Source of the DNA: a virus
Taxonomy: Duplodnaviria; Heunggongvirae; Uroviricota; Caudoviricetes
Reading direction: 5' to 3' (one strand)
Virus record (IMG/VR): IMGVR_UViG_2923296884_000001
Length of the DNA stretch: 39,382 bases
Shown here: one piece after another, positions 1-39,382 of the stretch
Layout of the letters: every line of letters begins with the position of its first letter
How positions within the stretch are numbered: position 1 is the first letter of the stretch
Notes under the pieces: model-generated
Told to the model about the DNA's origin: nothing
The model's input: only the letters and a program-made list of their open reading frames with translations
Databases searched by the model: none
Position numbers and translations under genes: made by a program

Positions 1-1293
<1,293 letters not shown>

Positions 1294-1315
1294 TACCCAA
1301 TTTTTCTGAATCTAA

Positions 1316-1335
1316 AAAGCGCCTGCGGGCGCTTT
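1316..1335 (+). terminator. stem-loop AAAGCGCC-tgcg-GGCGCTTT directly after serS; possibly a truncated native terminator
   Basis: Perfect 8-bp inverted repeat 23 nt after the serS stop, but followed by aagtagagg rather than a T-run. Confidence 0.4.
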
Positions 1336-1414
1336 AAGTAGAGGTTTAATCATTTGAAAATAAATGGATTTTATTTTTAAGTGTCCATATAACGTCCATC
1401 TTTGAATGCAAAAA

Positions 1415-1448
1415 GCCCACAGCTTCTATGCTGTGGGCTTTGTTTTTT
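1415..1448 (+). terminator. rho-independent terminator (plus strand)
   Basis: GCCCACAGC-ttctat-GCTGTGGGC stem-loop followed by TTTGTTTTTT. Confidence 0.6.
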
Positions 1449-1470
1449 GGTGTCCTCATGAGTGAGGGAA

Positions 1471-1504
1471 CCAAAAAGAAAACCCGCAGTTTTTACGCTG
1501 CGGG
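1471..1504 (-). terminator. rho-independent terminator (minus strand), downstream of the hok-like gene
   Basis: On the minus strand CCCGCAG-cgtaaaaa-CTGCGGG followed by TTTTCTTTTT; back-to-back with the plus-strand terminator at 1415-1448. Confidence 0.5.
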
Positions 1505-1598
1505 CTTGTTGTTCACGTCAACTGGAAATAGGGTGCCTTTTCGACCTTTACCCTGGCAACCGATTGACGGGGAAGTTGCCTTCCCCGTCGCGGTTTCC

Positions 1599-1739
1599 TT
1601 ACTGCTTACACTGTAAGAACGCCGCAAACTCCGCTCCCCAGAAGCTCATCCGTATTTCACACAGCGAACCGTGTAGCATCCAGATGATGAGGATTACCGT
1701 CACGCAGAACGTGATGGCCGTAAGCGATTTTTGCGACAT
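1599..1739 (-). CDS. Hok/Gef-family type I toxin homologue (46 aa; below the ORF-track size cut-off)
   Basis: Minus-strand ORF with SD AAAGGAG ~8 nt before the ATG at 1739; translation MSQKSLTAITFCVTVILIIWMLHGSLCEIRMSFWGAEFAAFLQCKQ has an N-terminal TM helix plus the SLCEIR and VAAF-type motifs conserved in Hok/Gef; a perfect palindrome (GACGGGGAAG-ttgc-CTTCCCCGTC, 1566-1589) follows the stop. Confidence 0.55.
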   Translation of the reverse strand: MSQKSLTAITFCVTVILIIWMLHGSLCEIRMSFWGAEFAAFLQCKQ

Positions 1740-1930
1740 AGCGCTTGCTCCTTTGTTGGAGAGGCGCTAACCTATCACTTGCTTAAGGTAGATATGTTAG
1801 GGCCTCGGTTAAACAGAAATGTTTTCCGGGGCCTTTCCACATCTGGCCTTCGGGTATTCCCTCCGACCATCAGCCGAAAGGCACCCGCGCGTAATCTATC
1901 GCTTTTTTGTTACTCCGGCAATTCTGCCTG

Positions 1931-2191
1931 TTAATTCTGAGGTAAAGGCAAACTCATCTGATTGTTTCCCCTGTGTGAAGCTGGCAGCTCATGCCACGGG
2001 ATACCTTCTGAAGAGTGAACGCCGGAGGTGTGTTTTGATGTGAATTTATGGAAAGCTTCCAGTGTTGAGAAGCATACGCCGCATTCCAGGTTGTTACACT
2101 GGTAATACTTTTGCCGCACGGTGTTTGAATCATTTTCCGGACGACTGGTGCGGATACGGGCAGATGCGCCACAAAGCGGACAACGGAACAT
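1931..2191 (-). CDS. ogr: Ogr/Delta-family zinc-finger late-gene activator
   Basis: N-terminus MFRCPLCGASARIRTSR...YYQCNNLECGVCF matches the Ogr C-x2-C...C-x4-C zinc finger; SD AAGGGAGG upstream of the ATG at 2191; sits immediately after D as in P2. Confidence 0.8.
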   Translation of the reverse strand: MFRCPLCGASARIRTSRPENDSNTVRQKYYQCNNLECGVCFSTLEAFHKFTSKHTSGVHSSEGIPWHELPASHRGNNQMSLPLPQN

Positions 2192-2233
2192 AGCGACCTC
2201 CCTTAACGTGGTGCTGCTGCTATTCTAAGTTGC

Positions 2234-3343
2234 TCACTCTGTTTCTGCTATCCATTCCGGGATTTTTGCCTCAAGCTCAAGCTGCGTGGTAAAGCCGCTG
2301 TTATCGATGGTGTGCTCGGCTTTTGCAATAATCCAGTCCTGATTATCAATCTCGCTTTTAAATCCTGTTACCGTGCCATGCATTTCGGGGTAGAGTTCTG
2401 CACGTCCACGCGCCAGCGTGATGGAGAATGATGCGGCTCCGCGTTGTAGTTGCTGCCACTTTGCCGCCGCTGCGCGTCTTGCTGCCTGCTCGTTCTGATA
2501 AGTCTTGCGTAACACAAACACATTGCCTTCCGCGCCTTCCATATAATCACCTTCACGGCTGCTGCTTTTCTCCTTTTTGGGTTTTGGCGGTTTACGGCGT
2601 TTCACGCTGACTTTTTTCTTTTTCCCGTAATTAAGATCAAGCCAGTAAGCGCGTACCCCCGTATACGCTTCGCGGTCAGCAATGCGGAACTGATGGCGAT
2701 CGCCGCTGCTGCGTGTGATGGCAAACGATGGCAACGGCTGGCCCTGTGCGTTCACGCCACCGCCGGGCATGATGAATAACAGATTACCGCTTTTTACCGT
2801 GGTGATTGCGCCCAGCATTTCTGCCATGCGCGTAAGGAAGGACATGTCGCTTTCTTCGGTCTGGTCGGCGTGGTCGATTTCGATATCCATCAGCATTTCG
2901 CTGATTTGCGGTTTCAGACCATACCGATGAGCGATGGCGGATACCACACGCTCAACGGTCACATCATGCCAGGACACCTCACGTTTAACGTTAAATTCAT
3001 CCCGAAAATCTGCGCTTCTGGCTGAAACAGTCAGCCTGTCCGGCGGTCCTTCGTGAGCGATTTCATCAACAATGTAAGTGCCTTTTTCTGTCAGCGGTTC
3101 TCCTTTCCAGCCAATGAGAACCGTCAGGCGCGCGCCCCGTGGCGGTAGCTGCAACTGACCATCCGCATCATCCAGCGTGATGGTGAGCTGGTCCGCGTCA
3201 AATCCCCGGTTGTCGGTCAGTGACAGGCTCATCAGGCGCTCTGCCACGCCTGACAGCGTTTTACCCTCCGCGAGAATATCAAAATCCGGCATTTTTACGG
3301 GGTCTGTGCCCTGACTGAGCAATTGCATGGTGGTGTCGGTCAT
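2234..3343 (-). CDS. D: tail protein D (late control gene D)
   Basis: ORF 2234..3475 matches P2 gpD along its length; start refined to the ATG at 3343 (MTDTTMQLL...) preceded by a GGGAGGGAG SD. Confidence 0.9.
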   Translation of the reverse strand: MTDTTMQLLSQGTDPVKMPDFDILAEGKTLSGVAERLMSLSLTDNRGFDADQLTITLDDADGQLQLPPRGARLTVLIGWKGEPLTEKGTYIVDEIAHEGPPDRLTVSARSADFRDEFNVKREVSWHDVTVERVVSAIAHRYGLKPQISEMLMDIEIDHADQTEESDMSFLTRMAEMLGAITTVKSGNLLFIMPGGGVNAQGQPLPSFAITRSSGDRHQFRIADREAYTGVRAYWLDLNYGKKKKVSVKRRKPPKPKKEKSSSREGDYMEGAEGNVFVLRKTYQNEQAARRAAAAKWQQLQRGAASFSITLARGRAELYPEMHGTVTGFKSEIDNQDWIIAKAEHTIDNSGFTTQLELEAKIPEWIAETE

Positions 3344-3500
3344 CTGCTCCCTCCCTGTGCGGCATGGTCGCATGTGCGTGCGGAGGGGGTTACTGCTTTT
3401 TGTTGTCGCCGTGGCGGGAGAACGGCGCAGGGGTGAGATTACGCGCGTGGTGGGTGATGATTGTTGCTGAATCATTTAACGGATACAAGGGGCTAAAGCT
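3344..3500. promoter_or_regulatory. divergent intergenic region between D and FI; candidate late promoter(s)
   Basis: 157-bp gap between divergent D and FI starts; contains TTGTTGT-N-AGAACGG, a motif also present upstream of P at 22975-23004. Confidence 0.4.
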
Positions 3501-4685
3501 ATGAGTGAAACTCGTTTTCATGGTGCCCGTGTTACGGAAAGTACCGACCTGGTAACAGCGATTAACGATGTTGATTCCAGCGTTATCGGTATCGTGGCAA
3601 CGGCGGATGATGCGGACGCGAAGCTGTTCCCGCTGAACAAGCCCACACTGCTGACCCGCGTCAATGACGTGCTGGGAAAATGCGGGACAACGGGGACGCT
3701 TTATCGTGCGCTTAAGGCCATCGCAGACCAGGTGAGCACAAAGGTGATCGTCGTTCGCGTGGCTGAACACAAAGAAGAAAACGGAAAGACGCAGGATCAA
3801 CTGGTTATCGGTGGTTCTGAATCTGACGGCAGCTATACGGGGATGTATGCGCTGCTTGTTGCAGAGCAGGATGAAAGCATCGGATACCGTCCGCGTATTC
3901 TGGCCGCGCCGGAGCTGGACACGGAGGCGGTGACAAAATCCCTGTGCGTGATTGCGGGTAAAGTGCGCGCGTTTGTGTATGCCACATGTCATGGTTGTAA
4001 CACGATGGCTGAGGCGATTACCTACCGCCAGAAATTCAACGAACGTGAGGTGATGCTCTTATGGCCTGACTTCATCGCCTACAACCCGAAAAGTGGCAAA
4101 AACGAAACGTTCCCCGCGCCTGCTTATGCGTGCGGCCTTCGTGCGTACATTGACCATGAGCAGGGCTGGCACAAATCGCTGTCCAACGTTCCGGTTAAAA
4201 ATGTGCTGGGGATGTCCAGGCATGTGTTCTGGTCGTTACAGGCCGAAGACAGTGATGCCAACAGCCTCAACAACAAAGAAATCACGACCATTATTCGTCG
4301 TAACGGGTTCCGCTTCTGGGGCAACCGCACACCGGAAACGAACGCCTACATCTTTGAGGTGTATACCCGAACCGCACAGGTGCTGGCTGATTCAATTGCG
4401 GAAGCGCAGTTTGAAACCATCGACAGTCCACTGACACCTGCGAACGTGAAGGATGTTATCAGCGCCATCAGAGCAAAACTGGATTCGCTGGTTACTGTCG
4501 GGAAACTGATTGGTGCGGAGTGCTGGTATGACGTGGTGGATAACAGCACCACGGGTTTACGTCAGGGGCGTGTGCGTATTCGCTACAAATATACGCCTGT
4601 TCCCCCGCTGGAAGACATGGAGCTTTACCAGTCGTTTACTGATGAATTCTTTGGTCCCGCATTTGCGGTGCTGGGAGGTGCCTGA
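3501..4685 (+). CDS. FI: tail sheath protein
   Basis: 394-aa ORF with sheath-protein features and P2 gpFI similarity; followed by the tube gene with ATGA overlap. Confidence 0.93.
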   Translation: MSETRFHGARVTESTDLVTAINDVDSSVIGIVATADDADAKLFPLNKPTLLTRVNDVLGKCGTTGTLYRALKAIADQVSTKVIVVRVAEHKEENGKTQDQLVIGGSESDGSYTGMYALLVAEQDESIGYRPRILAAPELDTEAVTKSLCVIAGKVRAFVYATCHGCNTMAEAITYRQKFNEREVMLLWPDFIAYNPKSGKNETFPAPAYACGLRAYIDHEQGWHKSLSNVPVKNVLGMSRHVFWSLQAEDSDANSLNNKEITTIIRRNGFRFWGNRTPETNAYIFEVYTRTAQVLADSIAEAQFETIDSPLTPANVKDVISAIRAKLDSLVTVGKLIGAECWYDVVDNSTTGLRQGRVRIRYKYTPVPPLEDMELYQSFTDEFFGPAFAVLGGA

Positions 4686-5197
4686 TGGCTGTACCAAAAC
4701 ATCTTCGCTTTTTTACGTTGTTTGTGGATGGTGAAAACGAAGTGGGTAAAGTGACATCCGTCACGCCACCCAAACTGACGCGCAAAACCGACAGCTATCG
4801 TGGTGGTGGCATGATGGGGGCGGTAAGTATTGATCTCGGTCTGGACGACTCCGCGCTTGATGCGAGTTTTGTCATGGGGGGAGCTGTTCGTGCGCTGTTC
4901 CTTAAATATGGCGGCACGATTGACGGCACGCTGCTGCGTTTTGCGGGTGAATACTACACCGATGCAGAAAGCGATCTGTATGAAATCGAGATGCGCGGGC
5001 GTGTGACGGAAATTGATATGGGGGAGGCCAAACAGGGCGAAGCCACATCACACACTTACGCTGTCAAAAACACCTACTACAAGCTGAGCGTTAACGATCG
5101 CCCGCTGTGGGAAATCGACCTGTTGAACCACATCTACCGGAAGGACGGCAAGGACATTGTGCCTGACCGCATTCGTTCCGCGCTTGGGCTTGGCTGA
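4685..5197 (+). CDS. FII: tail tube protein
   Basis: 170-aa ORF matching P2 gpFII, in the conserved position after the sheath gene. Confidence 0.93.
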   Translation: MAVPKHLRFFTLFVDGENEVGKVTSVTPPKLTRKTDSYRGGGMMGAVSIDLGLDDSALDASFVMGGAVRALFLKYGGTIDGTLLRFAGEYYTDAESDLYEIEMRGRVTEIDMGEAKQGEATSHTYAVKNTYYKLSVNDRPLWEIDLLNHIYRKDGKDIVPDRIRSALGLG

Positions 5198-5252
5198 TAA
5201 GTAATATGCAGGCGGCGCAGTGCGTCGCCTCTGACTGAAAAGGAGACAACTG

Positions 5253-5627
5253 ATGAAAGATATCGATACTGAAACCCGGAATAACACCGTAGCGGATGAT
5301 GTGACGGCAGGTGAGGATATGGCTGTCGAACGTGGTGTAAAACTTTCCCGGCCAATTGAGCGTGGTGGCGAAAAAATCACATATGTGGAGATCACCGGGG
5401 CTATTGAGCAGGCGGGATCCCTGCGTGGTCTGTCGCTGTCTGATGTGCTGAATCTGAAAGCGGATACCATGTTCACGCTGTTGCCTCGCGTGACCTCGCC
5501 ACGACTGGATGAAGTGATGATTAAAAAAATGTCGTCACGCGATTTTATTCGGTTGTGCGCTGTGGCTGTAAATTTTATGAGCGAGCCAGACTCTGGCGCG
5601 AAGAGCGTGCAGGAGACGGCAGCGTAA
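5253..5627 (+). CDS. E: tail assembly chaperone E
   Basis: 124-aa ORF in the conserved position between tube and tape-measure genes, with an overlapping -1 frame ORF as in P2 E/E'. Confidence 0.85.
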   Translation: MKDIDTETRNNTVADDVTAGEDMAVERGVKLSRPIERGGEKITYVEITGAIEQAGSLRGLSLSDVLNLKADTMFTLLPRVTSPRLDEVMIKKMSSRDFIRLCAVAVNFMSEPDSGAKSVQETAA

Positions 5628-5791
5628 TCACCCTGGTGTGCTTTGAGCACATCGAAGATCTGGTGGCGGATATTGCCGCCATTTTTAACTGGTCGCCCGC
5701 CGAAATCTTCATGATGACGCCCGGCGAAGTGGTTAGCTGGCGTGAGCGGGCGGCACTTCGCAGCGGGAATGCAGATAATGAAGACTCTTGA
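5555..5791 (+). CDS. E': E' extension (-1 frame) of the E+E' frameshift product; true junction lies upstream, about 5525-5555
   Basis: -1 frame ORF overlapping the 3' end of E and the 5' end of T; an A7 run at 5523-5529 sits where the -1 frame opens (stop at 5522-5524 in that frame). Confidence 0.65.
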   Translation: MRCGCKFYERARLWREERAGDGSVITLVCFEHIEDLVADIAAIFNWSPAEIFMMTPGEVVSWRERAALRSGNADNEDS

Positions 5792-8585
5792 CATCCGGGT
5801 CGCTTTCAGCGCCGTTGACAGGCTGACCCGGCCTGCCGAAAACGCCCGCCGCCTGATGGGGCAGTTTGGTGACTCCATCCAGCGAACGCAGGGGGCGATC
5901 AAAAATCTCGAGCGTCAGGCGCGTTCATTTGAGCGCGCCCGTGACGCTGTCAGTAAAGCGGATGCGGGTATCGTGAAAGCACGACGCCAGCTTAACGCCC
6001 TTAATCAGTTACAACGCACGGGTACAGTGCTCAGCGAAAAACAACAAAAGCTGATGCAGCAGTTAAGCACCCGGCTTGAACGCCTGAATGAATCGCGCAC
6101 ACGGGAAATTCAGAAAATGCGGGAACTTGGCGGAGAGCTGAAACGCCACGGCATTTCCCTGACAGGCAGCGATAACACCATCCAGCAGGCCATCAGACGC
6201 ACCGAACAGTACAACAACCAGCTTGAACGCGAACGGCAGGCGCTTGCGCGTGTAACGCGGGCGCGTGAGCGGTATTCGCGCGCGCAGGAAACCGCGGGAA
6301 AACTGAAAACAGGTGGTGCGCTGGCAATTGGTGCTGCAGCGGCTGGCGGCTATGCTGCCGGGCGTTTTTTGCAGCCTGCGATCGGGTTCGGCAAAGAGAT
6401 GTCCCGCGTTCAGGCACTGACGCGAATCGACAAAAACAGCCCGCAGTTTAAGGCGCTGCGTGAGCAGGCGTTAAAACTTGGTTCTGAAACACAGTTTACT
6501 GCGAGTGATGCCGCCAGTGGGCAGAGCTTTCTGGCAATGGCTGGTTTTACTCCGCAGGCCATTCAGGCCGCATTGCCCGGTGTTCTTAATATGGCGCTGG
6601 CAGGTGGCGTCGAACTCGGCGAGACGGCTGATATAGGCTCCAATATCCTCACACAGTTCAACCTGACAGCCGATCAAATGGACCGGGTTGGCGATACGCT
6701 GACAGCAGCATTCACCCGGACCAATACTGATTTACGCGCGCTGGGCGAAACCATGAAGTATACCGGTCCGGTTGCCGCAAAACTTGGTATCAGTCTTGAA
6801 GAAGCGGCGGCCATGGCCGGGATGCTTGCCAATAATGGTCTTCGCGGAAGCGATGCTGGTACGGCCATGCGCGCAAGTCTGTCCCGCCTTGCATCACCGC
6901 CAAAAGCTGCGGCTGATGCACTGAAAGAGCTGGGGGTGTCAGTTGCTGACGCCAGAGGCAAAATGCGCCCGATGGAGGATGTGCTGCTTGATCTCTATAA
7001 GGCGACACAAAAATACGGACAGGTGGACCAGGTTTCCTTCTTCAAGGACATCGCCGGAGAAGAGGCGTTCGTTGGTTTACAGACGCTTGTTGCGGCGGCT
7101 GGTTCAGGAGAGCTGCAAAAACTGACCAGAGAATTGCAGGGGGCAAGGGGAGAGGCCGATCGCGTTGCAAAAGTAATGGCCGATAATCTTGATGGGGACC
7201 TGAAAAATCTCGACAGCGCATGGGAAGGTCTTCGTATTCGCATCAGTGATCTGGTTGACGGTCCGCTGCGTTCTGTCACGCAGTGGCTCACGCGGGTGCT
7301 TGAAAAAATCACCTCGCTGGCGCAGGCCCATCCGGTACTGACGCGCCAGCTACTGATAGCAGGCGGTGCGTTGCTGGCAATGACTGCAACGATTGGCTCG
7401 TTGTCGCTGGTTATTGGGGTGCTTTACGGAAAGCTGGCCACCCTGCGTCTTGGTTTTGACATTCTTACCCGGTCAATGAATGTCGTCCGGGTGTTGCCTG
7501 CGCTGTGGGGAATGCTGACGGGTTCTGTTTCTTTGCTGGGAGGCGCTATCGGGGCGCTGTTCAGTCCGGTTGGATTGATTGCTGCTGCGTTTGTGGCTGC
7601 GGCGGTTCTCATCTGGAAATACTGGGAACCCATTAAGGCGTTTTATGCCGGGGTGTTCAACGGGATTATGGAAAGGCTGACCCCGTTGCGCGAAACCTTT
7701 GAACGGTTTGGTCCTGTTTTTGACGCAATCGGAAGCGGGATCAGCCAGGTGTTTAACTGGTTTAAATCGCTGCTGTCACCGATGGAGTCCAGCAAGGAAA
7801 CGCTGGATAAATGTACCAGTGCTGGCGAGATATTCGGTAACGTTCTTGGTGGCGCGTTACAGCTTGTTCTGACGCCTGCAAAAATGTTGCTGGATACGCT
7901 GGCGTGGATACTTGAAAAACTCGGTGTTCTTCCGGATGAAGCGGAAAGGGCGAGAAAGAAAATCGAAGACGCACAGCGTGCGGCCATTCTTCAGGACAAG
8001 GTTACCTTGCTTCAGGGGGACCTGGCGAAAATCAATCCGCCGAAGCCTGTGGAAAATGGCAATGGCACCGGAGGTGATAACCCCAAAGACAATAAACCGC
8101 TCACAGACAGCAATACCGGGACGCTGCGCAGACTCAGCAAAATTGCTGATAACACAGGTAAGCTGGTTGAGGAGACGAAAAAACGCATTGGCCCCGGCGA
8201 TATTGTCTTTAAAAACCTGCCCCGAGCACTTGCTGTTCGTGGGGAGTGGCAGGAGCGGAAGATTGCGCAGGTCAGTAAGCCTGCCCCCGCAATTAATATC
8301 ACACCCGTGGTCCCGGCTCCGCTGCCTCCGGCGCTGGTCCCTGTTGTTGCGGCCAGCTCCCGCCCGGTGGCGGAGGCCATACGATCTCCAGTGGCATCAG
8401 TTCCTGTAACTTCCCGTAACCGGGAGCCTGTTGCCTCCGGATTTGGTGGTGAAATTCATGTTCATCTGCATAACGTTGTTACGCAGAATCCCCGCGAACT
8501 GGCGAAACTGGTCGGTGAAATGGTCAGGGCAGAAATGGAACGGCGTGCCCGTGCCGGGCGTGGCAGTTTTTACGATAAAGATTGA
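5769..8585 (+). CDS. T: tail tape-measure protein
   Basis: About 940-aa ORF with coiled-coil N-terminal half, Gly/Ala-rich hydrophobic segments and a Pro-rich C-terminus, in the P2 gpT position; start (5742, 5769 or 5778) overlaps E'. Confidence 0.9.
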   Translation: MQIMKTLDIRVAFSAVDRLTRPAENARRLMGQFGDSIQRTQGAIKNLERQARSFERARDAVSKADAGIVKARRQLNALNQLQRTGTVLSEKQQKLMQQLSTRLERLNESRTREIQKMRELGGELKRHGISLTGSDNTIQQAIRRTEQYNNQLERERQALARVTRARERYSRAQETAGKLKTGGALAIGAAAAGGYAAGRFLQPAIGFGKEMSRVQALTRIDKNSPQFKALREQALKLGSETQFTASDAASGQSFLAMAGFTPQAIQAALPGVLNMALAGGVELGETADIGSNILTQFNLTADQMDRVGDTLTAAFTRTNTDLRALGETMKYTGPVAAKLGISLEEAAAMAGMLANNGLRGSDAGTAMRASLSRLASPPKAAADALKELGVSVADARGKMRPMEDVLLDLYKATQKYGQVDQVSFFKDIAGEEAFVGLQTLVAAAGSGELQKLTRELQGARGEADRVAKVMADNLDGDLKNLDSAWEGLRIRISDLVDGPLRSVTQWLTRVLEKITSLAQAHPVLTRQLLIAGGALLAMTATIGSLSLVIGVLYGKLATLRLGFDILTRSMNVVRVLPALWGMLTGSVSLLGGAIGALFSPVGLIAAAFVAAAVLIWKYWEPIKAFYAGVFNGIMERLTPLRETFERFGPVFDAIGSGISQVFNWFKSLLSPMESSKETLDKCTSAGEIFGNVLGGALQLVLTPAKMLLDTLAWILEKLGVLPDEAERARKKIEDAQRAAILQDKVTLLQGDLAKINPPKPVENGNGTGGDNPKDNKPLTDSNTGTLRRLSKIADNTGKLVEETKKRIGPGDIVFKNLPRALAVRGEWQERKIAQVSKPAPAINITPVVPAPLPPALVPVVAASSRPVAEAIRSPVASVPVTSRNREPVASGFGGEIHVHLHNVVTQNPRELAKLVGEMVRAEMERRARAGRGSFYDKD

Positions 8586-8591
8586 GGAGTC

Positions 8592-9086
8592 ATGGCCATG
8601 ATGATGATCTATGGCATGTTTGTTTTTGAGCTGCGCACATTGCCGCATCAGCAGTTACAGCAAAACAAAAGCTGGCGGCATGTGAAAAATGAACGCGTTA
8701 ATCGTTCAGCAAGCTGGCAGTATATCGGCGCAGGTGATGATCGCATCGTGCTTTCCGGCGTGCTTTATCCTGAAATTACAGGTGGCGAAGTGTCGCTTTC
8801 GTTGCTGACCACGCAGGCATATACAGGACGCCCCTGGCCTCTGATTGATGGTGTCGGGCAGATTTACGGCATGTATGTACTGACTGAAACGAATACGACC
8901 CGTTCCGAGTTTGATCGCTACGGTAAGGCGAAAAAGATAGAATTTTCACTGACTCTTGAACGCTGTGATGAGGATTTGCGGGAGCGCCTGCAATCCTCAT
9001 CGTTCAGTGATATGCTGTCCGGCTTCAAAGATAAGGTCACATCATCCCTTAACAGCGCGGCCAGCTCCGTTAAAGGGCTGTTTTGA
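8592..9086 (+). CDS. U: tail protein U
   Basis: 164-aa ORF immediately after T with similarity to P2 gpU (MFVFELRTLPHQ... vs P2 MFVFMRQTLPHQ...). Confidence 0.9.
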   Translation: MAMMMIYGMFVFELRTLPHQQLQQNKSWRHVKNERVNRSASWQYIGAGDDRIVLSGVLYPEITGGEVSLSLLTTQAYTGRPWPLIDGVGQIYGMYVLTETNTTRSEFDRYGKAKKIEFSLTLERCDEDLRERLQSSSFSDMLSGFKDKVTSSLNSAASSVKGLF

Positions 9087-9093
9087 TTAACGC

Positions 9094-9123
9094 AAAACCG
9101 CTAATGGTCAGATTAGCGGTTTT
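9094..9123. terminator. palindromic hairpin between convergent U and invertase genes (bidirectional terminator candidate)
   Basis: AAAACCGCTAAT-ggtcag-ATTAGCGGTTTT perfect 12-bp inverted repeat, A-run on one side and T-run on the other; overlaps the invertase stop codon. Confidence 0.5.
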
Positions 9124-9712
9124 CATTTTCCTGAGTCTGCCTGGTTGTTTCTTCAGCCTGTATATCGCCTACAGGGTGATAACGATAAATCGTCGATATG
9201 CCGATGTCGTAAATGATCGCCAGTTGTTTCCTGTCATGACCGTTTTTAATCAGCCTCGCTATTTGCTCGTGTTGTTCTTTTGTCAACTTCGGGCGACGTC
9301 CGCCAATGCGTCCTTGTGCGCGTGCTGCTGCCAGCCCGGCCAGTGTACGCTCTACAATTAATTCACGTTCCATTTCGGCTAAAGCCCCCATGACGTGAAA
9401 AAAGAAACGCCCCATGGGTGTTGATGTGTCAATGCTGTCCGTCAGACTACGGAAATTAACACCTTTTTCCCGCAATTCCTCAATAAGCGTGATCAGGTGT
9501 TTCATACTTCTGCCCAGTCTGTCCAGCTTCCAGACAACCAGCGTATCTCCTTCTGATAGCGTTCTGAGCAGTTTTTTCAATCCCGGTCTGGTTGATTTCG
9601 TTCCGCTGATTTTATCTTCAAAAATCAGTTCACATCCTGCGCAGTTCAGTGCATTGCGTTGTAAATCCGTGTTCTGGTCGTTTGTTGACACACGAATATA
9701 GCCAATTTGCAT
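9113..9712 (-). CDS. serine-recombinase DNA invertase (Hin/Gin/Cin/Pin family)
   Basis: Translation from the ATG at 9712, MQIGYIRVSTNDQNTDLQRNAL..., carries the catalytic serine (GYIRVSTNDQ) and a C-terminal HTH; lies right next to an inverted-repeat-flanked tail-fibre segment. Confidence 0.93.
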   Translation of the reverse strand: MQIGYIRVSTNDQNTDLQRNALNCAGCELIFEDKISGTKSTRPGLKKLLRTLSEGDTLVVWKLDRLGRSMKHLITLIEELREKGVNFRSLTDSIDTSTPMGRFFFHVMGALAEMERELIVERTLAGLAAARAQGRIGGRRPKLTKEQHEQIARLIKNGHDRKQLAIIYDIGISTIYRYHPVGDIQAEETTRQTQENENR

Positions 9713-9726
9713 AAAAAACATCCTCT

Positions 9727-10245
9727 TTGTTTCGTGAAAAATACAGAGTTGGTATAGGTAGGGATAAAAACGAAAACGTTGGTTTAGGAGAAGGCTCGGC
9801 GCTACCCGTTGGTGTGCCTGTTCCGTGGCCCACTGCCACACCGCCAGCAGGCTGGTTACAGTGCAACGGAGCTACGTTCACCAAAGAACAATATCCTGTT
9901 CTGGCCAGAGTCTACCCGACCCTCCGTCTTCCCGATTTGCGCGGTGAGTTTATCCGTGGATGGGACGGTGGTCGCAAGGTTGATACCGGGCGTACGGTAC
10001 TTTCATTTCAGGAAGGGACTATCGTATCCGGTTTTGATGATAATAATACCGGAGATATCAGTTCGCTCGGCTCTACACAATACGGATTTGGTGACGCTTT
10101 AACCTCTAATCAACTGGGGGTCATAAATGGCAAAAAGTGGATATTTGATGCATCCTCTAAAGGTGCACAAAGATATGACTGGTGGGCTTATGTATCAGCT
10201 CGCCCCCGCAATATCGCATTTAACTATATCGTGAGGGCGGCGTGA
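9727..10245 (+). CDS. alternative tail-fibre C-terminal cassette (Hv'), promoterless in the current orientation
   Basis: Opens inside the left inverted repeat with no plausible start of its own (ORF-track start is a TTG); ends ...RPRNIAFNYIVRAA, matching the conserved P2-type fibre C-terminus. Confidence 0.8.
   Translation: MFREKYRVGIGRDKNENVGLGEGSALPVGVPVPWPTATPPAGWLQCNGATFTKEQYPVLARVYPTLRLPDLRGEFIRGWDGGRKVDTGRTVLSFQEGTIVSGFDDNNTGDISSLGSTQYGFGDALTSNQLGVINGKKWIFDASSKGAQRYDWWAYVSARPRNIAFNYIVRAA
9765..9790. other. gix/hix-like crossover site (left)
   Basis: Reverse complement TTCTCCTAAACCAACGTTTTCGTTTT shares its first 17 nt with the right-hand site; resembles the 26-bp gix architecture with AAACC half-sites. 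Confidence 0.5.
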
Positions 10246-10251
10246 TACCGT

Positions 10252-10866
10252 TCAACTGGCAAGTGCCAGTGGTGCTTCCGGCCAGATGATTTCAGGTGCC
10301 GTGCTGATATCCAGTGCGTTCAGCTCGTCGATATAATCCAGCACGGCGTTCAGTTTTGCCGTTTCTTCTGGTGTCAGACTGCGACCAGCACGCAGTTTGA
10401 GGTTGATAAGATCGACGGACGCCATCGCCTGTTTCACCCGTTGCTGGCGTTGCTGTCTGGCAACCTCCAGTTCTGCGGTTCGCTGCCGTTCAGTATCGGT
10501 TACCCACGCCTCACCGTTCCAGGTATCCCATGGCGTGGCTGGCTGTTTTGTGGTGGTGTCCGCCGGGTAATCACCCGGTTGGGTAATCAGAACGGGGTTA
10601 CCGTTCTCCGTGCTGTATACCGTCTCGCCGCGGTGATCAGGCACATGCTCCCACCCGTTCAGCGTGGCAGTCCGGCAAACCACGTAACCCGAAATTGCCT
10701 CCGGCGGTGCATCGGCGCACGAATGTGCCGGAGTACCCACCCCAAGGGCGAGATACTCCACAGAGGATGAGGTGTATTCCCGGGTTTCCTCGTCATAGTG
10801 ATATACAGTGATATCGCCCGCTACAGTGGCGATACCGTTTTCATCCAGAACTGCAGTGTTACTCAT
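10252..10866 (-). CDS. tail fibre assembly chaperone (Tfa / P2 gpG-like)
   Basis: 204-aa ORF translationally coupled (TAATG) to the upstream fibre C-terminal ORF; variable N-terminal half and conserved C-terminal half typical of Tfa proteins. Confidence 0.85.
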   Translation of the reverse strand: MSNTAVLDENGIATVAGDITVYHYDEETREYTSSSVEYLALGVGTPAHSCADAPPEAISGYVVCRTATLNGWEHVPDHRGETVYSTENGNPVLITQPGDYPADTTTKQPATPWDTWNGEAWVTDTERQRTAELEVARQQRQQRVKQAMASVDLINLKLRAGRSLTPEETAKLNAVLDYIDELNALDISTAPEIIWPEAPLALAS

Positions 10867-11108
10867 TAAACTGCCCTCACAATGTAATTAAGTGCAATGC
10901 TACGGGGTCTGACAGTGATACCCTTCGCATACCCGCTTCTGATAGAGGTCAGAATAGTAGCCTGCATACCATTGTCTGACATTGCTATGACAGGATCGCT
11001 GAATGTTGTCCCGTCCGGCATTTTAAAGCTGCCCTCACGAAGGTCTGTAATGGAATCTTCATTGTTGAATCCCATGCCGACTATCCCGAGGTTCCCGTAG
11101 TGTCCTGG
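10866..11108 (-). pseudogene. distal part of the currently fused fibre C-terminus, in a different frame from H (frameshifted end)
   Basis: This frame is open from 11108 and ends ...RPRSIALNYIVRAV, the conserved fibre terminus, while the H frame stops at 11081; the two frames overlap at 11081-11108. Confidence 0.5.
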
Positions 11109-12688
11109 TTATAATAATCCAGCATTGCTGTTCTTAACAGCGTTGCCCCTTGTGCGGACAGCAACTTACGTCCTGTATCAACTTTGCGCCCGTCGTCCCA
11201 TCCACGGATAAACTCACCGCGTAAATCGGGAAGACGGAGGGTCGGGTAGGCTCTGGCCAGAACAGGATATTGTTCTTTTGTAAAGGCGCGCCCGTCGCAC
11301 TTTAACCAGCCTGCTGGCGGTGTGGCGGTGGGCCACGGAACAGGCACACCAACGGGTAGCGCCGAGCCTTCTCCTAAACCAAGGTAATTGAGGACATCTT
11401 TTATACTGCCCTTAGCGATAATAGCGCGACCAATAGCTGTAAGGGTTGCCAGCGCTGCGCGGTCTGCTCCGGTAAAATAAGGCAACCGATCTGCTGCAGT
11501 GGCAAGTCCTGCCAGAGCAGTGAGCGTGGCATCTGCCGGTTGTTTTCCGTTTGCCAGATCGTATGCAGCCTTGACCGCTTTCGGTGTGGCGGCCAGTATT
11601 TCAGACGTGCTGTTGGTGGCGCTACTGAGTTGAACAAGGCCTTTTCGTGCCGTAGTCGCATCCTGAGCGGTATATTTCCCGTTAGCCAGGTCATATGCAG
11701 CCTTAACCGCTTTCGGTGTTGCGGCCAGCGTTTCAGAGGTGCTGTTGGTGGCGCTACTGAGTTGAACAAGGCCTTTTCGTGCCGTAGTCGCATCCTGAGC
11801 GGTATATTTCCCGTTAGCCAGGTCATATGCAGCCTTAACCGCTTTCGGTGTTGCGGCCAGCGTTTCAGAGGTGCTGTTGGTGGCGCTACTGAGTTGAACA
11901 AGGCCTTTTCGTGCCGTAGTCGCATCCTGAGCGGTATATTTCCCGTTAGCCAGGTCATATGCAGCCTTAACCGCTTTCGGTGTGGCGGCCAGCGTTTCAG
12001 AGGTGCTGTTGGTGGCGCTACTGAGTTGAACAAGGCCTTTTCGTGCCGTAGTCGCATCCTGAGCGGTATATTTCCCGTTAGCCAGGTCATATGCATCCTT
12101 AACCGCTTTCGGTGTTGCGGCCAGCGTTTCAGAGGTGCTGTTGGTGGCGCTGCTAAGTTGAACAAAGCCTTTTGCGGTCAGCGAGGCGTCCGGGTGACGT
12201 CGTGACTGCTCGTGCTCTGATATTTTATCATCCACATATTTGCGGGTTGCCAGAACCACAGACGGGTCGATTTTCAGCGTGATGGCTTCGGTGTTCGTGA
12301 CAACCAGAATCATGCGGATAGTCTGGGTGCGTCCACTGCCTTCCTGCAACTGCGGTTTGTACGTTTCCGGGCAGTTTGCCACCGCAATGAGTACACCTTT
12401 ATCATCATAAAGACCAATCTCACGGATCCAGAATCCTCCCTCGCTTTCAGGGATGATTTGCTCCGCAATAATCTGGCTCTGATTGTTAGGGTCAACACTC
12501 AGAAGATTCAGCGGTGCAATGCGTTTCTGGTTAATCAGTTTTGTTTGTGCAGGGTCTGGTGTTGGTAACACACCATTTGCATCACCAACGGCCATTCGCG
12601 TCAGATTCAGCTTACTGCCGAGCATCGTCGCGTTAGCCAGTCGTGCCGCGCCCTGATTAGTCAGAATGGCGTAGTATTTCACTGTCAT
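11081..12688 (-). CDS. H: tail fibre protein H (constant part plus currently fused variable end)
   Basis: 535-aa ORF with a P2 gpH-like N-terminus, five tandem 44-aa repeats, and a C-terminal region that enters the right inverted repeat. Confidence 0.9.
   Translation of the reverse strand: MTVKYYAILTNQGAARLANATMLGSKLNLTRMAVGDANGVLPTPDPAQTKLINQKRIAPLNLLSVDPNNQSQIIAEQIIPESEGGFWIREIGLYDDKGVLIAVANCPETYKPQLQEGSGRTQTIRMILVVTNTEAITLKIDPSVVLATRKYVDDKISEHEQSRRHPDASLTAKGFVQLSSATNSTSETLAATPKAVKDAYDLANGKYTAQDATTARKGLVQLSSATNSTSETLAATPKAVKAAYDLANGKYTAQDATTARKGLVQLSSATNSTSETLAATPKAVKAAYDLANGKYTAQDATTARKGLVQLSSATNSTSETLAATPKAVKAAYDLANGKYTAQDATTARKGLVQLSSATNSTSEILAATPKAVKAAYDLANGKQPADATLTALAGLATAADRLPYFTGADRAALATLTAIGRAIIAKGSIKDVLNYLGLGEGSALPVGVPVPWPTATPPAGWLKCDGRAFTKEQYPVLARAYPTLRLPDLRGEFIRGWDDGRKVDTGRKLLSAQGATLLRTAMLDYYNQDTTGTSG
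11369..11394. other. gix/hix-like crossover site (right)
   Basis: TTCTCCTAAACCAAGGTAATTGAGGA: imperfect dyad of 12-bp half-sites around a central AA, at the outer edge of the right inverted repeat. Confidence 0.5.
11510..12170 (-). repeat. five tandem copies of a 132-bp (44-aa) coding repeat inside H
   Basis: Near-identical 132-bp units at about 11640, 11772, 11904 and 12036 plus a more diverged flanking copy; encode LVQLSSATNSTSETLAATPKAVKAAYDLANGKYTAQDATTARKG. Confidence 0.85.
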
Positions 12689-13293
12689 GCGTTTACTCTC
12701 AGATTATCAATTAAATGAATGGCCGGGGCAGGGAAATAATCCCCTTCGACAATAATGGACTCCGGGGTGTAGGGATAAACCGTCAGGGCGTCGCCGTAAT
12801 AGCATCCCGTACCAACGAAAATCTTTCCGTTCACACTCAGGCTGATCGCCAGCCCCGTCAGATGGCGACTTACTGGTTTTGCATCCGCAATAAGGCGCTC
12901 AAGTTCCTGATACATTTCATCGGTGATGCCCTGATCAAGTACTCCGACAACAATGCGAAATGTCCCAGGCTCCTCATTGAGTTGCCACCACTCCTTTACT
13001 TCAATCAGGTAGCCGAGAGGCTCCACGGCTCTTCGCAGTGCGCTGATGGTCCCTTTGTGTCGGTGTATCAGCCATGCATCACGAATTACCTGTCGCTTTG
13101 TCTCTTCCGGCCAGTTGCGATCCCAGCGGTCAACGGAAAACGCCCAGGCGAGATAAGGCAGCAGATGCACCGGGCAGGTGTCCGGCGACCACAACGTGTT
13201 GAGGTCTACCGGAATGTCTGTAATGCGTGTTCCGACGGCTTCGGCACAACGCATGAAATTGCTGGCTGATGGTGGTAACAACGAATTACTCAT
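12685..13293 (-). CDS. I: baseplate protein I
   Basis: P2 gpI-like ORF; start taken as the ATG at 13293 (MSNSLL..., SD AAGGTGGA); overlaps the J stop and the H start as in P2. Confidence 0.85.
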   Translation of the reverse strand: MSNSLLPPSASNFMRCAEAVGTRITDIPVDLNTLWSPDTCPVHLLPYLAWAFSVDRWDRNWPEETKRQVIRDAWLIHRHKGTISALRRAVEPLGYLIEVKEWWQLNEEPGTFRIVVGVLDQGITDEMYQELERLIADAKPVSRHLTGLAISLSVNGKIFVGTGCYYGDALTVYPYTPESIIVEGDYFPAPAIHLIDNLRVNA

Positions 13294-14182
13294 TGCGTCC
13301 ACCTTCGCTGATGGTGAATGACTCACAGCGCGCCGCCTGTATGTCGCTGATGGCCATATTCTGTGTGGGTTCGATTATCTCCACGCGTTGCACACCGTGC
13401 ACATGCAGTGCGGCAGCAATGGCGGACAACGCCACGTCCTGACCGATAAGCCCCTGCTCAGCCAGCCACTTCCTGAACGACGATTCAGCCGCCGCCAGAA
13501 TAGGTTCGGATTCCGGGCCGGGGTAAAAGTACAGTTTTGCATTCAGCCGCCATGTCACGATTCTGGCGCTCTGTACAGTAAGGCGGTCGGCCACCGGGCG
13601 GGTATCCTCTGCATTCAGAACGGCGCGAACGGTATTAAGCAACGCCTCCGTTGCTGTGCCGTCGCCTTCAGTGGACAGGATGGAAACCGTCACATTTGCC
13701 GGAGACGGACTGATAGCCCGCGCATCACGCACCAGACCGCTGGCGCTGCGGGCAAAATACTCGTATGCACCTGACGGGCCAGCAACACTCAGGCCATCGT
13801 ACGCCCGCTGCGCCCGCAGTCTCAGCGAGGTGTCACTTTCCATCACTGCGTCGGTGGTATCTGTTGCCGGAGTGATGGTCAGGCGCTTTGTGTTCATATT
13901 GCCCGCGAGGTTGTCCAGGTCTGTCCCGGCGCTGTGGCTTAACATGCAGGCGCGTGCCCCCTCATTGACCCGCTGGCGTAACAGCATTTCACGAAAAGAC
14001 ATGGTTTGAGCGATAACGTTCAGGGGTTCCGATTCCAGCTCCAGCGCGGCGGAGACGGCTTCACGCTGTTCGGCAGGATAGGACGCAATCATCATGGCCT
14101 TTGTGTCAGCCAGAATTGCCTCAAAATCAGGCTTCGCGATGATGGCGGGTTCCGGTAACTGGGAAAGGTCAACAGCAGGCAT
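13286..14182 (-). CDS. J: baseplate wedge protein J
   Basis: 298-aa ORF with P2 gpJ similarity and conserved position. Confidence 0.9.
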   Translation of the reverse strand: MPAVDLSQLPEPAIIAKPDFEAILADTKAMMIASYPAEQREAVSAALELESEPLNVIAQTMSFREMLLRQRVNEGARACMLSHSAGTDLDNLAGNMNTKRLTITPATDTTDAVMESDTSLRLRAQRAYDGLSVAGPSGAYEYFARSASGLVRDARAISPSPANVTVSILSTEGDGTATEALLNTVRAVLNAEDTRPVADRLTVQSARIVTWRLNAKLYFYPGPESEPILAAAESSFRKWLAEQGLIGQDVALSAIAAALHVHGVQRVEIIEPTQNMAISDIQAARCESFTISEGGRNE

Positions 14183-14185
14183 GAT

Positions 14186-14536
14186 TTACTCCCTCAGCGT
14201 GATGGTTAACTCAACATTCTGCATGGTCTGCATGACAGTGCCCGACAGCGTCACCCCGGCGCGGCCTCCTGCCTTCCAGACAACGTCGATGGCGTCCAGG
14301 GCAATGCGGGGTTCCCATCGTGTCAGCGCAATCACGGCAGCACTCATGCATTGCAGACGCGTGGTGTTATTCATGGGTTCGTCAATCAAATCAGGTACAA
14401 GGCTGCCATATTCCCGTCGCATAACCCGGCTGGCCAGCGGGGTGGTCAGGATGTCCCTGACTGACTGTTTCAGGTGCTCCGTATCGTTCAGGTTTCCCGT
14501 CCCGTCCGGATTCATTCCTGTGTAGCGGGTTGTCAC
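14186..14536 (-). CDS. W: baseplate protein W (gp25-like)
   Basis: 116-aa ORF between V and J with P2 gpW similarity. Confidence 0.88.
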   Translation of the reverse strand: MTTRYTGMNPDGTGNLNDTEHLKQSVRDILTTPLASRVMRREYGSLVPDLIDEPMNNTTRLQCMSAAVIALTRWEPRIALDAIDVVWKAGGRAGVTLSGTVMQTMQNVELTITLRE

Positions 14537-15114
14537 TGCGGGCCTCCTGTCGAATCGCTGCCACCTTTAACGCCACCGTGTTTATGCGTATGCACTGTGA
14601 TACCGTTTGAGGTGAAATTGCCGCCGCTGTGCGTGATATTGCCGCTCATCTTTCCCCCTTTTGTGACGTCAAGCGTCTCCGTTCTCAGAAGGTTTGTGCA
14701 TTCCACGACGGGCGTGTCCAGTTTCACGCTGACGGATGCCTGTAAAGTGGCCGTTTTCATGCCGCTGGCGCTCAGTGCGCCTGCGTCCGCGTCGTAGCGG
14801 AACACCGCGCCGTCCGGCGCGCTGATCACGATTTCTTTCAGGCTTTTGCCGGGGGCCGGACTGGCATCACTCCACAGGCTGCCAATTATCATGGCGGTTT
14901 CCGGGTTGCCGCCAATGCAGGCAATTACTACCTGTTCGCCTGGTGATGGCGGCAGCCACACATTGAAGGCTCCCGCGCGCGTGGTGTTCCAGCGCAGCCA
15001 GCCTGTTTCCAGTTCGCCGCTGCGAACGCGCACGCGCCAGGACTTCTCATCAACTTCAGAGATGATCCCGGTGCGGATGATATTGCTCAGCAGTCGCATG
15101 AGTTCTGCGCTCAC
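14533..15114 (-). CDS. V: baseplate spike protein V
   Basis: 193-aa ORF with P2 gpV-like spike features; start is the GTG at 15114 or the ATG at 15099. Confidence 0.88.
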   Translation of the reverse strand: MSAELMRLLSNIIRTGIISEVDEKSWRVRVRSGELETGWLRWNTTRAGAFNVWLPPSPGEQVVIACIGGNPETAMIIGSLWSDASPAPGKSLKEIVISAPDGAVFRYDADAGALSASGMKTATLQASVSVKLDTPVVECTNLLRTETLDVTKGGKMSGNITHSGGNFTSNGITVHTHKHGGVKGGSDSTGGPQ

Positions 15115-15746
15115 CGTACAGCCTCCGCAATCCGGCCCAGCACCGTGTTATAAATCAGGCGCTCATCTGCCTGGCTGATACCCAACAGCTCACGTACCGG
15201 GTAATCGGTGAAAATGCCCGGCGCAACCTGATCGCGCTCACCGAACTGATGAACGCGTGCAATACGTGCGGCCACGCCGCTGTAACCTACCGTCACACCG
15301 GAGGCATCTGCACGGGCTTTCAGGTAGCGGGCGGTGCGCAGTTTTACGAACATGGGGACGCGCTTTGTGCTGTCCTGGTTGATGCGCCGGGTGCGTATTT
15401 CCAGAAAACGGTCGATGTCATCCCGGTAAAACGTGCGGATATTGTTTTTATCCTCATCCCACCCGGTGATGGTTCGCCCGTATTTCCCCGTGTCGTGATG
15501 CCAGTTTTTCAGCGTGCGTGCTTCGTTATTCCAGATAAAGCGAATGCGTTCCTGTATCCGGGTTACGCGGCGTCTGCGTGGTGTCCACGCGGTCCCGTCC
15601 GGCGCTTTCTGTGACCGGATACGCGCCTGCTGGGCGCGGCGTAAATCCTGTGCCAGCTTTCTGGCGATGTTATTGATGGCCTGCTGATTCAGGCTGTCGC
15701 GGATGGCCTCAAAGGTTTCATCCACGCGGGTGAATGCCTTATCCAT
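15111..15746 (-). CDS. S: tail completion / virion morphogenesis protein S-like
   Basis: ORF in the P2 gpS position between R and V; longer (about 211 aa) than P2 gpS. Confidence 0.75.
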   Translation of the reverse strand: MDKAFTRVDETFEAIRDSLNQQAINNIARKLAQDLRRAQQARIRSQKAPDGTAWTPRRRRVTRIQERIRFIWNNEARTLKNWHHDTGKYGRTITGWDEDKNNIRTFYRDDIDRFLEIRTRRINQDSTKRVPMFVKLRTARYLKARADASGVTVGYSGVAARIARVHQFGERDQVAPGIFTDYPVRELLGISQADERLIYNTVLGRIAEAVR

Positions 15747-16206
15747 CGCTTTCACCCCACGTCACATCCTGGAATACATGCGACCAGTCGCCTTCGGAAG
15801 ATGGCAGGCGGGGTTTTGGCTCCGGCAGGTGTTCTGCCTGCGGTGTGCCCTGACTGTTGCGCGTGATGCGAACGCGTTCCCGCAGGGGGAGCGTAAACAG
15901 GAGATCGGCGCTGTCATCGTCATTGATAACGGCGGAGAATTTGATGTCCTGATTACGCTCAGGGTTGAGCAACAACTGTGGCTGATTTTCGGATAACCAC
16001 GCCAGCAGCGGCAGCGTGAGGTCGTCCAGCTCTCCGGCGTAATCCATGACAAACATCACCATCTGATAGCGGTAAACAAACGAGGGCGTTTCCCCGGTCG
16101 TTTCAATGTTGCCGCTCTCCACGAAAATGGTGAATTTCTCGGGATTAGCCTGGCACCACCGACACCCATGAAGCATGGACTCTCGCAGACTGTTTGTCTT
16201 AAACAT
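15739..16206 (-). CDS. R: tail completion protein R
   Basis: 155-aa ORF, same length and position as P2 gpR. Confidence 0.85.
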   Translation of the reverse strand: MFKTNSLRESMLHGCRWCQANPEKFTIFVESGNIETTGETPSFVYRYQMVMFVMDYAGELDDLTLPLLAWLSENQPQLLLNPERNQDIKFSAVINDDDSADLLFTLPLRERVRITRNSQGTPQAEHLPEPKPRLPSSEGDWSHVFQDVTWGESDG

Positions 16207-16229
16207 CTGTTTTGCTCTCCTGCTCTTCC

Positions 16230-18107
16230 TTATGCTGCGGGATTATTGATTTCCAGCACCAGGCTGCCGATATCGACGCCATACGTTGCATTTTTGGTAA
16301 TATCCGTCAGCGTCAGTGCATTCAGCCCCAGTGTCAGACTGTCTTTTATGACCTGGAATGCCGGGCCAACCAGTCCATTCAGTTTCGGAGTAACCGTGGC
16401 ACTGCCGGCGGTGAACACCAGCTCCAGCGTCTGCCAGTCGTTACTGTAATTCCCGAACTCGCCCAACTTTGTGTTTCCGGCTTTCTTGTGATGCATCAGA
16501 TTCAGTTTGCCGTCTGTGGTCTGGGTGAAGAACGACATCAGGAACGGGTTACCAGTCCCGGTCATCGCCACGACGTCAGGTAACGCTACATCGGTATACA
16601 GATAAATTCCCAGACCGAACTGGTTGTTGGTCAGTGCGCCTGACAGTCGAAACTTACAGCTCAGTCTGCCACCCCGTGTCAGCAGGGAGACTGCGTCATC
16701 CACCGGGCGCGTCAGGGACCAGGCTTTATTGCTCTGCTTGGCGATCTTAAATACACCATCTGACAACTGAATTCCGCCATTCTTAATGCTCCAGCCCTGC
16801 GCAGCAGCATCTCCGGCTGTCGGCAACAGGGAGATTGTGCGTACGGATGCATCTTCAGACGGCCCCGATGGCGTGTCGCCGCCGGGCGAGGGTTTGATTT
16901 CCGGTGCCTTACCACTGATGAAGGCTGAGGTGCGCCCGGCTGCGTTCAGAATAGCGGTTGCCATACGATCCGGAATAATGCTCCTGCGCGCCCATGAACT
17001 GAAATGTGTCGGGCGGTTTGATGATACCCAATTACCATTACTACGGGATTGCGCGCCGTAATAACCTGCATCAGCAATATCCGGGTCTTCTGCCGGTAAG
17101 TTGGTGGGCGTGTTGTTGCCGTTACCGTCGGTCATGAACGGCACAAAGAAAACGTTGTCGCTCTCCCTGTTTTTGTACGCGCCGTAGACGGAGTCATACT
17201 GTGTGCCGTATGTGTTTTTCCAGTAATACGTCGTGTCGCCACAAATCCACGGTACAACTGCAGCACTGCCGCCATGGCACTGCGCGTTAAATCCGGAAAG
17301 GTCAGTACGGAACTGCTTCAGCATGGCCGTGAACAGGTCCGGTTGCTGTGCGTAGGTGGCAGCGCTCATGTCAAATTCGCCCTGCATCCAGCACACCGCC
17401 AGCAACACATTTTTCGGGTTCTTCTGTAATGCCGCTTTGGTGCGTGCGATCAGGTCCTGATATAACGGTTTACCCACACCCCAGCGTGCCGAATCCTGGC
17501 TGGCCCCCGTGTCCGCACTGAATGTCCCCTCCGCGCCCTGGGTGAATGCCGAACCACCACGACAGCATGGTACCAGCAGGATCCCCGCGTTATTCGGGAT
17601 ATACGGAAGCAGTTTTTTGGCAATATGTAAGCCCTGGCCGACACAGCCGTACTGCCCTTTGCTCAGGTCTGCCTTCGGATGATTCAGTGCGCTCATATCC
17701 TGAACATCATGCAGGCAGTGGTCTGCCGGAATGATGTCGTTAAATGCGCATGCTTTACCACCGGGAGTCACTGTGTTGCGACGGGCCAGTTGCTTAATGC
17801 GTGGGTGGGGCGCATCGTAAGAATCCGGCAGCGGCATTCCCTCACCATATGACATGGCATTGGATTGACCAGCAAGTACCACCACGTAATACCACTCCGG
17901 CACGCTGCCGTGCTGGGGGGAATCAGGTGAGATGTCTGTAGTGCCATCGGCCACCATTGCCTGCATTAGATACCACGGGGTGCCGGGTTCGTAGGCAACC
18001 CGCGTCTCCCCCTGAAGATGCCACCCTTTCGCAAGATGTTCATTCACCTTTTGAGTCAGTTCAGCCTGTGTCATGGCTGTAATCAGTGCAAAGTTCTTAC
18101 TGGTCAT
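16230..18107 (-). CDS. SASA-domain carbohydrate esterase (sialate O-acetylesterase-like, NanS-p-like), 625 aa
   Basis: Contains VVVLAGQSNAMSYGEG (GQSN motif) and WMQGEFD, typical of the SASA esterase family, plus a ~300-aa C-terminal domain; start overlaps the o-spanin stop (ATGA). Confidence 0.75.
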   Translation of the reverse strand: MTSKNFALITAMTQAELTQKVNEHLAKGWHLQGETRVAYEPGTPWYLMQAMVADGTTDISPDSPQHGSVPEWYYVVVLAGQSNAMSYGEGMPLPDSYDAPHPRIKQLARRNTVTPGGKACAFNDIIPADHCLHDVQDMSALNHPKADLSKGQYGCVGQGLHIAKKLLPYIPNNAGILLVPCCRGGSAFTQGAEGTFSADTGASQDSARWGVGKPLYQDLIARTKAALQKNPKNVLLAVCWMQGEFDMSAATYAQQPDLFTAMLKQFRTDLSGFNAQCHGGSAAVVPWICGDTTYYWKNTYGTQYDSVYGAYKNRESDNVFFVPFMTDGNGNNTPTNLPAEDPDIADAGYYGAQSRSNGNWVSSNRPTHFSSWARRSIIPDRMATAILNAAGRTSAFISGKAPEIKPSPGGDTPSGPSEDASVRTISLLPTAGDAAAQGWSIKNGGIQLSDGVFKIAKQSNKAWSLTRPVDDAVSLLTRGGRLSCKFRLSGALTNNQFGLGIYLYTDVALPDVVAMTGTGNPFLMSFFTQTTDGKLNLMHHKKAGNTKLGEFGNYSNDWQTLELVFTAGSATVTPKLNGLVGPAFQVIKDSLTLGLNALTLTDITKNATYGVDIGSLVLEINNPAA

Positions 18108-18415
18108 TGTGTTACTCCCGTCTGGTGTGTCAGTTCGGCTATTCTCTTATCCAGTTCAGCAATGGCCCGTTTATCCGCGTTACAGGTTTCCAGTGCATCC
18201 AGAAGGCGGTCGCCCCATATTCCGAGGTTTCCCCATGTGGGTGGGTCAGGGAAGGGGGGAGGCGTTACCGGCATGGTCAGCGTCTGCGGTATAAGCCGGA
18301 CTGACGGCGCTGGCCCTGGCGCGTTCTGCGTGCCTGCGCAACCTGTCAGTAAAACGAGCGTCAGGCAAAGCGTGGGCGCATTCATCTTTTGCAATATCGT
18401 TGCGTAGCTGTTCAC
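18104..18415 (-). CDS. o-spanin (Rz1/LysC-like outer-membrane lipoprotein)
   Basis: Signal peptide with lipobox LLTGC, proline-rich mature part (PVTPPPFPDPPTW); ORF lies in another frame overlapping the 3' half of the i-spanin gene; start at 18415 or 18385. Confidence 0.65.
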   Translation of the reverse strand: MNSYATILQKMNAPTLCLTLVLLTGCAGTQNAPGPAPSVRLIPQTLTMPVTPPPFPDPPTWGNLGIWGDRLLDALETCNADKRAIAELDKRIAELTHQTGVTQ

Positions 18416-18641
18416 GTCTTACCTCTCCGTCCTGATTGCGTTGCTGATTTTCCGCGCGGAGCTGAGCCAGCACCTGCTGCATATCCTGTACCCCGGCGCT
18501 GATGATATTCAGTGTGTCGACGGTACTTTTCAGGGTGCTGGCCTGCGCTTCGTTTCTGGCGTTCTCCCGGCCCAGCGACCACGACAGACGCATGGATGTA
18601 ATCAGAAGGAAAGCGACGCCAAGCGTGGGCCAGAGCTTCAT
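18246..18641 (-). CDS. i-spanin (Rz/LysB-like)
   Basis: From the ATG at 18641 (MKLWPTLGVAFLLITS...): N-terminal TM helix then coiled-coil; ATGA overlap with the endolysin stop. Confidence 0.7.
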   Translation of the reverse strand: MKLWPTLGVAFLLITSMRLSWSLGRENARNEAQASTLKSTVDTLNIISAGVQDMQQVLAQLRAENQQRNQDGEVRREQLRNDIAKDECAHALPDARFTDRLRRHAERARASAVSPAYTADADHAGNASPLP

Positions 18642-19030
18642 GCCGGATAGGCTCCGTGTGGTAACTGAAAATGCGGTCCGTCTTTCAGGGTCTTCCAGTC
18701 GCCGCCCCATTCCACCGGAATATTCAGTTCCTGGCTGGCCTGTCTGAATGCTGCTGCGATTTTTTCGTACAGCGGCCATTCCCATGACACCTGGTTGCCG
18801 ACATAAGCCACAACATCCACGGCATGCCCTGTGAGATGGCGACTGTTCATGGTCTGGCTCTTGCCTGTGGTCACGAGCTGCTTCTGACGATAACGACTGC
18901 GCAATCCTTCGGTGATACCAAAATCCACTTCCGAGATTTCCAGCGCCCGTCGGGTCACTTTCACCAGATCAGGATTTACACCCTGCAAATTCTTTTCGCT
19001 CCGGCTGCTGAATTTAAATGTGTTGCTCAT
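18638..19030 (-). CDS. endolysin, peptidase M15 (VanY/L-Ala-D-Glu endopeptidase-like)
   Basis: 130-aa ORF with SRHLTGHAVD and DGPHFQL zinc-peptidase motifs; sits between holin and spanins. Confidence 0.8.
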   Translation of the reverse strand: MSNTFKFSSRSEKNLQGVNPDLVKVTRRALEISEVDFGITEGLRSRYRQKQLVTTGKSQTMNSRHLTGHAVDVVAYVGNQVSWEWPLYEKIAAAFRQASQELNIPVEWGGDWKTLKDGPHFQLPHGAYPA

Positions 19031-19350
19031 TCGTTCCTCTCCTTCACCCTGCGATCAAATATTGCAATAACCTTGTCGCGTGCTTTCTCTGCGCCCATAA
19101 AACCGATTGAGGCACCAAAAAACGTCACTGCATCCTCAGGGATCCCGAAGAAGCGCAGCGACCCGGCCACGGCCATGGCAAGAACGCCGCACGCCAGCGA
19201 TCCCGTTACGGTCTGAACCAGTGTTCGTCCGTCATAAAGACTCATCAGCGCGGAAATGCTGACCGCCGCGCCTACTGCATACACCGTTGGCAGGTGGTCA
19301 AAGAGCCACGCAATAACCTGCTCTGTGATCCCTGTTTGAATGGTGCTCAC
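19027..19350 (-). CDS. putative holin
   Basis: About 107-aa product from the GTG at 19350 (SD GGGGGAG upstream) with several hydrophobic helices and a charged C-terminus; lies between X and the endolysin. Confidence 0.55.
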   Translation of the reverse strand: MSTIQTGITEQVIAWLFDHLPTVYAVGAAVSISALMSLYDGRTLVQTVTGSLACGVLAMAVAGSLRFFGIPEDAVTFFGASIGFMGAEKARDKVIAIFDRRVKERNE

Positions 19351-19352
19351 TG

Positions 19353-19559
19353 CTACTCCCCCCACAACTGAATCATTTCTCGTTTCTTCTTCTCCGGCTC
19401 CGGCATCTCCACTTCCTGCCCGGCGTCCAGAAATACCTGCTGACAGAGTCCGGGGTTGGCATCCAGCACCTTTTCGGTGACGCCCTGTGTCGTGCCGTAG
19501 TACCGGAAACAGAGCGAATCCACGGTGTCGCCTTCCAGTGCCTTCACTTTCATCAGCAC
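19353..19559 (-). CDS. X: tail protein X
   Basis: 68-aa ORF with P2 gpX similarity (...FRYYGTT.GV.E.VL.ANPGL...). Confidence 0.85.
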   Translation of the reverse strand: MLMKVKALEGDTVDSLCFRYYGTTQGVTEKVLDANPGLCQQVFLDAGQEVEMPEPEKKKREMIQLWGE

Positions 19560-20056
19560 AGCTCCGCAAACATTCGCGGTCGTCCCAGAATGTCAGAGAT
19601 GGCCCAGCTCACATCGCGCCACAAATCCGATGTCTGTATATCCAGTGCGTCCGCCCGGCGATCGCCCTTGTCCGTTGTGTCCGCATCGCGGTAACGCTCC
19701 AGAATCAGGGCACGTGTGGCGGTATAAACAGCATTGCGCCAGTGCCAGAGATTGACGCTTTCTCCGTTAATTACGGGTGCCGGAACATCGGCCAGCGTCT
19801 GATGGCCAGCCGCCTGCTGTTCCTGCTGCCACGCTTCCAGCTCGCGGGTAACGTGTGCTATGGCCCCGGTGGCGGTATGCAGCAGGCGGGAGGTGGTCAC
19901 GCGGCCCGGCAGTCGTACCGCCAGACGCAGCTCACGCAGCACAATATCCGGCCAGAATGCACCCGCTGAAATACGGGTATCACCATCATCGGTATCGGTG
20001 ATGTCGTCCTCTGCGGGGCCGGGGTTGGTTCTGGCAACCATACTCATGGGGTTCAC
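19553..20056 (-). CDS. L: head completion protein L
   Basis: 167-aa ORF in the P2 gpL position and size. Confidence 0.88.
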   Translation of the reverse strand: MNPMSMVARTNPGPAEDDITDTDDGDTRISAGAFWPDIVLRELRLAVRLPGRVTTSRLLHTATGAIAHVTRELEAWQQEQQAAGHQTLADVPAPVINGESVNLWHWRNAVYTATRALILERYRDADTTDKGDRRADALDIQTSDLWRDVSWAISDILGRPRMFAELC

Positions 20057-20148
20057 TCCTGAAAAAATCGGGCGGTGGGTGTGCGGTGTAAACGGTCACG
20101 GAGTCAAACCGGAACACCGCGCACGCCGCCCGCTGACGGGGTCAGTCG

Positions 20149-20949
20149 TTAACCGCGCTTTGCCTTCTGCGTCGCGGTGGTTTTTCGTGTTGCAGGCTTC
20201 CGCGTTGTCTTTTTACTTTTGCTGCTTTCGTCCTGCGCCTGCGGTGTGCTGGCATCTTCTGGTGCGGCTCCGGAATCAGCTTTTTTCAGGGCGCGGGAAA
20301 GGGTTGCAATCTCGCGTTTCACACCTGCGTTCGGGTTCAGATGCATCGCTTCGCGCAGCAGCTTCAGTGATGAGGCCATGCTGTCCGCATCGCTCAGGCC
20401 ACGGCGGGCAAAGGCGCACGCCTTGCATAATTTGGCGCGCACTTCGTCCGGCATATCCTGGTTGGCGACAATTTCCCAAAGTGTGTCCAGTGGTTCGATA
20501 AAGGCGGATAAATCCGCGTCGGCATCCGTCCCGGCCTGCGTCAGTACCGGGTTGCAGATTTCTTCGGTCAGTACCGTGGCGGCAGTACGTCCAAAGTTAT
20601 CCGGCATGATGAGGTTGTGACGGACCACATATGCACCAATACGCAGCGCCAGCGGAAGATCGCCGCAGTCAATCGCCCACACCATCAGCGTGGCAATCAC
20701 TTCGTCCTGCTGCCCGCCGTCAGCCTCCAGCGTTCCCTCAATCCAGCCGGAAAAGTCCGGCAACAACTCTTTTTTGATGGCGGCTTTCGAGCTTCTGGCC
20801 TGTACGCCCTTAAGCCGGGCCTGTGCCAGACGCAGACGATACAGCACCTCTTCATGCGCGGTACGCGCGGCGTGGTCCACACCTTCATTCGCCCGGCCTG
20901 CGCGCTGTGCCATCACGTTCTGCCAGTGTTGTTGTGCAGGAGTAATCAT
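20149..20949 (-). CDS. M: terminase small (endonuclease) subunit M
   Basis: 266-aa ORF with P2 gpM similarity and a basic C-terminal tail. Confidence 0.88.
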   Translation of the reverse strand: MITPAQQHWQNVMAQRAGRANEGVDHAARTAHEEVLYRLRLAQARLKGVQARSSKAAIKKELLPDFSGWIEGTLEADGGQQDEVIATLMVWAIDCGDLPLALRIGAYVVRHNLIMPDNFGRTAATVLTEEICNPVLTQAGTDADADLSAFIEPLDTLWEIVANQDMPDEVRAKLCKACAFARRGLSDADSMASSLKLLREAMHLNPNAGVKREIATLSRALKKADSGAAPEDASTPQAQDESSKSKKTTRKPATRKTTATQKAKRG

Positions 20950-20994
20950 TTTTTCTCTCCGTTACAGGCGGGCATGATGCCCGCCGTGAGTTGA

Positions 20995-22047
20995 TTAGCT
21001 GTCGGCGAACTTCAGGCCAGTGATCATCGCGCACTTGCCATAGTCTTCAACGACATAAGCGTCATTGATGGACTGGTAGGTGGCGATGCGGTTGTATTCC
21101 GGCTCGTCTTTCATCAGGCGACGCATTGAACCTTTCTGCCAGTAAATCGACAGGTTGTTGAACGAGGTGATCAGCATCGTTGAATCCGGGAAGAACGGCG
21201 CAAGGAATACATCCAGTCCGCCAATGGCGCGCGATGACAGGATGAGCTGTCCGGCAAGTAATTCCGCATTGGGATTCTGGCCGCTGATGCTGTTCAGCAC
21301 GGGCAGACGCAGCGAGTTAAACAGGTTGCGCCCCATAATCACCACGAGGTCGTCAGCTTCCTTGTGCCATTCATCCAGCAGGGATGAGCGCGCATCCTGT
21401 ACCAGAGCATCGGCATTCGCATACTTACCCGCGTGCGCCACAGTGTTGTCCATGTTGCGGGAGGTCAGCGTCACGTCATTCATTACGCGCTCGCTGGCAT
21501 CGGTTCTGATGTGCTCCAGCCAGCCCACGTTTACGTCCTGAAGCAGCTTGTTGGTGTGAAAATCAGACTCGTAGGCGTGGGATGTGCCGTTAAAGCCAAT
21601 CATGATGCGATCAAGCGCTACCTGCCGGGCGATCTGTGTACTGATACGGGACTGAAAATCGCTGTGGGCCGCCCAGGTATCAAGCTGTGGGTACGAAATA
21701 AAGGTATCGTAGTTCACCTGTTCGCACTGGTACTGACGAGACTTCATATCGATCACGTTATTCGGGTTACGGCGTTTGATGCCGTCATAACTGCTATTCG
21801 TGCGCGCAATTGGCCCGGTGGTGTCCAGGAGGATTTTTTCGCCTTTCTGGTCGGTCACGCCGATCACGTTAATTCTTTTCGTAAATTCGGTACTTTCCTT
21901 TGAGGCGTTTTCAAAACGTTGCTGCACCGCGGGTTCCACGGTAAATCGCGATACCAGTGCGGAAACCGGGATATTGTTAAGCGACGCCTGCTGCGCCATA
22001 TAGCAACCCAGCTTGTTGCGGGTAATATCTGACATCACCAGATTCAT
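20995..22047 (-). CDS. N: major capsid protein N
   Basis: 350-aa ORF with P2 gpN similarity; AAGGAG SD before the ATG at 22047. Confidence 0.92.
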   Translation of the reverse strand: MNLVMSDITRNKLGCYMAQQASLNNIPVSALVSRFTVEPAVQQRFENASKESTEFTKRINVIGVTDQKGEKILLDTTGPIARTNSSYDGIKRRNPNNVIDMKSRQYQCEQVNYDTFISYPQLDTWAAHSDFQSRISTQIARQVALDRIMIGFNGTSHAYESDFHTNKLLQDVNVGWLEHIRTDASERVMNDVTLTSRNMDNTVAHAGKYANADALVQDARSSLLDEWHKEADDLVVIMGRNLFNSLRLPVLNSISGQNPNAELLAGQLILSSRAIGGLDVFLAPFFPDSTMLITSFNNLSIYWQKGSMRRLMKDEPEYNRIATYQSINDAYVVEDYGKCAMITGLKFADS

Positions 22048-22070
22048 AAAAAATTTGCTCCTTTGTCTTA

Positions 22071-22907
22071 TCAGAAGTCAGCCAGTTGATCGGAGGCTGC
22101 GCCCGTTGCGGTGAACCGGTTCTGCGGATCGCCGTCCTGCGTGCGCAGTTTTTCCTTCAGTGCTGTCAGCTCTGTGGTCAGTAAAGTGATTTTCTGGCTG
22201 TCCTGCTGATGGCGGGTTTCCAGCGCATTAAAACGGTCGATAATGTCGGCCTGTGACGTTGCGACGCCTTCCACCGCTTCCTGAATACGGGAGAAACTGG
22301 CGTCATCCGCTTTGCGGCCACGGCCAATAATCCCCATTACGCGGTTAAACCACTGGGTGCCTTCTTCCTGGCGTTGTTCTGCCATTTCGATGATTTCAGA
22401 CTCGATGGCTTCGGAGATAAGCGGTGCTTCACCCTGGACACTGTTGAACGTCATCACCGCCTGACGTTGCTGTGCCGTGAATTTCAGGCGTTCAGTGCCC
22501 AGGCTTGCCGGGGTGTCGGTCATCGCCAGCCCGACCAGATAGGCGCGCCCGTTAACGGAGAACTGCGGGTGCAATTCGATACTGGAATAGATTTTCTTGC
22601 CGTCCGCGACAAGCTGCTTCATGCGCTCGGTCGGTTCGATTTCTGCATACAGCGCAGTACGTCCGGCCAGCGGACCTTCCGTAATGTCTTCCGTACTCAG
22701 CGCGGTGACATCGCCCATTGCGGAAAATTCGCTTGACGGGCATGGCGAGAGATAGTGCTCAACGTTCACGCGGGCGGCGTAAACATCCGGGTTGAAGTTC
22801 TCGGCGGCTTCACGCAGATGCACCGGACTGATTTCGCGGCCATCAACAGTTGATCCGGAGACAGCCACGCGAAACTTTTTGCGGGATGTCTTTTTTTCAT
22901 TAGCCAT
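22071..22907 (-). CDS. O: capsid scaffolding protein O
   Basis: P2 gpO-like ORF; start refined to the ATG at 22907 (MANEKK..., SD GAGGGG). Confidence 0.88.
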   Translation of the reverse strand: MANEKKTSRKKFRVAVSGSTVDGREISPVHLREAAENFNPDVYAARVNVEHYLSPCPSSEFSAMGDVTALSTEDITEGPLAGRTALYAEIEPTERMKQLVADGKKIYSSIELHPQFSVNGRAYLVGLAMTDTPASLGTERLKFTAQQRQAVMTFNSVQGEAPLISEAIESEIIEMAEQRQEEGTQWFNRVMGIIGRGRKADDASFSRIQEAVEGVATSQADIIDRFNALETRHQQDSQKITLLTTELTALKEKLRTQDGDPQNRFTATGAASDQLADF

Positions 22908-23061
22908 AGTTTTTGCCCCTCTGACTGGTTCTTCAGTCATGATGGCAAAGCGTAACAGGCTGATACAAAGGGCTTTTGTTGTAAGAAAACGGCCAGAACA
23001 GGGGGTTAAGGAGAACGGTTTCGCGCGCGGGTAATCTTCCTGTAATTACTCAGGGGGAGCA
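22908..23061. promoter_or_regulatory. divergent late promoter region between O and P
   Basis: 154-bp gap between divergent O and P starts, as in P2; contains TTGTTGT-N-AGAACAGG (22975-23004), similar to the motif upstream of FI. Confidence 0.45.
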
Positions 23062-24813
23062 ATGATTCAGGACGCTTTTGTGCGCCAGCGTGCGCGGCAA
23101 CTTTACTGGCAGGGTTATCCGCCCGCAGAAATCTCACGTCTGATGGGAATAAACCCGAACACGATTTATGCGTGGAAAAAACGCGACCAGTGGGATGAAA
23201 CGCCACCCGTGCAGCGTGTCACGCAGTCCATCGATGCGCGCCTCATCCAGCTTACTGAAAAACAGAATAAAACAGGTGGTGACTTCAAGGAAATAGACCT
23301 GCTGACCCGGCAGCTTAAAAAACTGCATGATGGCCAGCCAGATGCGACGGCCACAGGAAAGAAAGGCCGGGCGAAAAAACTTAAAAATCATTTCACGCCG
23401 GAACAGATTGCTGCACTGCGGGAAAAAATCATCAGCAGGCTGGAGTGGCATCAGCGGGGCTGGTTTGACTCCCTGACTCTTTGCAGGGAAGCCGGGATAC
23501 GTAACAGGATGATCCTGAAATCCCGACAGATTGGGGCGACCTGGTATTTTGCACAGGAAGCACTGCTGATGGCGCTGCGTGACGATGTGGCGCAACCTTA
23601 CCAGCGTAACCAGATTTTTTTGTCTGCGTCGCGTCGTCAGGCGTTCCAGTTTAAAAGCATTATTCAGAAGGTCGCATCTGAAGTTGATGTGGAGCTGAAA
23701 GGGGGCGATAAAATCATCCTCTCCAACGGCGCAGAGCTGCATTTTCTTGGTACTTCTGCTGCGACGGCACAGTCCTACACGGGCAATTTTTATTTTGATG
23801 AATTTTTCTGGGTCAGTCGCTTTGCTGAACTGCGCAAGGTGGCTGGCGCTATGGCAACCCTCAGCGGACTGCGGCGCACCTACTTCTCCACGCCATCCAC
23901 CGAAACGCACGAGGCATACGCCTACTGGAACGGCGACCGCTGGAACGAGAAAAAGGCCTCGCATAAACGCCAGCGTTTTTCTGTGGACTGGAAAACGCTG
24001 CATAACGGGCTTATCTGCCCCGACCGGACGTGGCGGCAAATTGTCACGCTGGAAGATGTGGTTAATCACGGCTGGAAACACACCGATATTGATGAAATTC
24101 GTGATGAAAACACCGAAGACGAGTTCCTCAATCTCTATATGTGTGAGTTTGTCCGCGAAGGGGAATCGGCATTTAACCTGAATATCCTGATTGGCTGTGG
24201 TGTTGACGGATACGACGACTGGAAAGACTGGAAACCTTTTGCTCCCCGCCCGATGGGGAATCGTCCGGTATGGATTGGGTATGACGCAAACGGCAGCAGT
24301 GGAAACGGCGACAGCGGCGCTGTGTCCGTGGTGGTTCCTCCGGCTGTTCCTGGCGGCCGTTTTCGAACGGTGGAGACGCGACGCGTTCAGGGGCTGGAGT
24401 TTGAAGAACAGGCCAGAGTCATTGAAGAGTTCACGTGTCGCTACAACGTGGAACACATCGGCATTGATGTGACAGGCGGGAACGGGGAGGCTGTTTATCA
24501 GATAGTGAAACGGTTTTTCCCTGCTGCTATTCCGTACACCTTCACGCTGTCATCAAAACGGTCGCTGGTACTGAAAATGCTGCAAATAATGCGTGCCGGG
24601 CGGTGGGAATACGATCGCGCCGAACGCGAGCTGGTCGCGGCCTTTAACGCCGTGCGTAAGGTGAAAACACCGGGCGGCTTTATCACTTACGAAACGGACC
24701 GCGCGAGGGGGATCAGCCACGGCGACCTTGCGTGGGCAACCATGCTTGCTGTCATTAACGAACCAATTGGCGGCGAAGGAGAAAACGAGCGTTTCACGGT
24801 TATGGAGTTCTGA
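23062..24813 (+). CDS. P: terminase large (ATPase) subunit P
   Basis: 583-aa ORF with P2 gpP similarity. Confidence 0.95.
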   Translation: MIQDAFVRQRARQLYWQGYPPAEISRLMGINPNTIYAWKKRDQWDETPPVQRVTQSIDARLIQLTEKQNKTGGDFKEIDLLTRQLKKLHDGQPDATATGKKGRAKKLKNHFTPEQIAALREKIISRLEWHQRGWFDSLTLCREAGIRNRMILKSRQIGATWYFAQEALLMALRDDVAQPYQRNQIFLSASRRQAFQFKSIIQKVASEVDVELKGGDKIILSNGAELHFLGTSAATAQSYTGNFYFDEFFWVSRFAELRKVAGAMATLSGLRRTYFSTPSTETHEAYAYWNGDRWNEKKASHKRQRFSVDWKTLHNGLICPDRTWRQIVTLEDVVNHGWKHTDIDEIRDENTEDEFLNLYMCEFVREGESAFNLNILIGCGVDGYDDWKDWKPFAPRPMGNRPVWIGYDANGSSGNGDSGAVSVVVPPAVPGGRFRTVETRRVQGLEFEEQARVIEEFTCRYNVEHIGIDVTGGNGEAVYQIVKRFFPAAIPYTFTLSSKRSLVLKMLQIMRAGRWEYDRAERELVAAFNAVRKVKTPGGFITYETDRARGISHGDLAWATMLAVINEPIGGEGENERFTVMEF

Positions 24814-25859
24814 TGAGCAGAAAAAATAAAAAAGTGCGCATGAGTTCACGCATTGATCTCGCTGATGCGCTCAGGAAAGAATCATCGCTCAGTGCATTCA
24901 CATTTGATGGTCCTTATCGCCTGACCGGGCATGACCTGCTGGACAATATGTACTGTGCTGATAACGGGCGGTGGTATGAAACCCCGGTGGACTGGTACGG
25001 TCTGGCAAGAGCAGCCCGGCAAACGTCCTGGCATCAGTCTGCGCTTTACTTTAAGCGCAATGTATTACTCGGTTGCTACATCCCGCACCCGCTGCTTTCC
25101 CGGCAGGATTTCTCGGCGCTGGCGCTGGACTGGTTTGTGTTCGGTAACGCATTCCTTGAGCTTCGAAGCAATATGCTCGGCGAACCGCTTAAATTACGGC
25201 ACGCCCTGGCGAAATATATGCGACGCGGAAGCGATCTTGAATCATGGTGGTATGTGCAGGATGGCAAGGACGCGTTTCAGTTTCGTCCTGGCAAAGTGTG
25301 CCACCTGATGAATCCGGATATTAACCAGGAAATCTACGGCATGCCGGAATATCTTGGCGCATTACTCTCGGCCAGCCTTTCTCATTCGGCGGACATGTTC
25401 AGAAAACTGTACTACGACAACGGATCCCACGCCGGGTGCATCATCTACATCGGTGCAGCGCAGGTAAACCGCGAAAGCATGGACTCCCTGAAAGAAACGC
25501 TACAGGGGGCACGTGGTGGTGGTGCGTTTAAAAACGTGCTCATTCATGCGCCCAACGGGGGCAAAGAGGGGGTGCAAATTTTGCCGTTCCAGCAGATCAC
25601 CGCAAAAGATGAATTCATGAATGTTAAGGCGGCATCCCGTGATGATGTGCTGGCTGCGCACCGCGTTCCGCCGCAACTGATGGGGGCGATGCCGGGCGAA
25701 AAAAGTGCGTTTGGCGATGTGGAGAAGGCAGCGCGGGTTTACGCAATTAACGAGCTGATGCCCGTCATGGAGGCTATGAAGCACATCAATGACTGGCTTG
25801 GCGAAGAGGTGATCCGTTTTAACTCTTATGCTCTTCTTGATGAAAAAACAGCCCCGTGA
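24813..25859 (+). CDS. Q: portal protein Q
   Basis: 348-aa ORF with P2 gpQ similarity; start overlaps the P stop (TGATGA). Confidence 0.93.
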   Translation: MSRKNKKVRMSSRIDLADALRKESSLSAFTFDGPYRLTGHDLLDNMYCADNGRWYETPVDWYGLARAARQTSWHQSALYFKRNVLLGCYIPHPLLSRQDFSALALDWFVFGNAFLELRSNMLGEPLKLRHALAKYMRRGSDLESWWYVQDGKDAFQFRPGKVCHLMNPDINQEIYGMPEYLGALLSASLSHSADMFRKLYYDNGSHAGCIIYIGAAQVNRESMDSLKETLQGARGGGAFKNVLIHAPNGGKEGVQILPFQQITAKDEFMNVKAASRDDVLAAHRVPPQLMGAMPGEKSAFGDVEKAARVYAINELMPVMEAMKHINDWLGEEVIRFNSYALLDEKTAP

Positions 25860-25876
25860 TGGGGCTGTCCTTTTTA
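25848..25876. terminator. bidirectional rho-independent terminator between convergent Q and the 174-aa gene
   Basis: ACAGCCCC-gtgat-GGGGCTGT stem-loop with an A-run upstream and T-run downstream. Confidence 0.65.
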
Positions 25877-26398
25877 CCAGAGTTGAACCATTTTCTGGGT
25901 GCCGTCAGGCTTGAGATTATCAATTTCAGAGAGAACGTAATATTGAATGGCTTCACAAACGGTGGTGTAGGGTGAATTACCTTCTTTAAGTGGCACGATA
26001 TTATTATTAACGCGAACCTGTATTTCATCGTTATACATTGCGATCGAAACAGGCGTGTGCACGAACGCGACTTCGCCAGGTGTGTCGTCAACCACCGTTT
26101 CAATACTAAAAGTCAGTTTTCGCTCATCATTGCTGCCCCGTGCTTTGGGGGTAGCGGCAGGGATCTGGGATAAAGGCATTCTGCGAAATCCTTCGGCTGC
26201 TTCCAGTCCGCATGAAACGTAATGCTGGCGATTACCGTCGCTATCTGTCCAGGTCTGTGATGGCAGCTCCAGCGAGATTTCATAAGCATCAACAATGCCC
26301 TGGGCAAGGCGTACAAGCGGGGTCAGATCTTCATTGCGGCGAAAGCTCTCCTTTACCTGCTCCCGTTTTTCTCTTAACTGCTTGTAATTAATGACCAT
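25874..26398 (-). CDS. hypothetical protein (about 174 aa), orphan gene between Q and the early-operon terminator
   Basis: ORF 25874..26437 with start refined to the ATG about 26398 (MVINYKQLREK...) preceded by a GGAGG SD; lower GC than neighbours; no family recognised. Confidence 0.6.
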   Translation of the reverse strand: MVINYKQLREKREQVKESFRRNEDLTPLVRLAQGIVDAYEISLELPSQTWTDSDGNRQHYVSCGLEAAEGFRRMPLSQIPAATPKARGSNDERKLTFSIETVVDDTPGEVAFVHTPVSIAMYNDEIQVRVNNNIVPLKEGNSPYTTVCEAIQYYVLSEIDNLKPDGTQKMVQLW

Positions 26399-26495
26399 AA
26401 GACAGCCTCCATTGATTTCTTTGCTCGTATTTTGCACTTATGAAGTATGGTCGGCAAGGTGCCGTATCGCTGACGCGCTTCGCTTGTCTGCTGCT

Positions 26496-26524
26496 TCGCC
26501 GGGGCATAAAAAATTTATGCCCCG
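26496..26524. repeat. 29-bp perfect palindrome GCCGGGGCATAAA-aaa-TTTATGCCCCGGC
   Basis: Read directly from the sequence; lies in the ~500-bp noncoding stretch upstream of the 174-aa gene. Confidence 0.7.
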
Positions 26525-26930
26525 GCTCTCCAGCTCCTGTATCAATCAGATAATTTCACGACGCCTTCCAGTTTATCGCCACCATCGACGGTCAGACTCT
26601 TACGCAATTCCACCGCGTTGACTGCATGTTCTCGCTGCCTCAGTGCGATTTTGACGGCCTTACCTTTCACCCCATCAAATCAAAAGCCCTCACGCCTTTT
26701 TCATGCTCAGCGTGAGAAATATGGCCATTCTGTTGTGTCTCTGCGACATCGTTCAGGGAATGCTATTTACCCCCTGAAACGCGGGCTGTTCCCCCGTCAC
26801 CTGCGCGCAGAAAAAGCGCGTTTTTTTGTGCACGCACGGATCCTTGACGGATCCAGCCGCCATGCGGGCCGGAAGGGTAAAAAGTCGTTCAAAAAAATTG
26901 TGCAAATTTGTGCACTTTTGTGCAAACAAA

Positions 26931-26956
26931 AAGCGCCCCTGAGGCGCTTTAGTGTT
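26931..26956. terminator. terminator of the leftward early/accessory operon (bidirectional stem-loop)
   Basis: AAGCGCC-cctga-GGCGCTT flanked by A/T runs, about 30 bp after the last minus-strand gene; preceded by three TTGTGCA direct repeats (26899-26930). Confidence 0.6.
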
Positions 26957-26984
26957 TTATAGGTTGTGTATATTTGCTGGGTCC

Positions 26985-27248
26985 TTATCCTGCTGTGCTT
27001 TCAACTGATGAGGGGAACAAAATCTTTTCATCAAACCCTGCATTCATATCATGGACAGCAACACACCAATCCATTGACGAACGATTATCAAGAGCCTCCA
27101 TGATTTCATCCATGCGGCGTAGGTCATACAGGTAAATGCTTTTATCGCCAATGGTGTAAAAACCAATTTTTTTCGGTGATGGACAGCGATCAAGAACGTC
27201 CTGTAATTCGCTCAACCATGCTTGTTCTTTTTTTGTCAAAGTTGCCAT
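26985..27248 (-). CDS. hypothetical protein (87 aa)
   Basis: Start ATG at 27248 with strong SD GAAAGGAG; packed TGAtATG against the upstream gene. Confidence 0.6.
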   Translation of the reverse strand: MATLTKKEQAWLSELQDVLDRCPSPKKIGFYTIGDKSIYLYDLRRMDEIMEALDNRSSMDWCVAVHDMNAGFDEKILFPSSVESTAG

Positions 27249-27249
27249 A

Positions 27250-27690
27250 TCACTCTCCTTTCCCATGAAGCATAGCGGCGCGGCAGGCGTTCCATATTTC
27301 GGCAGCAATATAGCGCTCGCTATCGGTTAATTTGTACGTGGAAACATAGCCAGAGAGCATTTCTACGTTTTCCGGAGTTGCTTCTTCCGGCACTACCGGC
27401 GCTGGCAAGGCAGCGTGATAGTAGAGTGGCATAGTTTTGTACAGTGGTTCGCCAGGACTTCCGTCAGCCTGATTCCATTCTTCAACCCAGGCATCAACAA
27501 CCGCTTTGCTGGTTGATACATGTTCTTCTGAATCTACATTTTGTCCTGATATACAGAACATAACTGCCTCTGCTTCCAGCGATGCCAGAGCAATTTCATA
27601 AGCCCGACGCTCAATATTGTCTCGGACGTCCAGGCTGCCTATGCGCTCTTTGATTTCTTTAATCAGTTCTTTGTCGGTAAAAGTGGTCAT
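27250..27690 (-). CDS. hypothetical acidic protein (146 aa)
   Basis: Start ATG at 27690 (MTTFTDKEL...) with SD AAAGGAG. Confidence 0.6.
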   Translation of the reverse strand: MTTFTDKELIKEIKERIGSLDVRDNIERRAYEIALASLEAEAVMFCISGQNVDSEEHVSTSKAVVDAWVEEWNQADGSPGEPLYKTMPLYYHAALPAPVVPEEATPENVEMLSGYVSTYKLTDSERYIAAEIWNACRAAMLHGKGE

Positions 27691-27691
27691 A

Positions 27692-28006
27692 TCAATCTCC
27701 TTTGGTACCAATGTTTACAGCCTGGTAAGCCTCTTTGAGCACCCAGTCAACAGCGTCTTTCCATGCTCCGGTTTCGACTGGCGGATTCTCACGCTTTACC
27801 TGTTCATAGAAACGCACCGCTCTAACCAGTCCATCTGACGGTTTTGCCTGTAGTGCAGCCTGAGCTATGCGGTATGCCTGGAGCATACGGGCGTCGTTGA
27901 TATCCATTCCGAACGGAATTTCTGATGATTGTGACTCTGCATCTTCAAGCCTGGCAATTTCTTTACGTAAGAAGTATTTCAACTCTTGTTTCTGTTTTCT
28001 GTTCAT
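27692..28006 (-). CDS. hypothetical protein (104 aa)
   Basis: ATG at 28006 overlaps the upstream stop (ATGA). Confidence 0.6.
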
Positions 28007-28335
28007 GCGTTTTTTTCCTTTTTGTCTGTCACTTCTTTCCTGATAATTTCATTGCACAAATCCACGCACTCATTGCAGATGTAAACAGACGGTCCGGCAA
28101 TCACCTTTGTGACTTCGTACTGGGATTTATTGCAGAAGCTGCAATAAACCGTCTTCTCGCCTGAAGTCCATGTTTTGCTGGTTTCGCCAGACATCAGTTG
28201 TTTGAGGTCTTTTTCACGACGAAGAACTATCTGGCCACATTCAGCTATTTTTTGGATGTTGACATTTTCTTCTTTCGCCAGCGCTTCCATCCGCTCAATC
28301 AGTCGCTGCGCTTTTTCTCTGTCAATGTGTTGCAT
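28003..28335 (-). CDS. small protein with a C-terminal ClpX-type C4 zinc finger
   Basis: C-terminus [36 protein letters not shown] closely matches the ClpX N-terminal zinc-binding domain (CSFCGK...[15 protein letters not shown]); strong SD AAGGGGGA. Confidence 0.7.
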
Positions 28336-28398
28336 TGTGTCCCCCTTGTTTATGCTCCCGGGTTAAAGTCATCAGGGCGGATGCGCCCTGATGTTGTG

Positions 28399-28710
28399 TT
28401 ATTCGGGAAATAACGCCCGGATATTTCCGGCCATCTGACTGGTTATCTGTGCGGCTGATACTGGCTGTGACGCGGGGCGTTCTGTCCTGGTTTGTGTCAT
28501 TGATAACGCCTCATCATCAGCCCATGCAGCCAGTCGGTAAGCCTCTGCCGGATTCATTTTCAGTAGTGCCAGCCCGGCCAGAAAAGCCACGCGTTGACCA
28601 CTTTTGCGGGCTTCTGGTGTAAGGCTGTCCAGCCAGGCGCATGCTTCGCCTTCGTTCTTGACGGCGGCGGGCTTCAGATAGAAACTTATCCGTCTGGTTG
28701 GTGTCGTCAT
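28399..28710 (-). CDS. parR: ParR-like partition adaptor (103 aa)
   Basis: ATG at 28710 four nt after the parM stop, SD AAGGAG; N-terminus ISFYLKPAAVKN...VAFLAGLALL resembles plasmid R1 ParR (IAFKLNPDVN...AALTAGLALY). Confidence 0.7.
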   Translation of the reverse strand: MTTPTRRISFYLKPAAVKNEGEACAWLDSLTPEARKSGQRVAFLAGLALLKMNPAEAYRLAAWADDEALSMTQTRTERPASQPVSAAQITSQMAGNIRALFPE

Positions 28711-28714
28711 TGGT

Positions 28715-29674
28715 TTACTCCTTGTCCATTGCGTACAGCCCATTAACCAGAGCAAACTGTGGCACCCCGTCCGCGATGAAAGTCGCATTAACTCCGCAGG
28801 CTTCGCGGATAGCGGGTGCCACAATCTCTGCCCCGCCACCGACAACCATCACCCGCCCGTAACCCGAAAAACCCGCCAGCGCGCGGATCACGCGTTGTTT
28901 CAGTGTTTCTTCCTTTTCACGAATAACCGCCATCAGGCTGGCGTAATGCGCGTCATTGTGGATGTGCTGGCGCAGCCAGGCTTCATCATGGCGATGTTCG
29001 ATAATGGTATTGGCGATGTGGTGACTGGTACGCATACCGTTAGTGGCCATCACCGACAGTACGGCATCGGCCATCAGGGAAACGCCTACGTGTGGATCGC
29101 AAAACACCTGGCTGATACCTGCCAGTTGTCCCTGAACCTTTGCCACATCCAGCGTGGTTCCGCCTAAATCCACAATCAGCAGGGATTCAAACGGACTCAT
29201 GTCAGCCAGTGCCTTAAAGCCAGCCGGAATGGATTCAGGCATAACCCGCACGTTACGGATAGTGAATGCTTCGCCGTTCTGGTACTCCACCGGGCGCATA
29301 ACGTTCGCTTTTTTGCGGTTGATGTTGGCCATGTCCGGCTGTGCGTTTGTGTCGAAATACTCGCTCAGTGGCAGGGTGACAACCACATCCACCTCCTGTG
29401 GCGTGATGCCTGATTTGACCAGCGCGTGATGAATGGCGATTACATTCACATCGCTGTACTGGTATTGCGTGTCGGTCGTCTGGACAAAGCGATCGCTAAC
29501 CGGATCAAAACCATAGCGCACGCCATCAAGCATGTAGTTCGCGGGCTGCATGCCACCGAACGGCGCAGACCATTCCGACTTGAAGCTGTTCGGGCTGATG
29601 GCGTTGCGGCGTTCGCCATTCTCAGTCCATGCCAGCTTGATGTTGGTGGAGCCGTCGTCGATACAAATTTTCAT
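28715..29674 (-). CDS. parM: ParM/StbA actin-like segregation ATPase
   Basis: 319 aa; MKICIDDGSTNIKLAW... with full-length similarity to plasmid R1 ParM (phosphate-1 motif DDGSTNIKL, VMPESIPAG, LIVDLGGTTLD, VVGGGAE). Confidence 0.9.
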   Translation of the reverse strand: MKICIDDGSTNIKLAWTENGERRNAISPNSFKSEWSAPFGGMQPANYMLDGVRYGFDPVSDRFVQTTDTQYQYSDVNVIAIHHALVKSGITPQEVDVVVTLPLSEYFDTNAQPDMANINRKKANVMRPVEYQNGEAFTIRNVRVMPESIPAGFKALADMSPFESLLIVDLGGTTLDVAKVQGQLAGISQVFCDPHVGVSLMADAVLSVMATNGMRTSHHIANTIIEHRHDEAWLRQHIHNDAHYASLMAVIREKEETLKQRVIRALAGFSGYGRVMVVGGGAEIVAPAIREACGVNATFIADGVPQFALVNGLYAMDKE

Positions 29675-29705
29675 GTCGCTTTTCCTTATGTTGATTAATT
29701 AATCG

Positions 29706-29816
29706 TTTACGGGATTCTGAAATCCCGTTTTTGCCTGTTTTGTGTGCGCTTCATATATCGCGGCGCGTTTTTTGCTCATTTACGGGATTTGTGAATCCCG
29801 TTTCTGTCTGTTTTTT
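29706..29816. repeat. two ~39-bp direct repeats, each with an ACGGGATT-nnnn-AATCCCGT palindrome; parC-like centromere or replication origin candidate
   Basis: Copies at 29706-29744 (in the A-parM gap) and 29779-29816 (within the last codons of A), 73 bp apart. Confidence 0.7.
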
Positions 29817-32573
29817 GTTTCCACTGGTCAGGCCACCCCGCAGCAGGTCTGCTTTGCGGCGGGCACGTTCAGTGGTTTCACTGATTCTCTGTGCGTGCTC
29901 TGCGTCGCGGATGGCGCGCAGCATGTCAGAAAGCACGGTAACGGGGGGGGTCATGGTGTTCTGGTCCTGCTGAAGTGTGGATGCCAGACGTGCGGCGGCT
30001 TCGGGGTCTGATGCCCCCAGCTGTTCCAGATAGCTGGCGACCGGGTTATGGCGGATCTCCGTGCTGCTTACGCCGTGATTACGGCTCAGGCGCTGCCAGA
30101 GCTGCGTGATTCGGCTGTCCGGGCGGGTATCCGGTTTGCGTACAATTTCAAATCCCTGCGGTGCAATGATGCTGCCGTCAACGTACAGGCTGCCGCCCCG
30201 TAACAGGTGCTGCATCTGCTGTTCACCGATATGCAGGCCGAGAGATTCGGCAGATTCCCGCCATTCTTTAGCGAGTAATTCGTGGTTATCAGGCAAAGGC
30301 CGCTGCTGTTTGCGGCTCTGTGTCCAGCTCTGCATTTCATCACTGCTGTTTTTTGCCTGTTTGTCACGCAGCGAACGCATCAGCGCCCGGCGTTCGTGCC
30401 GTTTCAGTGAGCGCATCCATTCGTTCACGTCAACGCCGTCAGGAAGCTGCGGCCACGGTGCTGGCCGTTCTTCCGGCTGTTCTGTCCCGTTGTTGTCCGT
30501 TTCCTGTACACGGGGACAGTTATTGCCACGAGTCCAAGGGGCGGCAGGGCCGCCCTGAAGGTCAAAACCATTTTCGCGGGCGCTGTCTTCCGCTTCCGGT
30601 TTACGTCTTACCAGCTTCCAGTTATCCGGATGCGTGCACACACGGGAGGATTCCCCGATGAGTGGTGACCAGATCCCGTAAATCTGTACGCTCTGTTCGC
30701 CGTAATCGTTCAGCTCATCTGCGAGGTCGTAGGCGGTGCGAATCAGGTAGTCTTTGCGTGGAACAAGTACGCCGCCCTGTTTTTCAATGTAGGTGGCAAA
30801 ACACCCGGCATCGGCGGCAGCGAGTACCGCATCCATTGCGTCATCTTTCAGTCGTTGCGGGCCTTCCGGGTTGCGTGCCATCTGGCTGGCAAGGCGGCGC
30901 AGTTCACGCCACACCTGACGGGAGGGGATGCCAAAGAACTGGAACTGGCGGACCCGATGAAGGCGCGCCCAGCCGATGGCGCGCTCCACACTCTCGGCCA
31001 TTGATTTTCCGGTTTCGTGGTCAACGCGTGGCTTGCCCGTTTTCGGGTCGATGCCATCCACGGCGCGGCTGTCCAGGTTCTTTCCGATGTAGGTCGCGAT
31101 ATAGCTGGTTGGTGTGCCTTTTGAGCCGTCGACATACTCCGCCTTAAAGCGCGGAGTAATATCATTGCCCAGCTCGTGGCGGTCTTCCTGAATGGCAATA
31201 TCGCGGGTATGGGACACAATGGTGTCGATTTCTTCCGGATGAGCAAAGACCATCATATGCCAGTGCACGGTGCCGTCATGGTGAGGCTCCACCGTGCGGA
31301 TGCCATACCAGCGAAGACCGTCGCGGTTCAGTTTTTTGCGGACCGCCGCAAAAAACGTGTTAACCAGGTAATAGCTGGAGTCGCGCATGGTGGCCCCGTT
31401 CCATTTGGGATTCGGATGACCGTTCTCTGTTGTGGCGTGGTATTTTGACGGGCAGGTGACAGTCAGAAACACCGCTTTGTCGCCACGGGCTTCGGCCAGA
31501 AGTTCCAGCCCCTTCATGGTGGCCATCATTTCTGCCTTACGGTGAACCGGGTTACTTACTCCCGCGTAATACACTGTCTCGAGATCAATCGTGAACCCGT
31601 CTTCGTTTTCCAGCATGAAACTTTTCAGGAAATCGCGTGTTTTCTCGCGCTGTGCGCGAAACTCGCTTAACGCGTCCTGGCTCAGATAGGGTGATGTTTT
31701 TCTGGAAACCAGACAGGCGGCGCGGAGTTGTTCTTCTCTCCACTCGCAACGTAACAGCCACAGTTTGCGTTTCCACCATTCCGCACAGGTCAGGCGAAGG
31801 ACTGCGCCCGGCAGCAGCTCCGTGTCCGGTTCGTTCCTCCGGTTTTTATCTGTTGTCAGTGCGTCATAATGTGGAGGCATGATGTGCAGGTGTAACGCCA
31901 TGCGGGCCAGCATCTGATACGCCTTCAGCGTTACATCCATGGTCAGCTCGCCATCTCTGGCACCAAAGCCATCACAGAGTTTTTCGAAGGTGCTGCTGAA
32001 CATCGCCGCCGTCATGGTGGCCAGCGTCTGTATCTGGTGTTTGTTGAGCTGCGGCAGGTAAAGCAAATCGTCCAGGCGTTCGCGTCCGGCAAGGGAGCGA
32101 TAACCCGGTGTCAGCCAGTGTCCGTCAGTGCGATCCAGACGTTCGAATATTTTGCGCAGGGTTCCGCGTGCATAGCGTTCCGCCTGCCAGCTCTTTTTGC
32201 CTTTCCGGCGATCGGCTTCCTGTTTTTTGCGCAGGAAGGAGAGGTGGCGAATAAGCGGATCGCGCAGATAGGACGGCAGCAGGCGCAGCGAGGCCATGGC
32301 TTCATCCACCGCGCCACGTGCCTGTTTTCTGGCTTCTCTGGCCAGTGTGATGGTTTTGTCCTGTTTTTCCTGTGCGTCCAGGCTTTTATTAATCAGGTTG
32401 CCCAGCGGCGTGGCGGAGAACGCCGCATCAGCCATTTCCTGGCGGCGCTCGTTCTCTGCCCGGTAGGCATCCAGCCAGGAGGAAAGCTCGGATTCAGGAG
32501 CGGGGATTCCCGTTCCTTCACGACCCACTGCGTGGCGCGGTTGTTGCCAGTCCCTGATGTACTCTGCCGTCAT
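29751..32573 (-). CDS. A: replication initiation protein A (rolling-circle endonuclease)
   Basis: 940-aa ORF with P2 gpA-type features; longer than P2 gpA (761 aa). Confidence 0.92.
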   Translation of the reverse strand: MTAEYIRDWQQPRHAVGREGTGIPAPESELSSWLDAYRAENERRQEMADAAFSATPLGNLINKSLDAQEKQDKTITLAREARKQARGAVDEAMASLRLLPSYLRDPLIRHLSFLRKKQEADRRKGKKSWQAERYARGTLRKIFERLDRTDGHWLTPGYRSLAGRERLDDLLYLPQLNKHQIQTLATMTAAMFSSTFEKLCDGFGARDGELTMDVTLKAYQMLARMALHLHIMPPHYDALTTDKNRRNEPDTELLPGAVLRLTCAEWWKRKLWLLRCEWREEQLRAACLVSRKTSPYLSQDALSEFRAQREKTRDFLKSFMLENEDGFTIDLETVYYAGVSNPVHRKAEMMATMKGLELLAEARGDKAVFLTVTCPSKYHATTENGHPNPKWNGATMRDSSYYLVNTFFAAVRKKLNRDGLRWYGIRTVEPHHDGTVHWHMMVFAHPEEIDTIVSHTRDIAIQEDRHELGNDITPRFKAEYVDGSKGTPTSYIATYIGKNLDSRAVDGIDPKTGKPRVDHETGKSMAESVERAIGWARLHRVRQFQFFGIPSRQVWRELRRLASQMARNPEGPQRLKDDAMDAVLAAADAGCFATYIEKQGGVLVPRKDYLIRTAYDLADELNDYGEQSVQIYGIWSPLIGESSRVCTHPDNWKLVRRKPEAEDSARENGFDLQGGPAAPWTRGNNCPRVQETDNNGTEQPEERPAPWPQLPDGVDVNEWMRSLKRHERRALMRSLRDKQAKNSSDEMQSWTQSRKQQRPLPDNHELLAKEWRESAESLGLHIGEQQMQHLLRGGSLYVDGSIIAPQGFEIVRKPDTRPDSRITQLWQRLSRNHGVSSTEIRHNPVASYLEQLGASDPEAAARLASTLQQDQNTMTPPVTVLSDMLRAIRDAEHAQRISETTERARRKADLLRGGLTSGNKKQTETGFTNPVNEQKTRRDI

Positions 32574-32579
32574 AGTGAT

Positions 32580-32945
32580 TTACTTCGTCATGCCATTCAG
32601 GGTGTCGCGGCAGACTGTAGCCAGCCGCTGAATTTCCAGCACGGTGTCTTCTGTGTCGGCATGGCGATGTGTGATGCGGATGCTGTCGGCAATCACATCG
32701 ACGATTGCAGAGGATGGGCGCTGGTAAATGCCAATAACGGACGGGGTGCCACCTTCAATGCGGTAAAGCCTGTAATTTTCCTCATGGCTGTCAATCATGT
32801 AGCGACCATCAATAACAATCTTTCCGTCAGCGAGCTGCGGTACAGGCAGGGATTTCAGGTACATGTCATAACGATCACGCACGCGAGCGGCAAGATCACG
32901 TTCTGTGTTGAGCAGGTATTCAAGAAAGTCGTTGGCGAGAATCAT
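32580..32945 (-). CDS. hypothetical early protein (121 aa)
   Basis: ATG at 32945 with SD AAGAGGA; ends 6 nt before the A start. Confidence 0.6.
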   Translation of the reverse strand: MILANDFLEYLLNTERDLAARVRDRYDMYLKSLPVPQLADGKIVIDGRYMIDSHEENYRLYRIEGGTPSVIGIYQRPSSAIVDVIADSIRITHRHADTEDTVLEIQRLATVCRDTLNGMTK

Positions 32946-33017
32946 TGCGGCAATCCTCTTGCTACAGATGTGCGAAGGCCTCCCGCCGCAAGGTGCAGGA
33001 AAGGCCTGGAACAGGAA

Positions 33018-33248
33018 TTAATGGAGTTTGTTTTGCTGCTGGATGAGCTGCTGAAGCTCGCGCAGATCATCCGCCAGATAGCTGAAAACAGAGGCGGAAT
33101 AAATGTTTGATAGTGCGTGGCTGCGCTCATGCAGCATATTGATGTGCATGATTTGCGCGACGCGTGATGCGCGGAAAAGTCTGCGGTTGATTTCAGTCTG
33201 GATGTGACGACGCTCCGCGATAGCGCGGTGCTGTTTGCGGTTTGCCAT
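33018..33248 (-). CDS. hypothetical small basic protein (76 aa)
   Basis: ATG at 33248 with SD GAGAGG. Confidence 0.5.
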   Translation of the reverse strand: MANRKQHRAIAERRHIQTEINRRLFRASRVAQIMHINMLHERSHALSNIYSASVFSYLADDLRELQQLIQQQNKLH

Positions 33249-33426
33249 GATGTGGCCTCTCTGTTAGTTAGTTTTGAAAACTCACCATCCAGAGGTTCCA
33301 AGCTCGGGGTGGTGAGACGTACAGGGTTGGAACTACCGGCTAACAGAGGACCCGGCCCAGCTGATGCTGGCCCTGTACGCCCCACCATAATTCTGACGCG
33401 AAAAAGACGTGGCGATACGGCACGCA

Positions 33427-33448
33427 CAAAAAAACCGCTGGCGCGGTT
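33427..33448 (-). terminator. rho-independent terminator candidate (minus strand) between the SPFH module and the replication module
   Basis: Minus-strand AACCGC-gcca-GCGGTT followed by TTTTTTTG. Confidence 0.45.
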
Positions 33449-33615
33449 GTGCGCTCTGTTAGTCTGCGGGGTTCCAATCCCGGCACCCGTTTTATGAGGT
33501 GCAGCGGAAATGTAACCTGACTGATTGCGGCATGGCAAGCGGTTTTTTTGTGAGAACGGCATACTAAAAAATCCTGATACTGCTCCGGCCAGCGGTTTTC
33601 ACTGGCCGGGTTTAA

Positions 33616-34446
33616 TTACTTCACCGGAACAAACGGAACAGCGGTGTTACTGGTCATGTATTGCGGTAGCGTGCCGTTCCATTTGTTAATCGCTTCCAGC
33701 TCCATAACGCCGGGATTCTGGCGCAGAGCTTCACCGCGTAAACGAATGGCGTCGGCTTCAGCCTGGGCTTTTGTGCGAATGGCATCGGCTTGTCCGGCAG
33801 CTTCTGCGCGCAGCATGTTGGCTTCAGCTTCGCGTTGCTTGACTTCCTGTTCACGTTGCAGGGTTTTCTGGTTTGCCGTGACTTTGGCATTAATGCTGTC
33901 GATAACGGTTGGCGGGTATTCCGGCTTACCCACATAAGAGAGGCTCATTACCTGAATGCCGATAGGTGTCATTTCTGCCTGAATGTCTTTAAGTGCTGAA
34001 TCCAGCAGTTCAGACTTGCCACCGTCGATAAATTTATCGGTGGTCATTTTGCTGGCCAGTCGGTTGAGTGCGTCGGCGATCTTCTGGCGCAGGTCAGTGT
34101 CGGTAATGTCGTCCACGCCTTTGCGGTAGGTCTGAAACACCGTGGTAACTTTGGATGGATCAACTTTGTAGGCCACGCCGATGTGATAGCCGATGGTTGT
34201 GCCGTCACTCATCTGGAAGTTGAACGGCTCATCGTAAGTCTTCATTTGTTTGAAAGTCGGGAAGATGTAAACCTCTGTATTCCAGCCTGTCCAGTAGCGG
34301 CCAACGCCAACTACTTCGCCGACGCCTTTGTCGTCGCCCAGTTTGTTGACTTTGATTCCCACATTACCTGGCTCAACGCGATCGCAACCAACCAGCAGGA
34401 TGGCGGCAAAAAGCGGGAGAATCTGAAAGAGTTTGAATTTCTTCAT
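33616..34446 (-). CDS. SPFH/band-7 domain lipoprotein (276 aa)
   Basis: Signal peptide with lipobox LLVGC, then a region reading as an SPFH/band-7 domain, then a coiled-coil Ala/Glu/Gln-rich C-terminus; SD AAGGAA; overlaps the upstream gene (ATGA). Confidence 0.85.
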   Translation of the reverse strand: MKKFKLFQILPLFAAILLVGCDRVEPGNVGIKVNKLGDDKGVGEVVGVGRYWTGWNTEVYIFPTFKQMKTYDEPFNFQMSDGTTIGYHIGVAYKVDPSKVTTVFQTYRKGVDDITDTDLRQKIADALNRLASKMTTDKFIDGGKSELLDSALKDIQAEMTPIGIQVMSLSYVGKPEYPPTVIDSINAKVTANQKTLQREQEVKQREAEANMLRAEAAGQADAIRTKAQAEADAIRLRGEALRQNPGVMELEAINKWNGTLPQYMTSNTAVPFVPVK

Positions 34447-34646
34447 TGCTTGATTTCCTTGATGTACTTACTGAAAAGGCGAACAACGCCTGCCGGGTAC
34501 AGCATGGCAATGAAAATGCCCAGCAATACCAGGAAGGAGCTGTCTGATGAAATCATTCGGGGGAGTAGTCCTGCATACAGAATGAAAGAGACGAGGACGC
34601 ATACCAGCGCCCACATGTATGCGCGAAACCAGGTCTTTTTGTTCAT
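34443..34646 (-). CDS. small two-helix membrane protein (67 aa), partner of the SPFH gene
   Basis: Two hydrophobic helices (WALVCVLVSFILYAGLL, FLVLLGIFIAMLYPAGVV); translationally coupled on both sides. Confidence 0.65.
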   Translation of the reverse strand: MNKKTWFRAYMWALVCVLVSFILYAGLLPRMISSDSSFLVLLGIFIAMLYPAGVVRLFSKYIKEIKQ

Positions 34647-34861
34647 GTTGATTGCTCTCTTTTGTTATTCAGGAAAAAGTCAAAAACGTTATCGATGCGC
34701 ATCATGAGTTCGCGCTGCATCGCTTCTGGTGTTTCCGGTTCACCAGGCGACCCCAGCGTTGCGCAGAAATCAGCGATCTCGTGTTGAATGAGTTCTTTCA
34801 GCGTCGGTAAGGAATTCATGTGTGTGCGGCGATGCCTGCGTGTGATTCGCCTTCTGCTCAT
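34643..34861 (-). CDS. hypothetical protein (72 aa)
   Basis: Overlaps neighbours by ATGA at both ends; Arg-rich N-terminus. Confidence 0.5.
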   Translation of the reverse strand: MSRRRITRRHRRTHMNSLPTLKELIQHEIADFCATLGSPGEPETPEAMQRELMMRIDNVFDFFLNNKREQST

Positions 34862-35061
34862 TTACGCTGCTCCTGTACCTGTCGGATAAGGTTTACCCGC
34901 GCCACATTAGTGGCGCAGAAGTAAGTGCCGTCAGTGAGGTAGATGTGGTGTGCATCCTTTTCCGAACGATGTTTGTCGATAGTGGTAATCAGGCGTTCGT
35001 CGACCTCGTATTCGCGCCCTCTGGAGGTAAAGCGAACGACGGGAAAATGCTTAATTGCCAT
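34858..35061 (-). CDS. hypothetical protein (67 aa)
   Basis: Translationally coupled in the same operon. Confidence 0.5.
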   Translation of the reverse strand: MAIKHFPVVRFTSRGREYEVDERLITTIDKHRSEKDAHHIYLTDGTYFCATNVARVNLIRQVQEQRK

Positions 35062-35084
35062 TGCGCCCCCTTTGCCCAGTAACC

Positions 35085-35495
35085 CTATGCGTTAAATACG
35101 GTGCACTGTGCGTCATCAATGAATGCGACTTGAGAGCGCTCTATCAGGCGGAGATTTGTCAGAATTTCTGATTCCCTTATGGGGTGAGGAGTGATCAGGT
35201 ATTTATCCTGTAACCCGGCGATAATGGTGTATCGCTGTAGCTCCGAGCCAATTGTGTAAATAAGGCGTCCGGTGTTAGACAAATCCAGTCCGGTGACGGG
35301 TTGTGTTCTGAGAACCGCCAGTTCAGCATCCTGTTTTGCGATAATTTCGGCTGCTTCTGCCGTGACTCTTGCGACTATCAGTGTGTGGGTTGCGACGTCC
35401 ATATGATTATTTGCTATGGCTTTTTTCGCTACTACGTTTTCTGTCTTTGAAATTTCTTTCAGTGCTCTGATGATACCTTCTTCTTTTGCGTGCAT
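35085..35495 (-). CDS. hypothetical protein (136 aa)
   Basis: ATG at 35495 with SD GGAG; first gene of the coupled block ending with the SPFH gene. Confidence 0.6.
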   Translation of the reverse strand: MHAKEEGIIRALKEISKTENVVAKKAIANNHMDVATHTLIVARVTAEAAEIIAKQDAELAVLRTQPVTGLDLSNTGRLIYTIGSELQRYTIIAGLQDKYLITPHPIRESEILTNLRLIERSQVAFIDDAQCTVFNA

Positions 35496-35560
35496 TTTTG
35501 TATCTCCGTTATTTGCGTGTGCGAATACCTCCGTTAATACGGATGGTTTTCTCGTTTTCT

Positions 35561-35701
35561 TATTTAATTTGATGTTTTATTTGTATCGTTATTCACCAGT
35601 GAAAAACGTTCAATCTTTTTTACTGAATGAATAATTCGCATAATTCCAATAGCGCAGGCCACCGAAATAATCAGAACAAGCCATGAGATAAATATACTCA
35701 T
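35561..35701 (-). CDS. small hydrophobic single-TM protein (46 aa; not in ORF track)
   Basis: ATG at 35701 overlaps the upstream stop (ATGA); translation MSIFISWLVLIISVACAIGIMRIIHSVKKIERFSLVNNDTNKTSN. Confidence 0.45.
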
Positions 35702-35940
35702 GCGATATTCCCCAGCTTATACGGTTCAATATGTTCCCCGCATTCTGCGGCACAGATCAGCTCGGAAAGTTCGTTAAGTGCATCCAGATCATCAGCGTAA
35801 AAAGCCACGTCATACAGACTCCGGATTGCCCTGGTCAATGAGTCACGGGCTGCACGTTCAGCATGAGCGCCTGATGCACTTAAGCGAAAATAAAAACGCT
35901 CAAGTGCTTTGTTAATGAGAGTTTTATATTCTTTGCCCAT
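35698..35940 (-). CDS. hypothetical protein (80 aa)
   Basis: Start refined to the ATG at 35940 (MGKEYKTLINK...), SD AAAGGG. Confidence 0.5.
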   Translation of the reverse strand: MGKEYKTLINKALERFYFRLSASGAHAERAARDSLTRAIRSLYDVAFYADDLDALNELSELICAAECGEHIEPYKLGNIA

Positions 35941-35951
35941 CGCAACGCCCT

Positions 35952-36230
35952 TTAATCTGCTTTCTGAATTTCTGCTTCTGAATCCATACAAATAATTTCG
36001 ATATAGGGTTCATCGCCATTAGTCTTACGTGCTTTTTCCGCTTCGCTAATGATTTCGTGTACAGTCTGGTACGGAAGTTCTACGGTCAGGCGCGTGCCGT
36101 TCAGATAAACGTAAGTAGCTGCATTTTTTTCGGATGGAACGACTCCATCAATAGCTGATGCGCGTAATAACAGTTCACCGCGAAAATCAATAAAACGAAT
36201 AAATACACCTTGTGCATGCTCTTTGGTCAT
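35952..36230 (-). CDS. hypothetical protein (about 92 aa)
   Basis: Start refined to the ATG at 36230 (MTKEHAQGV...), 10 nt after the upstream stop. Confidence 0.5.
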   Translation of the reverse strand: MTKEHAQGVFIRFIDFRGELLLRASAIDGVVPSEKNAATYVYLNGTRLTVELPYQTVHEIISEAEKARKTNGDEPYIEIICMDSEAEIQKAD

Positions 36231-36240
36231 AAAGCACCTG

Positions 36241-36591
36241 TTATAAATCAGCCTGTTTAATAAAACTTTGTCCGCGAAGCAGACGATCAACTGTGCGAAG
36301 TGCTTCGTACAATGTGAAATCCTGCCCGAACTGATTGTCGCCGTTGCTCAGTGCAAAAATGCGGTTTCCGGTAAATGGGTTGCGCTGGCATCTGTGAACC
36401 ACGATTCCTGCTTTTTCAATCAGCCAAGTGTGTTCACCAATTTGTTTTACTGGGTAGCCATCCGGCGTTGCGTGTGTTTCGCTCAGGCTGTAGCGAGAGT
36501 TGCTACGTGATGCACTGGTAGCGAAACGGTTAGCATGGCGTTCCGCACCGTTGCGGAAGCGCTGCTGTGAAGAATTGCGCTGTAGTTTCAT
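36241..36591 (-). CDS. hypothetical protein (116 aa)
   Basis: ORF with ATG at 36591; SD weak; first gene after the low-GC insert. Confidence 0.5.
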   Translation of the reverse strand: MKLQRNSSQQRFRNGAERHANRFATSASRSNSRYSLSETHATPDGYPVKQIGEHTWLIEKAGIVVHRCQRNPFTGNRIFALSNGDNQFGQDFTLYEALRTVDRLLRGQSFIKQADL

Positions 36592-36728
36592 ATTAAAACT
36601 CTGTACCTTCGGTAAGGTGTACTCGTGTCACCTTGTATTGATTTGTGGTATTTTTTTTGTGTGTCTAGGACTTGGACTGGCCGGTTCAGGTCCTGGCTTA
36701 TGTTTAATTAAATTGTTAAGAGGTTTTC

Positions 36729-36920
36729 ATGTCAGAAGATAAAAAAGTTGTTAATTTGTTGAGTGAACTTAGTGCTGCTCTGGATAACATTAACCCTCCC
36801 AGGGTAAAAACGACGGGTGATAAAGACGCATTAAACACAGAGATTCATATATTACTGGCGTTAGTAACTGACAAAATTCAGCGTAAATACCCACCTGTCA
36901 CACAACTGGTTGATTTTTAA
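36729..36920 (+). CDS. hypothetical small protein (63 aa), opposite strand to the early operon
   Basis: ATG at 36729 preceded by AAGAGG and an AT-rich promoter-like stretch; low GC; convergent with the 139-aa gene. Confidence 0.5.
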   Translation: MSEDKKVVNLLSELSAALDNINPPRVKTTGDKDALNTEIHILLALVTDKIQRKYPPVTQLVDF

Positions 36921-36926
36921 TTTGAT

Positions 36927-37349
36927 TTATGCCGGGCTGCTCCCGGCATCTTCTAGCTGCCATAATGTCTCGTCACCTGATAGAGCAAAACGAAATGAGT
37001 GAAGTATATCCCCCCGAGAGAAGCTCACGGCTACAGCTGCGGGAAAGTCAAATATAATCCCACCTTCATTTTTAAAACGATTACGCAATTGATAGGCTAT
37101 CGGTTTGATTTGTGCAGGAAGAGTATCTATATCTCTTCCATTGACAACAGAATCTTTGTTTTCAAGTACTGATTTAGCGATTAGATATAGATGCCAGTAA
37201 CTGGTTACAATTGTTACTCCTGTGATGTGTCGTAAATTAATTGCAATTCGTCCGTTATTATGTTTTTCCGCAAGGTATTTCAGGTTATCAATTAATGCTT
37301 GGTCATTTTTTGAAATAGTTATTGTGAAATCTGACGTGTTTGTTTTCAT
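36927..37349 (-). CDS. hypothetical protein (about 140 aa), low-GC insert
   Basis: Start refined to the ATG at 37349 (MKTNTSDF...), 4 nt after the cox-like stop, SD AGAGG; the longer ORF-track version overlaps cox-like. Confidence 0.55.
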   Translation of the reverse strand: MKTNTSDFTITISKNDQALIDNLKYLAEKHNNGRIAINLRHITGVTIVTSYWHLYLIAKSVLENKDSVVNGRDIDTLPAQIKPIAYQLRNRFKNEGGIIFDFPAAVAVSFSRGDILHSFRFALSGDETLWQLEDAGSSPA

Positions 37350-37353
37350 ACGA

Positions 37354-37875
37354 TTAGTTGCCTCTGTTGTTTCTGAGTTGGTCCAGTTTTGAGCTTCTGC
37401 CTGTATAAACTCGCTTACCGTTAATGGTCTGGCAGTCTTCTTTATTAGCTGGAGAGAACTTCCTTTTCTGGCGGTCATACGTCCAGTAACTTTTCCAGTT
37501 GTGCCATTCTGGGGGCTCGTGCTCTGGTAGCTCATCAGCCAACTTGTCCCACTCTTTGGCGTTAAACCACCATACTCCGTCTGAGTTTTCATCTTCCGGG
37601 TTTGTGCGCGTCTTGTGTCCCGGCATTTGACCGCGATGAATGGCTACGCGCAGTGCAGATTTTGTTAGCCCAATATATGCCGCGCCTTTTTCCAGAGAGC
37701 AAAGCCCGGCGATCGGACCATCCAGCCGCAAAGTCGCTCCTTTTTTGTAGGAACGCTTTTTCTTGTTTTCTTCGTGCTCGTCGTCGTTGGCGGCATCAAT
37801 GGATCCGCTGAGTGCGTTACTTTCCTGAAGTGGTTGGTGGTCAGATAACTCTTTATCGGCAATGAAGTCCCGCAT
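37354..37875 (-). CDS. Cox/Apl-like HTH regulator-excisionase with N- and C-terminal extensions (173 aa)
   Basis: Central segment AAYIGLTKSALRVAIHRGQMP resembles P2 Cox (AKLIGKSTGAVRRMIDKGKLP); first gene of the leftward early operon, divergent from C; ATG at 37875 with SD AAGAGGA. Confidence 0.65.
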   Translation of the reverse strand: MRDFIADKELSDHQPLQESNALSGSIDAANDDEHEENKKKRSYKKGATLRLDGPIAGLCSLEKGAAYIGLTKSALRVAIHRGQMPGHKTRTNPEDENSDGVWWFNAKEWDKLADELPEHEPPEWHNWKSYWTYDRQKRKFSPANKEDCQTINGKRVYTGRSSKLDQLRNNRGN

Positions 37876-37917
37876 TTGTTATCCTCTTGCGTTGGTGCGC
37901 TTGTCGCGCCTTGTGAT

Positions 37918-37937
37918 GGTTTGTTTTGGTTTGTTTT
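37918..37937. promoter_or_regulatory. tandem direct repeat GGTTTGTTTT x2 in the C/cox switch region; candidate operator
   Basis: Two adjacent 10-bp direct repeats in the 103-bp region between divergent cox-like and C starts. Confidence 0.4.
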
Positions 37938-37978
37938 CTTCACCCTGTGGTGAAGACCGAAAAGAGGATACTCATCGT

Positions 37979-38320
37979 ATGGTGAACATGTCAAGAGATT
38001 ACGCCAAAAAACTAAAGGCGATCAGAAATGCGGAAAAACTTACACAATCTCAGTTTTCGCAAGTAACGGGGGTTTCTGTAGGGACTATAGGAAATTATGA
38101 GTCTGGATATAAACCTGCGCGAATTGAGGTTGTAGAAAAAGTAATCCAAGTCGAGCGATTCGAAAAATACACTATGTGGATACTTCACGACAAAACATTT
38201 CCCGCTGCCGGGCAGGTTGCACCGGCTCTCTCTCTTGATGGCTCTATTCAGTCGGAGGGCGATCAGGTTTCAATCGGCATTACCCAAAAATCACCCCGAT
38301 CAGGCCGCAATGTTGGCTGA
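37979..38320 (+). CDS. C: immunity repressor C (HTH, XRE-like)
   Basis: About 113 aa from the ATG at 37979 (SD AAGAGGA); HTH segment LTQSQFSQVTGVSVGTIGNYESG; lies immediately before int on the same strand. Confidence 0.75.
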   Translation: MVNMSRDYAKKLKAIRNAEKLTQSQFSQVTGVSVGTIGNYESGYKPARIEVVEKVIQVERFEKYTMWILHDKTFPAAGQVAPALSLDGSIQSEGDQVSIGITQKSPRSGRNVG

Positions 38321-38389
38321 CTCTACACATTGAGCGAATTACATATCGCAAGGAGTGTTTAGTTAATTTATCCGTTGGAGGGGCTAATC

Positions 38390-39382
38390 ATGTCGATTAA
38401 GCAACTCAAAGACGGACGTTATCAGGTCGATGTCAGACCGCAGGGGGCGGAAGGAAAGCGGATTCGAAAAATCTTTGCCCTGAAATCAAAGGCTCAGGAG
38501 TTTGAGAAGTATGTGTTACAGAACTTTCATGACAAGCCATGGCAGGCTAAGCCAGCTGATCAGCGGCGATTATCAGAGCTGCTTGATGCGTGGTGGATGC
38601 TTGATGGTCGTAATCAGGCTTACGGGGATAGCTACAGGGTTAGGCTAGGGAAGGTTGTTCGTGAAATGGGAGATCCTCGCGCCAGTCAGATGACGCGAAA
38701 ATTTATGCTTGAATATCGGTCAGAGAAATTACAGGCCGGATTAATGCCGTCCAGTATTAATCGTGACTTATGCGTACTGTCTACCATGTTCACGGTGCTG
38801 ATTGAAGCTGAGGTCTTTCACAACGCGAACCCTGTACGCGGTATACGAAAACTGAAAGTTCAGAACACAGAGATGGCCTTTCTTTCTGATGATGAGATTG
38901 AACGGCTTCTTGAGCGACTGGAGGGTGATGCGCGTCGTGTTGCCATTCTGTGTCTTTCTACTGGTGCCCGATGGAGTGAAGCATCGGAACTACGTGGAGA
39001 GCATATCGTTGGCAACCGGGTGACGTTCTTTAACACCAAAAACGGAAAATCCCGTTCGGTTCCTGTGGCGGATTCGGTCGTGCCTCTGATTAAAACCCGT
39101 CGAACGGGGTTATTGTATCAGGTTGATTATCTGAAGTTCCGGGAGATTCTTCAGGAGGTGAAACCGGATTTGCCGAAGGGGCAGGCTACGCATGTCATGC
39201 GTCATACATTTGCCACACACTTTATGATGAATGGCGGAAATATTGTTACGTTGCAACGAATCCTGGGGCACGCAACGATTCAGCAAACAATGACGTACGC
39301 TCATTTTTCGCCGGACTTCTTACAGGACGCGATCAACTTTAATCCGCTGGCTGAAAGTGTCCATAAACTGTCCATCGATTAG
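38390..39382 (+). CDS. int: tyrosine integrase (P2 Int family)
   Basis: Start refined to the ATG at 38390 (SD GGAGG); C-terminal catalytic region with ...HVMRHTFATHF...LGHATIQQTMTYAH; stop TAG at 39380-39382 is the last triplet of the window. Confidence 0.92.
   Translation: MSIKQLKDGRYQVDVRPQGAEGKRIRKIFALKSKAQEFEKYVLQNFHDKPWQAKPADQRRLSELLDAWWMLDGRNQAYGDSYRVRLGKVVREMGDPRASQMTRKFMLEYRSEKLQAGLMPSSINRDLCVLSTMFTVLIEAEVFHNANPVRGIRKLKVQNTEMAFLSDDEIERLLERLEGDARRVAILCLSTGARWSEASELRGEHIVGNRVTFFNTKNGKSRSVPVADSVVPLIKTRRTGLLYQVDYLKFREILQEVKPDLPKGQATHVMRHTFATHFMMNGGNIVTLQRILGHATIQQTMTYAHFSPDFLQDAINFNPLAESVHKLSID

What the first reader, a model, noticed from the sequence alone, without database searches (positions are those of the whole stretch)
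9779..11381. Invertible segment holds only one tail-fibre assembly gene
Mu-type segments carry two fibre C-termini and two assembly-chaperone genes arranged symmetrically. Here the segment is laid out as Hv' (plus), then tfa and Hv (both minus), so after inversion the Hv' cassette would have no chaperone gene downstream. Together with the frameshifted Hv this suggests a decaying or functionally reduced switch, or a chaperone shared between both variants.
Basis: inference. Interest (0 to 1): 0.35.

Follow-up and report, generated by a model that had tools for sequence, protein, structure and literature searches.

The report
One-chaperone invertible tail-fibre switch
This is an ordinary, widespread prophage DNA switch that swaps the tip of the tail fibre; having one fibre-assembly chaperone gene is the normal design of its family, not decay.

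Summary
A 1.6-kb segment (crossover cores 9779/80 and 11381/82) lies beside a Hin/Pin-type invertase in a P2-like prophage. It carries fibre tip Hv' (+), one tfa (-) and fibre tip Hv (-). No second tfa exists anywhere in the 39-kb window.

The "decaying switch" reading is not supported. The same unit [tip A -> tfa -> <- tip C] occurs in hundreds of complete E. coli genomes in both orientations (282 as here, 165 inverted). It also occurs on P1-like plasmids of the p15B Min type and in arrays of up to about 9 tips that still have a single tfa.

Among 96 non-redundant related loci, 46 of 49 segments with "collar"-type tips on both arms have exactly one tfa. Two tfa genes appear when the two arms carry different fibre types. 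Inversion at the identical 26-bp site was shown by long reads in E. coli EC958 prophage Phi2.

The frameshift is one C lost from a C4 run. It is private to this window and may be a sequencing error.

The "shared chaperone" reading is the best supported, because every tip class sits directly upstream of this Tfa type somewhere. How Tfa is made when the segment is flipped, 6 nt from the fibre stop and antisense, is unresolved.

The parts
9113..9712 (-). Serine DNA invertase of the Hin/Gin/Cin/Pin/Min family, 199 aa, on the same strand as the fibre operon
   Evidence: Pfam Resolvase 2.4e-51 and HTH_7 1.4e-12. PHROG 125 'DNA invertase' 8e-99. 83-86% identical to invertases beside e14-like and Phi2-like segments.
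9767..9792 (.). Invertase-proximal 26-bp crossover site AAAACGAAAACG TT GGTTTAGGAGAA, core 9779-9780
   Evidence: The half-site GGTTT(A/G)GG(A/G)GAA precedes every cassette in all related loci. The form matches the Din-family consensus quoted in PMC4134206, Table 3.
9781..10245 (+). It fuses in frame to Hc after inversion.
   Evidence: Pfam Collar 1e-15. PDB matches to T4 gp37 tip 2xgf and short tail fibre 9cuy. In-silico inversion gives a 590-aa ORF. The Hc-C fusion is present in 165 E. coli genomes.
10252..10866 (-). The single tail-fibre assembly gene, TfaE-type, 204 aa. Its ATG overlaps the stop of cassette A (TAATG), and a GAGGG Shine-Dalgarno sequence lies 7 nt upstream.
   Evidence: Caudo_TAP 5.9e-28. 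PHROG 105 2.6e-88. 60% identical to the tfa of the e14-like locus L014 and 57% to the clade-2 Tfa. Upstream sequence shown.
10866..11380 (-). It is broken by loss of one C in a C4 run at 11085-11087.
   Evidence: The intact version is 587 aa in L001. All best E. coli matches are 702 nt against 701 nt here.
11369..11394 (.). Crossover site inside the fibre gene (cassette orientation TCCTCAATTACC TT GGTTTAGGAGAA), core 11381-11382
   Evidence: It is 26/26 identical to the Phi2_5prime site of E. coli EC958, where inversion was seen in PacBio reads (PMC4134206).
11382..12688 (-). Constant part of the fibre gene (Hc). It has a P2 H-like N-terminus and 4.8 copies of a 132-nt repeat at 11543-12173.
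   Evidence: Pfam Phage_tail_fib 1e-61 and Phage_fiber_2 x5. Tandem repeat.
9776..10004 (.). Left arm of the 229-nt inverted repeat. It encodes the conserved N-terminal half of the collar domain.
   Evidence: 90% complementary to 11157-11385.
11157..11385 (.). Right arm of the 229-nt inverted repeat
9094..9123 (.). Hairpin with T-runs between gpU (+) and the invertase (-). It is a likely bidirectional terminator that separates the convergent tail operons.
   Evidence: 12-bp stem followed by CATTTTCCTG. This is a consensus match only.

Best explanation
The segment is a minimal, two-cassette member of the Pin/Min-type tail-fibre inversion switch, inside a P2-like (P88-like) prophage.

Mechanism. 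The serine invertase recombines two inverted 26-bp sites. One site lies inside the fibre gene and the other lies next to the invertase gene. Recombination flips the fixed unit [tip A -> tfa -> <- tip C]. The constant fibre shaft is then fused in frame either to tip A (the state in this window) or to tip C.

Tips and chaperone. Both tips are T4 gp37/gp12-like collar domains with a different receptor-binding insert. The family carries one TfaE-type chaperone for all collar-type tips, however many cassettes there are. A single tfa is therefore the design and not a loss.

State A. tfa is co-transcribed with the fibre gene and translated from its own Shine-Dalgarno sequence, which overlaps the fibre stop.

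State C. tfa is antisense. Its supply must then be independent of orientation (a weak internal promoter, or a tfa from another prophage), or it is not needed. This step is inferred and unresolved.

This copy. Tip A carries a private 1-nt deletion in a C4 run. In this copy only the flipped state encodes a full-length fibre, unless the deletion is a sequencing error.
For: Shown:
- Invertase domains, sites, inverted repeat and in-frame fusion.
- Both orientation states occur in nature. The Hc-A junction is in 282 complete E. coli genomes and the Hc-C junction in 165. The natural inverted state with antisense tfa 6 nt downstream is seen in L006-L008.
- Inversion at the identical Hc site was documented by PacBio in EC958 Phi2. 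A three-repeat shufflon in EPEC P2-like prophages was confirmed by PCR (PMC4134206; PMC4272514).
- One tfa is the rule. 46 of 49 non-redundant collar/collar segments have one tfa, with 2 to about 9 cassettes, in two Tfa clades that are 57% identical. 35 of 47 segments with a collar tip on only one arm have two tfa genes.
- The same module, with identical proteins, sits on the P1-like plasmid pB2C_96. A region 99% identical to p15B min is tabulated with a single tfaE among about 8 cassette ORFs (PMC5786510).

Supporting a shared chaperone:
- All five tip classes occur somewhere directly upstream of a co-oriented TfaE-type tfa. This includes a T05-like relative of tip C in L154.
- Tip T04, which sits in the convergent position in clade 2, is 75% identical in its variable part to T16, the tip of the e14-like locus L014. 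The tfa next to T16 is 77.5% identical to the clade-2 Tfa.
- Fixed-fibre phages with collar tips (EtG, KP12, pro483, 500465-1) all have a roughly 200-aa tfa directly downstream.
- Convergent-position tips are intact ORFs with dN/dS below 1.
Against: - No promoter that could drive tfa in the flipped state was found. There are 0 sigma-70-like sites in 8900-11600.
- The TGT-N12-ACA dyad at 9728 is at chance frequency and is not conserved in the second backbone.
- The hairpin at 9094-9123 should limit read-through from the convergent T-U operon, and other backbones lack that operon.
- Linkage of tip A with tfa is equally explained by the absence of a crossover site between them.
- The conserved C-terminal motif RPRNIAFNYIVRAA belongs to the collar fold (2xgf). 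It is therefore not evidence of a common Tfa-binding site.
- No experiment shows that tip C needs Tfa.
Confidence: 0.6

Rival explanations
1. Cassette-specific chaperone. Tfa serves only tip A, to which it is translationally coupled. Tip C and the other free cassettes fold without any Tfa. The switch then alternates between a Tfa-dependent and a Tfa-independent fibre.
For: - Only tip A is guaranteed a co-oriented tfa, and tfa sits inside rather than outside the invertible DNA.
- The A-position cassette type co-varies strictly with the Tfa clade (T00 with clade 1, T02 with clade 2), while free cassettes are shared between clades.
- Tip C's class is at the convergent position in 29 of 37 cases.
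- Sodalis and Rosenbergiella loci have a collar tip facing an unrelated tfa type (L043 and L028).
Against: - Every tip class, including a T05-like relative of tip C, occurs directly upstream of a TfaE-type tfa in some system.
- Collar tips in fixed-fibre phages always have a tfa.
- Near-identical Tfa proteins pair in cis with very different tips. T02 and T16 are only 38% identical in the variable part, yet their Tfa proteins are 77% identical. The chaperone is therefore not tip-specific.
- The co-variation is expected from physical linkage alone.
Confidence: 0.2
2. ON/OFF reading. Fibres need Tfa, and Tfa is made only when tfa is co-oriented. The flipped (C) state then yields fibre-defective particles, and tfa orientation acts as a second, hidden switch.
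For: - Antisense position 6 nt from the fibre stop, with no detectable promoter for tfa in that state.
- Strong convergent late transcription would be expected to oppose tfa expression (inference).
Against: - Tip C types are intact in all loci sampled, with dN/dS below 1.
- About 37% of sequenced E. coli copies sit in this state.
- A cassette that can never be used would be expected to decay.
- The design is stable in two Tfa clades and three phage backbones.
Confidence: 0.1
3. One reading: a decaying, functionally reduced Mu-type switch that lost its second tfa.
For: - The frameshift in tip A is real in the sequence as given.
- The relative P88 has two tfa genes.
- One degenerate collar/collar segment with two broken tfa genes exists, L187.
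Against: - The single-tfa layout is conserved in 46 of 49 non-redundant collar/collar loci and in hundreds of E. coli genomes, with a constant 6-nt gap and no tfa remnant.
- The frameshift is private to this window, lies in a homopolymer run and is independent of tfa number.
- The invertase, both sites and tip C are intact.
Confidence: 0.07

Closest known systems
Min multiple-inversion system of plasmid p15B and P1-like phage-plasmids (Sandmeier, Iida, Arber 1990-92)
   Same: - Serine invertase, and 26-bp sites at the 5' end of each promoterless fibre-tip cassette.
- Collar-type tips, and a single tfaE-type gene inside the invertible DNA.
- The identical Tfa and tip C proteins occur on the P1-like plasmid pB2C_96.
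- A region 99% identical to p15B min is tabulated with one tfaE among about 8 cassettes plus pin (PMC5786510).
   Different: - Here there are only two cassettes and two sites, so two states instead of 240.
- The module is attached to a P2-type fibre shaft in a P2-like prophage.
- The original p15B papers were not readable here, so what they say about tfa is not checked.
Prophage Phi2 of E. coli ST131 EC958 and the P2-like shufflon of EPEC E2348/69
   Same: - The Hc crossover site is 26/26 identical.
- Same [A tfa C'] unit (L003).
- Inversion was seen in PacBio contigs (PMC4134206), and by whole-genome sequencing plus PCR in EPEC (PMC4272514).
   Different: - Phi2 has a third cassette and a 2067-bp segment, sits next to aroA, and has a different invertase allele (about 86% identical).
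- The published figure legend describes a 'mirror image' with a 'cognate minor tail fibre gene' and does not remark on the single tfa.
Mu G segment, P1 C segment and the P88 invertible segment
   Same: Invertase family, site type, in-frame swap of the fibre C-terminus, and invertase downstream of and co-oriented with the fibre gene.
   Different: Those segments are symmetric, and each tip has its own co-oriented tfa (P88: L010). Their tips are not collar-type.
e14 P segment (stfE-tfaE / stfP-tfaP, pinE) of E. coli K-12
   Same: The naming of e14 genes here rests on recall. The e14-like loci L013-L015 have a collar-type tip directly followed by a 200-aa tfa that is 60% identical to the window's Tfa, plus a Pin-type invertase 83-84% identical.
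   Different: The other arm carries a different fibre type with its own short tfa, so there are two tfa genes.
R64 shufflon (pilV)
   Same: Multiple promoterless 3' cassettes are fused to one constant 5' part by inversions.
   Different: It uses a tyrosine recombinase (Rci), pilus adhesins and no chaperone gene. It is analogous only. This comparison is from general knowledge and was not tested here.

Membership tests
Din-family (Hin/Gin/Cin/Pin/Min) invertible tail-fibre switch | Adjacent small serine recombinase with a C-terminal HTH | tested here: met
   Resolvase plus HTH_7 domains, 199 aa, with the motif GYIRVSTNDQ near the N-terminus. PHROG 'DNA invertase'.
Din-family (Hin/Gin/Cin/Pin/Min) invertible tail-fibre switch | Two 26-bp crossover sites in inverted orientation with the same 2-bp core | tested here: met
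   Sites at 9767-9792 and 11369-11394. The core is TT in cassette orientation at both sites. The right site is identical to the published Phi2_5prime site.
Din-family (Hin/Gin/Cin/Pin/Min) invertible tail-fibre switch | Inversion fuses a constant 5' gene part in frame to alternative 3' parts | tested here: met
   In-silico inversion gives an intact 590-aa ORF. Both fusions are annotated as whole fibre genes in natural genomes.
Din-family (Hin/Gin/Cin/Pin/Min) invertible tail-fibre switch | The segment actually inverts | tested here: met
   For the family, not for this strain. Both orientations are found in 282 and 165 complete E. coli genomes. Inversion at the identical site is shown by long reads in PMC4134206.
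Din-family (Hin/Gin/Cin/Pin/Min) invertible tail-fibre switch | Fis-dependent recombinational enhancer within the 5' part of the invertase gene | not tested
   No model of the enhancer was available and no search was made.
Mu G / P1 C type symmetric segment | Two tip-plus-tfa pairs arranged as mirror images | tested here: not met
   Only one tfa in the segment and in the whole window. P88 meets this feature.
p15B Min-type collar-cassette array | Collar-type (T4 gp37/gp12-like) promoterless cassettes, each preceded by a crossover site | tested here: met
   Pfam Collar in both tips. PDB matches 2xgf and 9cuy. A site precedes each cassette in all loci.
p15B Min-type collar-cassette array | A single tfaE-type gene inside the invertible DNA, flanked by one co-oriented and one convergent cassette | tested here: met
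   (46 of 49 loci). The P1-like plasmid L213 carries identical proteins. Feature table in PMC5786510.
p15B Min-type collar-cassette array | More than two crossover sites (multiple, overlapping inversions) | tested here: not met
   Only two sites and two cassettes in the window. Relatives have 3 to about 10.

The most novel reading that the evidence does not exclude
In this family the chaperone gene itself is flipped by the switch. Either (a) tfa carries an orientation-independent promoter inside the invertible DNA, so that one gene serves every fibre variant from either strand, or (b) tfa orientation is a hidden second switch that decides whether the chosen fibre variant can be assembled at all. 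Under (b) the convergent-position tip (Hv' here) would be expressed only without its cis chaperone. Neither has been described in the papers I could search, and neither is excluded by the sequence evidence.
Probability: 0.25. Interest if true: 0.5.

Novelty: already known. Interest (0 to 1): 0.25.

Why it matters
For annotation, the result is practical. Short "phage tail protein" ORFs beside an invertase are silent fibre-tip cassettes. A lone tfa among them is normal and should not be called a degraded Mu-type segment.

For phage biology, the comparison gives a simple rule. There is one chaperone when both arms carry collar-type tips, and two chaperones when the arms carry different fibre types.

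It also exposes a small open question: how, or whether, the single chaperone is supplied when it lies antisense to the fibre gene. That question can be tested directly with orientation-locked lysogens. It bears on engineering phage or tailocin host range with swapped collar tips and one common chaperone.

Tried and rejected
- **P2 Ogr-type late promoter dyad.** TGT-N12-ACA at 9728-9745, just outside the segment, looked as if it could drive tfa after inversion. I rejected it. There are 6 matches in the window against 9.2 expected. The window's late-promoter regions upstream of FI and P have no exact match to the dyad. The dyad is absent from the second backbone's spacer.
- **Sigma-70 promoter scan of 8900-11600.** It found none. 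By eye I saw only weak candidates.
- **Terminator-like hairpin at 10343-10362.** After inversion it would stop the Hc-C transcript early inside antisense tfa. It is not conserved in clade-2 or L004 tfa genes, so I dropped it.
- **Read-through from the convergent T-U operon.** A hairpin terminator at 9094-9123 stands in the way, and other backbones carrying the same module lack that operon. It cannot be a general mechanism.
- **Conserved C-terminal motif RPRNIAFNYIVRAA as a common Tfa docking site.** I rejected it as evidence, because the motif is the last strand of the collar fold in T4 gp37.
- **PDB sequence search with Tfa.** No relative was found, including the Mu Tfa structure.
- **Papers not held.** Sandmeier 1991 (PMC329034), Nguyen 2001 (PMC100113) and North & Davidson 2021 (PMC7811200) were not held. 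What those papers say about tfa number and Tfa specificity is unchecked.
- **dN/dS.** Divergence in the variable regions is too low for a strong test.
Full report
**What is there.** The window starts in serS and then runs through a P2-like prophage to its integrase. The tail-tube operon (FI to U, plus strand, ending at 9086) and the baseplate and fibre operon (W, J, I, H, minus strand) converge on the region of the finding.

Between them, in window order:
- a hairpin at 9094-9123;
- a 199-aa serine invertase on the minus strand, 9113-9712 (Resolvase plus HTH_7; PHROG 'DNA invertase');
- a 154-aa promoterless fibre tip on the plus strand, 9781-10245 (Collar domain);
- a 204-aa tfa on the minus strand, 10252-10866 (Caudo_TAP 6e-28, PHROG 105);
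- the fibre gene, 12688-11081, followed by a 69-codon continuation in another frame.

A 229-nt inverted repeat, 90% complementary, joins 9776-10004 to 11157-11385. At its outer ends are two 26-bp sites. In cassette orientation they read AAAACGAAAACG TT GGTTTAGGAGAA and TCCTCAATTACC TT GGTTTAGGAGAA.

- tblastn of Tfa against all 39 kb finds only the gene itself.
- A profile built from long and short Tfa types finds one hit in the window.
- The plus-strand ORFs inside the segment have no Tfa-like match.
- Cutting and inverting at the cores gives an intact 590-aa fibre ending in NYIVRAA.
- In that state tfa lies convergent, 6 nt beyond the fibre stop.

**The frameshift.** Seven intact relatives read TATCCCCGAGG where the window reads TATCCCGAGG (11082-11091). 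One C has been lost from a C4 run. All best matches to the Hc-A junction among 5,426 complete E. coli genomes are 702 nt against the window's 701 nt, and none shares the deletion. The lesion is therefore private to this sequence. It could be a slipped-strand mutation or a sequencing error. It has nothing to do with the number of tfa genes.

**The switch is live in the family.**
- A query spanning Hc plus tip A is covered at 80% or more in 282 complete E. coli genomes. The predicted inverted junction, Hc plus tip C, is covered in 165.
- Three inverted-state genomes were read in detail. Each shows a whole fibre gene, then tfa on the opposite strand 6 nt downstream, then the tip A fragment, then the recombinase (L006-L008).
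- The site inside the fibre gene is 26/26 identical to the 'Phi2_5prime' site of E. coli EC958. There, alternative PacBio contigs demonstrated inversion of a 2067-bp segment (PMC4134206). Locus L003, from another ST131 strain, has that three-cassette layout.
- A three-repeat, four-state shufflon in EPEC P2-like prophages was confirmed by sequencing and PCR (PMC4272514).

**One tfa is the design.** I collected relatives from four sources:
- E. coli genomes;
- IMG/VR contigs found with Tfa;
- IMG/VR contigs found with the invertase;
- one genome per species.

I mapped invertase, Tfa and collar cassettes on them with profiles. Among non-redundant loci, 46 of 49 segments with collar cassettes on both strands have exactly one tfa. 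The three exceptions are an internal duplication that looks like a mixed-orientation assembly (L135), a hybrid (L098) and a heavily degraded segment (L187).

The arrays hold from 2 to about 9 cassettes (for example L163, L114, L119). They fall into two Tfa clades that are 57% identical, and both clades have the same architecture. That architecture is an invariant unit in which a cassette is co-oriented with tfa and overlaps its start, and another cassette is convergent 6-12 nt past its stop.

By contrast, 35 of 47 segments with a collar tip on one arm only have two tfa genes. One is a 200-aa tfa next to the collar tip, and the other is a shorter type next to the other fibre type. The non-collar P88 segment also has two.

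The same module, with identical Tfa and tip C proteins, sits on the P1-like plasmid pB2C_96, attached to a different fibre shaft. A broken copy is in a Punavirus phage-plasmid. A plasmid region reported as 99% identical to p15B min is tabulated with a single tfaE among about eight cassette ORFs and pin (PMC5786510). The window is thus the two-cassette minimum of the p15B Min-type system, and "decay" does not explain its layout.

**What the parts are.** The tips match the T4 gp37 fibre tip (2xgf) and a short tail fibre (9cuy). The match runs over the conserved N-terminal stretch and the last strand (RPRNIAFNYIVRAA), which together form the collar domain. The 60-90 residues between them vary.

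The conserved C-terminus is therefore structural. It cannot be used as evidence for a common chaperone docking site. Its codons also supply the GAGGG ribosome-binding site 7 nt before the tfa ATG.

**Is the chaperone shared?** The evidence in favour:
- The cassettes fall into five sequence classes. Every class occurs somewhere directly upstream of a co-oriented TfaE-type tfa, including a T05-like relative of the window's tip C in L154.
- Tfa proteins that are 77.5% identical pair in cis with tips whose variable parts are only 38% identical (T02 and T16).
- T04 occupies the convergent position in clade 2. It is 75% identical in its variable part to T16, the tip of the e14-like locus L014.
- Collar-tipped fibres in phages without a switch, or at the fixed arm of one, always have a roughly 200-aa tfa immediately downstream (EtG, KP12, pro483, 500465-1).
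- Convergent-position tips are intact in every locus, and their dN/dS is below 1 (0.09-0.25 in the collar part, 0.29-0.66 in the variable part). Divergence is low, so this is weak support.

Published work summarised in PMC9608196 and PMC8174754 says that Mu Tfa has a variable N-domain that binds the fibre and a conserved C-domain that drives trimerisation. It also says that Tfa stays on the fibre tip. This fits one Tfa type serving one tip fold.

**What remains unexplained.** In the flipped state tfa is antisense to the late fibre transcript, and I could not find how it would be expressed:
- No sigma-70-like promoter was found in 8900-11600.
- The TGT-N12-ACA dyad at 9728 is at chance level and is not conserved.
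- Read-through from the convergent T-U operon is blocked by a hairpin, and it is impossible in other backbones that carry the same module.
- A candidate terminator inside antisense tfa is not conserved.

Three possibilities remain, and sequence alone cannot separate them. My probabilities are roughly:
- 0.6: shared chaperone with an unknown supply route (weak internal promoter, or tfa from another prophage);
- 0.2: tip C needs no Tfa;
- 0.1: the flipped state gives defective particles.

**Verdict.** The feature is real and correctly described. It is an already known kind of element, the Pin/Min-type fibre switch. Near-identical copies exist in hundreds of genomes, and inversion at the same site has been published. 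The papers I could read do not comment on the single chaperone. The one-or-two tfa rule, and the question of how tfa is supplied when antisense, are modest points that can be tested. Interest is low to moderate.

Noticed in passing
window 3501-9086 (+) versus 9113-15114 (-): The tail sheath/tube/tape-measure/U operon converges on the invertase and fibre operon. In P2 all these genes run in one direction. P88 and L005 share the arrangement. A hairpin at 9094-9123 lies between the two operons.
   Followed up: partly
window 11543-12173: A 132-nt tandem repeat, 4.8 copies at 96% identity, inside the constant fibre part (Phage_fiber_2 repeats). The repeat sequences and the fibre length differ between close relatives (535/587/559 aa in the window, L001 and L002).
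   Followed up: partly
window 16230-18107 (-): A 625-aa ORF with DUF1737, a SASA (sialate O-acetylesterase-like) domain and DUF6645. It is inserted between tail gene R and the lysis genes. It may be a moron or a surface-glycan esterase. It is also present in L005.
   Followed up: no
window 33616-34446 (-): An SPFH/Band 7 family ORF in the early region of the prophage. The relative L005 has ParM-type partition genes and a ClpX-type zinc-finger ORF in the corresponding region.
   Followed up: no
window 11082-11091: The frameshift is a C4-to-C3 contraction of a homopolymer run. It is not shared by any of 5,426 complete E. coli genomes and may be a sequencing error.
   Followed up: yes
L213 (plasmid pB2C_96) 2215-7166; L212 (phage vB_EcoM-673R5) 6100-9800: The same tip/tfa/tip module, with proteins identical to the chromosomal ones, is attached to a 928-aa fibre shaft on a P1-like phage-plasmid. 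The module appears to move between P2-like and P1-like elements.
   Followed up: partly
L043 (Sodalis MAG) 2153-4366; L028 (Rosenbergiella) 5409-7549: These are asymmetric segments. A collar-type tip fused to the fibre faces a convergent tfa of an unrelated (short or P88-like) type, and there is no TfaE-type gene at all.
   Followed up: no
window 9728-9745: An exact TGT-N12-ACA dyad (P2 Ogr-type late promoter motif) between the invertase start and the crossover site. It is at chance frequency and is not conserved in the second backbone.
   Followed up: yes
L135 2322-7597: An IMG/VR contig with the whole tip/tfa/tip unit present twice as a mirror image. This is probably an assembly artefact from a population of mixed orientation, as PMC4134206 warns.
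   Followed up: no

What the first reader, a model, noticed from the sequence alone, without database searches (positions are those of the whole stretch)
10866..11111. The currently fused fibre C-terminus is split by a frameshift
The H reading frame stops at 11081 after ...DTTGTSG, while another frame, open from 11108, continues for 78 codons and ends ...SIALNYIVRAV, the conserved fibre terminus also seen on the alternative cassette (...NIAFNYIVRAA). Either the variant in the expressed orientation is inactivated, a translational frameshift is used, or this is a sequencing error in a repeat-rich gene.
Basis: seen in the sequence. Interest (0 to 1): 0.5.

Follow-up and report, generated by a model that had tools for sequence, protein, structure and literature searches.

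The report
One-base deletion splits prophage tail fibre
The tail-fibre gene of this E. coli prophage is split because one G is missing from a GGGG run that is intact in nearly all related prophages, so it is an ordinary sequencing error or fresh knockout mutation, not a programmed frameshift.

Summary
The minus-strand P2-H-type tail-fibre ORF (12688..11081, 535 aa) stops after ...DTTGTSG. The -1 frame, open from 11108 to 10866, encodes the rest of the fibre and ends ...SIALNYIVRAV.

The cause is one missing base in a homopolymer. The window has CCC at 11085-11087 (GGG on the coding strand) where relatives have four. Adding one base restores a 607-aa ORF whose last 171 aa match the silent cassette of the same prophage in E. 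coli U15A.

U15A is identical to the window over all ~37.8 kb outside the invertible segment, which it carries in the other orientation. Of 597 complete E. coli records with this region, 589 carry the exact GGGG 81-mer. Only strain G749 shares GGG, together with three other G/C-run deletions within 270 nt.

The GGG allele is absent from IMG/VR, JGI metagenomes and GTDB representatives. There is no slippery heptamer, no stimulatory RNA structure and no conservation of the split, so programmed frameshifting is rejected.

The choice is between a consensus error and a very recent null mutation, and only reads can decide. Low interest.

The parts
11085..11087 (-). Site of the lesion: CCC on the + strand (GGG on the coding strand), where relatives have four bases. 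This is a one-base deletion in a homopolymer.
   Evidence: Alignments with strain 1450, EC958, U15A and Logan contig L013. Adding one C restores a 607-aa ORF.
11081..12688 (-). Truncated tail-fibre ORF (P2 gene H type), 535 aa. It has the Phage_tail_fib N-terminal domain, five Phage_fiber_2 repeats and a Collar domain (aa 447-494). It stops prematurely at TAG 11083-11081.
10866..11108 (-). The -1 frame remnant, 80 codons plus stop. From Ile (ATA, 11083-11081) onward it encodes the last 72 aa of the intact fibre, ending SIALNYIVRAV. An internal ATG lies at 11075.
10252..10866 (-). Tail-fibre assembly (chaperone) gene, 204 aa. Its ATG overlaps the stop of the intact fibre frame (TAATG).
   Evidence: Pfam Caudo_TAP; annotation in relatives.
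9778..10245 (+). Alternative, currently silent fibre C-terminal cassette. It has a Collar domain, ends NIAFNYIVRAA, and appears intact.
   Evidence: It is fused to the constant part in U15A.
9776..10004 (.). Left arm of the 229-nt inverted repeat. The crossover site is about 9767-9792, with core TT at 9779-9780.
11157..11385 (.). Right arm of the inverted repeat. The crossover site is about 11369-11394, with core at 11381-11382. The junction between the constant and variable parts of the fibre lies here.
9113..9712 (-). Serine DNA invertase (Resolvase N-terminal domain plus HTH_7), 199 aa.
11543..12173 (-). Tandem array of 132-nt units (4.8 copies, 96% matches) encoding the Phage_fiber_2 repeats. 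It is not the site of the frameshift.

Best explanation
The split is a non-programmed loss of one G from a GGGG run (coding strand; CCC at window 11085-11087). The run lies in the variable C-terminal cassette of a P2-H-type tail-fibre gene in a P88-like (Xuanwuvirus) prophage inserted next to serS in E. coli. The normal, near-universal state is one 607-aa ORF (...DTTGTSGIVGMGF...SIALNYIVRAV). Its stop overlaps the start of the fibre-assembly gene. As written, the gene gives a 535-aa fibre that lacks its last 72 residues. That loses the distal tip and the conserved C-terminal ...NYIVRA strand, and probably also the translational coupling to the chaperone gene. No recoding mechanism rescues it to a useful level. 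I lean slightly (about 55:45) towards a consensus or assembly error in the record rather than a genuine, very recent slippage mutation in this isolate. The sequence alone cannot separate the two. Shown: the deletion, its position, its rarity, and the intact state in relatives. Inferred: loss of function, loss of coupling, and the error-versus-mutation split.
For: (1) Alignment shows a single gap, CCTC-GGGATAG versus CCTCGGGGATAG, with everything else identical. (2) The window equals E. coli U15A at every base of about 37.8 kb outside the invertible segment. Inside the segment, which is inverted, the only difference in unique sequence is this one base. (3) The exact GGGG 81-mer is present in 589 of 597 complete E. 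coli records that hold the region, and the gene there is annotated as an intact tail fibre. The GGG 80-mer is present in one, strain G749. (4) The GGG allele is absent from IMG/VR, JGI metagenomes and GTDB representative genomes, and the 535-aa product is not on record in the large protein collection. (5) Adding one base restores 607 aa, with the last 171 aa identical to the U15A cassette. (6) An independent short-read contig in the same orientation (Logan SRR25256459, L013) has four bases at the site. (7) For the lean towards error: it is a homopolymer deletion and the only indel in 39.4 kb. It lies in an invertible segment, where cultures hold both orientations. G749 has the same deletion plus three more G/C-run deletions within 270 nt of this cassette.
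Against: Against the error reading, 167 other G/C runs of 4 or more in the window show no indel relative to U15A, so the assembly is otherwise clean. Spontaneous indels also favour homopolymers, and prophage tail genes are not under selection in a lysogen. The sequencing platform and the reads are unknown. Against complete loss of function, a -1 slip of tRNA-Gly on G_GGA before the UAG would recreate the exact wild-type sequence, so trace full-length product cannot be excluded.
Confidence: 0.9

Rival explanations
1. Genuine, very recent loss-of-function mutation. Replication slippage removed one G in this isolate's prophage, so particles made in this orientation carry a truncated, non-functional fibre. 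This is one branch of the best explanation, listed separately because reads could settle it.
For: The window is otherwise free of indels relative to U15A. There are 167 other G/C runs of 4 or more without error. Lysogens put no selection on tail genes. The window also differs from relatives by an 8-SNP patch in the left repeat arm, so it is a distinct lineage rather than a re-read of U15A.
Against: There are zero substitutions in about 37.8 kb against U15A, which implies very little time for real mutations. The allele is private to this window among about 600 records and three large collections. The only other carrier, G749, shows an error-like cluster of homopolymer deletions.
Confidence: 0.42
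2. Consensus or assembly artefact. The true sequence has GGGG and the record lost a base, possibly because reads from both orientations of the invertible segment lowered consensus quality there. This is the other branch of the best explanation.
For: It is a homopolymer deletion, the sole indel in 39.4 kb, and it lies in the 1.6-kb invertible segment. G749 shows four G/C-run deletions in the same cassette, including this one. The window's left repeat arm (9786-9816) carries the bases expected for the opposite orientation, unlike independent contigs L013 and L014, which could reflect mixed-orientation reads.
Against: Position 9834 in the same arm does not follow the mixed-read pattern, so that patch may be a real gene conversion. 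No other homopolymer errors are seen. The platform is unknown.
Confidence: 0.5
3. Translational rescue. Ribosomes slip -1 on G_GGA just before the UAG stop (a 'shifty stop'). tRNA-Gly re-pairs with GGG, the next codon read is AUA, and the exact wild-type ...TSGIVGMGF... fibre is produced in useful amounts.
For: The geometry is right. The zero-frame codons are UCG GGA UAG and the -1 frame reads CUC GGG AUA. The product would be identical to the intact protein.
Against: The split is not conserved, since 589 of 597 relatives carry the GGGG 81-mer, which reads in frame. There is no X_XXY_YYZ heptamer in the 25-nt overlap. [quoted passage not shown] There is no unusual downstream structure (z = -0.77). 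The downstream sequence is the same in in-frame relatives, so nothing has evolved to promote slippage.
Confidence: 0.04
4. Two-piece fibre. After termination at UAG (11083-11081), ribosomes reinitiate at the AUG 5 nt downstream (11075). The 69-aa C-terminal fragment they make assembles with the 535-aa piece.
For: The stop and AUG are 5 nt apart. Only three residues (IVG) would be lost between the pieces.
Against: There is no good Shine-Dalgarno sequence upstream of the AUG. No relative has this arrangement as a stable state. In one search, three of the seven loci were read at the site. Two are in-frame genes cut by a contig end, and one (L005) is split by a different deletion in the neighbouring G run. 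Trimeric fibre tips fold as one chain with chaperone help, so split assembly is unlikely (inference).
Confidence: 0.02

Closest known systems
Frameshifted pseudogene or homopolymer consensus error in a prophage tail-fibre gene
   Same: A single-base indel in a short G/C run. One inserted base restores the full ORF found in orthologues. The allele is private or nearly private.
   Different: Nothing distinguishes it from this category. The only unusual point is that a -1 slip at the stop would recreate the exact wild-type peptide.
Gin/Cin/Pin/Hin-type invertible tail-fibre (host-range) switches of Mu, P1, e14 and P2-like phages such as P88
   Same: A serine invertase next to the segment. Inverted repeats with hix/gix/cix-like crossover sites inside the fibre gene. 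A constant N-terminal part joined alternately to two C-terminal cassettes. Both orientations are seen in natural isolates (window versus U15A).
   Different: This is the context, not the finding. Here only one assembly-chaperone gene lies between the two cassettes, whereas P88 has two. The cassette in the expressed orientation is broken in this record.
Programmed -1 ribosomal frameshifts of phage tail genes (P2 E/E+E', lambda G/GT)
   Same: Two overlapping frames in a tail gene, with the downstream frame at -1.
   Different: Those sites are conserved across families and use slippery heptamers, and both products are needed. This site is not conserved, has no heptamer, and relatives read in frame.
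Phase-variable homopolymer tracts (contingency loci)
   Same: Change in the length of a G run switches a surface-recognition gene off.
   Different: The tract is only 3-4 nt long, and 589 of 597 records have the same length. There is no sign of recurrent switching.

Membership tests
Programmed -1 ribosomal frameshift site | Slippery heptamer X_XXY_YYZ, or an efficient tetramer (A_AAG, U_UUY, C_CCY), inside the frame overlap | tested here: not met
   The overlap 11084-11108 reads AAC CAG GAC ACT ACG GGA ACC TCG GGA TAG. It holds only two G_GGA tetramers, which are in the class reported as barely or not shift-prone (PMC4066793).
Programmed -1 ribosomal frameshift site | The two-frame arrangement is conserved in homologues | tested here: not met
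   589 of 597 E. coli records carry the GGGG 81-mer, which reads in frame. One shares GGG. Intact 607-aa genes are annotated in relatives.
Programmed -1 ribosomal frameshift site | Stimulatory RNA structure a few nucleotides downstream | tested here: not met
   Fold of 11110..11000 on the minus strand gives -25.7 kcal/mol, z = -0.77 against shuffles.
Frameshift pseudogene or homopolymer indel | One indel relative to intact orthologues accounts for the whole disruption | tested here: met
   There is a single gap in the alignments. Adding one C gives a 607-aa ORF with the C-terminal 171 aa identical to U15A.
Frameshift pseudogene or homopolymer indel | The indel is present in the DNA of the organism, not only in the record | not testable with these tools
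   No reads are available. The source genome is not among the searched collections.
Gin/Cin/Pin-type invertible fibre switch (context) | Adjacent serine invertase | tested here: met
   9113..9712 (-) matches Pfam Resolvase (1e-51) plus HTH_7.
Gin/Cin/Pin-type invertible fibre switch (context) | Inverted crossover sites within the fibre gene, with both orientations occurring in nature | tested here: met
   The inverted repeat is 229 nt at 90%. U15A has identical flanks with the segment inverted, and the junctions map to the TT/AA cores at 9779-9780 and 11381-11382. The resemblance to hix/gix/cix half-sites is from memory.
Gin/Cin/Pin-type invertible fibre switch (context) | Fis-dependent recombinational enhancer in the invertase gene | not tested
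   Not examined.
Phase-variable homopolymer (contingency locus) | Long tract (typically 7 nt or more) with length polymorphism among strains | tested here: not met
   The tract is 3-4 nt and length 4 is found in 589 of 597 records.

The most novel reading that the evidence does not exclude
The broken cassette is not fully dead. A low-level -1 slip of tRNA-Gly on G_GGA at the UAG 'shifty stop' recreates the exact wild-type fibre. Alternatively, termination-reinitiation at the AUG 5 nt downstream yields a complementing fragment. Either way the prophage would keep some infectivity in this orientation despite the deletion.
Probability: 0.05. Interest if true: 0.3.

Novelty: already known. Interest (0 to 1): 0.08.

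Why it matters
It matters little biologically. If real, it is a private knockout of one of two alternative receptor-binding tips of a common E. coli prophage. The phage would then depend on the invertase flipping to the other cassette. If it is an artefact, it is an annotation hazard, because the gene would be called as a pseudogene or as two ORFs. The practical use of this result is to stop the site being taken for a recoding signal. It also flags invertible segments as places where consensus errors and real variation are easily confused.

Tried and rejected
- **Programmed frameshift:** rejected on conservation, motif and RNA structure.
- **Phase-variable tract:** rejected, because the tract is too short and is invariant among strains.
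- **Indel inside the 132-nt tandem repeats:** rejected. The repeats are at 11543-12173, about 460 nt away.
- **Other carriers of the GGG allele:** none in IMG/VR, JGI metagenomes or GTDB representatives. The exact 535-aa product is not on record.
- **The 69-aa ORF as a separately called gene:** it is on record. Of the seven loci returned, I could read the site in three. L006 and L007 are contig-end truncations of in-frame genes. L005 has a different deletion, in the neighbouring GGG run.
- **A generally defective prophage:** suspected because PGAP annotates a shortened gene D in U15A. Rejected, because the window has a full-length D ORF matching P88, and the opposed orientation of the FI-U genes is the normal layout in P88.
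- **Explaining the left-arm SNP patch purely as a mixed-read polishing artefact:** only partly consistent, because position 9834 does not fit.

Full report
**Observation**

The minus strand carries a 535-aa ORF (12688..11081). It has the N-terminal domain, five fibre repeats and the Collar domain of P2-H-type tail fibres. It ends ...LDYYNQDTTGTSG at TAG 11083-11081.

The -1 frame has a stop at 11111-11109 and is then open for 80 codons to TAA 10868-10866. It reads PGHYGNLGIVGMGFNNEDS...RPRSIALNYIVRAV. The count of 78 codons is slightly low.

The other cassette (9778..10245, + strand) ends ...RPRNIAFNYIVRAA. It is 53% identical to the repaired cassette over its whole length. The same C-terminal motif also closes T4 gp37 in PDB 2xgf, though that local match is weak. 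From memory, that strand returns to the collar domain in gp37 (Bartual et al. 2010).

**Context**

The window is a complete-looking P88-like (Xuanwuvirus, P2-type) prophage between serS and its integrase. The fibre locus is a classic invertible host-range switch, with these parts:
- A serine invertase at 9113..9712 (Resolvase plus HTH_7).
- 229-nt inverted repeats at 9776-10004 and 11157-11385.
- Crossover cores at 9779-9780 and 11381-11382.
- Between the repeats, a silent cassette, a single fibre-assembly gene (10252..10866, minus strand) and the cassette now fused to the constant part.

E. coli U15A carries the same prophage with the segment in the other orientation.

**Cause of the split**

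Alignment with strains 1450 and EC958 shows one gap, CCTC-GGGATAG against CCTCGGGGATAG, and no other difference near it.

A base-by-base comparison with U15A shows no difference at all in about 37.8 kb outside the invertible region. Within the unique part of the inverted segment there is one difference, this missing base (CCC at 11085-11087 against CCCC).

Adding one C restores a 607-aa ORF. Its last 171 residues are identical to the U15A cassette, and its stop overlaps the chaperone gene's ATG.

**How common is it?**

- Of 597 complete E. coli records with this region, 589 carry the exact GGGG 81-mer.
- Only strain G749 matches the GGG 80-mer exactly.
- G749's cassette has four one-base deletions within 270 nt, all in G/C runs, and sits in a different prophage with several annotated pseudogenes.
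- The GGG allele was not found in IMG/VR, JGI metagenomes or GTDB representative genomes.
- The 535-aa product is not on record.
- An independent Logan contig in the window's orientation (L013) has four bases at the site.

**Is it programmed?**

No, on three counts:
- The split is not conserved.
- The 25-nt overlap holds no slippery heptamer, only two G_GGA tetramers. Sharma et al. 2014 (PMC4066793) place all tetramers other than A_AAG, U_UUY, C_CCY and A_AAA among motifs barely or not shift-prone, at about 0.15% without a stimulator.
- The downstream RNA folds no better than shuffles (z = -0.77).

One curiosity remains. A -1 slip of the P-site tRNA-Gly from GGA to GGG at the UAG would give exactly the wild-type peptide, so a trace of full-length fibre is conceivable. 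An AUG 5 nt after the stop could allow reinitiation of a 69-aa fragment. Both are speculative and at best incidental.

**Real mutation or artefact?**

The data cannot decide.

Points for an artefact:
- It is a homopolymer deletion and the only indel in 39.4 kb.
- It lies in a segment that exists in two orientations in a culture.
- G749 shows an error-like cluster that includes the same deletion.
- No other sample carries the allele.

Points for a real event:
- The other 167 G/C runs of 4 or more are clean relative to U15A.
- Slippage mutations also favour such runs.
- Tail genes are unselected in a lysogen.

I put it at about 55:45 for artefact.

**Consequences if real (inferred)**

The fibre would lose its distal 72 residues, including the conserved terminal strand. 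Translational coupling to the chaperone gene would be lost. Particles made in this orientation would probably not adsorb. Inversion to the other, intact cassette would still be possible.

**Verdict**

This is an ordinary single-base lesion of a known kind in a known system. It is not a recoding signal, and its interest is low.

Noticed in passing
window 9786-9816 (left repeat arm) versus 11346-11375: In the window both repeat arms are identical over offsets 10-40. U15A, once inverted, and two independent contigs in the window's orientation (L013, L014) carry eight synonymous differences there. This could be a gene-conversion patch between the arms or a consensus effect of mixed-orientation reads. 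Position 9834 does not fit the simple artefact model.
   Followed up: partly
window 9778-11380: The invertible segment holds two fibre cassettes but only one assembly-chaperone gene (10252..10866), co-oriented with the broken cassette. Phage P88 has one chaperone gene per cassette (L012 24860-25949). In the other orientation the fibre would be expressed with the chaperone gene antisense.
   Followed up: partly
L003 (E. coli G749) 3773-4039: There are four one-base deletions, all in G/C runs, within 270 nt of the same cassette in a RefSeq complete genome, and the neighbouring cassettes are annotated as frameshifted. This suggests that invertible fibre segments collect consensus errors, or decay quickly.
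   Followed up: partly
L005 (GCA_009867545.1 contig PFXW01000019.1) about 2960-3000: A different one-base deletion (ACGGGAAC to ACGGAAC) lies 12 nt upstream of the window's site. It splits the same cassette in a lambdoid-type context whose invertase gene is also split in two.
   Followed up: no
window 16231-18108 (- strand): A 625-aa DUF6645 gene sits between the lysis genes and the tail-completion genes. Phage P88 has only a short gap at the corresponding place (L012 18978-19116). It may be a cargo (moron) gene.
   Followed up: no
window 11543-12173: 4.8 tandem copies of a 132-nt unit (96% matches) encode the Phage_fiber_2 repeats of the fibre shaft. Copy number probably varies among relatives, since P88's fibre gene has a different length.
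   Followed up: no
window 5253-5791 (+ strand): The gpE and GpE-family (E') gene pair lies upstream of the tape-measure gene. This is the usual place of the conserved programmed -1 frameshift of P2-type tails. I did not locate the slippery site.
   Followed up: no
window 1599-1739 and 28400-29675: A hok/gef-type toxin gene lies next to ogr, and a ParM-type partition pair lies in the early region of this integrated P2-type prophage. P88 shares these features.
   Followed up: no
L004 (U15A) 2234-3087 versus window 2234-3475: RefSeq annotates gene D of U15A as a shortened 266-aa protein plus a partial ORF. The identical DNA in the window has a full-length D ORF that matches P88 D, apart from a 2-residue PP insertion and one substitution. 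This is an annotation quirk, not a defect.
   Followed up: yes

What the first reader, a model, noticed from the sequence alone, without database searches (positions are those of the whole stretch)
11510..12170. Five-copy 132-bp in-frame tandem repeat in tail-fibre gene H
Nearly identical 132-bp units encode a 44-aa module repeated five times in the fibre shaft. Such arrays expand and contract by slipped recombination and change fibre length. They also generate long spurious ORFs on other frames and can collapse in assemblies.
Basis: seen in the sequence. Interest (0 to 1): 0.4.

Follow-up and report, generated by a model that had tools for sequence, protein, structure and literature searches.

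The report
Five-module repeat in prophage tail fibre
A prophage tail-fibre gene in E. coli carries five head-to-tail copies of a well-known 44-amino-acid fibre module; the repeat is real and recently amplified, and relatives carry two to five copies, so it is an ordinary feature of these phages.

Summary
Tandem Repeats Finder gives one array in the window: 11543-12173, period 132, 4.8 copies, 96% matches, no indels. In protein terms it is exactly five 44-aa units (11531-12190, minus strand, residues 167-386 of ORF 11081-12688). Each unit matches Pfam PF03406, the phage tail fibre repeat. The gene is the P2 gene H homologue of a P88-like (Xuanwuvirus) prophage inserted next to serS in E. coli.

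The three inner units are 99-100% identical. Each combines the head of the last unit with the tail of the first, which is the signature of unequal recombination from a two-unit ancestor such as P2 gpH.

Relatives carry 2 (P2), 3 (P88), 4 or 5 copies. Near-identical prophages differ by exactly one inner unit. Six complete genomes carry the same five-copy array, so it is not an assembly artefact.

The array lies in the constant shaft.

An effect on fibre length is inferred, not shown. Verdict: real, correctly interpreted, already known in kind, low interest.

The parts
11531..12190 (-). Tandem array of five 132-bp (44-aa) PF03406 tail-fibre modules, H residues 167-386. Units: U1 12190-12059, U2 12058-11927, U3 11926-11795, U4 11794-11663, U5 11662-11531.
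   Evidence: TRF; the repeat finder; unit dissection and pairwise identities; Pfam PF03406 with 5 stretches.
11081..12688 (-). Tail-fibre gene H as it reads in the window: 535 aa, truncated. The intact allele is 607 aa.
   Evidence: ORF list; translation; Pfam PF12571 + 5x PF03406 + Collar; 100% identical 607-aa database proteins P0016 and P0017; 1-nt gap against L001.
12239..12688 (-). N-terminal domain, residues 1-150 (PF12571, phage tail-collar fibre N-terminal). Taken to be the baseplate-attachment end.
   Evidence: Pfam 1.1e-61 over profile positions 1-150 of 150. It is 98% identical at the DNA level to phage 500465-2, whose fibre has no repeats. The attachment role is inferred from knowledge of P2 and Mu fibres (PMC11915804 for Mu).
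11378..11530 (-). Distal end of the constant part, residues 387-437 (…QPADATLTALAGLATAAD…NYLG), between the array and the crossover site.
   Evidence: Translation; LGLGEG found at residue 436.
11369..11394 (.). H-proximal 26-bp recombination site TTCTCCTAAACCAAGGTAATTGAGGA.
   Evidence: Unique in the window, 0 expected by chance. It lies at the outer end of the 229-nt inverted repeat. The inversion breakpoint in U15A maps here.
9767..9792 (.). Invertase-proximal recombination site in inverted orientation (reverse complement TTCTCCTAAACCAACGTTTTCGTTTT). It shares the inner half-site and the AA core with the other site.
   Evidence: Sequence read; half-site search; breakpoint in U15A.
11157..11385 (.). 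Arm of the 229-nt inverted repeat (90% complementary to 9776-10004). It encodes the Collar domain of the currently expressed tip.
   Evidence: the repeat finder; Pfam Collar at residues 447-494.
9776..10004 (.). Second arm of the inverted repeat. It encodes the Collar domain of the silent tip.
   Evidence: the repeat finder; Pfam Collar in ORF 9727-10245.
10866..11075 (-). 69-aa ORF that is the displaced 3' end of H. It is separated from H by a 1-nt deletion near 11088 (GGG here, GGGG in relatives).
   Evidence: Alignment to L001; sequence context; GGGG in U15A; inserting one G restores 607 aa.
10252..10866 (-). Tail-fibre assembly (chaperone) gene, 204 aa, inside the invertible segment.
   Evidence: Pfam Caudo_TAP 5.9e-28; PHROG 105.
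9727..10245 (+). Silent alternative C-terminal tip cassette (Collar domain … RPRNIAFNYIVRAA). It becomes fused to H residues 1-437 after inversion.
   Evidence: Pfam Collar; PHROG tail collar fibre. The predicted 590-aa fusion is identical to database protein P0032.
9113..9712 (-). Serine DNA invertase, 199 aa (Gin/Cin/Pin/Hin type).
   Evidence: Pfam Resolvase 4.5e-51 + HTH_7; PHROG 125 DNA invertase 8e-99; annotated recombinase of 600 nt in relatives.
12685..13326 (-). gpI homologue (baseplate/tail protein I) immediately upstream, overlapping the H start codon.
   Evidence: Pfam Tail_P2_I 4.2e-53.

Best explanation
The array is five tandem copies of the 44-aa 'phage tail fibre repeat' (Pfam PF03406). 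It lies in the proximal, constant shaft of the tail-fibre protein (P2 gpH homologue) of a P88-like prophage of E. coli.

It arose from an ancestral pair of modules, as in P2 gpH, by unequal homologous recombination or replication slippage between the shared core of the two modules. That event makes a hybrid unit with the head of module 2 and the tail of module 1. The hybrid unit was then amplified to three copies recently. The same process adds or removes whole 132-bp units without changing the reading frame, so the number is polymorphic among related prophages.

Functionally (inferred), each module is a self-contained segment of the trimeric shaft. The shaft runs between the baseplate-attachment domain (residues 1-150) and the receptor-binding tip, which here is exchanged by a DNA invertase. 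On this reading, copy number sets the length or reach of the fibre rather than its specificity.

Shown: the repeat, its in-frame modular nature, its family, its hybrid-unit structure, its recency, its polymorphism, and its position upstream of the crossover site. Inferred: the recombination mechanism and the effect on fibre length.
For: Repeat and phase.

Family: five PF03406 stretches, 331 bits against a cut-off of 22.

Gene identity and context: PF12571 N-terminus, gpI upstream, assembly gene downstream. P88-like genome layout.

Hybrid units: U1 differs from the inner units only in nt 1-39 plus two point differences. U5 differs from them only in nt 57-132. U3 and U4 are identical. In P2, module 1 ends …AAYDLANGKYTAQ and module 2 begins DATTARKGLVQL…, and these are exactly the parts joined in the inner units.

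Recency: core DNA identity between units is 98-100% for the inner units here. It is 80% between the two P2 units, which have the same amino acids in that core, and 79-94% in P88 and strain 746.

Polymorphism:
- P2 has 2 copies, P88 has 3, and P2 variant OU784750 has 4.
- In the same prophage lineage at 98-99% flank identity, FDAARGOS_1077 has 5, while MS8345 and AZ184 have 4 and lack exactly one inner unit.
- Alignment spans in complete E. coli genomes correspond to 2, 3 and 5 copies.
- An HMM count over 120 protein clusters gives 3 copies in 68, 4 in 33 and 5 in 13.
- Fibres with the same N-terminal domain in 71 other species carry 0 copies (43), 1 (24), 2 (3) or 3 (1).
- Phage 500465-2 has a 98% identical N-terminus and no module. 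The module is therefore dispensable and additive.

Not an artefact: six complete genomes carry the identical-length array at 99-100% identity.

Position: the array ends 50 residues before the crossover site. The same five-module constant part is found fused to two different tips, of 607 aa and 590 aa.
Against: - No structure exists for the module in a trimer. A 2021 survey (PMC8078820) listed PF03406 among repeat families without a known structure.
- My AlphaFold2 monomer model was unusable (mean pLDDT 40.7). 'Length spacer' therefore rests on position and modularity only.
- No phenotype is linked to copy number in anything I found.
- The 4-copy and 5-copy alleles sit in prophages that differ by 1-2% elsewhere. 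Gain and loss need not be fast, and I cannot say which state is derived.
- RecA-dependent unequal crossover and replication slippage cannot be told apart from sequence.
- In this window H is frameshifted. In the present orientation the fibre may be non-functional, and the copy number could then be drifting neutrally.
Confidence: 0.85

Rival explanations
1. Assembly artefact: the true copy number in the source genome differs, because a 660-nt repeat with near-identical units has been mis-assembled.
For: Units 2-4 are 99-100% identical over 396 nt, longer than short reads. The window also has a homopolymer-type 1-nt deletion at about 11088 that relatives lack, so some sequence error is conceivable.
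Against: The same five-unit array, with no gaps, is present at 100% identity in U15A, U12A and S103EC. It is present at 99.0-99.7% in FDAARGOS_1077, strain 1450 and MS10860, which are independent complete genomes. Thirteen 90%-identity protein clusters have five modules.
Confidence: 0.04
2. The repeat matters mainly at the DNA level. The conserved module would act as a homology 'linker' at which unrelated phages exchange fibre segments. Copy number would then be a by-product of such exchanges rather than a tuned length.
For: The gene is a mosaic with junctions at the array. The N-terminal 465 nt are 98% identical to phage 500465-2, which has no repeat, and similarity stops at YVDDK. The repeat region is about 85% identical to P2 and Yersinia phages. 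The same module occurs in Mu S, in P1-like plasmid fibres and in lambda Stf-type proteins (PMC3368898). Exchange of fibre segments between unrelated phages is the thesis of Sandmeier 1994, as cited in PMC8986868.
Against: Exchange between phages does not explain three identical inner units, or alleles that differ by exactly one inner unit within one lineage. The amino-acid sequence of the module is held constant while synonymous sites diverge: the P2 units are 80% identical in DNA with identical core protein. That shows selection on the protein. This rival is compatible with the main explanation rather than exclusive of it.
Confidence: 0.2
3. Neutral drift in a decaying prophage: the extra units have no consequence, and the fibre gene is on its way to being a pseudogene.
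For: H is truncated by a frameshift in this window. Related prophages show decay: strain 1434 has a 1-nt insertion inside the array and an IS66 in a cassette, and FDAARGOS_1077 has lost V, W and J.
Against: All five units are in frame with no stop, and differences between units are few and mostly synonymous. U15A carries the identical array in an intact 590-aa gene, within a prophage region whose listed genes from the tail genes to the invertase are intact. The frameshift lies in the invertible tip, not in the array, and inversion bypasses it.
Confidence: 0.15
4. The modules are themselves binding sites, for example for surface polysaccharide, so more copies would give higher avidity rather than greater length.
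For: Nothing found here points to it directly.
Against: The module lies proximal to the switchable Collar-domain tip. That tip is homologous to the receptor-binding regions of T4 gp37 and gp12, and specificity maps to C-terminal regions in P88 (PMC5285337). The module is almost invariant across phages with different hosts and tips, which is unlike a specificity determinant.
Confidence: 0.04

Closest known systems
Bacteriophage P2 gpH (NC_001895, NP_046775, 669 aa)
   Same: Same gene position after I. Same N-terminal domain family. Same 44-aa module with identical core residues (…KG[FL][TV]QLSSATNSTSETLAATPKAVK…), and the module begins at the same point after YVDDKI.EHEQSRRHPD.
   Different: P2 has two modules, not five. 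Their core DNA is only 80% identical, against 98-100% for the inner units here. The P2 C-terminal half is unrelated, with no Collar domain, and no invertase gene is listed between H/G and the tail genes in the P2 region fetched.
Escherichia phage P88 tail fibre gp39 (Xuanwuvirus, NC_026014)
   Same: Same genome layout: invertase after the fibre cassettes, and the FI-U block facing the other way. Same module in tandem.
   Different: P88 has three modules, 79-94% identical in core DNA. It has a P2-like long C-terminal half and two assembly genes.
E. coli tail fibre proteins P0016/P0017 (607 aa, e.g. FDAARGOS_1077) and P0032 (590 aa, U15A, S103EC)
   Same: The five-module constant part matches: 100% of the window's 535 residues by BLASTP identity for P0016/P0017. 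P0032 equals the predicted flipped fusion residue for residue.
   Different: Those genes are intact. The window copy lacks one G at about 11088 and stops at 535 aa.
Phage Mu S / P1 S fibres with G or C invertible segments (Gin/Cin)
   Same: A constant N-terminal part joined by site-specific inversion to alternative C-terminal tips with assembly genes. Mu S carries one PF03406 module at residues 108-151 (PMC11915804 for the G(+)/G(-) system).
   Different: Mu has a different N-terminal domain and one module rather than five. Here there is one assembly gene that flips with the segment.
Tandem duplications in other phage fibre genes: T4 gp37 His-box duplications (Tétart et al. 1996, from my own knowledge) and Enterococcus phage EfV12-phi1 tail-fibre duplications (PMC6365445, title and abstract only)
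   Same: In-frame tandem duplication within a fibre gene arising by recombination and segregating in populations.
   Different: In the T4 case (my own recollection) the duplicated segment lies in the distal adhesin and changes host range. I did not read where the EfV12-phi1 duplications lie. Here the array is in the proximal constant shaft and no host-range effect is known.

Membership tests
Pfam PF03406 Phage_fiber_2 (phage tail fibre repeat) | Match to the family HMM above its gathering score | tested here: met
   331.4 bits against a cut-off of 22, E 2.6e-101, five separate stretches, best stretch covering profile positions 1-41 of 42.
Pfam PF03406 Phage_fiber_2 (phage tail fibre repeat) | Occurs as repeated units of about 40 aa inside tail-fibre proteins | tested here: met
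   Five units at exact 44-aa spacing in a protein with fibre N-terminal and Collar domains. Homologues carry 3-5 units at 44-aa spacing.
P2 gpH-type tail fibre (Peduoviridae) | N-terminal tail-collar fibre domain PF12571 | tested here: met
   E 1.1e-61, profile positions 1-150 of 150.
P2 gpH-type tail fibre (Peduoviridae) | Position in the late operon after the V-W-J-I baseplate genes, followed by a fibre assembly gene | tested here: met
   Tail_P2_I immediately upstream and Caudo_TAP downstream. V, W, J and I are annotated in the collinear relatives MS8345 and U15A.
Xuanwuvirus (P88-like) prophage | Genus-typical layout: invertase next to gpU, and divergent D and FI genes | tested here: met
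   The D/FI junction is 97-98.7% identical and contiguous in P88, P884B11, 520873 and others. The U/invertase junction is 85-87% identical.
Xuanwuvirus (P88-like) prophage | Whole-genome nucleotide identity at the genus threshold | not tested
   Only junctions and the fibre region were compared.
Din-family invertible fibre-tip switch (Gin/Cin/Pin/Min type) | Serine invertase with Resolvase catalytic domain and C-terminal HTH | tested here: met
   Resolvase 4.5e-51 + HTH_7 2e-12; PHROG 125 DNA invertase 8e-99.
Din-family invertible fibre-tip switch (Gin/Cin/Pin/Min type) | Two 26-bp sites in inverted orientation bracketing alternative tip cassettes | tested here: met
   Sites at 11369-11394 and 9767-9792 share TTCTCCTAAACC and an AA core. 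They lie at the outer ends of a 229-nt inverted repeat. A cassette with a Collar domain lies on the opposite strand.
Din-family invertible fibre-tip switch (Gin/Cin/Pin/Min type) | Both orientations occur | tested here: met
   Window 9776-11382 is inverted in U15A at 99.4% identity with collinear flanks. The predicted flipped protein is identical to P0032.
Din-family invertible fibre-tip switch (Gin/Cin/Pin/Min type) | Fis-dependent recombinational enhancer within the invertase gene | not tested
   Not searched for. It needs a biochemical test.
Phase-variable contingency repeat (on/off by frame change) | Change of unit number shifts the reading frame or promoter spacing | tested here: not met
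   The unit is 132 nt = 44 codons. Alleles with 2-5 units all stay in frame. It is not filed under this family.

The most novel reading that the evidence does not exclude
Module number could be an adaptive 'length dial'. On this reading the recent amplification of three identical units in this P88-like lineage, found mostly in human E. coli isolates including urinary ones, was selected so that the switchable tips reach their receptor through a thicker O-antigen or capsule layer. Unequal recombination would then give the phage population standing variation in fibre length, alongside the invertase-driven variation in tip specificity.
Probability: 0.12. Interest if true: 0.4.

Novelty: already known. 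Interest (0 to 1): 0.14.

Why it matters
It matters little for discovery. The module is a curated Pfam family, the five-copy protein is already in public databases as 'tail fiber protein', and repeated motifs in P2, P1, Mu and lambda fibre genes were described in the 1990s.

Its practical value is for annotation and assembly:
- The array generates two long false ORFs.
- It can be mis-assembled from short reads.
- Its unit count is a convenient marker that separates otherwise near-identical prophages.

The one open point is modest. Nobody appears to have shown what a PF03406 module looks like in a trimer, or whether module number changes fibre length or adsorption. This locus, with natural alleles of 2-5 modules, would be a clean system for that test.

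Tried and rejected
1. AlphaFold2 on the 535-aa protein with a 19-sequence alignment gave mean pLDDT 40.7 and pTM 0.21. That is too poor to interpret, so I ran no fold search. A monomer model of a trimeric fibre was always a long shot.

2. A PDB sequence search found only the Collar region (T4 gp37 2xgf, short fibre 9cuy) and a single module in the Mu S entries 5yvq, 9ki1 and 8ju3. The Mu cryo-EM paper models only 'the N-terminus' of gp49 and does not describe the module (PMC11915804). No structural answer came from this.

3. The literature on PF03406/Phage_fiber_2 gave little. [quoted passage not shown] PMC8078820 lists it among repeat families without a structure.

4. I first took the plus-strand FI-U block (3501-9086) for an anomalous inversion, perhaps made by the invertase. 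I rejected this: the same junctions occur in isolated P88-like phages.

5. I checked whether the repeat carries Chi sites. There are none, in the array or anywhere in the window. Chance expectation for the window is only about 1.2, so this means nothing.

6. A phase-variation (frame-switch) reading is rejected because the unit is 44 codons.

7. The two overlapping ORFs were scanned against Pfam. Only sub-threshold chance hits came back.

8. Sandmeier 1992 (PMC206102) is not held in the library. Three paper searches failed on term format.
Full report
**The observation**

Tandem Repeats Finder reports exactly one array in the 39,382-nt window. It runs 11543-12173 with period 132, 4.8 copies, 96% matches, no indels and score 1164. 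The repeat finder shows copies at exact 132-nt spacing.

The array lies inside ORF 11081..12688 on the minus strand (535 aa). Phased on the protein, it is five complete 44-aa units, residues 167-386:
- U1 12190-12059
- U2 12058-11927
- U3 11926-11795
- U4 11794-11663
- U5 11662-11531

Neither has a Pfam match above its threshold.

**What the units are**

Pfam finds five stretches of PF03406 (Phage_fiber_2, 'phage tail fibre repeat') at 331 bits against a cut-off of 22. It also finds the N-terminal tail-collar fibre domain PF12571 (residues 1-150) and a Collar domain (residues 447-494).

The gene overlaps a Tail_P2_I gene upstream and is followed by a Caudo_TAP assembly gene. 'Gene H' is therefore the right P2 name.

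The prophage is not P2 itself. The divergent D/FI junction and the gpU/invertase junction are shared at 97-98.7% and 85-87% identity with Escherichia phage P88 and other Xuanwuvirus-type phages. The host is E. coli, and the window runs from serS (1-1293) to the phage integrase.

**Anatomy of the array**

U3 and U4 are identical, and U2 differs from them by one base. U1 differs from the inner units only in its first 39 nt, plus two point differences. U5 differs only in its last 76 nt.

Each inner unit is therefore the head of the last unit joined to the tail of the first. P2 gpH has just two modules. Module 1 ends …AAYDLANGKYTAQ and module 2 begins DATTARKGLVQL…. An unequal exchange within the shared core of such a pair produces exactly the hybrid unit seen here, and further rounds multiply it.

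Measured over the shared core (nt 27-93 of the unit), DNA identity between units is as follows:
- Inner units here: 98-100%.
- The two P2 units: 80%, although their core amino acids are identical.
- P88 and E. coli strain 746: 79-94%.

The module protein is thus under purifying selection, and the array in this lineage was amplified recently.

**Copy number in relatives**

| Source | Modules |
|---|---|
| Canonical P2 | 2 |
| P88 | 3 |
| P2 variant OU784750 | 4 |
| E. coli 746 | 3 |
| FDAARGOS_1077 (same lineage, 99.7-99.8% identical across H) | 5 |
| MS8345 and AZ184 (same lineage, about 98-99%) | 4, lacking exactly one inner unit |
| Strain 1434 | 4, with a 1-nt insertion that breaks the frame |

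An HMM built from the units gives these counts:
- 120 closest protein clusters: 3 modules in 68, 4 in 33, 5 in 13. P1-like plasmid fibres have 9 in 5 clusters and 11 in 1.
- 71 complete fibre genes from other enterobacterial species with the same N-terminal domain: 0 modules in 43, 1 in 24, 2 in 3, 3 in 1.

Phage 500465-2 has a 98% identical N-terminal domain and no module at all. In complete E. coli genomes, alignment spans correspond to 2, 3 and 5 copies. The module is additive and dispensable, and five is at the upper end for P2-type fibres.

**Not an artefact**

The identical-length array aligns without gaps at 100% identity in U15A, U12A and S103EC. It aligns at 99.0-99.7% in FDAARGOS_1077, strain 1450 and MS10860. 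I cannot check the window's own reads.

**Where the array sits in the protein**

A 229-nt inverted repeat (9776-10004 and 11157-11385, 90% complementary) brackets a 1.15-kb segment. At its outer ends are two 26-bp sites in inverted orientation, 11369-11394 and 9767-9792. They share TTCTCCTAAACC and an AA core.

A 199-aa serine invertase lies at 9113-9712. A silent cassette with its own Collar domain lies on the plus strand at 9727-10245.

Joining H residues 1-437 to that cassette at the site gives a 590-aa protein. That protein is identical, residue for residue, to database protein P0032 from U15A and S103EC. In U15A, window 9776-11382 is present inverted at 99.4% identity with collinear flanks. 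Other relatives show further cassette arrangements.

The five modules therefore belong to the constant shaft, and they end 50 residues before the crossover point. The same five-module shaft carries at least two alternative tips.

Relative to FDAARGOS_1077 and U15A, the window lacks one G in a GGGG run at about 11088. H therefore stops at 535 aa instead of 607. The 69-aa ORF 10866-11075 is its displaced end, and restoring the G gives 607 aa.

The defect lies in the invertible tip, not in the array, and the flipped orientation bypasses it. Whether it is a mutation or a homopolymer sequencing error cannot be decided here.

**How it works**

Shown:
- An in-frame array of a curated fibre module.
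- A hybrid-unit structure.
- Recent amplification.
- Gain or loss of whole units between close relatives.
- A location between the attachment domain and the switchable tip.

Inferred:
- The units change number by unequal homologous recombination or replication slippage.
- Each unit adds a fixed segment to the trimeric shaft, so copy number changes reach rather than specificity.

The second inference has no structural support. A PDB search finds the module only as a single copy in the Mu S entries, and the Mu cryo-EM paper does not describe it (PMC11915804). PMC3368898 states that little is known about the domain. PMC8078820 lists it among repeat families without a structure. My AlphaFold2 monomer model was unusable at pLDDT 40.7.

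**Rivals**

- Assembly error is very unlikely.
- A DNA-level role as a homology linker for exchanging fibre segments fits the mosaic junctions at the array. It does not explain identical inner units, and it is compatible with the main reading.
- Neutral drift in a decaying prophage is possible for this copy. However, the identical array sits in an intact gene in U15A.
- A binding role for the modules is unsupported. Specificity maps to C-terminal regions in P88 (PMC5285337), and the module is almost invariant across phages with different tips.

**Comparison with what is known, and verdict**

The module is Pfam PF03406. The five-copy protein is already deposited and annotated. Repeated motifs and invertible tips in P2, P1, Mu and p15B fibre genes were described by Haggård-Ljungquist et al. 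1992 and Sandmeier et al. 1992 and 1994. I cite these from my own knowledge; the Sandmeier references are also listed in PMC9594776 and PMC8986868.

It is an already known kind of feature and of low interest. The only open point is the untested effect of module number on fibre length or adsorption.

Noticed in passing
window ~11088 (H), with remnant ORF 10866-11075 (-): There is a 1-nt deletion in a G run: GGG here, GGGG in FDAARGOS_1077 and U15A. It truncates H to 535 aa instead of 607. It could be a real mutation or a homopolymer sequencing error.
   Followed up: yes
window 9113-11394: This is an invertase-driven switch of the fibre tip. It has two inverted 26-bp sites, a 229-nt inverted repeat, one silent Collar cassette and a serine invertase. 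The near-identical prophage in E. coli U15A has the segment flipped, and the predicted 590-aa flipped protein is identical to a database protein. The single assembly gene (10252-10866) flips with the segment, so it is antisense to H in the other state.
   Followed up: yes
window 2234-9086: The tail genes FI-FII-E-T-U are on the plus strand, while D and H-V are on the minus strand. This is opposite to the P2 order. It turned out to be the normal layout of P88-like (Xuanwuvirus) phages, not a rearrangement.
   Followed up: yes
window 16230-18107 (-): A 625-aa ORF carries DUF1737, a SASA sialate O-acetylesterase domain and DUF6645, so it resembles NanS-p. It is inserted between the lysis genes and the tail genes and is absent from phage P88 at that position. 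It has no PADLOC defence hit. It is probably a cargo ('moron') gene.
   Followed up: partly
window 28715-29674 (-) and 33616-34446 (-): A ParM-type actin-like segregation protein and an SPFH/Band 7 protein lie in the early region of the prophage. A plasmid-partition partner is annotated next to ParM in FDAARGOS_1077. This is unusual cargo for a P2-like phage.
   Followed up: no
L010 4001-5713 (E. coli KUN2017-0933); proteins P0022, P0036-P0039, P0110: Some alleles contain a 56-aa variant of the module with an inserted …APVSHTHPWSQITGVPA… segment. P1-like plasmid fibres have 9-11 modules with 44-aa and 56-aa spacings, strictly alternating in most of them.
   Followed up: partly
L002 6001-7693 and 8590-11003 (E. 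coli strain 1434): In this relative a 1-nt insertion inside the array (one 133-nt spacing) makes H a pseudogene. An IS66-family element also sits in a tip cassette. These are examples of decay in the same prophage lineage.
   Followed up: partly
L001 12759-13396 versus window 13303-17477: FDAARGOS_1077 lacks about 4.2 kb present in the window (the V, W, J, tail completion and most of the esterase genes). That copy of the prophage is therefore defective, although its H gene is intact.
   Followed up: partly
whole window: There is no Chi sequence (GCTGGTGG) on either strand in 39 kb. Chance expectation is only about 1.2, so this is not significant on its own, although it is below what I recall of the E. 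coli chromosomal density (my own knowledge, not checked).
   Followed up: partly

Follow-up and report, generated by a model that had tools for sequence, protein, structure and literature searches.

The DNA analyzed here (the window, 39,382 nucleotides; IMG/VR record IMGVR_UViG_2923296884_000001) holds a P2-family, P88-like prophage whose host is the urinary E. coli strain U15A and which adjoins serS. A gene for a 625-aa protein lies between the spanin genes and the tail completion gene R of this prophage. The elements of the locus are as follows, with the evidence for each in parentheses.

16165..18159, no strand assigned: whole cassette as defined against P88, 1,995 bp in place of 93 bp of P88 (blastn, junction alignment)
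16230..18107, minus strand: nanS-p-type gene with an ATG start, encoding a predicted sialate O-acetylesterase of 625 aa and 67 kDa (ORF, Pfam, phrog_143, PDB 3PT5 and 6YP6, RefSeq)
18104..18107, minus strand: ATGA, shared by the start codon of the esterase gene and the stop codon of lysC (direct sequence reading)
16207..16229, minus strand: 23-nt spacer from the esterase stop codon to the gpR ATG, with an AGGAG ribosome-binding site (sequence, terminator scan)
18104..18415, minus strand: lysC, Rz1-like o-spanin (PF23793, E 1.6e-13; PHROG Rz-like spanin; RefSeq)
18246..18641, minus strand: lysB, i-spanin, DUF2570 (phrog_214, E 1.7e-39; RefSeq coordinates)
18638-19030, minus strand: M15 endolysin (Pfam, PHROGs, RefSeq)
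19027-19350, minus strand: holin, the start of the lysis cassette (Pfam, PHROGs, RefSeq)
15739-16206, minus strand: tail completion gene R (PF06891, E 1.7e-38)
15111-15755, minus strand: tail completion gene S (PF05069, E 8e-28)

A preliminary description of this DNA had reported a SASA-type ORF of this length between the spanin genes and R, a start codon overlapping the o-spanin stop, and the lack of a gene at this site in P2. All three points are borne out. The ORF is intact; the sequence reads ...GTA ACA CAA TGA at the end of lysC and ATG ACC AGT AAG at the beginning of the esterase gene; and lysC of P2 overlaps R directly, with zero genes between them. The lysC gene is itself embedded in, and overlaps, lysB, and RefSeq places its start at 18364. 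The RefSeq entry for the esterase, WP_021522495.1, is labelled solely "DUF6645 domain-containing protein."

P88, a viable phage, is collinear with the U15A prophage and has 91-97% nucleotide identity to it. A large inversion of the sheath-to-U tail block was considered and ruled out, as the orientation in P88 is identical. A defective prophage resulting from a truncated gpD was also ruled out: gpD is intact (96.7% over residues 1-366), and its apparent shortening reflects a short RefSeq call. Rfam and tRNA scans produced no match within or near the esterase locus.

The O operon of P2 runs from lysC through R and S to a terminator after S. On this map, R and S, both of which are essential, are downstream of the esterase gene in the same operon. 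Because the cassette resides within the O operon and is start/stop-coupled to lysC, the gene is expected to be expressed late, and read-through is presumably needed for R and S. A terminator scan found no terminator on the coding strand between the esterase gene and R. Promoter-like sites (3 seen versus 4.6 expected) are below chance level, and terminator-like sites (9 seen versus 7.5 expected) do not stand out from it. Thus, the earlier proposal that the gene is expressed with the lysis cassette is soundly drawn from the ATGA overlap, the lack of promoters or terminators above chance, and the location in the O operon upstream of R and S. A dedicated promoter for lysogenic expression was rejected as a candidate, since the sole upstream promoter-like site (18133-18106) has a -10 element that overlaps the ATG. 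P2-type phages are classically non-SOS-inducible.

The encoded protein is composed of the following segments.

17943..18107, minus strand: N-terminal DUF1737 domain of the "P-type," aa 1-55 (Pfam, E 1.3e-6; AF2; BFVD; tblastn; loci survey)
17901..17942, minus strand: linker 1, aa 56-69, TDISPDSPQHGSVP, predicted disordered (pLDDT <50 for aa 56-67)
16932..17900, minus strand: SGNH/SASA catalytic domain, aa 70-392, homologous to chromosomal NanS (YjhS) (3PT5)
16833..16931, minus strand: linker 2, aa 393-425, Pro/Ser/Gly-rich, predicted disordered (pLDDT <50 for aa 399-422; sequence)
16233..16832, minus strand: C-terminal lectin-like jelly-roll domain, DUF6645, aa 426-625 (6YP6; Pfam, E 4.5e-19; AF2)

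Three Pfam domains score above their curated cut-offs, namely DUF1737 at aa 4-53 (28.6 bits), SASA at aa 75-271 (49.5 bits), and DUF6645 at aa 476-586 (69.1 bits). The first two are those that the preliminary description had anticipated. The protein also matches phrog_143 over its full length (1083 bits), and a scan of it against NCBIfam gave no family match. The NanS-like catalytic domain extends to ~aa 390, well past the Pfam SASA match, and aligns with PDB 3PT5 over aa 69-388 (E 3.6e-122). The C-terminal domain had been put at ~300 aa; its measured length is ~200 aa (426-625), and it is preceded by the 33-aa Pro/Ser/Gly linker. [quoted passage not shown] For the whole protein, AF2 gives a mediocre model (pLDDT 69) in which several catalytic-domain loops have low confidence. 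By a simple hydropathy check, as opposed to a dedicated predictor, no signal peptide or transmembrane segment was seen (N-terminal hydropathy maximum 1.0). In a sequence comparison, linker 1 resembles the SISSP region of phi24B gp84, after which the gp84 density ends (bioRxiv 10.64898/2026.04.10.717836).

The SGNH blocks of NanS (3PT5) are GQSNA with Ser19, RGGSAF, MQGEFD, and R-x-SHFS with His301 (PMC10792757), and the NanS Ser and His have been verified through mutagenesis (PMC10017367). All four blocks are kept in the U15A esterase: GQSN at aa 80-83, with predicted catalytic residue Ser82 (codon 17862-17864, minus strand); RGGSAF at R183-F188; MQGEFD at M241-D246; and HFSS at aa 368-371, with His368 (codon 17004-17006, minus strand). 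The GQSN and QGE.D motifs noted earlier are thus present, the latter within aa 241-246, and both the Ser and the His align with the NanS residues. The blocks are invariant among 24 homologs.

The NanS-p alleles assayed are all reported to be active esterases on Neu5,9Ac2 and mucin, and these alleles include the EDL933 set and five from O104:H4 C227-11 (PMC8065619; PMC5923452). The O104:H4 outbreak strain has the P2-like copy (WP_000202135), at 96% identity and with one substitution in aa 1-375, and this copy may be one of the five. The Pfam matches, the NanS alignment, and 82% overall identity to a Stx1a-phage NanS-p support the earlier reading of a SASA-family carbohydrate esterase. Assignment as a NanS-p-type sialate O-acetylesterase is supported, with an activity predicted from that of homologs.

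The lambdoid and Stx-phage NanS-p proteins (933W Z1466/L0105, Stx1a-phage "yjhS," and the EDL933 and O104:H4 alleles) have the same DUF1737-SASA-DUF6645 order, and the family also takes in copies from non-Stx prophages (PMC10462455). Lambdoid catalytic domains are 90-98% identical to that of the U15A esterase, with one copy (L053) at 98%. The lambdoid proteins share with it phrog_143, the lack of a signal peptide, and a location among late genes near lysis genes. However, the carrier is a P2-family myovirus rather than a lambdoid phage. The gene order differs as well. In the arrangement first described, the gene lies between Q/stx and holin S of a lambdoid phage, and Stx phages have stxB, nanS-p, and holin, upstream of the lysis genes; in U15A it is found after the spanin genes and before those for the tail. 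The arrangement of lambdoid NanS-p genes, to which the preliminary description had likened this locus, therefore applies to protein architecture and late-gene status, but not to gene position (stxB-to-holin in Stx phages, lysC-to-R in U15A).

Chromosomal NanS is a single-domain periplasmic enzyme in the NanR regulon (PMC3658417). Its catalytic domain is alignable with that of the U15A esterase and all SGNH blocks are common to both, but the phage protein lacks a signal peptide, has additional domains at both termini, and is under phage late control. The cassette also resembles the moron sites of P2 (orf30, Z/fun, and tin/old) in that it is dispensable, occupies a fixed junction, and is present or absent among close relatives. 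However, the classical morons of P2 are transcribed separately, in many cases from the opposite strand, and orf30 follows the O-operon terminator. The U15A cassette, in contrast, is inside the O operon and is start/stop-coupled to lysC.

At its two ends, the cassette takes in ~16-18 codons from the 3' end of lysC and ~14 from the 5' end of R, with the esterase gene and the spacer between them. The lysC-R site is empty in P88 and other phages. Among 5,426 complete E. coli genomes, 374 (~7%) carry the cassette, in each case with an intact ORF, and 689 have an empty lysC-R junction; of the P88-type prophage junctions in this species, roughly one in three is filled by the cassette. The N-domain has at least 99% nucleotide identity in 365 of the 374 genomes. 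It adjoins lysC in 37 of the 40 matches listed, and 371 genomes hold the whole junction. The cassette is common among commensal and extraintestinal E. coli; ST131 lineages and the O104:H4 outbreak strain are among the carriers, whose serotypes include O104:H4, O26, and O25b.

We think it quite probable that the gene encodes a NanS-p-family sialate O-acetylesterase that is carried as accessory cargo within the late O-type operon of the P88-like prophage. The gene would be silent in the lysogen and transcribed from an Ogr-dependent late promoter solely in cells entering lytic growth. The protein would presumably build up in the cytoplasm and reach the outside when the cell is lysed by the products of the holin, endolysin, and spanin genes immediately upstream. 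There, it would remove 7-, 8-, or 9-O-acetyl groups from free and mucin-bound sialic acids, and the lectin-like domain may steer it to glycans. By analogy with lambdoid NanS-p, Neu5Ac would thereby become open to sialidases and usable by surviving sibling lysogens; this "public good" benefit to siblings has been demonstrated for EHEC lambdoid prophages only. Some of the esterase may be carried out of the cell on the virion, held there by DUF1737.

The literature regards NanS-p esterases as a trait of Shiga-toxin and other lambdoid EHEC prophages. With this enzyme module now seen in a P2-family myovirus, the "mobile nanS-p gene pool" extends past lambdoid phages. The locus also represents a natural domain-swap experiment, with one enzyme joined to a different DUF1737, and so bears on Vimr's 2013 question of what role the flanking domains play in phage nanS paralogs. 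For phi24B, a 2026 preprint starts to answer this question (bioRxiv 10.64898/2026.04.10.717836).

The P-type N-domain is confined to P2-like contexts (39 of 39 loci). When used as a tblastn query against 50,697 records, it matched only three P2-like phages and no Stx phage record, and an exhaustive phmmer search with it recovered 10 representatives only. It is about 30% identical to its lambdoid counterparts, whereas the enzyme part is 90-98% identical to lambdoid prophage copies. In the AF2 model (pLDDT 82), the domain has a strand-helix-strand-loop-strand fold (E4-11, H14-26, E29-40, E43-54) that matches DUF1737 proteins of many phages in BFVD with TM scores of 0.7-0.85. Foldseek found no significant PDB counterpart for the N-domain (best E 0.19, dodecin-like folds), with the model of the phi24B capsid absent or unmatched. 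A word-indexed protein search with the N-domain alone returned truncated or frameshifted fragments only. Two candidates for standalone N-domain proteins (P0011 and P0013) were rejected because each proved to be the start of a full-length esterase, cut short by a frame error or by the end of its contig.

The shared enzyme module is joined to three kinds of N-terminal module: DUF1737 subtypes, the tail-fibre N-terminal anchor PF08400 (E 9e-49, P0104), and an uncharacterised domain of ~105 aa. One lambdoid subtype of DUF1737, L1, is identical over 55 aa in phages with two unrelated head modules, one of the lambda gpA/gpE type and the other of the HK97 type (PF05065). Subtypes therefore do not correspond one-to-one with capsid families, and a strict model of one DUF1737 subtype per capsid family does not hold up on this ground.

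An alternative, which we regard as doubtful, is that the esterase is a virion accessory. The P-type DUF1737 would oligomerise on gpN hexamers of the T=7 capsid and display the esterase and lectin modules. The displayed modules may bind and deacetylate mucus sialoglycans and may later be shed by cleavage of the SP-rich linkers. Such display would supplement release by lysis, not exclude it. The precedent is phi24B gp84, a NanS-p homolog that is an abundant virion protein and whose DUF1737 (residues 2-57) forms hexamers in the hexon pores of the capsid (bioRxiv 10.64898/2026.04.10.717836). It lends direct support, for a homolog, to the virion-associated role that the preliminary description had offered as an alternative to lysogenic conversion. 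Because the phi24B domain binds hexons, capsid display is possible on P2-type virions too. The gpN hexamers can bind external proteins, as they do P4 Psu and Sid, but P2 capsids have been described without decoration proteins (PMC7552001).

phi24B gp84 and the U15A esterase are alike in domain order, in SP-rich linkers at both boundaries, and in the predicted topology of the N-domain (one helix and three strands). Across the full protein, gp84 (vb_24B_21) shares 53% identity with the U15A esterase; the figure is 22% for the N-domain and 36% for the C-terminal domain. Subtypes diverge most in the loop that, in phi24B, bears the capsid-contacting Tyr42 "tooth" (VAYEPGTPWY in U15A, LISTAGYGAEF in phi24B), which speaks for display. 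However, Tyr42 aligns with Thr43 of U15A. Other aromatic residues nearby (Y39, W45, and Y46) could still allow binding. The capsids also differ, in that phi24B has a PF13252 capsid protein and T=9, whereas the U15A prophage has P2 gpN and T=7. Moreover, phi24B binding is limited to flat facet-centre hexons, which are missing from a T=7 shell.

Exclusivity of the N-domain to P2-like phages, when the enzyme module is common to lambdoid phages, favors display, and so does the location of the gene among head and tail late genes. The same exclusivity is explicable by vertical descent, together with recombination that cannot cross a poorly conserved N-domain, and the occurrence of L1 with two capsid families weakens the case for display. 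The PF08400 fusion of the same enzyme module implies that virion attachment modules are interchangeable, which is in keeping with display. In this doubtful reading, the P-type DUF1737 would anchor the protein to the capsid in a form adapted to gpN shells, and heads of P88-like phages with the cassette would display the esterase and lectin. If true, the P2 family would gain its first decoration protein and its first case of an enzyme displayed on the head, and NanS-p proteins would be built by joining exchangeable virion-attachment modules to a single common enzyme module.

The esterase might instead act on a bacterial substrate. As a receptor-modifying enzyme, it would deacetylate O-antigen, K1 polysialic-acid capsule, or other E. 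coli surface polysaccharides and so help progeny phage adsorb to, or detach from, cell debris. In favor are the carriage of the gene by a phage, its late expression, a lectin-like domain that could recognize bacterial glycans, and a host range that takes in ExPEC lineages, some of which produce sialic-acid capsules. This possibility has also been raised for NanS-p in a review (PMC8065619). However, the catalytic domain is a close NanS homolog, and the NanS-p proteins assayed take Neu5,9Ac2 and the sialic acids of mucin as substrates. Many serotypes carry the cassette with no obvious tie to one surface polysaccharide, and cassette-free P88-type phages are viable. We consider a bacterial substrate very unlikely, and favor accessory cargo directed at free and mucin-bound sialic acids.

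That the cassette is instead a functionless passenger, brought into the lysC-R junction as lambdoid DNA by illegitimate recombination and hitch-hiking since, would fit its dispensability (the 689 genomes with an empty junction) and the promiscuous recombination of nanS-p copies, but is extremely unlikely given the intact ORF in 374 genomes with every catalytic residue kept, the near-uniform N-domain among them, the precise coupling of the start to lysC, and the ribosome-binding site preserved for R. P2-like phages with a capsid protein of just 62% identity also have a homolog at this site, which points to long-term retention and likewise argues against a neutral passenger.

Recombination among nanS-p copies gives chimeric contigs, which may represent chromosomal inversions. 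The ~2 kb of near-identical DNA in unrelated prophage families appears to generate P2/lambdoid chimeras.

The esterase gene (window 16230-18107, minus strand) is an uninterrupted ORF that starts with ATG and encodes 625 aa. Its start codon and the stop codon of the ORF before it share an ATGA (...ACA CAA TGA / ATG ACC AGT); the preliminary description had likewise read an overlap here. The preceding ORF encodes an Rz1-like o-spanin, LysC (PF23793, E 1.6e-13), and lies within LysB (phrog_214, E 1.7e-39), which is preceded by an M15 endolysin and a holin (Pfam, PHROGs). Tail gene R (PF06891, E 1.7e-38) starts 23 nt past the esterase stop, with an AGGAG ribosome-binding site in the spacer, and is followed by S. 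Phage P2 was said to have no gene at this site, and its lysC indeed overlaps R directly; the P2 O operon includes lysC and R and has its terminator after S.

Three Pfam domains match above the curated cut-offs, among them the two proposed for an HMM search (SASA and DUF1737):

aa 4-53, DUF1737
aa 75-271, SASA
aa 476-586, DUF6645

The protein, named in RefSeq only as "DUF6645 domain-containing protein," matches PHROG 143 end to end (1083 bits). [quoted passage not shown] Both motifs picked out earlier are found (GQSN, aa 80-83; QGEFD, aa 242-246). The active-site blocks of 3PT5 are GQSNA (Ser19), RGGSAF, MQGEFD and R-x-SHFS (His301) (PMC10792757). All four are kept (S82, R183-F188, M241-D246, H368) and are invariant across 24 homologs. 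The catalytic residues on which the assignment had been made to depend, S82 and H368, thus align with the Ser and His of NanS, which were confirmed by mutagenesis (PMC10017367). An AF2 model (mean pLDDT 69) folds into three units, with disordered Pro/Ser-rich linkers between them (aa 56-67 and 399-422), so the C-terminal domain comprises ~200 aa rather than the ~300 aa first proposed.

The proposed likeness to lambdoid NanS-p stands for the protein, which by its sequence agrees with the family on every point, but not for gene position. In the lambdoid arrangement, as in Stx phages, nanS-p lies between stxB and holin gene S, whereas here the gene follows lysC and precedes R. With two small corrections, the initial interpretation as a whole is supported.

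The lysC-R junction is empty in the viable P2-family phage P88, Xuanwuvirus P884B11, phage 500465-2, Chuche, PhiR44_2 and a Citrobacter phage. By alignment, the cassette spans window 16165-18159, where 1,995 bp stand in place of 93 bp in P88; ~16-18 codons at the end of lysC and ~14 at the beginning of R fall within the replaced stretch. Among 5,426 complete E. coli genomes, the whole occupied junction is present in 371, the esterase N-terminal coding segment in 374 (with lysC as its neighbor in 37 of the 40 matches listed) and the P88-type empty junction in 689. The cassette thus fills about one third of these junctions. It is carried by ST131 strains and bovine O26 strains, among others, and by the O104:H4 outbreak strain 2011C-3493, whose copy is 96% identical with one substitution within aa 1-375. 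At the same site, a homolog of 645-656 aa is present in P2-like viral contigs that are more distantly related (62% identity in the capsid protein). In divergent P2-like contigs, the esterase-R spacer is ~300-400 nt without a long ORF (L007 9971-10373; L013 5218-5520), compared with 23 nt in the window. Three "complete" P2-like phage genomes in GenBank have ends inside nanS-p rather than at cos: PV468777, which annotates the gene only as a misc_feature, starts at window-equivalent 16644, and ON470599 and ON470623 end within it. These ends are probably repeat-induced assembly or prophage-boundary breaks.

Start/stop coupling to lysC, the lack of promoter-like or terminator-like signals beyond chance at the esterase gene (and of any on the coding strand of the esterase-R interval), and two essential tail genes downstream in the same operon lead us to expect a late gene. 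Judged from this arrangement, no esterase would be made in the lysogen, and its production would begin only once the prophage turns lytic. Because no signal-peptide-like or membrane-spanning segment was found in its sequence, its release would depend on the lysis proteins, whose genes lie immediately upstream. Such behavior matches reports that lambdoid nanS-p is induced together with late genes and stx, and that its product acts on Neu5,9Ac2 and O-acetyl sialic acids of mucin, supporting population growth (PMC8065619; PMC5923452; PMC8319020). The five O104:H4 alleles reported to be active probably include the P2-like one.

The protein is a mosaic when compared by domain with other NanS-p loci.

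Amino acid identity of the esterase to three NanS-p homologs (N-domain, aa 1-55)
NanS-p of an Stx1a phage (L003): N-domain 33%, catalytic 90%, C-terminal 85%
Lambdoid copy (L053): N-domain 31%, catalytic 98%, C-terminal 91%
Divergent P2-like homolog (L007): N-domain 55%, catalytic 71%, C-terminal 36%

The pattern for L007 is the reverse of the other two. The esterase carries an N-domain subtype called "P-type" (...EPG[T/V]PWYLMQAM). A tblastn search of 50,697 phage records matched this subtype in three phages only, all P2-like, and 1.84 billion proteins yielded just 10 representatives. In a comparison of 111 NanS-p loci, all 39 with the P-type N-domain are P2-like, with LysC, gpN and gpL upstream. 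Within the close P-type group the N-domain is identical, and the catalytic and C-terminal domains vary (88-100%). On these comparisons, the enzyme module has evidently been swapped between P2-like and lambdoid prophages, the edge of the N-domain being the breakpoint.

A number of viral contigs proved to be P2/lambdoid chimeras, joined inside nanS-p. L017 (= L043), at 8001-15734, has P2-like gpN, gpL, LysB, LysC and a P-type N-domain, then lambdoid holin, lysozyme, Rz and Nu1/gpA terminase; the reciprocal arrangement, in which P2 gpR/gpJ follow a lambdoid L1 N-domain, is seen in L082 and L086. Either prophages have really recombined or inverted across the 2 kb of homology that they share, or the assemblies have collapsed at this repeat. 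Other proteins have different architectures. P0104 (917 aa) joins SASA and DUF6645 to a tail-fibre N-terminal domain (PF08400, E 9e-49) and a coiled coil. P0074 and P0124 (682-689 aa; 535 and 50 member sequences) pair them with an uncharacterised N-terminal domain of ~105 aa that matches nothing in Pfam or PHROGs. In P0023, a P-type NanS-p, a phage tail Collar domain is fused to the C-terminus.

The P-type DUF1737 might attach the esterase to the capsid. According to a 2026 preprint (bioRxiv 10.64898/2026.04.10.717836), the NanS-p homolog gp84 of phage phi24B is an abundant virion protein whose DUF1737 (residues 2-57) forms a hexamer in the facet-centre hexon pore, anchored by Tyr42, and whose esterase and lectin parts are cleaved off over time. 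The predicted N-domain topology here is gp84-like, with one helix and three strands (pLDDT 82), and the domain resembles standalone DUF1737 proteins from many phages (TM 0.7-0.85). Also in favor, DUF1737 subtypes diverge most in the anchor loop. Tyr42, however, is not conserved, the aligned residue being Thr43. That the enzyme module also occurs behind a tail-fibre N-terminal anchor (PF08400, E 9e-49), and behind a third, uncharacterised N-terminal domain, favors an attachment role, as does the ability of the external P4 proteins Psu and Sid to bind gpN hexamers (PMC7552001). Against it, P2 capsids are described as undecorated, and capsid family and triangulation number differ from those of phi24B, the T=7 shell having no flat facet-centre hexons of the kind gp84 prefers. 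Restriction of the P-type subtype to P2-like heads would also fit attachment, but the lambdoid L1 subtype, identical over 55 aa, adjoins head modules of two unrelated kinds (gpA/lambda, and HK97 with a PF05065 capsid). Exclusivity may thus reflect descent alone plus recombination unable to cross a poorly conserved segment. Overall, capsid display seems doubtful.

In the literature searched, no report links nanS-p or DUF1737 with P2-like phages; Vimr (2013) described long nanS paralogs in ExPEC prophage remnants. Novelty lies in the family of phage that carries the gene, in where the gene is inserted and in its N-domain subtype; neither the enzyme, which will not surprise a specialist, nor the role presumed for it is new. 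Thanks to the P2-specific anchor-like domain and the modular N-termini, however, what the flanking domains do can be tested directly.

The window is 100% identical to the chromosome of E. coli U15A (urinary isolate, NZ_CP035720); it starts in serS and covers a complete P2-family prophage. This prophage is collinear with P88 (genus Xuanwuvirus, family Peduoviridae) at 91-97% nucleotide identity, a few cassettes excepted. Additional features are as follows:

1599-1739, minus strand, hok/gef toxin gene at the serS-proximal end, also in P88
2234-3475, minus strand, tail protein gpD
3501-9085, plus strand, sheath-tube-E-T-U block
9112-11385, invertible tail-fibre segment
10900-22900, minus strand, V-W-J-I-H
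28399-29674, minus strand, ParM/partition-type plasmid segregation genes after the replication gene, also in P88
33305-33392, minus strand, C4 antisense RNA (Rfam, 78.5 bits)
33428-33502, minus strand, isrK Hfq-binding sRNA (Rfam, 72.4 bits)

Unlike in P2, the sheath-to-U block is opposite to V-W-J-I-H, gpD and ogr. An inversion of this block was considered and dropped, because gene orientation in P88 is identical; the layout is therefore a genus feature and not strain-specific. A truncated gpD was likewise dropped. RefSeq has a 266-aa "VgrG/Pvc8 family" protein and an adjacent pseudogene, but the reading frame is unbroken and its product is 96.7% identical to P88 gpD (366 aa) over residues 1-366, and the RefSeq start is probably called too far downstream. 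The tail-fibre region (~9706-13003) is the main difference from P88. Here, inverted repeats of 229 nt (9776-10004 and 11157-11385; 90% complementary) enclose an alternative tail-fibre C-terminus and assembly genes, and a Hin/Cin-type invertase gene (9112-9711) adjoins them. The C4 and isrK RNAs are adjacent in the early region, beside an "ash family" pseudogene, an arrangement that points to an antisense immunity module of P1/P7 type carried by a P2-like phage.

What the first reader, a model, noticed from the sequence alone, without database searches (positions are those of the whole stretch)
18104..19350. Lysis cassette differs from P2: M15 zinc-peptidase endolysin with overlapping spanin pair
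Instead of a P2 gpK lysozyme the endolysin has SRHLTGHAVD and DGPHF motifs of M15 peptidases. The i-spanin and o-spanin genes overlap in different frames, and the o-spanin is coupled to the esterase gene. The holin appears to start at a GTG.
Basis: partly seen in the sequence, partly recalled or inferred. Interest (0 to 1): 0.3.

Follow-up and report, generated by a model that had tools for sequence, protein, structure and literature searches.

The report
Known P88-type phage lysis cassette
This is the ordinary, already annotated cell-bursting gene set (holin, zinc-peptidase endolysin, two overlapping spanin genes) of a P88-like, P2-family prophage that sits in roughly one in five complete E. 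coli genomes, here followed by a passenger sialic-acid esterase gene.

Summary
On the minus strand, 18104-19350 holds four tightly packed genes. They are a 107-aa lambda-S-family holin that starts at GTG 19350, a 130-aa soluble M15 (LAS) zinc peptidase, an Rz-like i-spanin, and a LysC-family lipoprotein o-spanin. The o-spanin starts in the +1 frame inside the i-spanin and runs 142 nt past it. Its stop overlaps (ATGA) the start of a 625-aa NanS-p-type sialate O-acetylesterase. The endolysin is 61% identical to Serratia ChiX, a proven L-Ala-D-Glu endopeptidase, and keeps all three zinc ligands and the catalytic Asp. Compared with P2, the holin, endolysin and i-spanin belong to other families and lysA is absent. 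Only LysC and the overlapped spanin layout are shared, so the overlap is not itself a difference from P2.

None of this is new. The window is 100% identical to a prophage of E. coli U15A and 95-97% identical to the inducible phage P88 (Xuanwuvirus). RefSeq already names all four genes. The cassette occurs in 1006 of 5426 complete E. coli genomes. Phages of the same family swap endolysin types within otherwise similar cassettes.

The one mildly interesting feature is the esterase passenger gene, with a P88-lineage-specific DUF1737 N-terminus.

The parts
19027..19350 (-). Class I, lambda-S-family holin, 107 aa, GTG start
   Evidence: Pfam PF05106, 4.4e-19. phrog_126, 1.4e-34. Same length as lambda S, with 23% identity and E 4e-5. 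Three hydrophobic segments at about residues 12-38, 43-68 and 73-88, then a charged C-terminal tail. RefSeq CDS WP_001342221.1 has the same coordinates.
19356..19363 (-). Shine-Dalgarno GGGGGGAG, 5 nt upstream of the holin GTG
   Evidence: Read directly from the sequence. The SEN5 homologue has GGGGGAGG before an ATG at the aligned start.
18638..19030 (-). Soluble M15 (LAS) zinc-peptidase endolysin, 130 aa, predicted L-alanyl-D-glutamate endopeptidase
   Evidence: Pfam PF13539, 4e-12. phrog_465, 3.7e-76. PDB hits: ChiX 5opz 7e-48 with 61% identity, 8q2g, and T5 endolysin 2mxz 6e-22. No hydrophobic segment, so no signal or SAR domain.
18815..18844 (-). SRHLTGHAVD motif: zinc ligands His65 and Asp72 (H-x6-D)
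   Evidence: Aligns to ChiX His68 and Asp75 (ligands as given in PMC5778951). Coordinates.
18668..18682 (-). DGPHF motif: catalytic Asp117 and zinc ligand His120
   Evidence: Aligns to ChiX Asp120, whose D120A variant is inactive, and to His123. Coordinates.
18246..18641 (-). i-spanin (Rz-like), 131 aa, with an N-terminal transmembrane segment and a helical periplasmic domain
   Evidence: phrog_214, 1.5e-39. Weak similarity to lambda Rz, E 0.002. Hydrophobic N-terminus and a single Cys88. Pfam DUF2570 falls below its cutoff. It is not in TIGR03495 LysB.
18104..18415 (-). o-spanin (LysC family lipoprotein), +1 frame. The start is GTG 18415 or ATG 18385; RefSeq calls CTG 18364.
   Evidence: Pfam PF23793 LysC, 1.2e-13. 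31% identity to P2 LysC, E 5e-7. The mature N-terminus is proline-rich. SD GGAGAGG lies 6 nt before GTG 18415.
18338..18349 (-). Lipobox LTGC of the o-spanin
   Evidence: Match to the pattern [LVI][ASTVI][GAS]C.
16230..18107 (-). NanS-p-type sialate 9-O-acetylesterase (DUF1737 + SASA + DUF6645). Its start overlaps the o-spanin stop (ATGA).
   Evidence: Pfam hits. 82% identity to the Stx1-phage NanS-p/YjhS. PDB 3pt5 NanS 4e-122 and 6yp6 NanS-p. No hydrophobic N-terminus.
16165..18159 (-). Block with no counterpart in phage P88: the last 18 codons of lysC, the esterase gene and the first 14 codons of gpR
   Evidence: blastn of the window against P88.
19353..19553 (-). gpX (tail protein X), the gene immediately upstream. 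It places the cassette at the P2 Y-K-lys position in the late operon.
   Evidence: Pfam PF05489, 9e-21. RefSeq annotation.

Best explanation
This is the lysis cassette of a P88-like (Xuanwuvirus, Peduoviridae) prophage. It sits in the late head/tail operon between gpX and gpR, the same position as Y-K-lysA-lysB-lysC in P2.

Proposed mechanism, inferred from the families:
1. The lambda-S-type class I holin accumulates in the inner membrane and triggers to form large holes.
2. The holes release the signal-less cytoplasmic M15 endolysin into the periplasm. There it cuts the L-Ala-D-Glu bond of peptidoglycan stem peptides, using a Zn site (His65, Asp72, His120) and catalytic Asp117.
3. The i-spanin (anchored in the inner membrane) and the LysC-type lipoprotein o-spanin (in the outer membrane) then disrupt the outer membrane.

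The genes are linked by 4-base ATGA stop/start overlaps. The esterase is a passenger gene in the same transcript. It has no signal peptide, so it would be set free by lysis.

Shown here: gene structure, family membership, conservation of the catalytic residues, synteny and distribution. Inferred: enzymatic specificity, holin hole size, translational coupling, timing, and esterase release.
For: - Gene anatomy and junctions.
- Family hits.
- Endolysin: 61% identical to ChiX, with His68/Asp75/His123/Asp120/Arg47 all conserved. The ChiX paper PMC5778951 shows L-Ala-D-Glu endopeptidase activity and an inactive D120A variant. The T5 L-alanyl-D-glutamate peptidase 2mxz matches at 6e-22.
- Endolysin hydropathy: no hydrophobic segment. 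The holin has three.
- Identity of the window: 100% identical to an E. coli U15A prophage in which RefSeq names the holin, the M15 metallopeptidase, a DUF2570 protein and LysC.
- Relation to P88: 95-97% identical and collinear. P88 is mitomycin-inducible and forms plaques (PMC5285337).
- Distribution: the cassette is present in 1006 of 5426 complete E. coli genomes.
- Transcript continuity: terminator-like hits on the minus strand do not exceed chance and lie inside ORFs. The essential tail genes R and S lie downstream.
Against: - There is no experiment on these exact proteins.
- The holin scores just under the NCBIfam lambda-holin equivalog cutoff (51.2 against 55.05 bits).
- The i-spanin reaches only a sub-threshold Pfam DUF2570 score.
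- The o-spanin start is unresolved among 18415, 18385 and RefSeq's 18364.
- No antiholin was found: there is no lysA homologue and no charged dual-start motif. How lysis timing is set is therefore unknown.
Confidence: 0.9

Rival explanations
1. The cassette has been taken over as a holin/endopeptidase protein-release system, like Serratia ChiWXYZ. Its main job would be to export the adjacent signal-less esterase rather than to release virions.
For: - The endolysin is 61% identical to ChiX.
- ChiW is also a holin-3 (lambda S) family protein with a single start, and chiWXYZ also carries two spanin genes (PMC4259817).
- The esterase lacks a signal peptide and its start overlaps the lysC stop.
Against: - The cassette sits inside a complete prophage that is collinear with P88 and has intact head, tail, terminase, replication and integrase genes.
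- Esterase-free versions of the same cassette are the majority: about 1006 genomes carry the cassette and about 370 carry it with the esterase.
- P88 itself makes plaques.
- Esterase release on phage lysis needs no special secretion function.
Confidence: 0.04
2. This is a pinholin plus SAR-endolysin system. The holin would only depolarise the membrane, and the endolysin would be exported by Sec and activated on release.
For: Pinholin/SAR systems are common in E. coli lambdoid prophages, including Stx phages that carry nanS-p (PMC10462455).
Against: - The endolysin has no N-terminal hydrophobic or SAR segment; no 17-residue window reaches a Kyte-Doolittle mean above 1.3.
- The holin belongs to the S105-type family (PF05106), not the phage 21 family. 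It is 107 aa long with three hydrophobic segments.
Confidence: 0.02
3. The M15 protein is a VanY-like D-Ala-D-Ala carboxypeptidase or a cell-wall remodelling enzyme, not the lytic enzyme, and lysis depends on another gene.
For: The description line of Pfam PF13539 reads 'D-alanyl-D-alanine carboxypeptidase'.
Against: - The closest solved and assayed relatives are L-Ala-D-Glu endopeptidases and phage endolysins: ChiX, 8q2g, T5 2mxz and Ply500 2vo9.
- It occupies the endolysin slot between holin and spanins.
- In the relatives Shae_phiSM and SEN5 a GH108 enzyme or a Phage_lysozyme enzyme occupies that slot.
- No other muralytic gene is annotated in the prophage.
Confidence: 0.03

Closest known systems
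Lysis module of Escherichia phage P88 and other Xuanwuvirus members (Peduoviridae)
   Same: Same four genes in the same order and position, 95-97% DNA identity, and the same holin coordinates. This is the family the window belongs to.
   Different: P88 lacks the esterase. The last 18 codons of lysC and the first 14 codons of gpR differ, and in P88 lysC overlaps gpR directly. The P88 RefSeq record does not annotate the o-spanin.
Phage P2 lysis genes Y, K, lysA, lysB, lysC
   Same: Same position in the late operon after gpX. Same overlapped +1-frame spanin geometry: 146 nt overlap and 145 nt extension in P2, against 140-170 and 142 nt here. LysC is homologous (PF23793, phrog_456; 31% identity, E 5e-7).
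   Different: P2 holin Y is PF04550/phrog_175. K is a lambda-R-type enzyme (55% identical to lambda R). LysB is TIGR03495/phrog_89. None of the three resembles the window's proteins, and lysA has no counterpart here.
Serratia marcescens ChiWXYZ (holin-like ChiW, L-Ala-D-Glu endopeptidase ChiX, spanin-like ChiY/ChiZ)
   Same: Same combination of protein families. ChiX is the closest solved structure, with 61% identity and conserved metal ligands and catalytic Asp. ChiW is in the holin-3 family and has a single start.
   Different: ChiWXYZ is a chromosomal operon next to chitinase genes and is used for secretion. Its spanin-like genes come with the lipoprotein gene (chiY) before the membrane-anchored one (chiZ), the reverse of the order here (PMC4259817). 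The window's cassette is inside an intact prophage late operon.
Phage lambda S-R-Rz-Rz1
   Same: The holin family and length match (107 aa, PF05106). Both have a soluble endolysin that depends on the holin, and a two-component spanin with the o-spanin in the +1 frame.
   Different: Lambda R and the M15 peptidase here belong to unrelated families; from prior knowledge, lambda R is a transglycosylase. Rz1 is fully embedded in Rz, whereas here the genes are overlapped. Lambda S has the Met1-Lys2-Met3 dual start, which is absent here.
Phage T5 endolysin (EndoT5, PDB 2mxz) and related L-alanyl-D-glutamate peptidase endolysins
   Same: Same small single-domain M15 fold family and the same predicted bond specificity. 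The family is found in 1309 phage records.
   Different: A more distant sequence relative (E 6e-22) from lytic phages with different holins.
NanS-p esterases of Stx-converting lambdoid phages
   Same: The esterase next to the cassette is 82% identical overall, and about 90% identical from residue 69 to the end. It has the same three-domain layout.
   Different: It lies downstream of the spanins in a P2-family prophage, not between stx and the holin of a lambdoid phage. Its DUF1737 N-terminus is diverged and is found only in P88-like phages within the phage collection.

Membership tests
Peptidase M15 / LAS L-Ala-D-Glu endopeptidase endolysins (ChiX, EndoT5 type) | Profile match above the curated threshold | tested here: met
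   PF13539, 47 bits against a cutoff of 25. phrog_465, 3.7e-76.
Peptidase M15 / LAS L-Ala-D-Glu endopeptidase endolysins (ChiX, EndoT5 type) | Zn ligands H-x6-D plus a distal His, and a catalytic acid two residues before that His | tested here: met
   His65, Asp72, His120 and Asp117 align without gaps to ChiX His68, Asp75, His123 and Asp120. Arg44 aligns to Arg47.
Peptidase M15 / LAS L-Ala-D-Glu endopeptidase endolysins (ChiX, EndoT5 type) | Cleavage of the L-Ala-D-Glu bond; zinc dependence | not testable with these tools
   Inferred from 61% identity to the assayed enzyme ChiX.
Canonical (holin-dependent) endolysin | No signal peptide or SAR domain | tested here: met
   No 17-residue window has a Kyte-Doolittle mean above 1.3.
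Lambda S holin family (class I, Phage_holin_3_1) | Profile match | tested here: met
   PF05106, 69.2 bits against a cutoff of 23.8. The stricter NCBIfam equivalog TIGR01594 is missed: 51.2 bits against 55.05.
Lambda S holin family (class I, Phage_holin_3_1) | Three transmembrane segments and a charged C-terminal tail | tested here: met
   Hydropathy peaks at about residues 12-38, 43-68 and 73-88. The tail reads EKARDKVIAIFDRRVKERNE. The topology itself was not tested.
Lambda S holin family (class I, Phage_holin_3_1) | Dual-start holin/antiholin motif (Met-Lys-Met type) | tested here: not met
   A single GTG start with a Shine-Dalgarno sequence. An in-frame GTG at 19365 would add the uncharged peptide MGGVA, and the SEN5 homologue has no such start.
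Two-component spanin, overlapped architecture (P2 LysB/LysC type) | i-spanin with an N-terminal transmembrane segment; o-spanin with a lipobox; o-spanin starts inside the i-spanin gene in another frame and extends beyond it | tested here: met
   The architecture definitions come from PMC6139136.
Two-component spanin, overlapped architecture (P2 LysB/LysC type) | o-spanin in the LysC family | tested here: met
   PF23793, 51.2 bits against a cutoff of 27. BLASTP to P2 LysC, E 5e-7.
Two-component spanin, overlapped architecture (P2 LysB/LysC type) | i-spanin in the LysB family (TIGR03495) | tested here: not met
   P2 LysB hits TIGR03495 at 1.2e-51, while the window's i-spanin does not hit it. There is no BLASTP similarity either.
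P2-type lysis module (Y, K, lysA) | Y-family holin, lambda-R-type endolysin K, and the lysA timing gene | tested here: not met
   There is no ORF between endolysin and i-spanin, because the two genes overlap by ATGA.
Holin/endopeptidase secretion system (ChiWXYZ-like) | A chromosomal operon outside a prophage, dedicated to cargo secretion | tested here: not met
   The cassette is embedded in a complete P88-like prophage.
NanS-p sialate O-acetylesterase (neighbouring gene) | DUF1737 + SASA catalytic domain + C-terminal lectin-like domain | tested here: met
   PF08410, PF03629 and PF20350 are all above their cutoffs. PDB matches 3pt5 and 6yp6. The GQSN serine motif is conserved in the alignment.

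The most novel reading that the evidence does not exclude
The esterase attached to the end of the cassette may be more than a passive passenger. Its N-terminal DUF1737 domain differs from the Stx-phage version and occurs only in P88-like phages within the phage collection. A 2026 preprint reports that the DUF1737 domain of phi24B gp84 binds capsid hexons. By analogy, the N-terminus here could be a capsid-binding module matched to the P2-type head. The enzyme would then be made with the lysis proteins, released by them, and carried on virions into mucus. This would be a new decoration protein for P2-family phages. Nothing here tests capsid binding. P2-type T=7 heads also lack the facet-centre hexon that gp84 uses.
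Probability: 0.12. Interest if true: 0.45.

Novelty: already known. Interest (0 to 1): 0.1.

Why it matters
It matters little as a discovery. The cassette is a routine example of module shuffling in P2-family phages: a lambda-type holin, a T5/ChiX-type peptidase, a non-LysB i-spanin and a P2-type LysC. It is already annotated in RefSeq and present in about 18% of complete E. coli genomes.

It has three practical uses:
1. It is a clean example of endolysin swapping within one genus: M15 in P88, GH108 in Shae_phiSM, and a Phage_lysozyme-family enzyme in the related SEN5.
2. It is a reminder that o-spanin calls are unreliable. The gene is missing in the P88 record, and RefSeq gives it a doubtful CTG start here.
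3. It shows that the ChiX secretion enzyme has very close, abundant prophage relatives in E. coli.

Tried and rejected
- **Defective prophage.** The FI-to-U tail block is on the opposite strand and RefSeq calls a short gpD, which suggested an inversion or a broken prophage. This is rejected. P88, a viable phage, has the same arrangement, and gpD reads through intact, 96.7% identical over 366 aa.
- **Dual-start holin.** There is a second in-frame GTG at 19365, but it adds no charged residue, has a poor Shine-Dalgarno sequence and is absent in SEN5.
- **Choosing the o-spanin start by conservation.** Both GTG 18415 and ATG 18385 are invariant in P88 and Shae_phiSM, so the comparison is uninformative.
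- **P2-type late-promoter dyads.** A search for TGT-N12-ACA gave 6 hits against 9 expected, and none lay in the O/P intergenic region.
- **Promoter and terminator scan of 15500-20200.** Nothing above shuffle expectation.
- **Base composition.** No anomaly across the cassette or the esterase.
- **Plus-strand ORFs of 69-130 aa across the region.** No Pfam hit at E of 1 or below.
- **Literature.** Searches for P88 plus endolysin/holin, and for a P2-like prophage plus sialate O-acetylesterase, found nothing in the held library. The P88 paper does not describe the lysis genes individually.
- **Large protein-database searches.** These were not spent because the answer did not depend on them.
Full report
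**What is there**

All relevant genes run on the minus strand. Reading 5' to 3' on that strand:
- gpL (19553-20047)
- gpX (19353-19553)
- a 107-aa ORF starting at GTG 19350 (19027-19350)
- a 130-aa ORF (18638-19030)
- a 131-aa ORF (18246-18641)
- a +1-frame ORF that starts inside the 131-aa ORF and ends at 18104
- a 625-aa ORF (16230-18107)
- gpR and gpS

The packing is tight:
- gpL and gpX share one base.
- The GTG lies 2 nt after the gpX stop and 5 nt after GGGGGGAG.
- Holin/endolysin, endolysin/i-spanin and o-spanin/esterase each share ATGA.

SRHLTGHAVD is residues 63-72 (18815-18844). DGPHF is residues 117-121 (18668-18682).

**Family assignments**

| Gene | Evidence |
|---|---|
| Holin | Pfam Phage_holin_3_1 (lambda S family) 4.4e-19; phrog_126 1.4e-34. 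Same length as lambda S, aligns at 23% identity, E 4e-5. Three hydrophobic segments and a charged tail. |
| Endolysin | Pfam Peptidase_M15_4 4e-12, above threshold; phrog_465 3.7e-76. |
| i-spanin | phrog_214 'Rz-like spanin' 1.5e-39; hydrophobic N-terminus. Pfam DUF2570 falls below its cutoff. |
| o-spanin | Pfam 'Rz1-like lysis system protein LysC' 1.2e-13; lipobox LTGC; proline-rich mature N-terminus. |

The endolysin's closest solved relatives are:
- Serratia ChiX (5opz, 7e-48), 61% identical over 126 ungapped residues
- two other M15C / L-alanyl-D-glutamate endopeptidases (23ri, 8q2g)
- the T5 endolysin (2mxz, 6e-22)
- Listeria phage Ply500 (2vo9)

The ChiX paper gives the zinc ligands as His68, Asp75 and His123, the catalytic residue as Asp120 (D120A is inactive), and the substrate-binding residue as Arg47. 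It also shows L-Ala-D-Glu endopeptidase activity (PMC5778951). The corresponding residues here are His65, Asp72, His120, Asp117 and Arg44, and all are conserved. The protein has no hydrophobic segment. It is therefore a soluble, holin-dependent endolysin, not a SAR type.

Plus-strand ORFs across the region have no family hit.

**Start codons**

The GTG holin start has four supports:
- its Shine-Dalgarno sequence
- the same call in RefSeq
- Pfam profile coverage from residue 7
- the 57%-identical holin of Salmonella phage SEN5, which starts with ATG after GGGGGAGG at the aligned first column

The o-spanin start is less certain. GTG 18415 has a good Shine-Dalgarno sequence (GGAGAGG, 6 nt spacer). 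It gives a 25-residue signal peptide with a lysine. ATG 18385 has no clear Shine-Dalgarno sequence and gives 15 residues with no basic residue. RefSeq's CTG 18364 would leave only 8 residues before the lipobox Cys, which is implausibly short. P2 LysC has 20. Both GTG and ATG are invariant in P88 and Shae_phiSM, so conservation does not decide the question.

**Where it comes from**

The window is 100% identical to a prophage next to serS in the urinary E. coli strains U15A and U12A. It is collinear with the mitomycin-inducible, plaque-forming phage P88 (Xuanwuvirus, Peduoviridae) at 92-97% identity over most of its length (PMC5285337).

RefSeq already annotates 'phage holin family protein', 'M15 family metallopeptidase', 'DUF2570 domain-containing protein' and 'Rz1-like lysis system protein LysC' at these coordinates.

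The 1247-bp cassette is found at 80% coverage or more in 1006 of 5426 complete E. coli genomes. The M15 endolysin family occurs in 1309 phage records.

**Comparison with P2 and others**

P2's Y, K, lysA, lysB and lysC were fetched and compared with the window's genes.

| P2 gene | P2 family | Relation to the window |
|---|---|---|
| Y (holin) | PF04550, phrog_175 | No similarity |
| K (endolysin) | 55% identical to lambda R | No similarity to the M15 protein |
| lysA | phrog_162 | No counterpart |
| lysB | TIGR03495, phrog_89 | Unrelated to the i-spanin here |
| lysC | PF23793, phrog_456 | Homologous: 31% identity, E 5e-7 |

The overlapped +1-frame geometry is almost the same as in P2. P2 has 146 nt of overlap and a 145 nt extension. 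The window has 140-170 nt and 142 nt. P2 is the textbook 'overlapped' spanin case (PMC6139136). That paper also notes that o-spanins are often left unannotated, as in the P88 record, or given wrong starts.

It understates the holin and i-spanin differences, and the overlap itself is a P2-like trait.

Other Peduoviridae show the same slot filled differently:
- Shae_phiSM has the same holin and i-spanin with a GH108 endolysin.
- SEN5 has the related holin with a Phage_lysozyme endolysin and a DUF2514 spanin.

The same set of families also makes up Serratia chiWXYZ: a holin-3 holin with a single start, an M15 L-Ala-D-Glu endopeptidase, and two spanins (PMC4259817).

**Mechanism**

The best-supported reading is a canonical three-step lysis:
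1. The S-type holin triggers.
2. The cytoplasmic zinc peptidase is released and cuts the stem peptide at L-Ala-D-Glu.
3. The spanin complex disrupts the outer membrane.

The cassette is expressed as part of the late operon, because the essential tail genes R and S lie downstream. No terminator-like site above chance separates the genes. Gene structure, family membership and residue conservation are shown. Bond specificity, hole size, coupling and timing are inferred. No antiholin was identified.

The rivals are each unlikely, for the reasons given in their entries:
- a domesticated ChiWXYZ-like release system
- a pinholin/SAR system
- a VanY-like non-lytic carboxypeptidase

**The esterase**

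Homology to P88 breaks between 16165 and 18159. This block replaces the last 18 codons of lysC, adds the esterase gene, and replaces the first 14 codons of gpR.

The protein has DUF1737, SASA and DUF6645 domains. It matches NanS (3pt5, 4e-122) and the NanS-p C-terminal domain (6yp6). It is 82% identical to the Stx1-phage NanS-p. The divergence is concentrated in the first 68 residues or so. That N-terminal segment finds only three P88-like phages in the phage collection.

About 370 complete E. coli genomes carry the cassette together with the esterase. A 2026 preprint reports that the DUF1737 domain of phi24B gp84 is a capsid-decoration domain. Whether the variant here binds P2-type heads is untested.

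**Verdict**

The feature is already known and annotated, and its interest is low.

Noticed in passing
window 16165-18159 (esterase gene 16230-18107, minus strand): A NanS-p-type sialate O-acetylesterase is inserted between lysC and gpR of a P2-family prophage. The insertion brings its own lysC 3' end and gpR 5' end relative to P88. Residues from about 69 to 625 are about 90% identical to the Stx1-phage NanS-p. The DUF1737 N-terminus is diverged and occurs only in three P88-like phages in the phage collection. A 2026 preprint shows that DUF1737 of phi24B gp84 is a capsid-binding decoration domain.
   Followed up: partly
window 18364, 18385 and 18415 (minus strand): RefSeq starts LysC at CTG 18364, which leaves only 8 residues before the lipobox Cys. 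ATG 18385 or GTG 18415 is more plausible, and GTG 18415 has a strong Shine-Dalgarno sequence. The P88 RefSeq record does not annotate the o-spanin at all.
   Followed up: partly
window 19363-19365 (minus strand): A second in-frame GTG lies five codons upstream of the holin GTG and would add MGGVA. It carries no charge, has a weak Shine-Dalgarno sequence and is absent in the SEN5 homologue, so it is probably not a lambda-like dual start.
   Followed up: partly
window 2233-3343 (minus strand): RefSeq calls gpD as a short 266-aa protein (2233-3033) plus a pseudogene fragment. The frame actually reads through for about 369 aa and is 96.7% identical to P88 gpD, so the gene looks intact.
   Followed up: yes
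window 33305-33392 and 33428-33502 (minus strand): Rfam matches above gathering score to C4 antisense RNA (78.5 bits) and the isrK Hfq-binding RNA (72.4 bits). Both lie under an 'ash family protein' pseudogene call in the early region. The pair looks like a P1/P7-type c4/antirepressor module inside a P2-family prophage.
   Followed up: no
window 9112-12688: The tail-fibre region holds a DNA invertase (9112-9711). It has only one tail-fibre assembly gene and a partial alternative fibre end (9777-10909, plus strand), which converge on the fibre gene (10916-12688, minus strand). P88 has two complete fibre-end/assembly sets. This region is also where DNA identity to P88 is lowest.
   Followed up: no
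window 1598-1738 and 28399-29674: A Hok/Gef toxin gene lies at the prophage end next to serS. A ParM/partition gene pair lies in the early region. Both are also present in P88.
   Followed up: no
window 25834-26470, 26938-27696 and 34771-35512: These are further short blocks without P88 homology. They include hypothetical genes next to the portal gene and in the early region, and are likely variable cargo positions.
   Followed up: no

Follow-up and report, generated by a model that had tools for sequence, protein, structure and literature searches.

A P88-like prophage with an accessory gene (moron) between its portal gene and the predicted cos site

Introduction

In P2-like prophages, the interval between gpA and the portal gene (gpQ) is a validated defense hotspot: three of the eight P2 loci that were cloned gave protection (PMC9122126). 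Other cargo of the hotspot, for example cytolethal distending toxin or partition systems, is not for defense (PMC9122126). Defense genes are present in 49-81% of P2-like prophages, while known anti-defense genes were found in only 28 of 1511 (PMC13586616). The position between cosL and Q is a recognized site at which P2-like phages pick up foreign genes (PMC5694545; Dodd & Egan 1996; Nakayama 1999).

Here, we consider a gene for a 174-residue protein in the gpA-gpQ interval of one viral genome (IMG/VR record IMGVR_UViG_2923296884_000001; 39,382 nucleotides). We will refer to this whole stretch of DNA as the window. Rousset et al. 2022 list the protein (RefSeq accession WP_000236495) 167 times in their Table S5, in each case as an unnamed "hypothetical" that ends P2 hotspot arrangements, and it is absent from the tested systems in Table S2 of that study (PMC9122126). 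An initial annotation of the window, made from its sequence alone, described the gene as a low-GC orphan with a promoter region of about 500 bp, and as variable cargo at the place where P2 carries tin and old. What kind of gene is it, where does it lie relative to the cos site, and what might its product do?

Results and Discussion

A gene inserted at the end of the portal gene

By megablast, the window is a P2-type prophage of the P88-like group (genus Xuanwuvirus, family Peduoviridae), and phage PhiR44_2 is 99.8% identical to positions 25700-27100. According to our map of open reading frames, the gene order is that of P2, reversed. The features that matter here are:

20995-22047, minus strand: capsid gene N (ORF map)
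22071-22940, minus strand: scaffold gene O (ORF map)
23062-24813, plus strand: large terminase gene P (ORF map)
24813-25859, plus strand: portal gene Q, 348 amino acids (ORF list; 99% identical to Q of P88 except for the tail)
25874-26398, minus strand: gene for the 174-residue protein, PHROG 5091, RefSeq WP_000236495.1 (ORF list, homology, dN/dS, AlphaFold2)
26930-26950, minus strand: intrinsic terminator of the early (gpA) operon (terminator scan and folding)
From gpA down to 26985, minus strand: early operon (ORF map)
29751-32573, minus strand: gpA, 940 amino acids (ORF map)

We compared the Q-to-A interval across related prophages, as the initial annotation had suggested. The gene is absent from phages P88, 520873, and Shae_phiSM. 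In its place, these phages have just 15 bp at the end of Q, which are replaced in the window by about 628 bp (blastn break points and alignment):

25842-26469, no strand: accessory block (moron), absent in P88, 520873, and Shae_phiSM

The 15 bp encode the last five residues of Q, which ends in ...LLDTQPTS in P88 and in ...LLDEKTAP in the window. The last five codons of Q in the window (EKTAP) and its stop codon come from the inserted block, and the resulting tail resembles that of the Salmonella homolog, which ends in LLEEK. The backbone has a Q stop codon of its own (TGA, 26471-26473), and the right junction lies directly before it. In order, the block contains the new Q tail and stop codon, a bidirectional terminator, the minus-strand 174-codon open reading frame, a Shine-Dalgarno sequence, and about 70 bp of upstream DNA. 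Presence in some close relatives and absence from others, with sharp break points (here, at about 25842 and about 26469), is what is expected of a moron. The GC content of the gene is 47.6%, as compared to 52.9% for the window. This is indeed below the window, but "low GC" is a weak description of it.

The neighboring noncoding DNA belongs to the backbone

The open reading frame, a perfect 13-3-13 palindrome, a pair of ACGGATCC motifs, three TTGTGCA repeats, and the early-operon terminator, all of which the initial annotation had listed, are present. However, the roughly 500 bp of noncoding DNA that had been taken for the gene's promoter region is mostly shared with phages that lack the gene: positions 26470-26938 are kept at 92-96% identity in P88, 520873, and Shae_phiSM (blastn and alignment). 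On its upstream side, the DNA that is private to the gene is 26399-26469 only, or about 70 bp.

The palindrome and the repeats lie in the shared part:

26498-26526, no strand: perfect 13-3-13 palindrome, a backbone element and a candidate end-of-Q hairpin

The palindrome has a folding energy of -29 to -32 kcal/mol (z of about -7). It is 25 nt 3' of the Q stop codon in phages without the insert, and it has no U-tract. The ACGGATCC motif occurs at 26836 and 26847, and there are four copies in the window where one is expected. There are four copies of TTGTGCA, of which three are spaced at exact 10-bp intervals (26898, 26908, and 26918) and one is at 26826. The palindrome, both of these ACGGATCC copies, and all of the TTGTGCA copies are within 26470-26938. 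Because these elements are present in P88-like phages that lack the gene, they are not the gene's regulatory region, and the initial annotation's grouping of them with the gene does not hold. Judging from the sequence comparisons, they are outside of the gene's unit and are part of the cos region or backbone of the phage.

Location of the cos site

The initial annotation had expected the cos site in this interval, which is where we place it, but had not been able to make out the 19-nt cohesive-end sequence of P2. We think that it can be recognized as a diverged 19-mer. The proposed elements are:

26801-26783, minus strand: proposed 19-nt cohesive end (cos), GGTGACGGGGGAACAGCCC (P2 similarity, position, flanks, conservation)
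26803-26821, plus strand: GC hairpin followed by a run of seven T, adjoining cos (corresponds to the hairpin before cosR in P2)
26826-26924, minus strand: cos right arm, with TGCAC boxes at 26832, 26904, 26914, and 26924 (minus-strand starts)
26836-26854, minus strand: GGATCCGT direct repeat in the cos right arm

GGTGACGGGGGAACAGCCC matches P2 cos at 13 of 19 positions and differs at six, and an ungapped scan with the 19-mer of P2 or 186 does not discriminate, as other sites in the window match at 14-15 of 19 positions. So, our assignment rests on position, flanking architecture, and conservation.

First, the sequence is conserved. The identical 19-mer is found in Salmonella P2-like prophages (L007-L009), and Trabulsiella and Morganella have close variants of it; in every case, it is between gpA and Q. 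In this region, the Salmonella phages resemble the window only across 26780-26927, where the arm is about 80% conserved, and the similarity ends at the 19-mer. A distant P2-like prophage of E. coli keeps 26780-26833 at about 170 nt after the portal stop codon, which is the geometry of P2.

Second, the flanks match those of known sites. The cos sites of P2 and 186 (Ziermann & Calendar 1990) have, like the window, a 19-nt end with a G-rich core, an adjoining GC hairpin, and four TGCAY boxes in the right arm at about -30, -100, -110, and -123. Counting from the first base of the 19-mer, the TGCAY boxes are at -31, -103, -113, and -123 in the window, in Salmonella, and in Trabulsiella alike. In P2, whose cos was annotated from experiment, TGCAT boxes are at -29, -101, -111, and -123. 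It is because the four TGCAY boxes are at P2-like distances that we place the cohesive end at 26801-26783. Given the box spacing and the location of the 19-mer, the TTGTGCA repeats correspond to the repeat boxes that a P2-family cos site has in its right arm. The TGCAC boxes and the GGATCCGT repeat are probably terminase-recognition elements. Overall, we predict a P2-type cos, with a 19-nt end sequence, a flanking hairpin, and right-arm boxes, near the end of the portal gene. The distance from cos to Q is 167 bp in P2, about 310 bp in the P88 backbone, and about 925 bp in the window, with its insert.

With cos at 26801-26783, the gene for the 174-residue protein is on the Q side of cos, between cosL and Q. 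It lies between gpA and gpQ and next to cos, as hotspot cargo does. It does not, however, occupy the same place as tin and old, as had been thought: those P2 genes are on the gpA side of cos, while the 174-residue gene is on the Q side and is transcribed toward Q. What the P2 old/tin cassette does share with this gene is that both are variable cargo next to cos in a P2-type prophage, and the gene in the window, too, appears to form a transcription unit of its own.

The gene appears to be a self-contained transcription unit

The signals that surround the gene are:

26406-26410, minus strand: Shine-Dalgarno sequence GGAGG, 7 nt 5' of the ATG (read from the sequence)
26429-26457, minus strand: putative private sigma-70 promoter, with TTGCCG (26457-26452), a 17-nt spacer, and CAAAAT (26434-26429) (footprint)
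25848-25868, both strands: bidirectional intrinsic terminator with T-runs on both strands, common to Q (plus strand) and to the 174-residue gene (minus strand) (terminator scan)

The start codon is the ATG at 26398. The open reading frame can also be read from a GTG to give 187 residues, but all of the homologs begin with MVINY, so the longer reading is unsupported. The GGAG upstream of the start is kept in the homologs from Salmonella and Trabulsiella (all five aligned sequences).

The putative promoter matches the consensus at just 8 of 12 positions, which is below the reach of a simple promoter scan. We aligned the window with the regions upstream of the homologs from Salmonella (L024, L007, and L009) and Trabulsiella (L005). 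The AAAAT of the -10 element is present in all five sequences, and the TTG of the -35 element and the 17-nt spacing are each present in four of the five; the flanks have diverged. We view the conservation of both elements and of their spacing, amid diverged flanks, as the phylogenetic footprint of a private sigma-70 promoter. In other words, we read TTGCCG-17-CAAAAT as a putative promoter of the host type, which is not proof of activity. As for other signals, the sole nearby match to the late-promoter box of P2 (Ogr-type, TGT-N12-ACA) is at 26731-26748, about 330 nt upstream and within the backbone; this motif is no commoner than expected by chance. Rfam identified no RNA families in the interval.

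On the downstream side, the bidirectional terminator folds at -16.9 and -21.5 kcal/mol (z of -4.2 and -5.1), so the gene has a terminator of its own. A terminator also lies directly after the gene in Salmonella prophage L007 and in all five of the lambdoid loci that we scanned. In Morganella prophage L012, the one terminator that the scan detected between the gene and the portal gene is on the minus strand (portal-sense).

The best-supported description of the gene, as judged from these sequence features, is a self-contained accessory unit between cosL and Q, comprising a weak and putative sigma-70 promoter, a ribosome binding site, the gene, and a terminator. In category, it is a moron, and an ordinary candidate of the known gpA-gpQ hotspot. 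The classical morons of lambdoid and P2-like phages (the Hendrix/Juhala concept) are units of promoter, gene, and terminator that are present or absent among relatives, and this gene is no different in kind. Like them, it has a slightly deviant GC content and occupies a recognized insertion site.

A conserved protein family with a new predicted fold

The gene encodes a real protein that is under purifying selection: dN/dS is 0.058 between the window and a 97%-identical allele from Salmonella, and 0.185 between two Salmonella alleles.

The protein has no match in Pfam, NCBIfam, or PADLOC (PADLOC-DB v2), so the initial annotation was right to find its family unrecognized. But "orphan" was an overstatement. 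Residues 1-168 match PHROG 5091 (E = 1.4e-67), covering the whole of its 164-position profile. When we searched 1.84 billion cluster representatives (from clustering at 50% identity) with a profile, we found 87 representatives at E <= 0.001. Most of these are full-length proteins of about 155-175 amino acids without fused domains, and a few are fragments or matches to repeat proteins. All 49 of the relatives that we aligned match PHROG 5091 and nothing else; none of them has a Pfam match, and PADLOC gave two single matches at chance level only. The close homologs (46-96% identity) are from E. coli, Salmonella, and Trabulsiella only. In the literature that we searched, we found no mention of WP_000236495.1 or of PHROG 5091.

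Several similarities were considered and rejected. With phmmer, the protein matches designed helical repeat proteins in PDB (E = 2.7e-7). These matches were not reproduced by the family profile, and we regard them as compositional artefacts. Homology to the exclusion proteins Tin of P2 and TaiEcA of phi80 was also rejected, with hhalign probabilities of 0.33% and 0.05%, respectively.

The initial annotation had proposed structure prediction along with remote-homology searches. With the 49-sequence alignment as input, AlphaFold2 predicted a compact alpha/beta fold (pLDDT of 90.3, pTM of 0.81), which has a helical hairpin at the N terminus, a helix at the C terminus, and an antiparallel sheet. 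This predicted fold has no known relative. Across the alignment, only S42 and L43 are invariant, and no strictly conserved residues of a catalytic type are visible. Because just these two residues are invariant in the family, we infer that the protein is a binding protein rather than an enzyme. It is soluble and mildly acidic, with a pI of 5.0 (the median for the family is 5.1).

The gene in E. coli

Of about 16 related phage records, 4 contain the gene; P2 and 186 lack it, as do the three phages discussed above. Natural carriers include PhiR44_2 and vB_EcoM-569R5, as compared to the non-carrier P88. Among 5426 complete genomes of E. coli, 395 (about 7%, including ST131) contain the insert, at 399 places; it is always beside the portal gene among the matches listed. 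A P88-type cos region is found at 1313 places in these genomes, with the gene at about 30% of them and without it at about 70%. Both sets of counts bear out the claim that the gene is variable cargo of the P2-like gpA-gpQ hotspot.

The gene is frequent in ExPEC lineages such as ST131. This raises the question of whether it might be a lysogenic-conversion factor, which would act on the physiology or virulence of the host and not on phages. The moron architecture would fit, as would the non-defense cargo of the hotspot (PMC9122126). But the protein lacks a signal peptide, transmembrane segments, and any toxin-like domain, and the family, which extends to Klebsiella, Yersinia, Morganella, and metagenomic phages, is not linked to pathotype. 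We consider lysogenic conversion to be quite improbable.

Homologs in other phages

Homologs are found in the gpA-gpQ interval of P2-like prophages from E. coli, Salmonella, Morganella, and Trabulsiella, near toxin-antitoxin systems and other cargo. In Salmonella and Morganella, the homolog is in the same place as in the window and is convergent with the portal gene. The Trabulsiella homolog lies across cos, toward gpA, and is surrounded by HicAB and Phd/Fic modules. Plasmids carry almost no members of the family, which is also rare among sequenced phage isolates.

More distant members are found in five lambdoid phages or contigs: one each from Yersinia and Klebsiella aerogenes, E. coli phage CharmingMan, and two metagenomic contigs. 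(One locus was contributed by scanning viral contigs with single proteins.) These lambdoid members have antiterminator or nin-type early genes on one side and the lysis cassette (holin) on the other. They are inside the late operon, in sense, and each of the five is followed by an intrinsic terminator. The gene is directly upstream of the holin gene in four of the five, and CharmingMan has intervening genes. In L016, which is the one lambdoid locus that we checked by eye, the gene is downstream of a tR'-like hairpin. The sense position within late operons fits late lytic expression as well as expression from the prophage.

The gene and the portal gene have diverged roughly in step. Relative to the window, the Salmonella portal protein is 75% identical and the Salmonella homolog is 63% identical; for Morganella, the corresponding values are 47% and about 23%. 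This suggests long residence in phage backbones with repeated loss, and not the rapid swapping that is typical of defense cargo.

These observations raise the possibility that the protein is a phage-intrinsic accessory of the lytic cycle, which might act in late expression, lysis timing, head completion, or packaging, and would be dispensable, beneficial, and unrelated to phage conflict. Its stereotyped place (next to the portal gene in three lineages of P2-like phages, and immediately 5' of the holin gene in four lambdoid loci) and its co-divergence with the portal gene are consistent with such a role. However, P2, 186, the three P88-like phages without the insert, and about 70% of the P88-type cos loci of E. 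coli do without it. Also, the function of the neighbor differs by type of phage (portal or holin), the Trabulsiella gene sits across cos among toxin-antitoxin modules, and the gene in the window is transcribed against the P-Q operon. A role in the lytic cycle seems unlikely to us.

A possible role in conflicts between phages or with host immunity

We tentatively propose that the 174-residue protein is expressed by the prophage and excludes other phages by binding rather than by catalysis. The gene would be transcribed constitutively from the prophage, and its product would act stoichiometrically, by binding either a protein of the competing phage or a host factor that this phage needs. Binding would then exclude the superinfecting phage without any enzymatic activity, much as P2 Tin or Tai do, but with a protein that is unrelated to either. 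We arrived at this proposal because of the record of the hotspot (PMC9122126, PMC13586616), the autonomous unit with a putative promoter of the host type, and the seemingly non-enzymatic fold. On the other side, the protein has no homology to known exclusion proteins (PADLOC, Tin, and TaiEcA), and the weak consensus match of the putative promoter, the co-divergence with the portal gene, and the late-operon position in lambdoid phages also count against the proposal.

The Tai proteins are a plausible functional analog. Like the 174-residue protein, they (for instance, TaiEcA of phi80) are single small moron proteins of prophages, without enzymatic domains, in hotspots of several types of phages. 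TaiEcA works by binding, and the lysogen expresses it constitutively (PMC11364771). Unlike the 174-residue gene, most tai genes are found upstream of the packaging module, and that of phi80 is antisense to the late operon.

Alternatively, the protein might bind and inhibit an immune protein of the host, like inhibitors of the Acr, Ard, or Gad types, and so help its carrier to infect defended hosts or to be induced in them. Such counter-defense is, in our view, also less than probable, and it is nearly as plausible as phage exclusion. It could account for why the gene stayed with phage backbones over a long divergence, and it is consistent with the restriction of the family to phages, with the sense orientation in lambdoid late operons, and with the location of the gene, behind a putative host-type promoter, at the far left of the genome as it is packaged. 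However, known anti-defense genes are rare in P2-like prophages (28 of 1511; PMC13586616), no aca-like regulator adjoins the gene, and the lambdoid late operon is an unusual place for an inhibitor that must act early.

The position at the very end of a packaged P2-type genome, together with a promoter of the host type, could affect the timing of expression after injection, although this is speculative. PHROG 5091 might be a new family of stand-alone, phage-encoded inhibitors, with a fold that had not been seen before and a binding mechanism that had not been described, that takes part in conflicts between phages or between phages and host immunity. We hold this broader reading just as tentatively as phage exclusion.

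Implications

The cos assignment for P88-like (Xuanwuvirus) phages was gained independently of the gene. That the TGCAY spacing is conserved between P2 and the P88-like phages should aid the delimitation of prophages and the prediction of packaging compatibility between helpers and satellites. As for the 174-residue gene, it is small, it does not require a partner gene, and there are natural phages with and without it, which would make any activity easy to test. If it does have anti-phage or anti-defense activity, then it would be a common single-gene system, with a new fold, in the prophage repertoire of E. coli.

Conserved and variable elements around the proposed cos

The features compared here lie around the proposed cohesive end or its P2 counterpart.

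25842-25859: portal C terminus rewritten by the inserted accessory block (compared with positions 6565-6600 of L007, a Salmonella P2-like prophage)
26498-26526: perfect hairpin, very stable (about -30 kcal/mol), with no U-tract
26783-26924, minus strand: four TGCAY boxes and the 19-nt cohesive end
L011 (the P2 locus) 4380-4594: P2 counterpart of these right-arm boxes

In the P88-like, Salmonella and Trabulsiella phages, the TGCAY boxes lie at -123, -113, -103 and -31 from the cohesive end. The spacing is almost identical in P2 (-123, -111, -101 and -29), although the cohesive-end 19-mers differ at 6 positions. The box spacing looks like a conserved feature of cos right-arm architecture in this phage family.

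The hairpin lies 25 nt past the portal stop in P88-like backbones; P88, 520873 and Shae_phiSM keep it apart from a single mismatch in the stem. Possibly it is an atypical structure marking the operon's end, or else a site on the left arm of cos where a protein binds.

With the inserted block, the last five portal residues are EKTAP; otherwise they are TQPTS. The block-encoded portal tail resembles that of the Salmonella portal (LLEEK), so it may be inherited with the accessory gene as a single block.

Early-operon cargo and a possible antisense RNA module

Downstream of gpA, the early operon contains these minus-strand genes:

28715-29674: ParM/StbA actin-like segregation ATPase, directly after gpA
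28399-28710: Plasmid_stab_B partner
28003-28335: ClpX C4 zinc-finger protein of 110 aa
26985-28006: three short ORFs with no assigned function (PHROG 1714, 5117 and 26213), at the operon's end

The genes at 28003-29674 make up the putative plasmid-partition cargo described by Rousset et al. (PMC9122126), who found it in roughly one P2-like phage in four. The ORF trio forms a second variable segment. Across 26982-27100, identity to sequences from unrelated lambdoid and sipho-type phages is 94-97%, which implies that this piece moves between phage types.

Two Rfam matches above the gathering score adjoin each other on the minus strand (33305-33502):

33305-33392, minus strand: C4 antisense RNA (78.5 bits)
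33428-33502, minus strand: isrK Hfq-binding sRNA (72.4 bits)

Together they suggest a P1/P7-type antisense module for immunity or anti-repressor control in this P2-type prophage.

Neighboring genes in other carriers of the 174-aa gene family

Two other carriers of this gene family (PHROG 5091) have these neighbors.

L013 (Yersinia lambdoid prophage) 4150-6532: antisense gene pair beside the PHROG 5091 member, in the antiterminator-to-holin slot
L023 (E. coli M1/5) 3632-5635: S8-family peptidase gene, on the gpA side of cos

The Yersinia pair encodes an NA37 (YejK-like nucleoid-associated) protein and one of 411 aa for which no Pfam match is recorded; the pair may be a further uncharacterized cargo system. 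In M1/5, the peptidase gene replaces the small ORFs of the window, while the 174-aa gene is identical. The gpA side of cos and the opposite side thus vary independently.

Follow-up and report, generated by a model that had tools for sequence, protein, structure and literature searches.

Three coupled accessory genes at the early-operon tail of a P88-like prophage and their relatives in lambdoid and P22-like early regions

Gene content and setting of the block

The DNA analysed here, a stretch of 39,382 nucleotides that we call the window, is a P88-like prophage (Xuanwuvirus, P2 family) of uropathogenic E. coli. In the RefSeq annotation of the identical U15A prophage, a block of three small genes, here termed g1, g2 and g3, is located in the gpA-gpQ interval, gpA being the replication gene and gpQ the portal gene (Table 1). 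The gene order is gpA, parM, stbB (parR-like), a zinc-finger (ZnF) gene, g1, g2, g3 and a terminator. A preliminary description had presented the block as genes of 104, 146 and 87 aa directly downstream of the zinc-finger gene, packed with TGAtATG or ATGA junctions and strong ribosome-binding sites, and ending at a terminator. Most of this picture was borne out. All three are minus-strand ORFs, the 3' end of the ZnF gene overlaps the start of g1 (ATGA), the g1/g2 and g2/g3 junctions both read TGAtATG, and the block closes at a strong intrinsic terminator, the stability of which was reached by none of 200 shuffled sequences. Strong ribosome-binding sites were found for g2 and g3, which have the consensus AAGGAG, but not for g1, whose Shine-Dalgarno sequence is weaker (AAGGA, with a spacer of about 9-10 nt); for this reason, g1 probably depends for its translation on the overlap at ATGA.

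The consensus sites of g2 and g3 are supplied by a 16-mer common to both junctions, AAAGGAGA[T/G]TGATATG, which occurs twice in the window against none expected from 100 shuffles. A 16-mer identical to AAAGGAGAGTGATATG was found 63 times across the fetched loci. Alternative TTG starts exist for g2 (21 nt upstream, giving 153 aa) and, also upstream, for g3 (giving 107 aa).

Table 1. Positions of the genes, protein modules and signals discussed in the text
Feature	Position (nt)	Strand	Description
ZnF gene	28003-28335	minus	110 aa; C-terminal ClpX-type C4 zinc finger; Pfam PF06689 zf-C4_ClpX, E 6.8e-18; RefSeq WP_001163782
g1	27692-28006	minus	104 aa, near-neutral; head aa 1-57 with a 10-residue joint, tail Y aa 58-104; ends K-G-D-stop
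g1 3' part (tail Y)	27692-27837	minus	97.5% identical to vB_EcoS-689R5
g1/g2 boundary AAAGGAGATTGATATG	27688-27703	minus	K-G-D codons doubling as Shine-Dalgarno, stop, 1 nt, start
g2	27250-27690	minus	146 aa from ATG, acidic (pI 4.6); chimera of head A, core B and tail C; ends K-G-E-stop
g2 head A	27592-27690	minus	aa 1-33; module-wise BLAST coverage
g2 core B	27385-27588	minus	aa 35-102; module-wise BLAST coverage
g2 tail C	27253-27384	minus	aa 103-146; module-wise BLAST coverage
g2/g3 boundary AAAGGAGAGTGATATG	27246-27261	minus	canonical boundary, also seen in lambdoid, P22-like and P1-like phages before their g3 homologues
g3	26985-27248	minus	87 aa from ATG, acidic (pI 4.7); compact alpha/beta domain; ST64T Orf-87 / phrog_1714
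Intrinsic terminator closing the block	26950-26930	minus (mRNA strand)	9-bp stem then UUUUUGUUU U-run; -16.3 kcal/mol, z = -4.3
Hairpin between stbB and ZnF gene	28370-28393	minus	perfect 10 bp, no U-run on the mRNA strand; -18.4 kcal/mol, z = -7.2

In P2, tin/old reside in the gpA-gpQ interval, which Rousset et al. 2022 (PMC9122126) defined as the P2 hotspot; the link to the tin/old hotspot that had been proposed for the block is thus correct as to position. Within this interval, the block occupies the gpA-proximal end, separated from gpQ by an ORF of 174 aa (orf174) and by non-coding sequence that is conserved. It forms the tail of the early/partition operon on the gpA side, to which it is translationally coupled, and does not adjoin cos. 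A search with the P2 cos 19-mer, allowing up to 3 mismatches, gave no match, and neither did an Rfam search of 25500-29900. The GC content of the block genes is 41-48%, compared with 55-57% for parM and gpA, which points to a foreign origin.

A consensus scan for promoter-like sites found four, against 3.8 expected, with none above chance; a 9/12 match within g1 was dropped as an internal promoter, since no more matches were found than chance would produce. The best minus-strand promoter lies upstream of cox. Given the translational coupling and the lack of a promoter-like site above chance, the block would be transcribed by read-through from the early replication/partition operon, from a Pe-like promoter near 37965-37994. 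Additionally, two 43-nt repeats with palindromes at 29703-29818 raise the possibility of a ParR-regulated promoter upstream of parM, near 29680-29750. With such a candidate promoter, the block might be expressed in the lysogen and could then benefit the host.

Family relationships of the three proteins

In the preliminary description, no family had been recognised for any of the three genes. This holds for Pfam, NCBIfam, PADLOC and PDB sequence searches, which gave no match for g1, g2 or g3, and PDB searches with single sequences and profiles returned nothing below E = 0.05. It does not hold for PHROG families and shared modules. g1 matches phrog_26213 and phrog_660 (the latter at E 9.5e-28), g2 matches phrog_5117, phrog_660 and phrog_60 (phrog_660 at E 3.4e-22), and g3 matches phrog_1714 over residues 1-87 of 87 (E 1e-50).

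Sequence alignment revealed conserved joints (IALASLEAE(A/P)V, PAPVVPE and ACRAAML.GKGE) at which the heads, cores and tails of g1 and g2 are swapped. The two proteins appear to be built from a head, an 'IALASLEAE' joint, an optional core, a 'PAPVVPE' joint and a tail ending in K-G-E/D. The g1 head is 37% identical to the head of ST64T Eaa1 (E 3e-6), and the g2 tail is 39% identical to the Eaa1 tail (E 7e-6), including its 'PAPVVPEE...WNACRAAML' sequence; the 'IALASLEAEP' joint is also shared. Eaa1 of P22/ST64T is a single protein of 271 aa, whereas here its pieces are spread over g1 and g2, and the central parts are unrelated. Tail Y of g1 is 80-85% identical to the C-termini of Ead/Ea22-like proteins bearing PF13935. 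Module-wise BLAST found PF13935-bearing proteins that contain both the g2 core and the g1 tail, and a fusion of DUF551 to the body of g2. Both genes thus share phrog_660, the joints and the ST64T Eaa1 matches by which we judged module sharing with the Eaa/Ead/Ea22 pool. On these sequence relationships, g1 and g2 are chimeric members of that hypermosaic pool, which populates lambdoid and P22-like early regions.

Ea22 of lambda and Stx phages (PF13935 Ead_Ea22, exo-xis region) resembles g1 and g2 in being an early-operon accessory gene with a mosaic head/core/tail structure. The two also share a C-terminal K/R-G-E motif (Dydecka et al. 2020), present as HGKGE at the end of g2 and as a conservative variant, TKGD, in g1, and an identical AAAGGAGAGTGA boundary; lambda ea22 itself ends AAAGGAGAGTGAgATC. 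In the block, the K-G-E/D end of both proteins is encoded by AAAGGAGAn, which doubles as the Shine-Dalgarno sequence of the next gene. At the AAAGGAGAG boundary, the K-G-E motif would in this way provide the Shine-Dalgarno site for g3 translation. This may offer a simple explanation of a motif described in Ea22 as 'of unknown significance': it could encode the ribosome-binding site and boundary of a coupled downstream gene. Unlike Ea22, neither g1 nor g2 contains the PF13935 region, and neither shows pairwise similarity to the lambda protein. No Pfam match to the PF13935 N-terminal/coiled-coil profile was obtained for either at E <= 1, and in relatives that match covers the N-terminal part (for example residues 2-91 of P0086), which is missing from g1 and g2. 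BLASTP against lambda Ea22 gave E = 3.4 for g1 and 33 for g2, so direct homology was dropped, and the solved Ea22 C-terminal domain showed no sequence match to either protein.

The third gene is of another kind. g3 is 60% identical over its full length to Orf-87 from the P22-like ea region of Salmonella phage ST64T, a protein of the same 87 aa, and on this evidence is a member of the conserved Orf-87 family, marked by the motif RCPSPxKxGxxT...YDxR and by invariant residues in a 34-sequence alignment. Its AlphaFold2 (AF2) model is confident (pLDDT 91.6); no PDB relative of the predicted fold was found, and Pfam detected no fused domain in the few longer members of the family. Relatives of g3 are present in genomes of Chivirus, Vequintavirinae and Nonanavirus, which are virulent phage groups.

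The surroundings of g3 are regular in spacing and variable in content. Across 79 IMG/VR loci, the preceding ORF ends exactly 1 nt upstream of g3 in 74, with 33 different upstream ORFs, and the next ORF begins exactly 10 nt past g3 in 67; 41 different downstream sequences were called, including three spurious ORFs of 42 aa that run across the terminator of the P88 type. The same 1-nt spacing is seen in lambdoid and P22-like VSe13 contexts, and the 10-nt spacing in ST64T and lambdoid contexts. The g3 copy described here differs from ST64T Orf-87 in lying in a P2-family prophage as the last gene before a terminator, with the Eaa-type genes upstream rather than downstream.

In many loci, true Ea22-like genes lie directly before g3. 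We observed that g3 repeatedly adjoins Eaa/Ea22-type genes even at 63% identity, and in one case forms a read-through fusion. This recurrent adjacency could reflect a functional partnership rather than full independence. Taken further, the g3 family might represent an unrecognised compact fold with a general effector role in the lytic cycle of Enterobacterales phages, such as inhibition of a housekeeping or defence factor of the host. On this proposal, g3 would stay beside hypervariable Eaa/Ea22 genes because they act jointly, as a constant effector with a variable target-recognition partner, and the conserved AAAGGAGAGTGATATG boundary would be a device to swap the partner while keeping the coupling to g3. 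We consider this extended proposal quite unlikely.

All three are real genes, as pN is far below pS against homologues for each of them (0.025/0.148 for g1 against P88) and the exact proteins occur on many public contigs (464 for g1, 201 for g2 and at least 1000 for g3), with a close g2 variant on at least 999. That the block is evolutionary debris, a set of recombination scars without current function, is accordingly hard to credit and seems to us extremely improbable. RefSeq calls g2 a pseudogene fragment, with PGAP annotating only a 41-codon 5' piece as 'incomplete', and the chimeric make-up of g1 and g2 and the poor AF2 model of g2 (pLDDT 53.8) would suit such a view. It is countered by the intact ORFs with their consensus Shine-Dalgarno sites, by the selection and contig counts above, and by g3 itself, which is conserved between genera, keeps invariant residues and has a confidently predicted fold. 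The g3 family, being very common, confidently folded, without a PDB relative and present in both temperate and virulent groups, would be a cheap target for functional screens.

Separability and exchange with lambdoid phages

Comparison with sibling prophages shows how loosely the three genes are held together. At this locus, P88 carries only g1. AZ184 carries g1 and g3; g2 is missing exactly, and the two boundary repeats overlap by 36 bp. In PhiR44_2, the flanks on either side match at 99.2-99.9% identity, but g2 is swapped exactly at the boundaries. UTI89 and PhiR44_2 have a different cassette in place of g2, and AH21B060 also carries another cassette; the allelic cassette in the g2 slot belongs to the XF1762 family, with a sub-threshold Pfam match to Mom (E 1.3e-4). 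Moreover, the lambdoid phage vB_EcoS-689R5 shares g3, g2 and the g1 tail, matching window positions 26982-27837 at 97.5% identity (blastn). From this alignment, the 3' part of g1 is a likely zone of homologous crossover.

Because siblings carry g1 alone, g1 with g3, or another cassette in the g2 slot, and because of the lambdoid sharing at 97.5%, g1, g2 and g3 appear to be separable modules exchanged with lambdoid phages rather than an obligate system. The three-gene unit of the preliminary description therefore does not survive as a coherent one. Neither are these conserved P2-like early genes present in all relatives, as synteny comparison showed P88, AZ184, UTI89, PhiR44_2 and AH21B060 to differ. 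Early-operon homologues were found in the P22-like ea region, in lambdoid int-xis/exo regions and in one nin region.

The same comparisons bear on the proposal that the ZnF protein, g1, g2 and g3 make up a single complex through which host ClpX is redirected or blocked. All four genes are coupled by ATGA and TGAtATG junctions, the ZnF domain is a genuine zinc-binding domain of ClpX, and each of the five ZnF-carrying P88-like relatives compared (P88, AZ184, UTI89, AH21B060 and PhiR44_2) has a g1-type gene paired with its ZnF gene; other StbA loci lack any ZnF gene. However, the siblings that keep ZnF and g1 have g2 and g3 missing or replaced, and there are hundreds of phage contexts in which g2 and g3 are found without a ZnF gene. 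At most, the ZnF and g1 pair could be a unit, and we strongly doubt a four-protein complex.

Proposed role and comparison with hotspot cargo

On balance, we favour the view that the block consists of three separable accessory genes from the lambdoid/P22-like ea-region pool, recombined into a P88-like early operon, and most likely acting singly in the early lytic phase by binding host or competitor proteins. The comparisons indicate that the genes entered a P88-like prophage of the P2 family at the gpA-proximal end of its variable locus near cos, and that the route was recombination at conserved linkers, namely the 3' part of g1 and the AAAGGAGAnTGATATG boundary. The latter combines the K-G-E/D C-terminus, the Shine-Dalgarno sequence, the stop and the next start. 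The products carry no enzymatic motif and no curated domain match, and are predicted to be small soluble proteins. Their binding to host or competitor proteins, from which host takeover or counter-defence could follow, is a step that we purely infer. We regard the block as ordinary mosaic cargo and not as a new three-gene system; it illustrates clearly, at base resolution, how lambdoid and P2-family phages exchange genes through conserved linkers. A toxin-antitoxin reading was dropped, as no nuclease or enzymatic motif and no curated domain match were seen and the middle gene is freely lost.

The main alternative role, by analogy with lambda Ea22, would be modulation of the lysis-lysogeny decision. 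A literature search on the functions of Eaa/DUF551 or ea-region genes returned only Ea22 papers. Lambda Ea22 is an early, mosaic protein that forms tetramers, and its C-terminal domain, which is variable and acidic, has been proposed to bind a host protein (PMC10834534, PMC7093339); it is experimentally pro-lysogenic despite high sequence diversity (PMC7093339). In this alternative, g1 and g2, and perhaps g3, would bias the decision or induction through a host factor, as Ea22 does in lambda and Stx phages, and the modules, K-G-E/D end and early-operon location that g1 and g2 have in common with Ea22-type genes are consistent with it. Nonetheless, the Ea22 precedent holds only through module sharing, since g1 and g2 lack direct Ea22 similarity and a PF13935 match; the Ea22 N-terminal and coiled-coil region, needed for activity according to published work, is missing from both. 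Furthermore, the P2-type switch (C/Cox) is unlike that of lambda. Virulent groups have no lysogeny decision, and yet they carry g3 relatives. We therefore hold a modulator role to be unlikely, although it deserves some weight beside the accessory-binder view.

The hotspot position suggested another role, namely prophage anti-phage defence or superinfection exclusion of the tin/old type, expressed in the lysogen. About one third of the tested systems in the hotspot of Rousset et al. were protective, loci of this class show an enrichment of defence genes (PMC9122126), and the locus here is variable and low in GC, with the possible par promoter as a source of lysogen expression. The block nevertheless shares only the gpA-gpQ interval with tin/old and other hotspot cargo. 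It has no homology to tin, old or PADLOC models (PADLOC-DB gave 0 matches at E <= 1 for g1, g2, g3, ZnF and orf174), and its genes are small, without an evident promoter of their own, and tightly coupled to the early operon at the gpA-proximal side instead of being placed next to cos. The homologues lie in early lytic operons of many phages, including the virulent groups, and the middle gene g2 is freely dispensable. A Pectobacterium P2-like prophage has a g3-like gene directly after gpA and a defence-like 2TM gene nearer the portal. A tin/old-like role thus finds no support in the early-operon tail position or the virulent relatives of g3, and we judge it very unlikely compared with the exchange of ea-region accessory genes that we favour.

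These observations suggest that part of the catalogued P2 defence-hotspot cargo is early-operon tail filled from lambdoid ea regions, and that such tails should be taken into account when candidate defence genes of these hotspots are counted. Rst_3HP ('hp + hp + hp', anti-P1) likewise consists of three hypothetical genes in the P2 hotspot; identity with it was rejected, as its proteins of about 330, 350 and 230 aa are unrelated in sequence to g1-g3 and no PADLOC match was obtained. The arrangement of the block is absent from the tested systems given in the main text of PMC9122126 and in the entries of its Table S2 covered here. It does appear among the catalogued hotspot cargo, as Table S5A of the same study lists StbA, Plasmid_stab_B, zf-C4_ClpX and four hypothetical proteins under the same WP accessions.

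Layout of the block and its place in the P2 hotspot

The window is a complete P2-family prophage of the P88-like group (Xuanwuvirus, Peduoviridae), whose integration site adjoins dmsA; a 1.5-kb query across the block (26900-28400) was 100% identical to chromosomal sequence of two urinary E. coli strains, U15A and U12A, and of S103EC, an isolate from a human. The gpA-like gene, parM, stbB, the ClpX-type zinc-finger gene (ZnF) and the three small genes g1, g2 and g3 run in this order on the minus strand, followed by a terminator (-16.3 kcal/mol, z = -4.3, then a U-run), a non-coding stretch and a 174-aa ORF, beyond which the portal gene Q lies on the opposite strand. The preliminary description gave the coordinates, sizes, junctions and terminator of the three-gene block correctly in every detail and left only the strand unstated. 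The ZnF/g1 junction is ATGA, and the g1/g2 and g2/g3 junctions are TGAtATG, both within a common 16-mer, AAAGGAGA[T/G]TGATATG, present in two copies in the window against zero expected. The GC content of the block is low (41-48% versus 55-57% for parM and gpA).

Features of the prophage considered here (window positions)
Feature	Position	Strand	Remark
Best minus-strand promoter	37994-37965	minus	upstream of cox
gpA-like replication endonuclease	29751-32573	minus
43-nt direct repeats	29703-29745; 29776-29818
parM	28715-29674	minus
stbB/parR-like	28399-28710	minus	PF10784
Hairpin	28370-28393
ZnF	28003-28335	minus	110 aa, PF06689
g1	27692-28006	minus	104 aa
g2	27250-27690	minus	146 aa
g3	26985-27248	minus	87 aa
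Three TTGTGCA motifs	26894-26924
Non-coding stretch	26470-26938		469 bp
Inverted repeat	26498-26526
174-aa ORF	25874-26398	minus	WP_000236495, phrog_5091
625-aa protein gene	16230-18107	minus

The suggested tin/old hotspot position was borne out, as the block lies between the replication gene gpA and the portal gene gpQ, the P2 hotspot of Rousset et al. 2022 (PMC9122126). The portion of their Table S5A considered contains exactly the accession set of the block, and the main text regards StbA loci as putative partition systems. The block arrangement is absent from the tested systems in the main text and in part of Table S2; a validated 'hp + hp + hp' system described there is unrelated to g1-g3. 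The block is an ordinary, already catalogued, uncharacterised piece of mosaic cargo.

Within this interval, g1-g3 are found at the gpA-proximal end, coupled to the genes before them; the number of promoter-like sites was no higher than expected by chance. A classical P2-like Pectobacterium prophage has neither parMR nor ZnF nor Eaa-type genes; in it, a member of the g3 family (60% identical; L096 3501-3749) comes first after gpA with a 3-nt gap, and further towards the portal is a gene similar to the AC1 TIR defence system's 2TM component. This layout suggests that the interval has two zones, one being the tail of the early operon and the other cos-proximal cargo under promoters of its own. 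The two 43-nt repeats, 81% identical and 73 bp apart, flank the gpA stop just upstream of parM, and each holds the palindrome ACGGGATT-N4-AATCCCGT. They are candidates for a parC-like centromere or a ParR operator/promoter; given the latter, expression of g1-g3 in lysogens is possible.

Mosaic genes and exchange at a conserved boundary

All three genes are real. For each, non-synonymous divergence from homologues is much lower than synonymous divergence: the pN/pS values are 0.025/0.148 for g1 against P88 and 0.006/0.041 for g2 against a lambdoid copy, and g3 compared with the Edwardsiella, Pectobacterium and Salmonella copies has a pN of 0.25-0.33 with saturated pS. The exact protein is carried by 464 public contigs for g1, 201 for g2 and at least 1000 for g3. 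Current RefSeq/PGAP cuts g2 to its first 41 codons as an 'incomplete' pseudogene (L004 20669-20791); since the 146-codon ORF, WP_032333640 in older RefSeq, is intact, this call is likely an annotation artefact due to the chimeric gene.

The preliminary description recognised no family for these genes. For g1 and g2 this stands in Pfam, NCBIfam, PADLOC and PDB sequence searches, which gave no match, and does not stand in PHROGs, where both match phrog_660, g1 additionally phrog_26213 and g2 additionally phrog_5117. A homologue search with g2 returned 2,638 proteins, many carrying PF13935 (Ead_Ea22) or DUF551, and BLAST against this set revealed a modular pattern: head A (aa 1-33), core B (35-102) and tail C (103-146) in g2, and a head differing from A (aa 1-57) and tail Y (58-104) in g1. 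Database proteins combine a PF13935 N-terminus with B and Y (e.g. P0086), or A and B with a C-like tail and DUF551 (e.g. P0002). In the alignment, three joints are conserved, IALASLEAE(A/P)V, PAPVVPE and ACRAAML.GKGE-stop, and all the rest is swapped at these joints. A single protein of the P22-like phage ST64T, Eaa1, is matched by both the g1 head (E 3e-6) and the g2 tail (E 7e-6), so that g1 and g2 are two members of the mosaic Eaa/Ead/Ea22 gene pool in shuffled form. Neither resembles lambda Ea22 itself. Strict PF13935 membership was rejected, as Pfam is silent on both.

DNA comparison resolved exchange between lambdoid and P2-family phages to the base, a point of modest interest. PhiR44_2 is 99.2-99.9% identical on both flanks, but the interval between its two boundary 16-mers is occupied exactly by another cassette, of 492 nt. 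In AZ184, g2 is exactly absent, and the alignment shows a 36-bp overlap of the boundary repeats, in line with the similarity of the first codons of g2 (MTTFTDKE) and g3 (MATLTKKE). P88 has g1 only, UTI89 and AH21B060 carry other cassettes, and the nin region of the lambdoid vB_EcoS-689R5 is 97.5% identical to 26982-27837, which spans g3, g2 and the g1 tail. The block is thus modular rather than one coherent three-gene unit; nor are these conserved P2-like early genes of all relatives, given the differing synteny of P88 and AZ184. The cassette in the g2 slot of UTI89 (L005 4404-4895) and PhiR44_2 (L001 6351-6842) encodes a 163-aa 'XF1762 family' protein, which ends in IKGE-stop, precedes g3 and matches the Pfam phage Mu Mom DNA-modification family below threshold (E 1.3e-4; 22.1 bits, cut-off 27.1).

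We surveyed the neighbours of g3 in 79 IMG/VR loci whose g3 copy is at least 97% identical. The ORF called upstream stops exactly 1 nt before g3 in 74 loci; the 33 distinct upstream ORFs include genuine lambda-type Ea22, XF1762-family, g1-like and g2-like genes and a 45-aa hydrophobic peptide. Downstream, the next ORF begins exactly 10 nt past g3 in 67 of the 79. Three of the 41 distinct downstream sequences, of 42 aa, are spurious calls that run over the P88-type terminator; of the real ones, almost all start MTTITKE/MTTFTDKE...IALASLEAEP. An Edwardsiella prophage with g3 at 63% identity shows the same spacing and downstream neighbour type. Among 5,426 complete E. coli genomes, the whole arrangement occurs in 7 and pieces in 2,783.

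Dydecka et al. reported that every Ea22 protein ends in K/R-G-E and called the significance unknown (PMC7093339). In the block, the K-G-E/D codons (AAA GGA GAG/GAT) form the AAGGAG Shine-Dalgarno of the following gene, and after them come TGA, a single base and ATG. The Ea22 K/R-G-E C-terminus coincides with a conserved nucleotide boundary, AAAGGAGAGTGA(T)ATG, that is, the Shine-Dalgarno, stop and start of a coupled downstream gene. The identical boundary 16-mer occurs 63 times in the fetched, non-independent loci. From the sequences, we propose, as a further point of modest interest, that the motif is best understood as a nucleotide linker, conserved because it would provide translational coupling and a recombination joint. 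Lambda ea22 (L009, lambda 29847-30395) ends AAAGGAGAGTGAgATC, keeping the boundary (…TGAgATC) with no coupled gene.

The g3 family and a possible early function

In contrast to the preliminary description, g3 does belong to a family, phrog_1714 (E 1e-50), which includes ST64T Orf-87 (60% identity). The family is coherent, non-mosaic and 80-90 aa long, with the invariant residues RCPSPxKxG..T..YD.R. A word-indexed search gave 143 clusters, all named ones from Enterobacterales, and a profile search of 1.84 billion representatives gave only 198 hits, almost all stand-alone. The AlphaFold2 model is confident (pLDDT 91.6; alpha-beta-beta-alpha-alpha-beta). The modest interest of this family lies in its being very common and confidently folded, with no structural relative in the PDB. 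One representative (P0407, 187 aa) appears to be an Ea22-like protein (…IRTAGIKVKGSD) fused by read-through to a distant g3-family domain, which shows that an Ea22-type gene and g3 stay adjacent at low sequence identity.

Homologues are placed in early operons in every context examined: the P22-like ea region, the lambdoid int-xis and exo regions plus one nin region, a P1-like phage, Chivirus (among nucleotide-metabolism genes), Vequintavirinae and Nonanavirus. We take the last three to be virulent groups. Because virulent phages keep the g3 family, a role in lysogen defence or the lysogeny decision is unlikely, at least for g3. None of the three proteins has an enzymatic motif or matches a curated domain model, and we regard all three as small and soluble, g2 (pI 4.6) and g3 (4.7) being acidic and g1 (7.9) near neutral. 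Together with the early contexts, the carriers taken to be virulent and the weak, sub-threshold Mom match of the alternative cassette, these properties favour proteins that would be expressed early, bind host or competitor proteins and serve host takeover or counter-defence, over the main alternative, Ea22-like developmental modulation. We lean slightly towards the overall account of identity, mosaicism, modular exchange and early binding; its first three parts are well supported, and the step to a function, which is much weaker, is by itself one we would sooner doubt than accept.

Other features of the prophage

The 63-nt gap between stbB and ZnF holds a GC-rich hairpin whose 10-bp stem is perfect (-18.4 kcal/mol, z -7.2). 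It lacks a U-run on the mRNA strand and scores as a terminator on the opposite strand, and may therefore be an attenuator, processing site or stabiliser. ZnF encodes a stand-alone protein with a 55-aa helical N-terminus and a bona fide ClpX C4 zinc-binding domain (E 6.8e-18), and the AAA+ module is absent. Among the P88-like phages examined, those that carry ZnF have a g1-type gene paired with it, and the ZnF product could act as a decoy in the recognition of substrates or adaptors by ClpX.

The non-coding stretch is kept in all P88-like relatives compared (92-97% in P88, UTI89, AH21B060 and AZ184; 99.9% in PhiR44_2) and probably holds the cos or packaging signals of this group; the P2 cos 19-mer was not found in it at up to three mismatches. 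It contains a 13-bp perfect inverted repeat, and the TTGTGCA motifs, with ~10 bp phasing, lie directly past the terminator. Directly beside the portal gene, the 174-aa ORF (GC 47.6%; no match in Pfam or PADLOC) is the gene of this locus that truly represents cos/portal-proximal cargo. It occurs in the window prophage and PhiR44_2, is missing from P88, UTI89 and AZ184, and is common in the part of Table S5A considered, with at least 167 mentions (PMC9122126).

A second cargo site lies between the lysis and tail-completion genes, where the 625-aa protein combines DUF1737, a SASA-type sialate O-acetylesterase domain and DUF6645, with no PADLOC match. This protein presumably resembles the NanS-p esterases of Stx phages.
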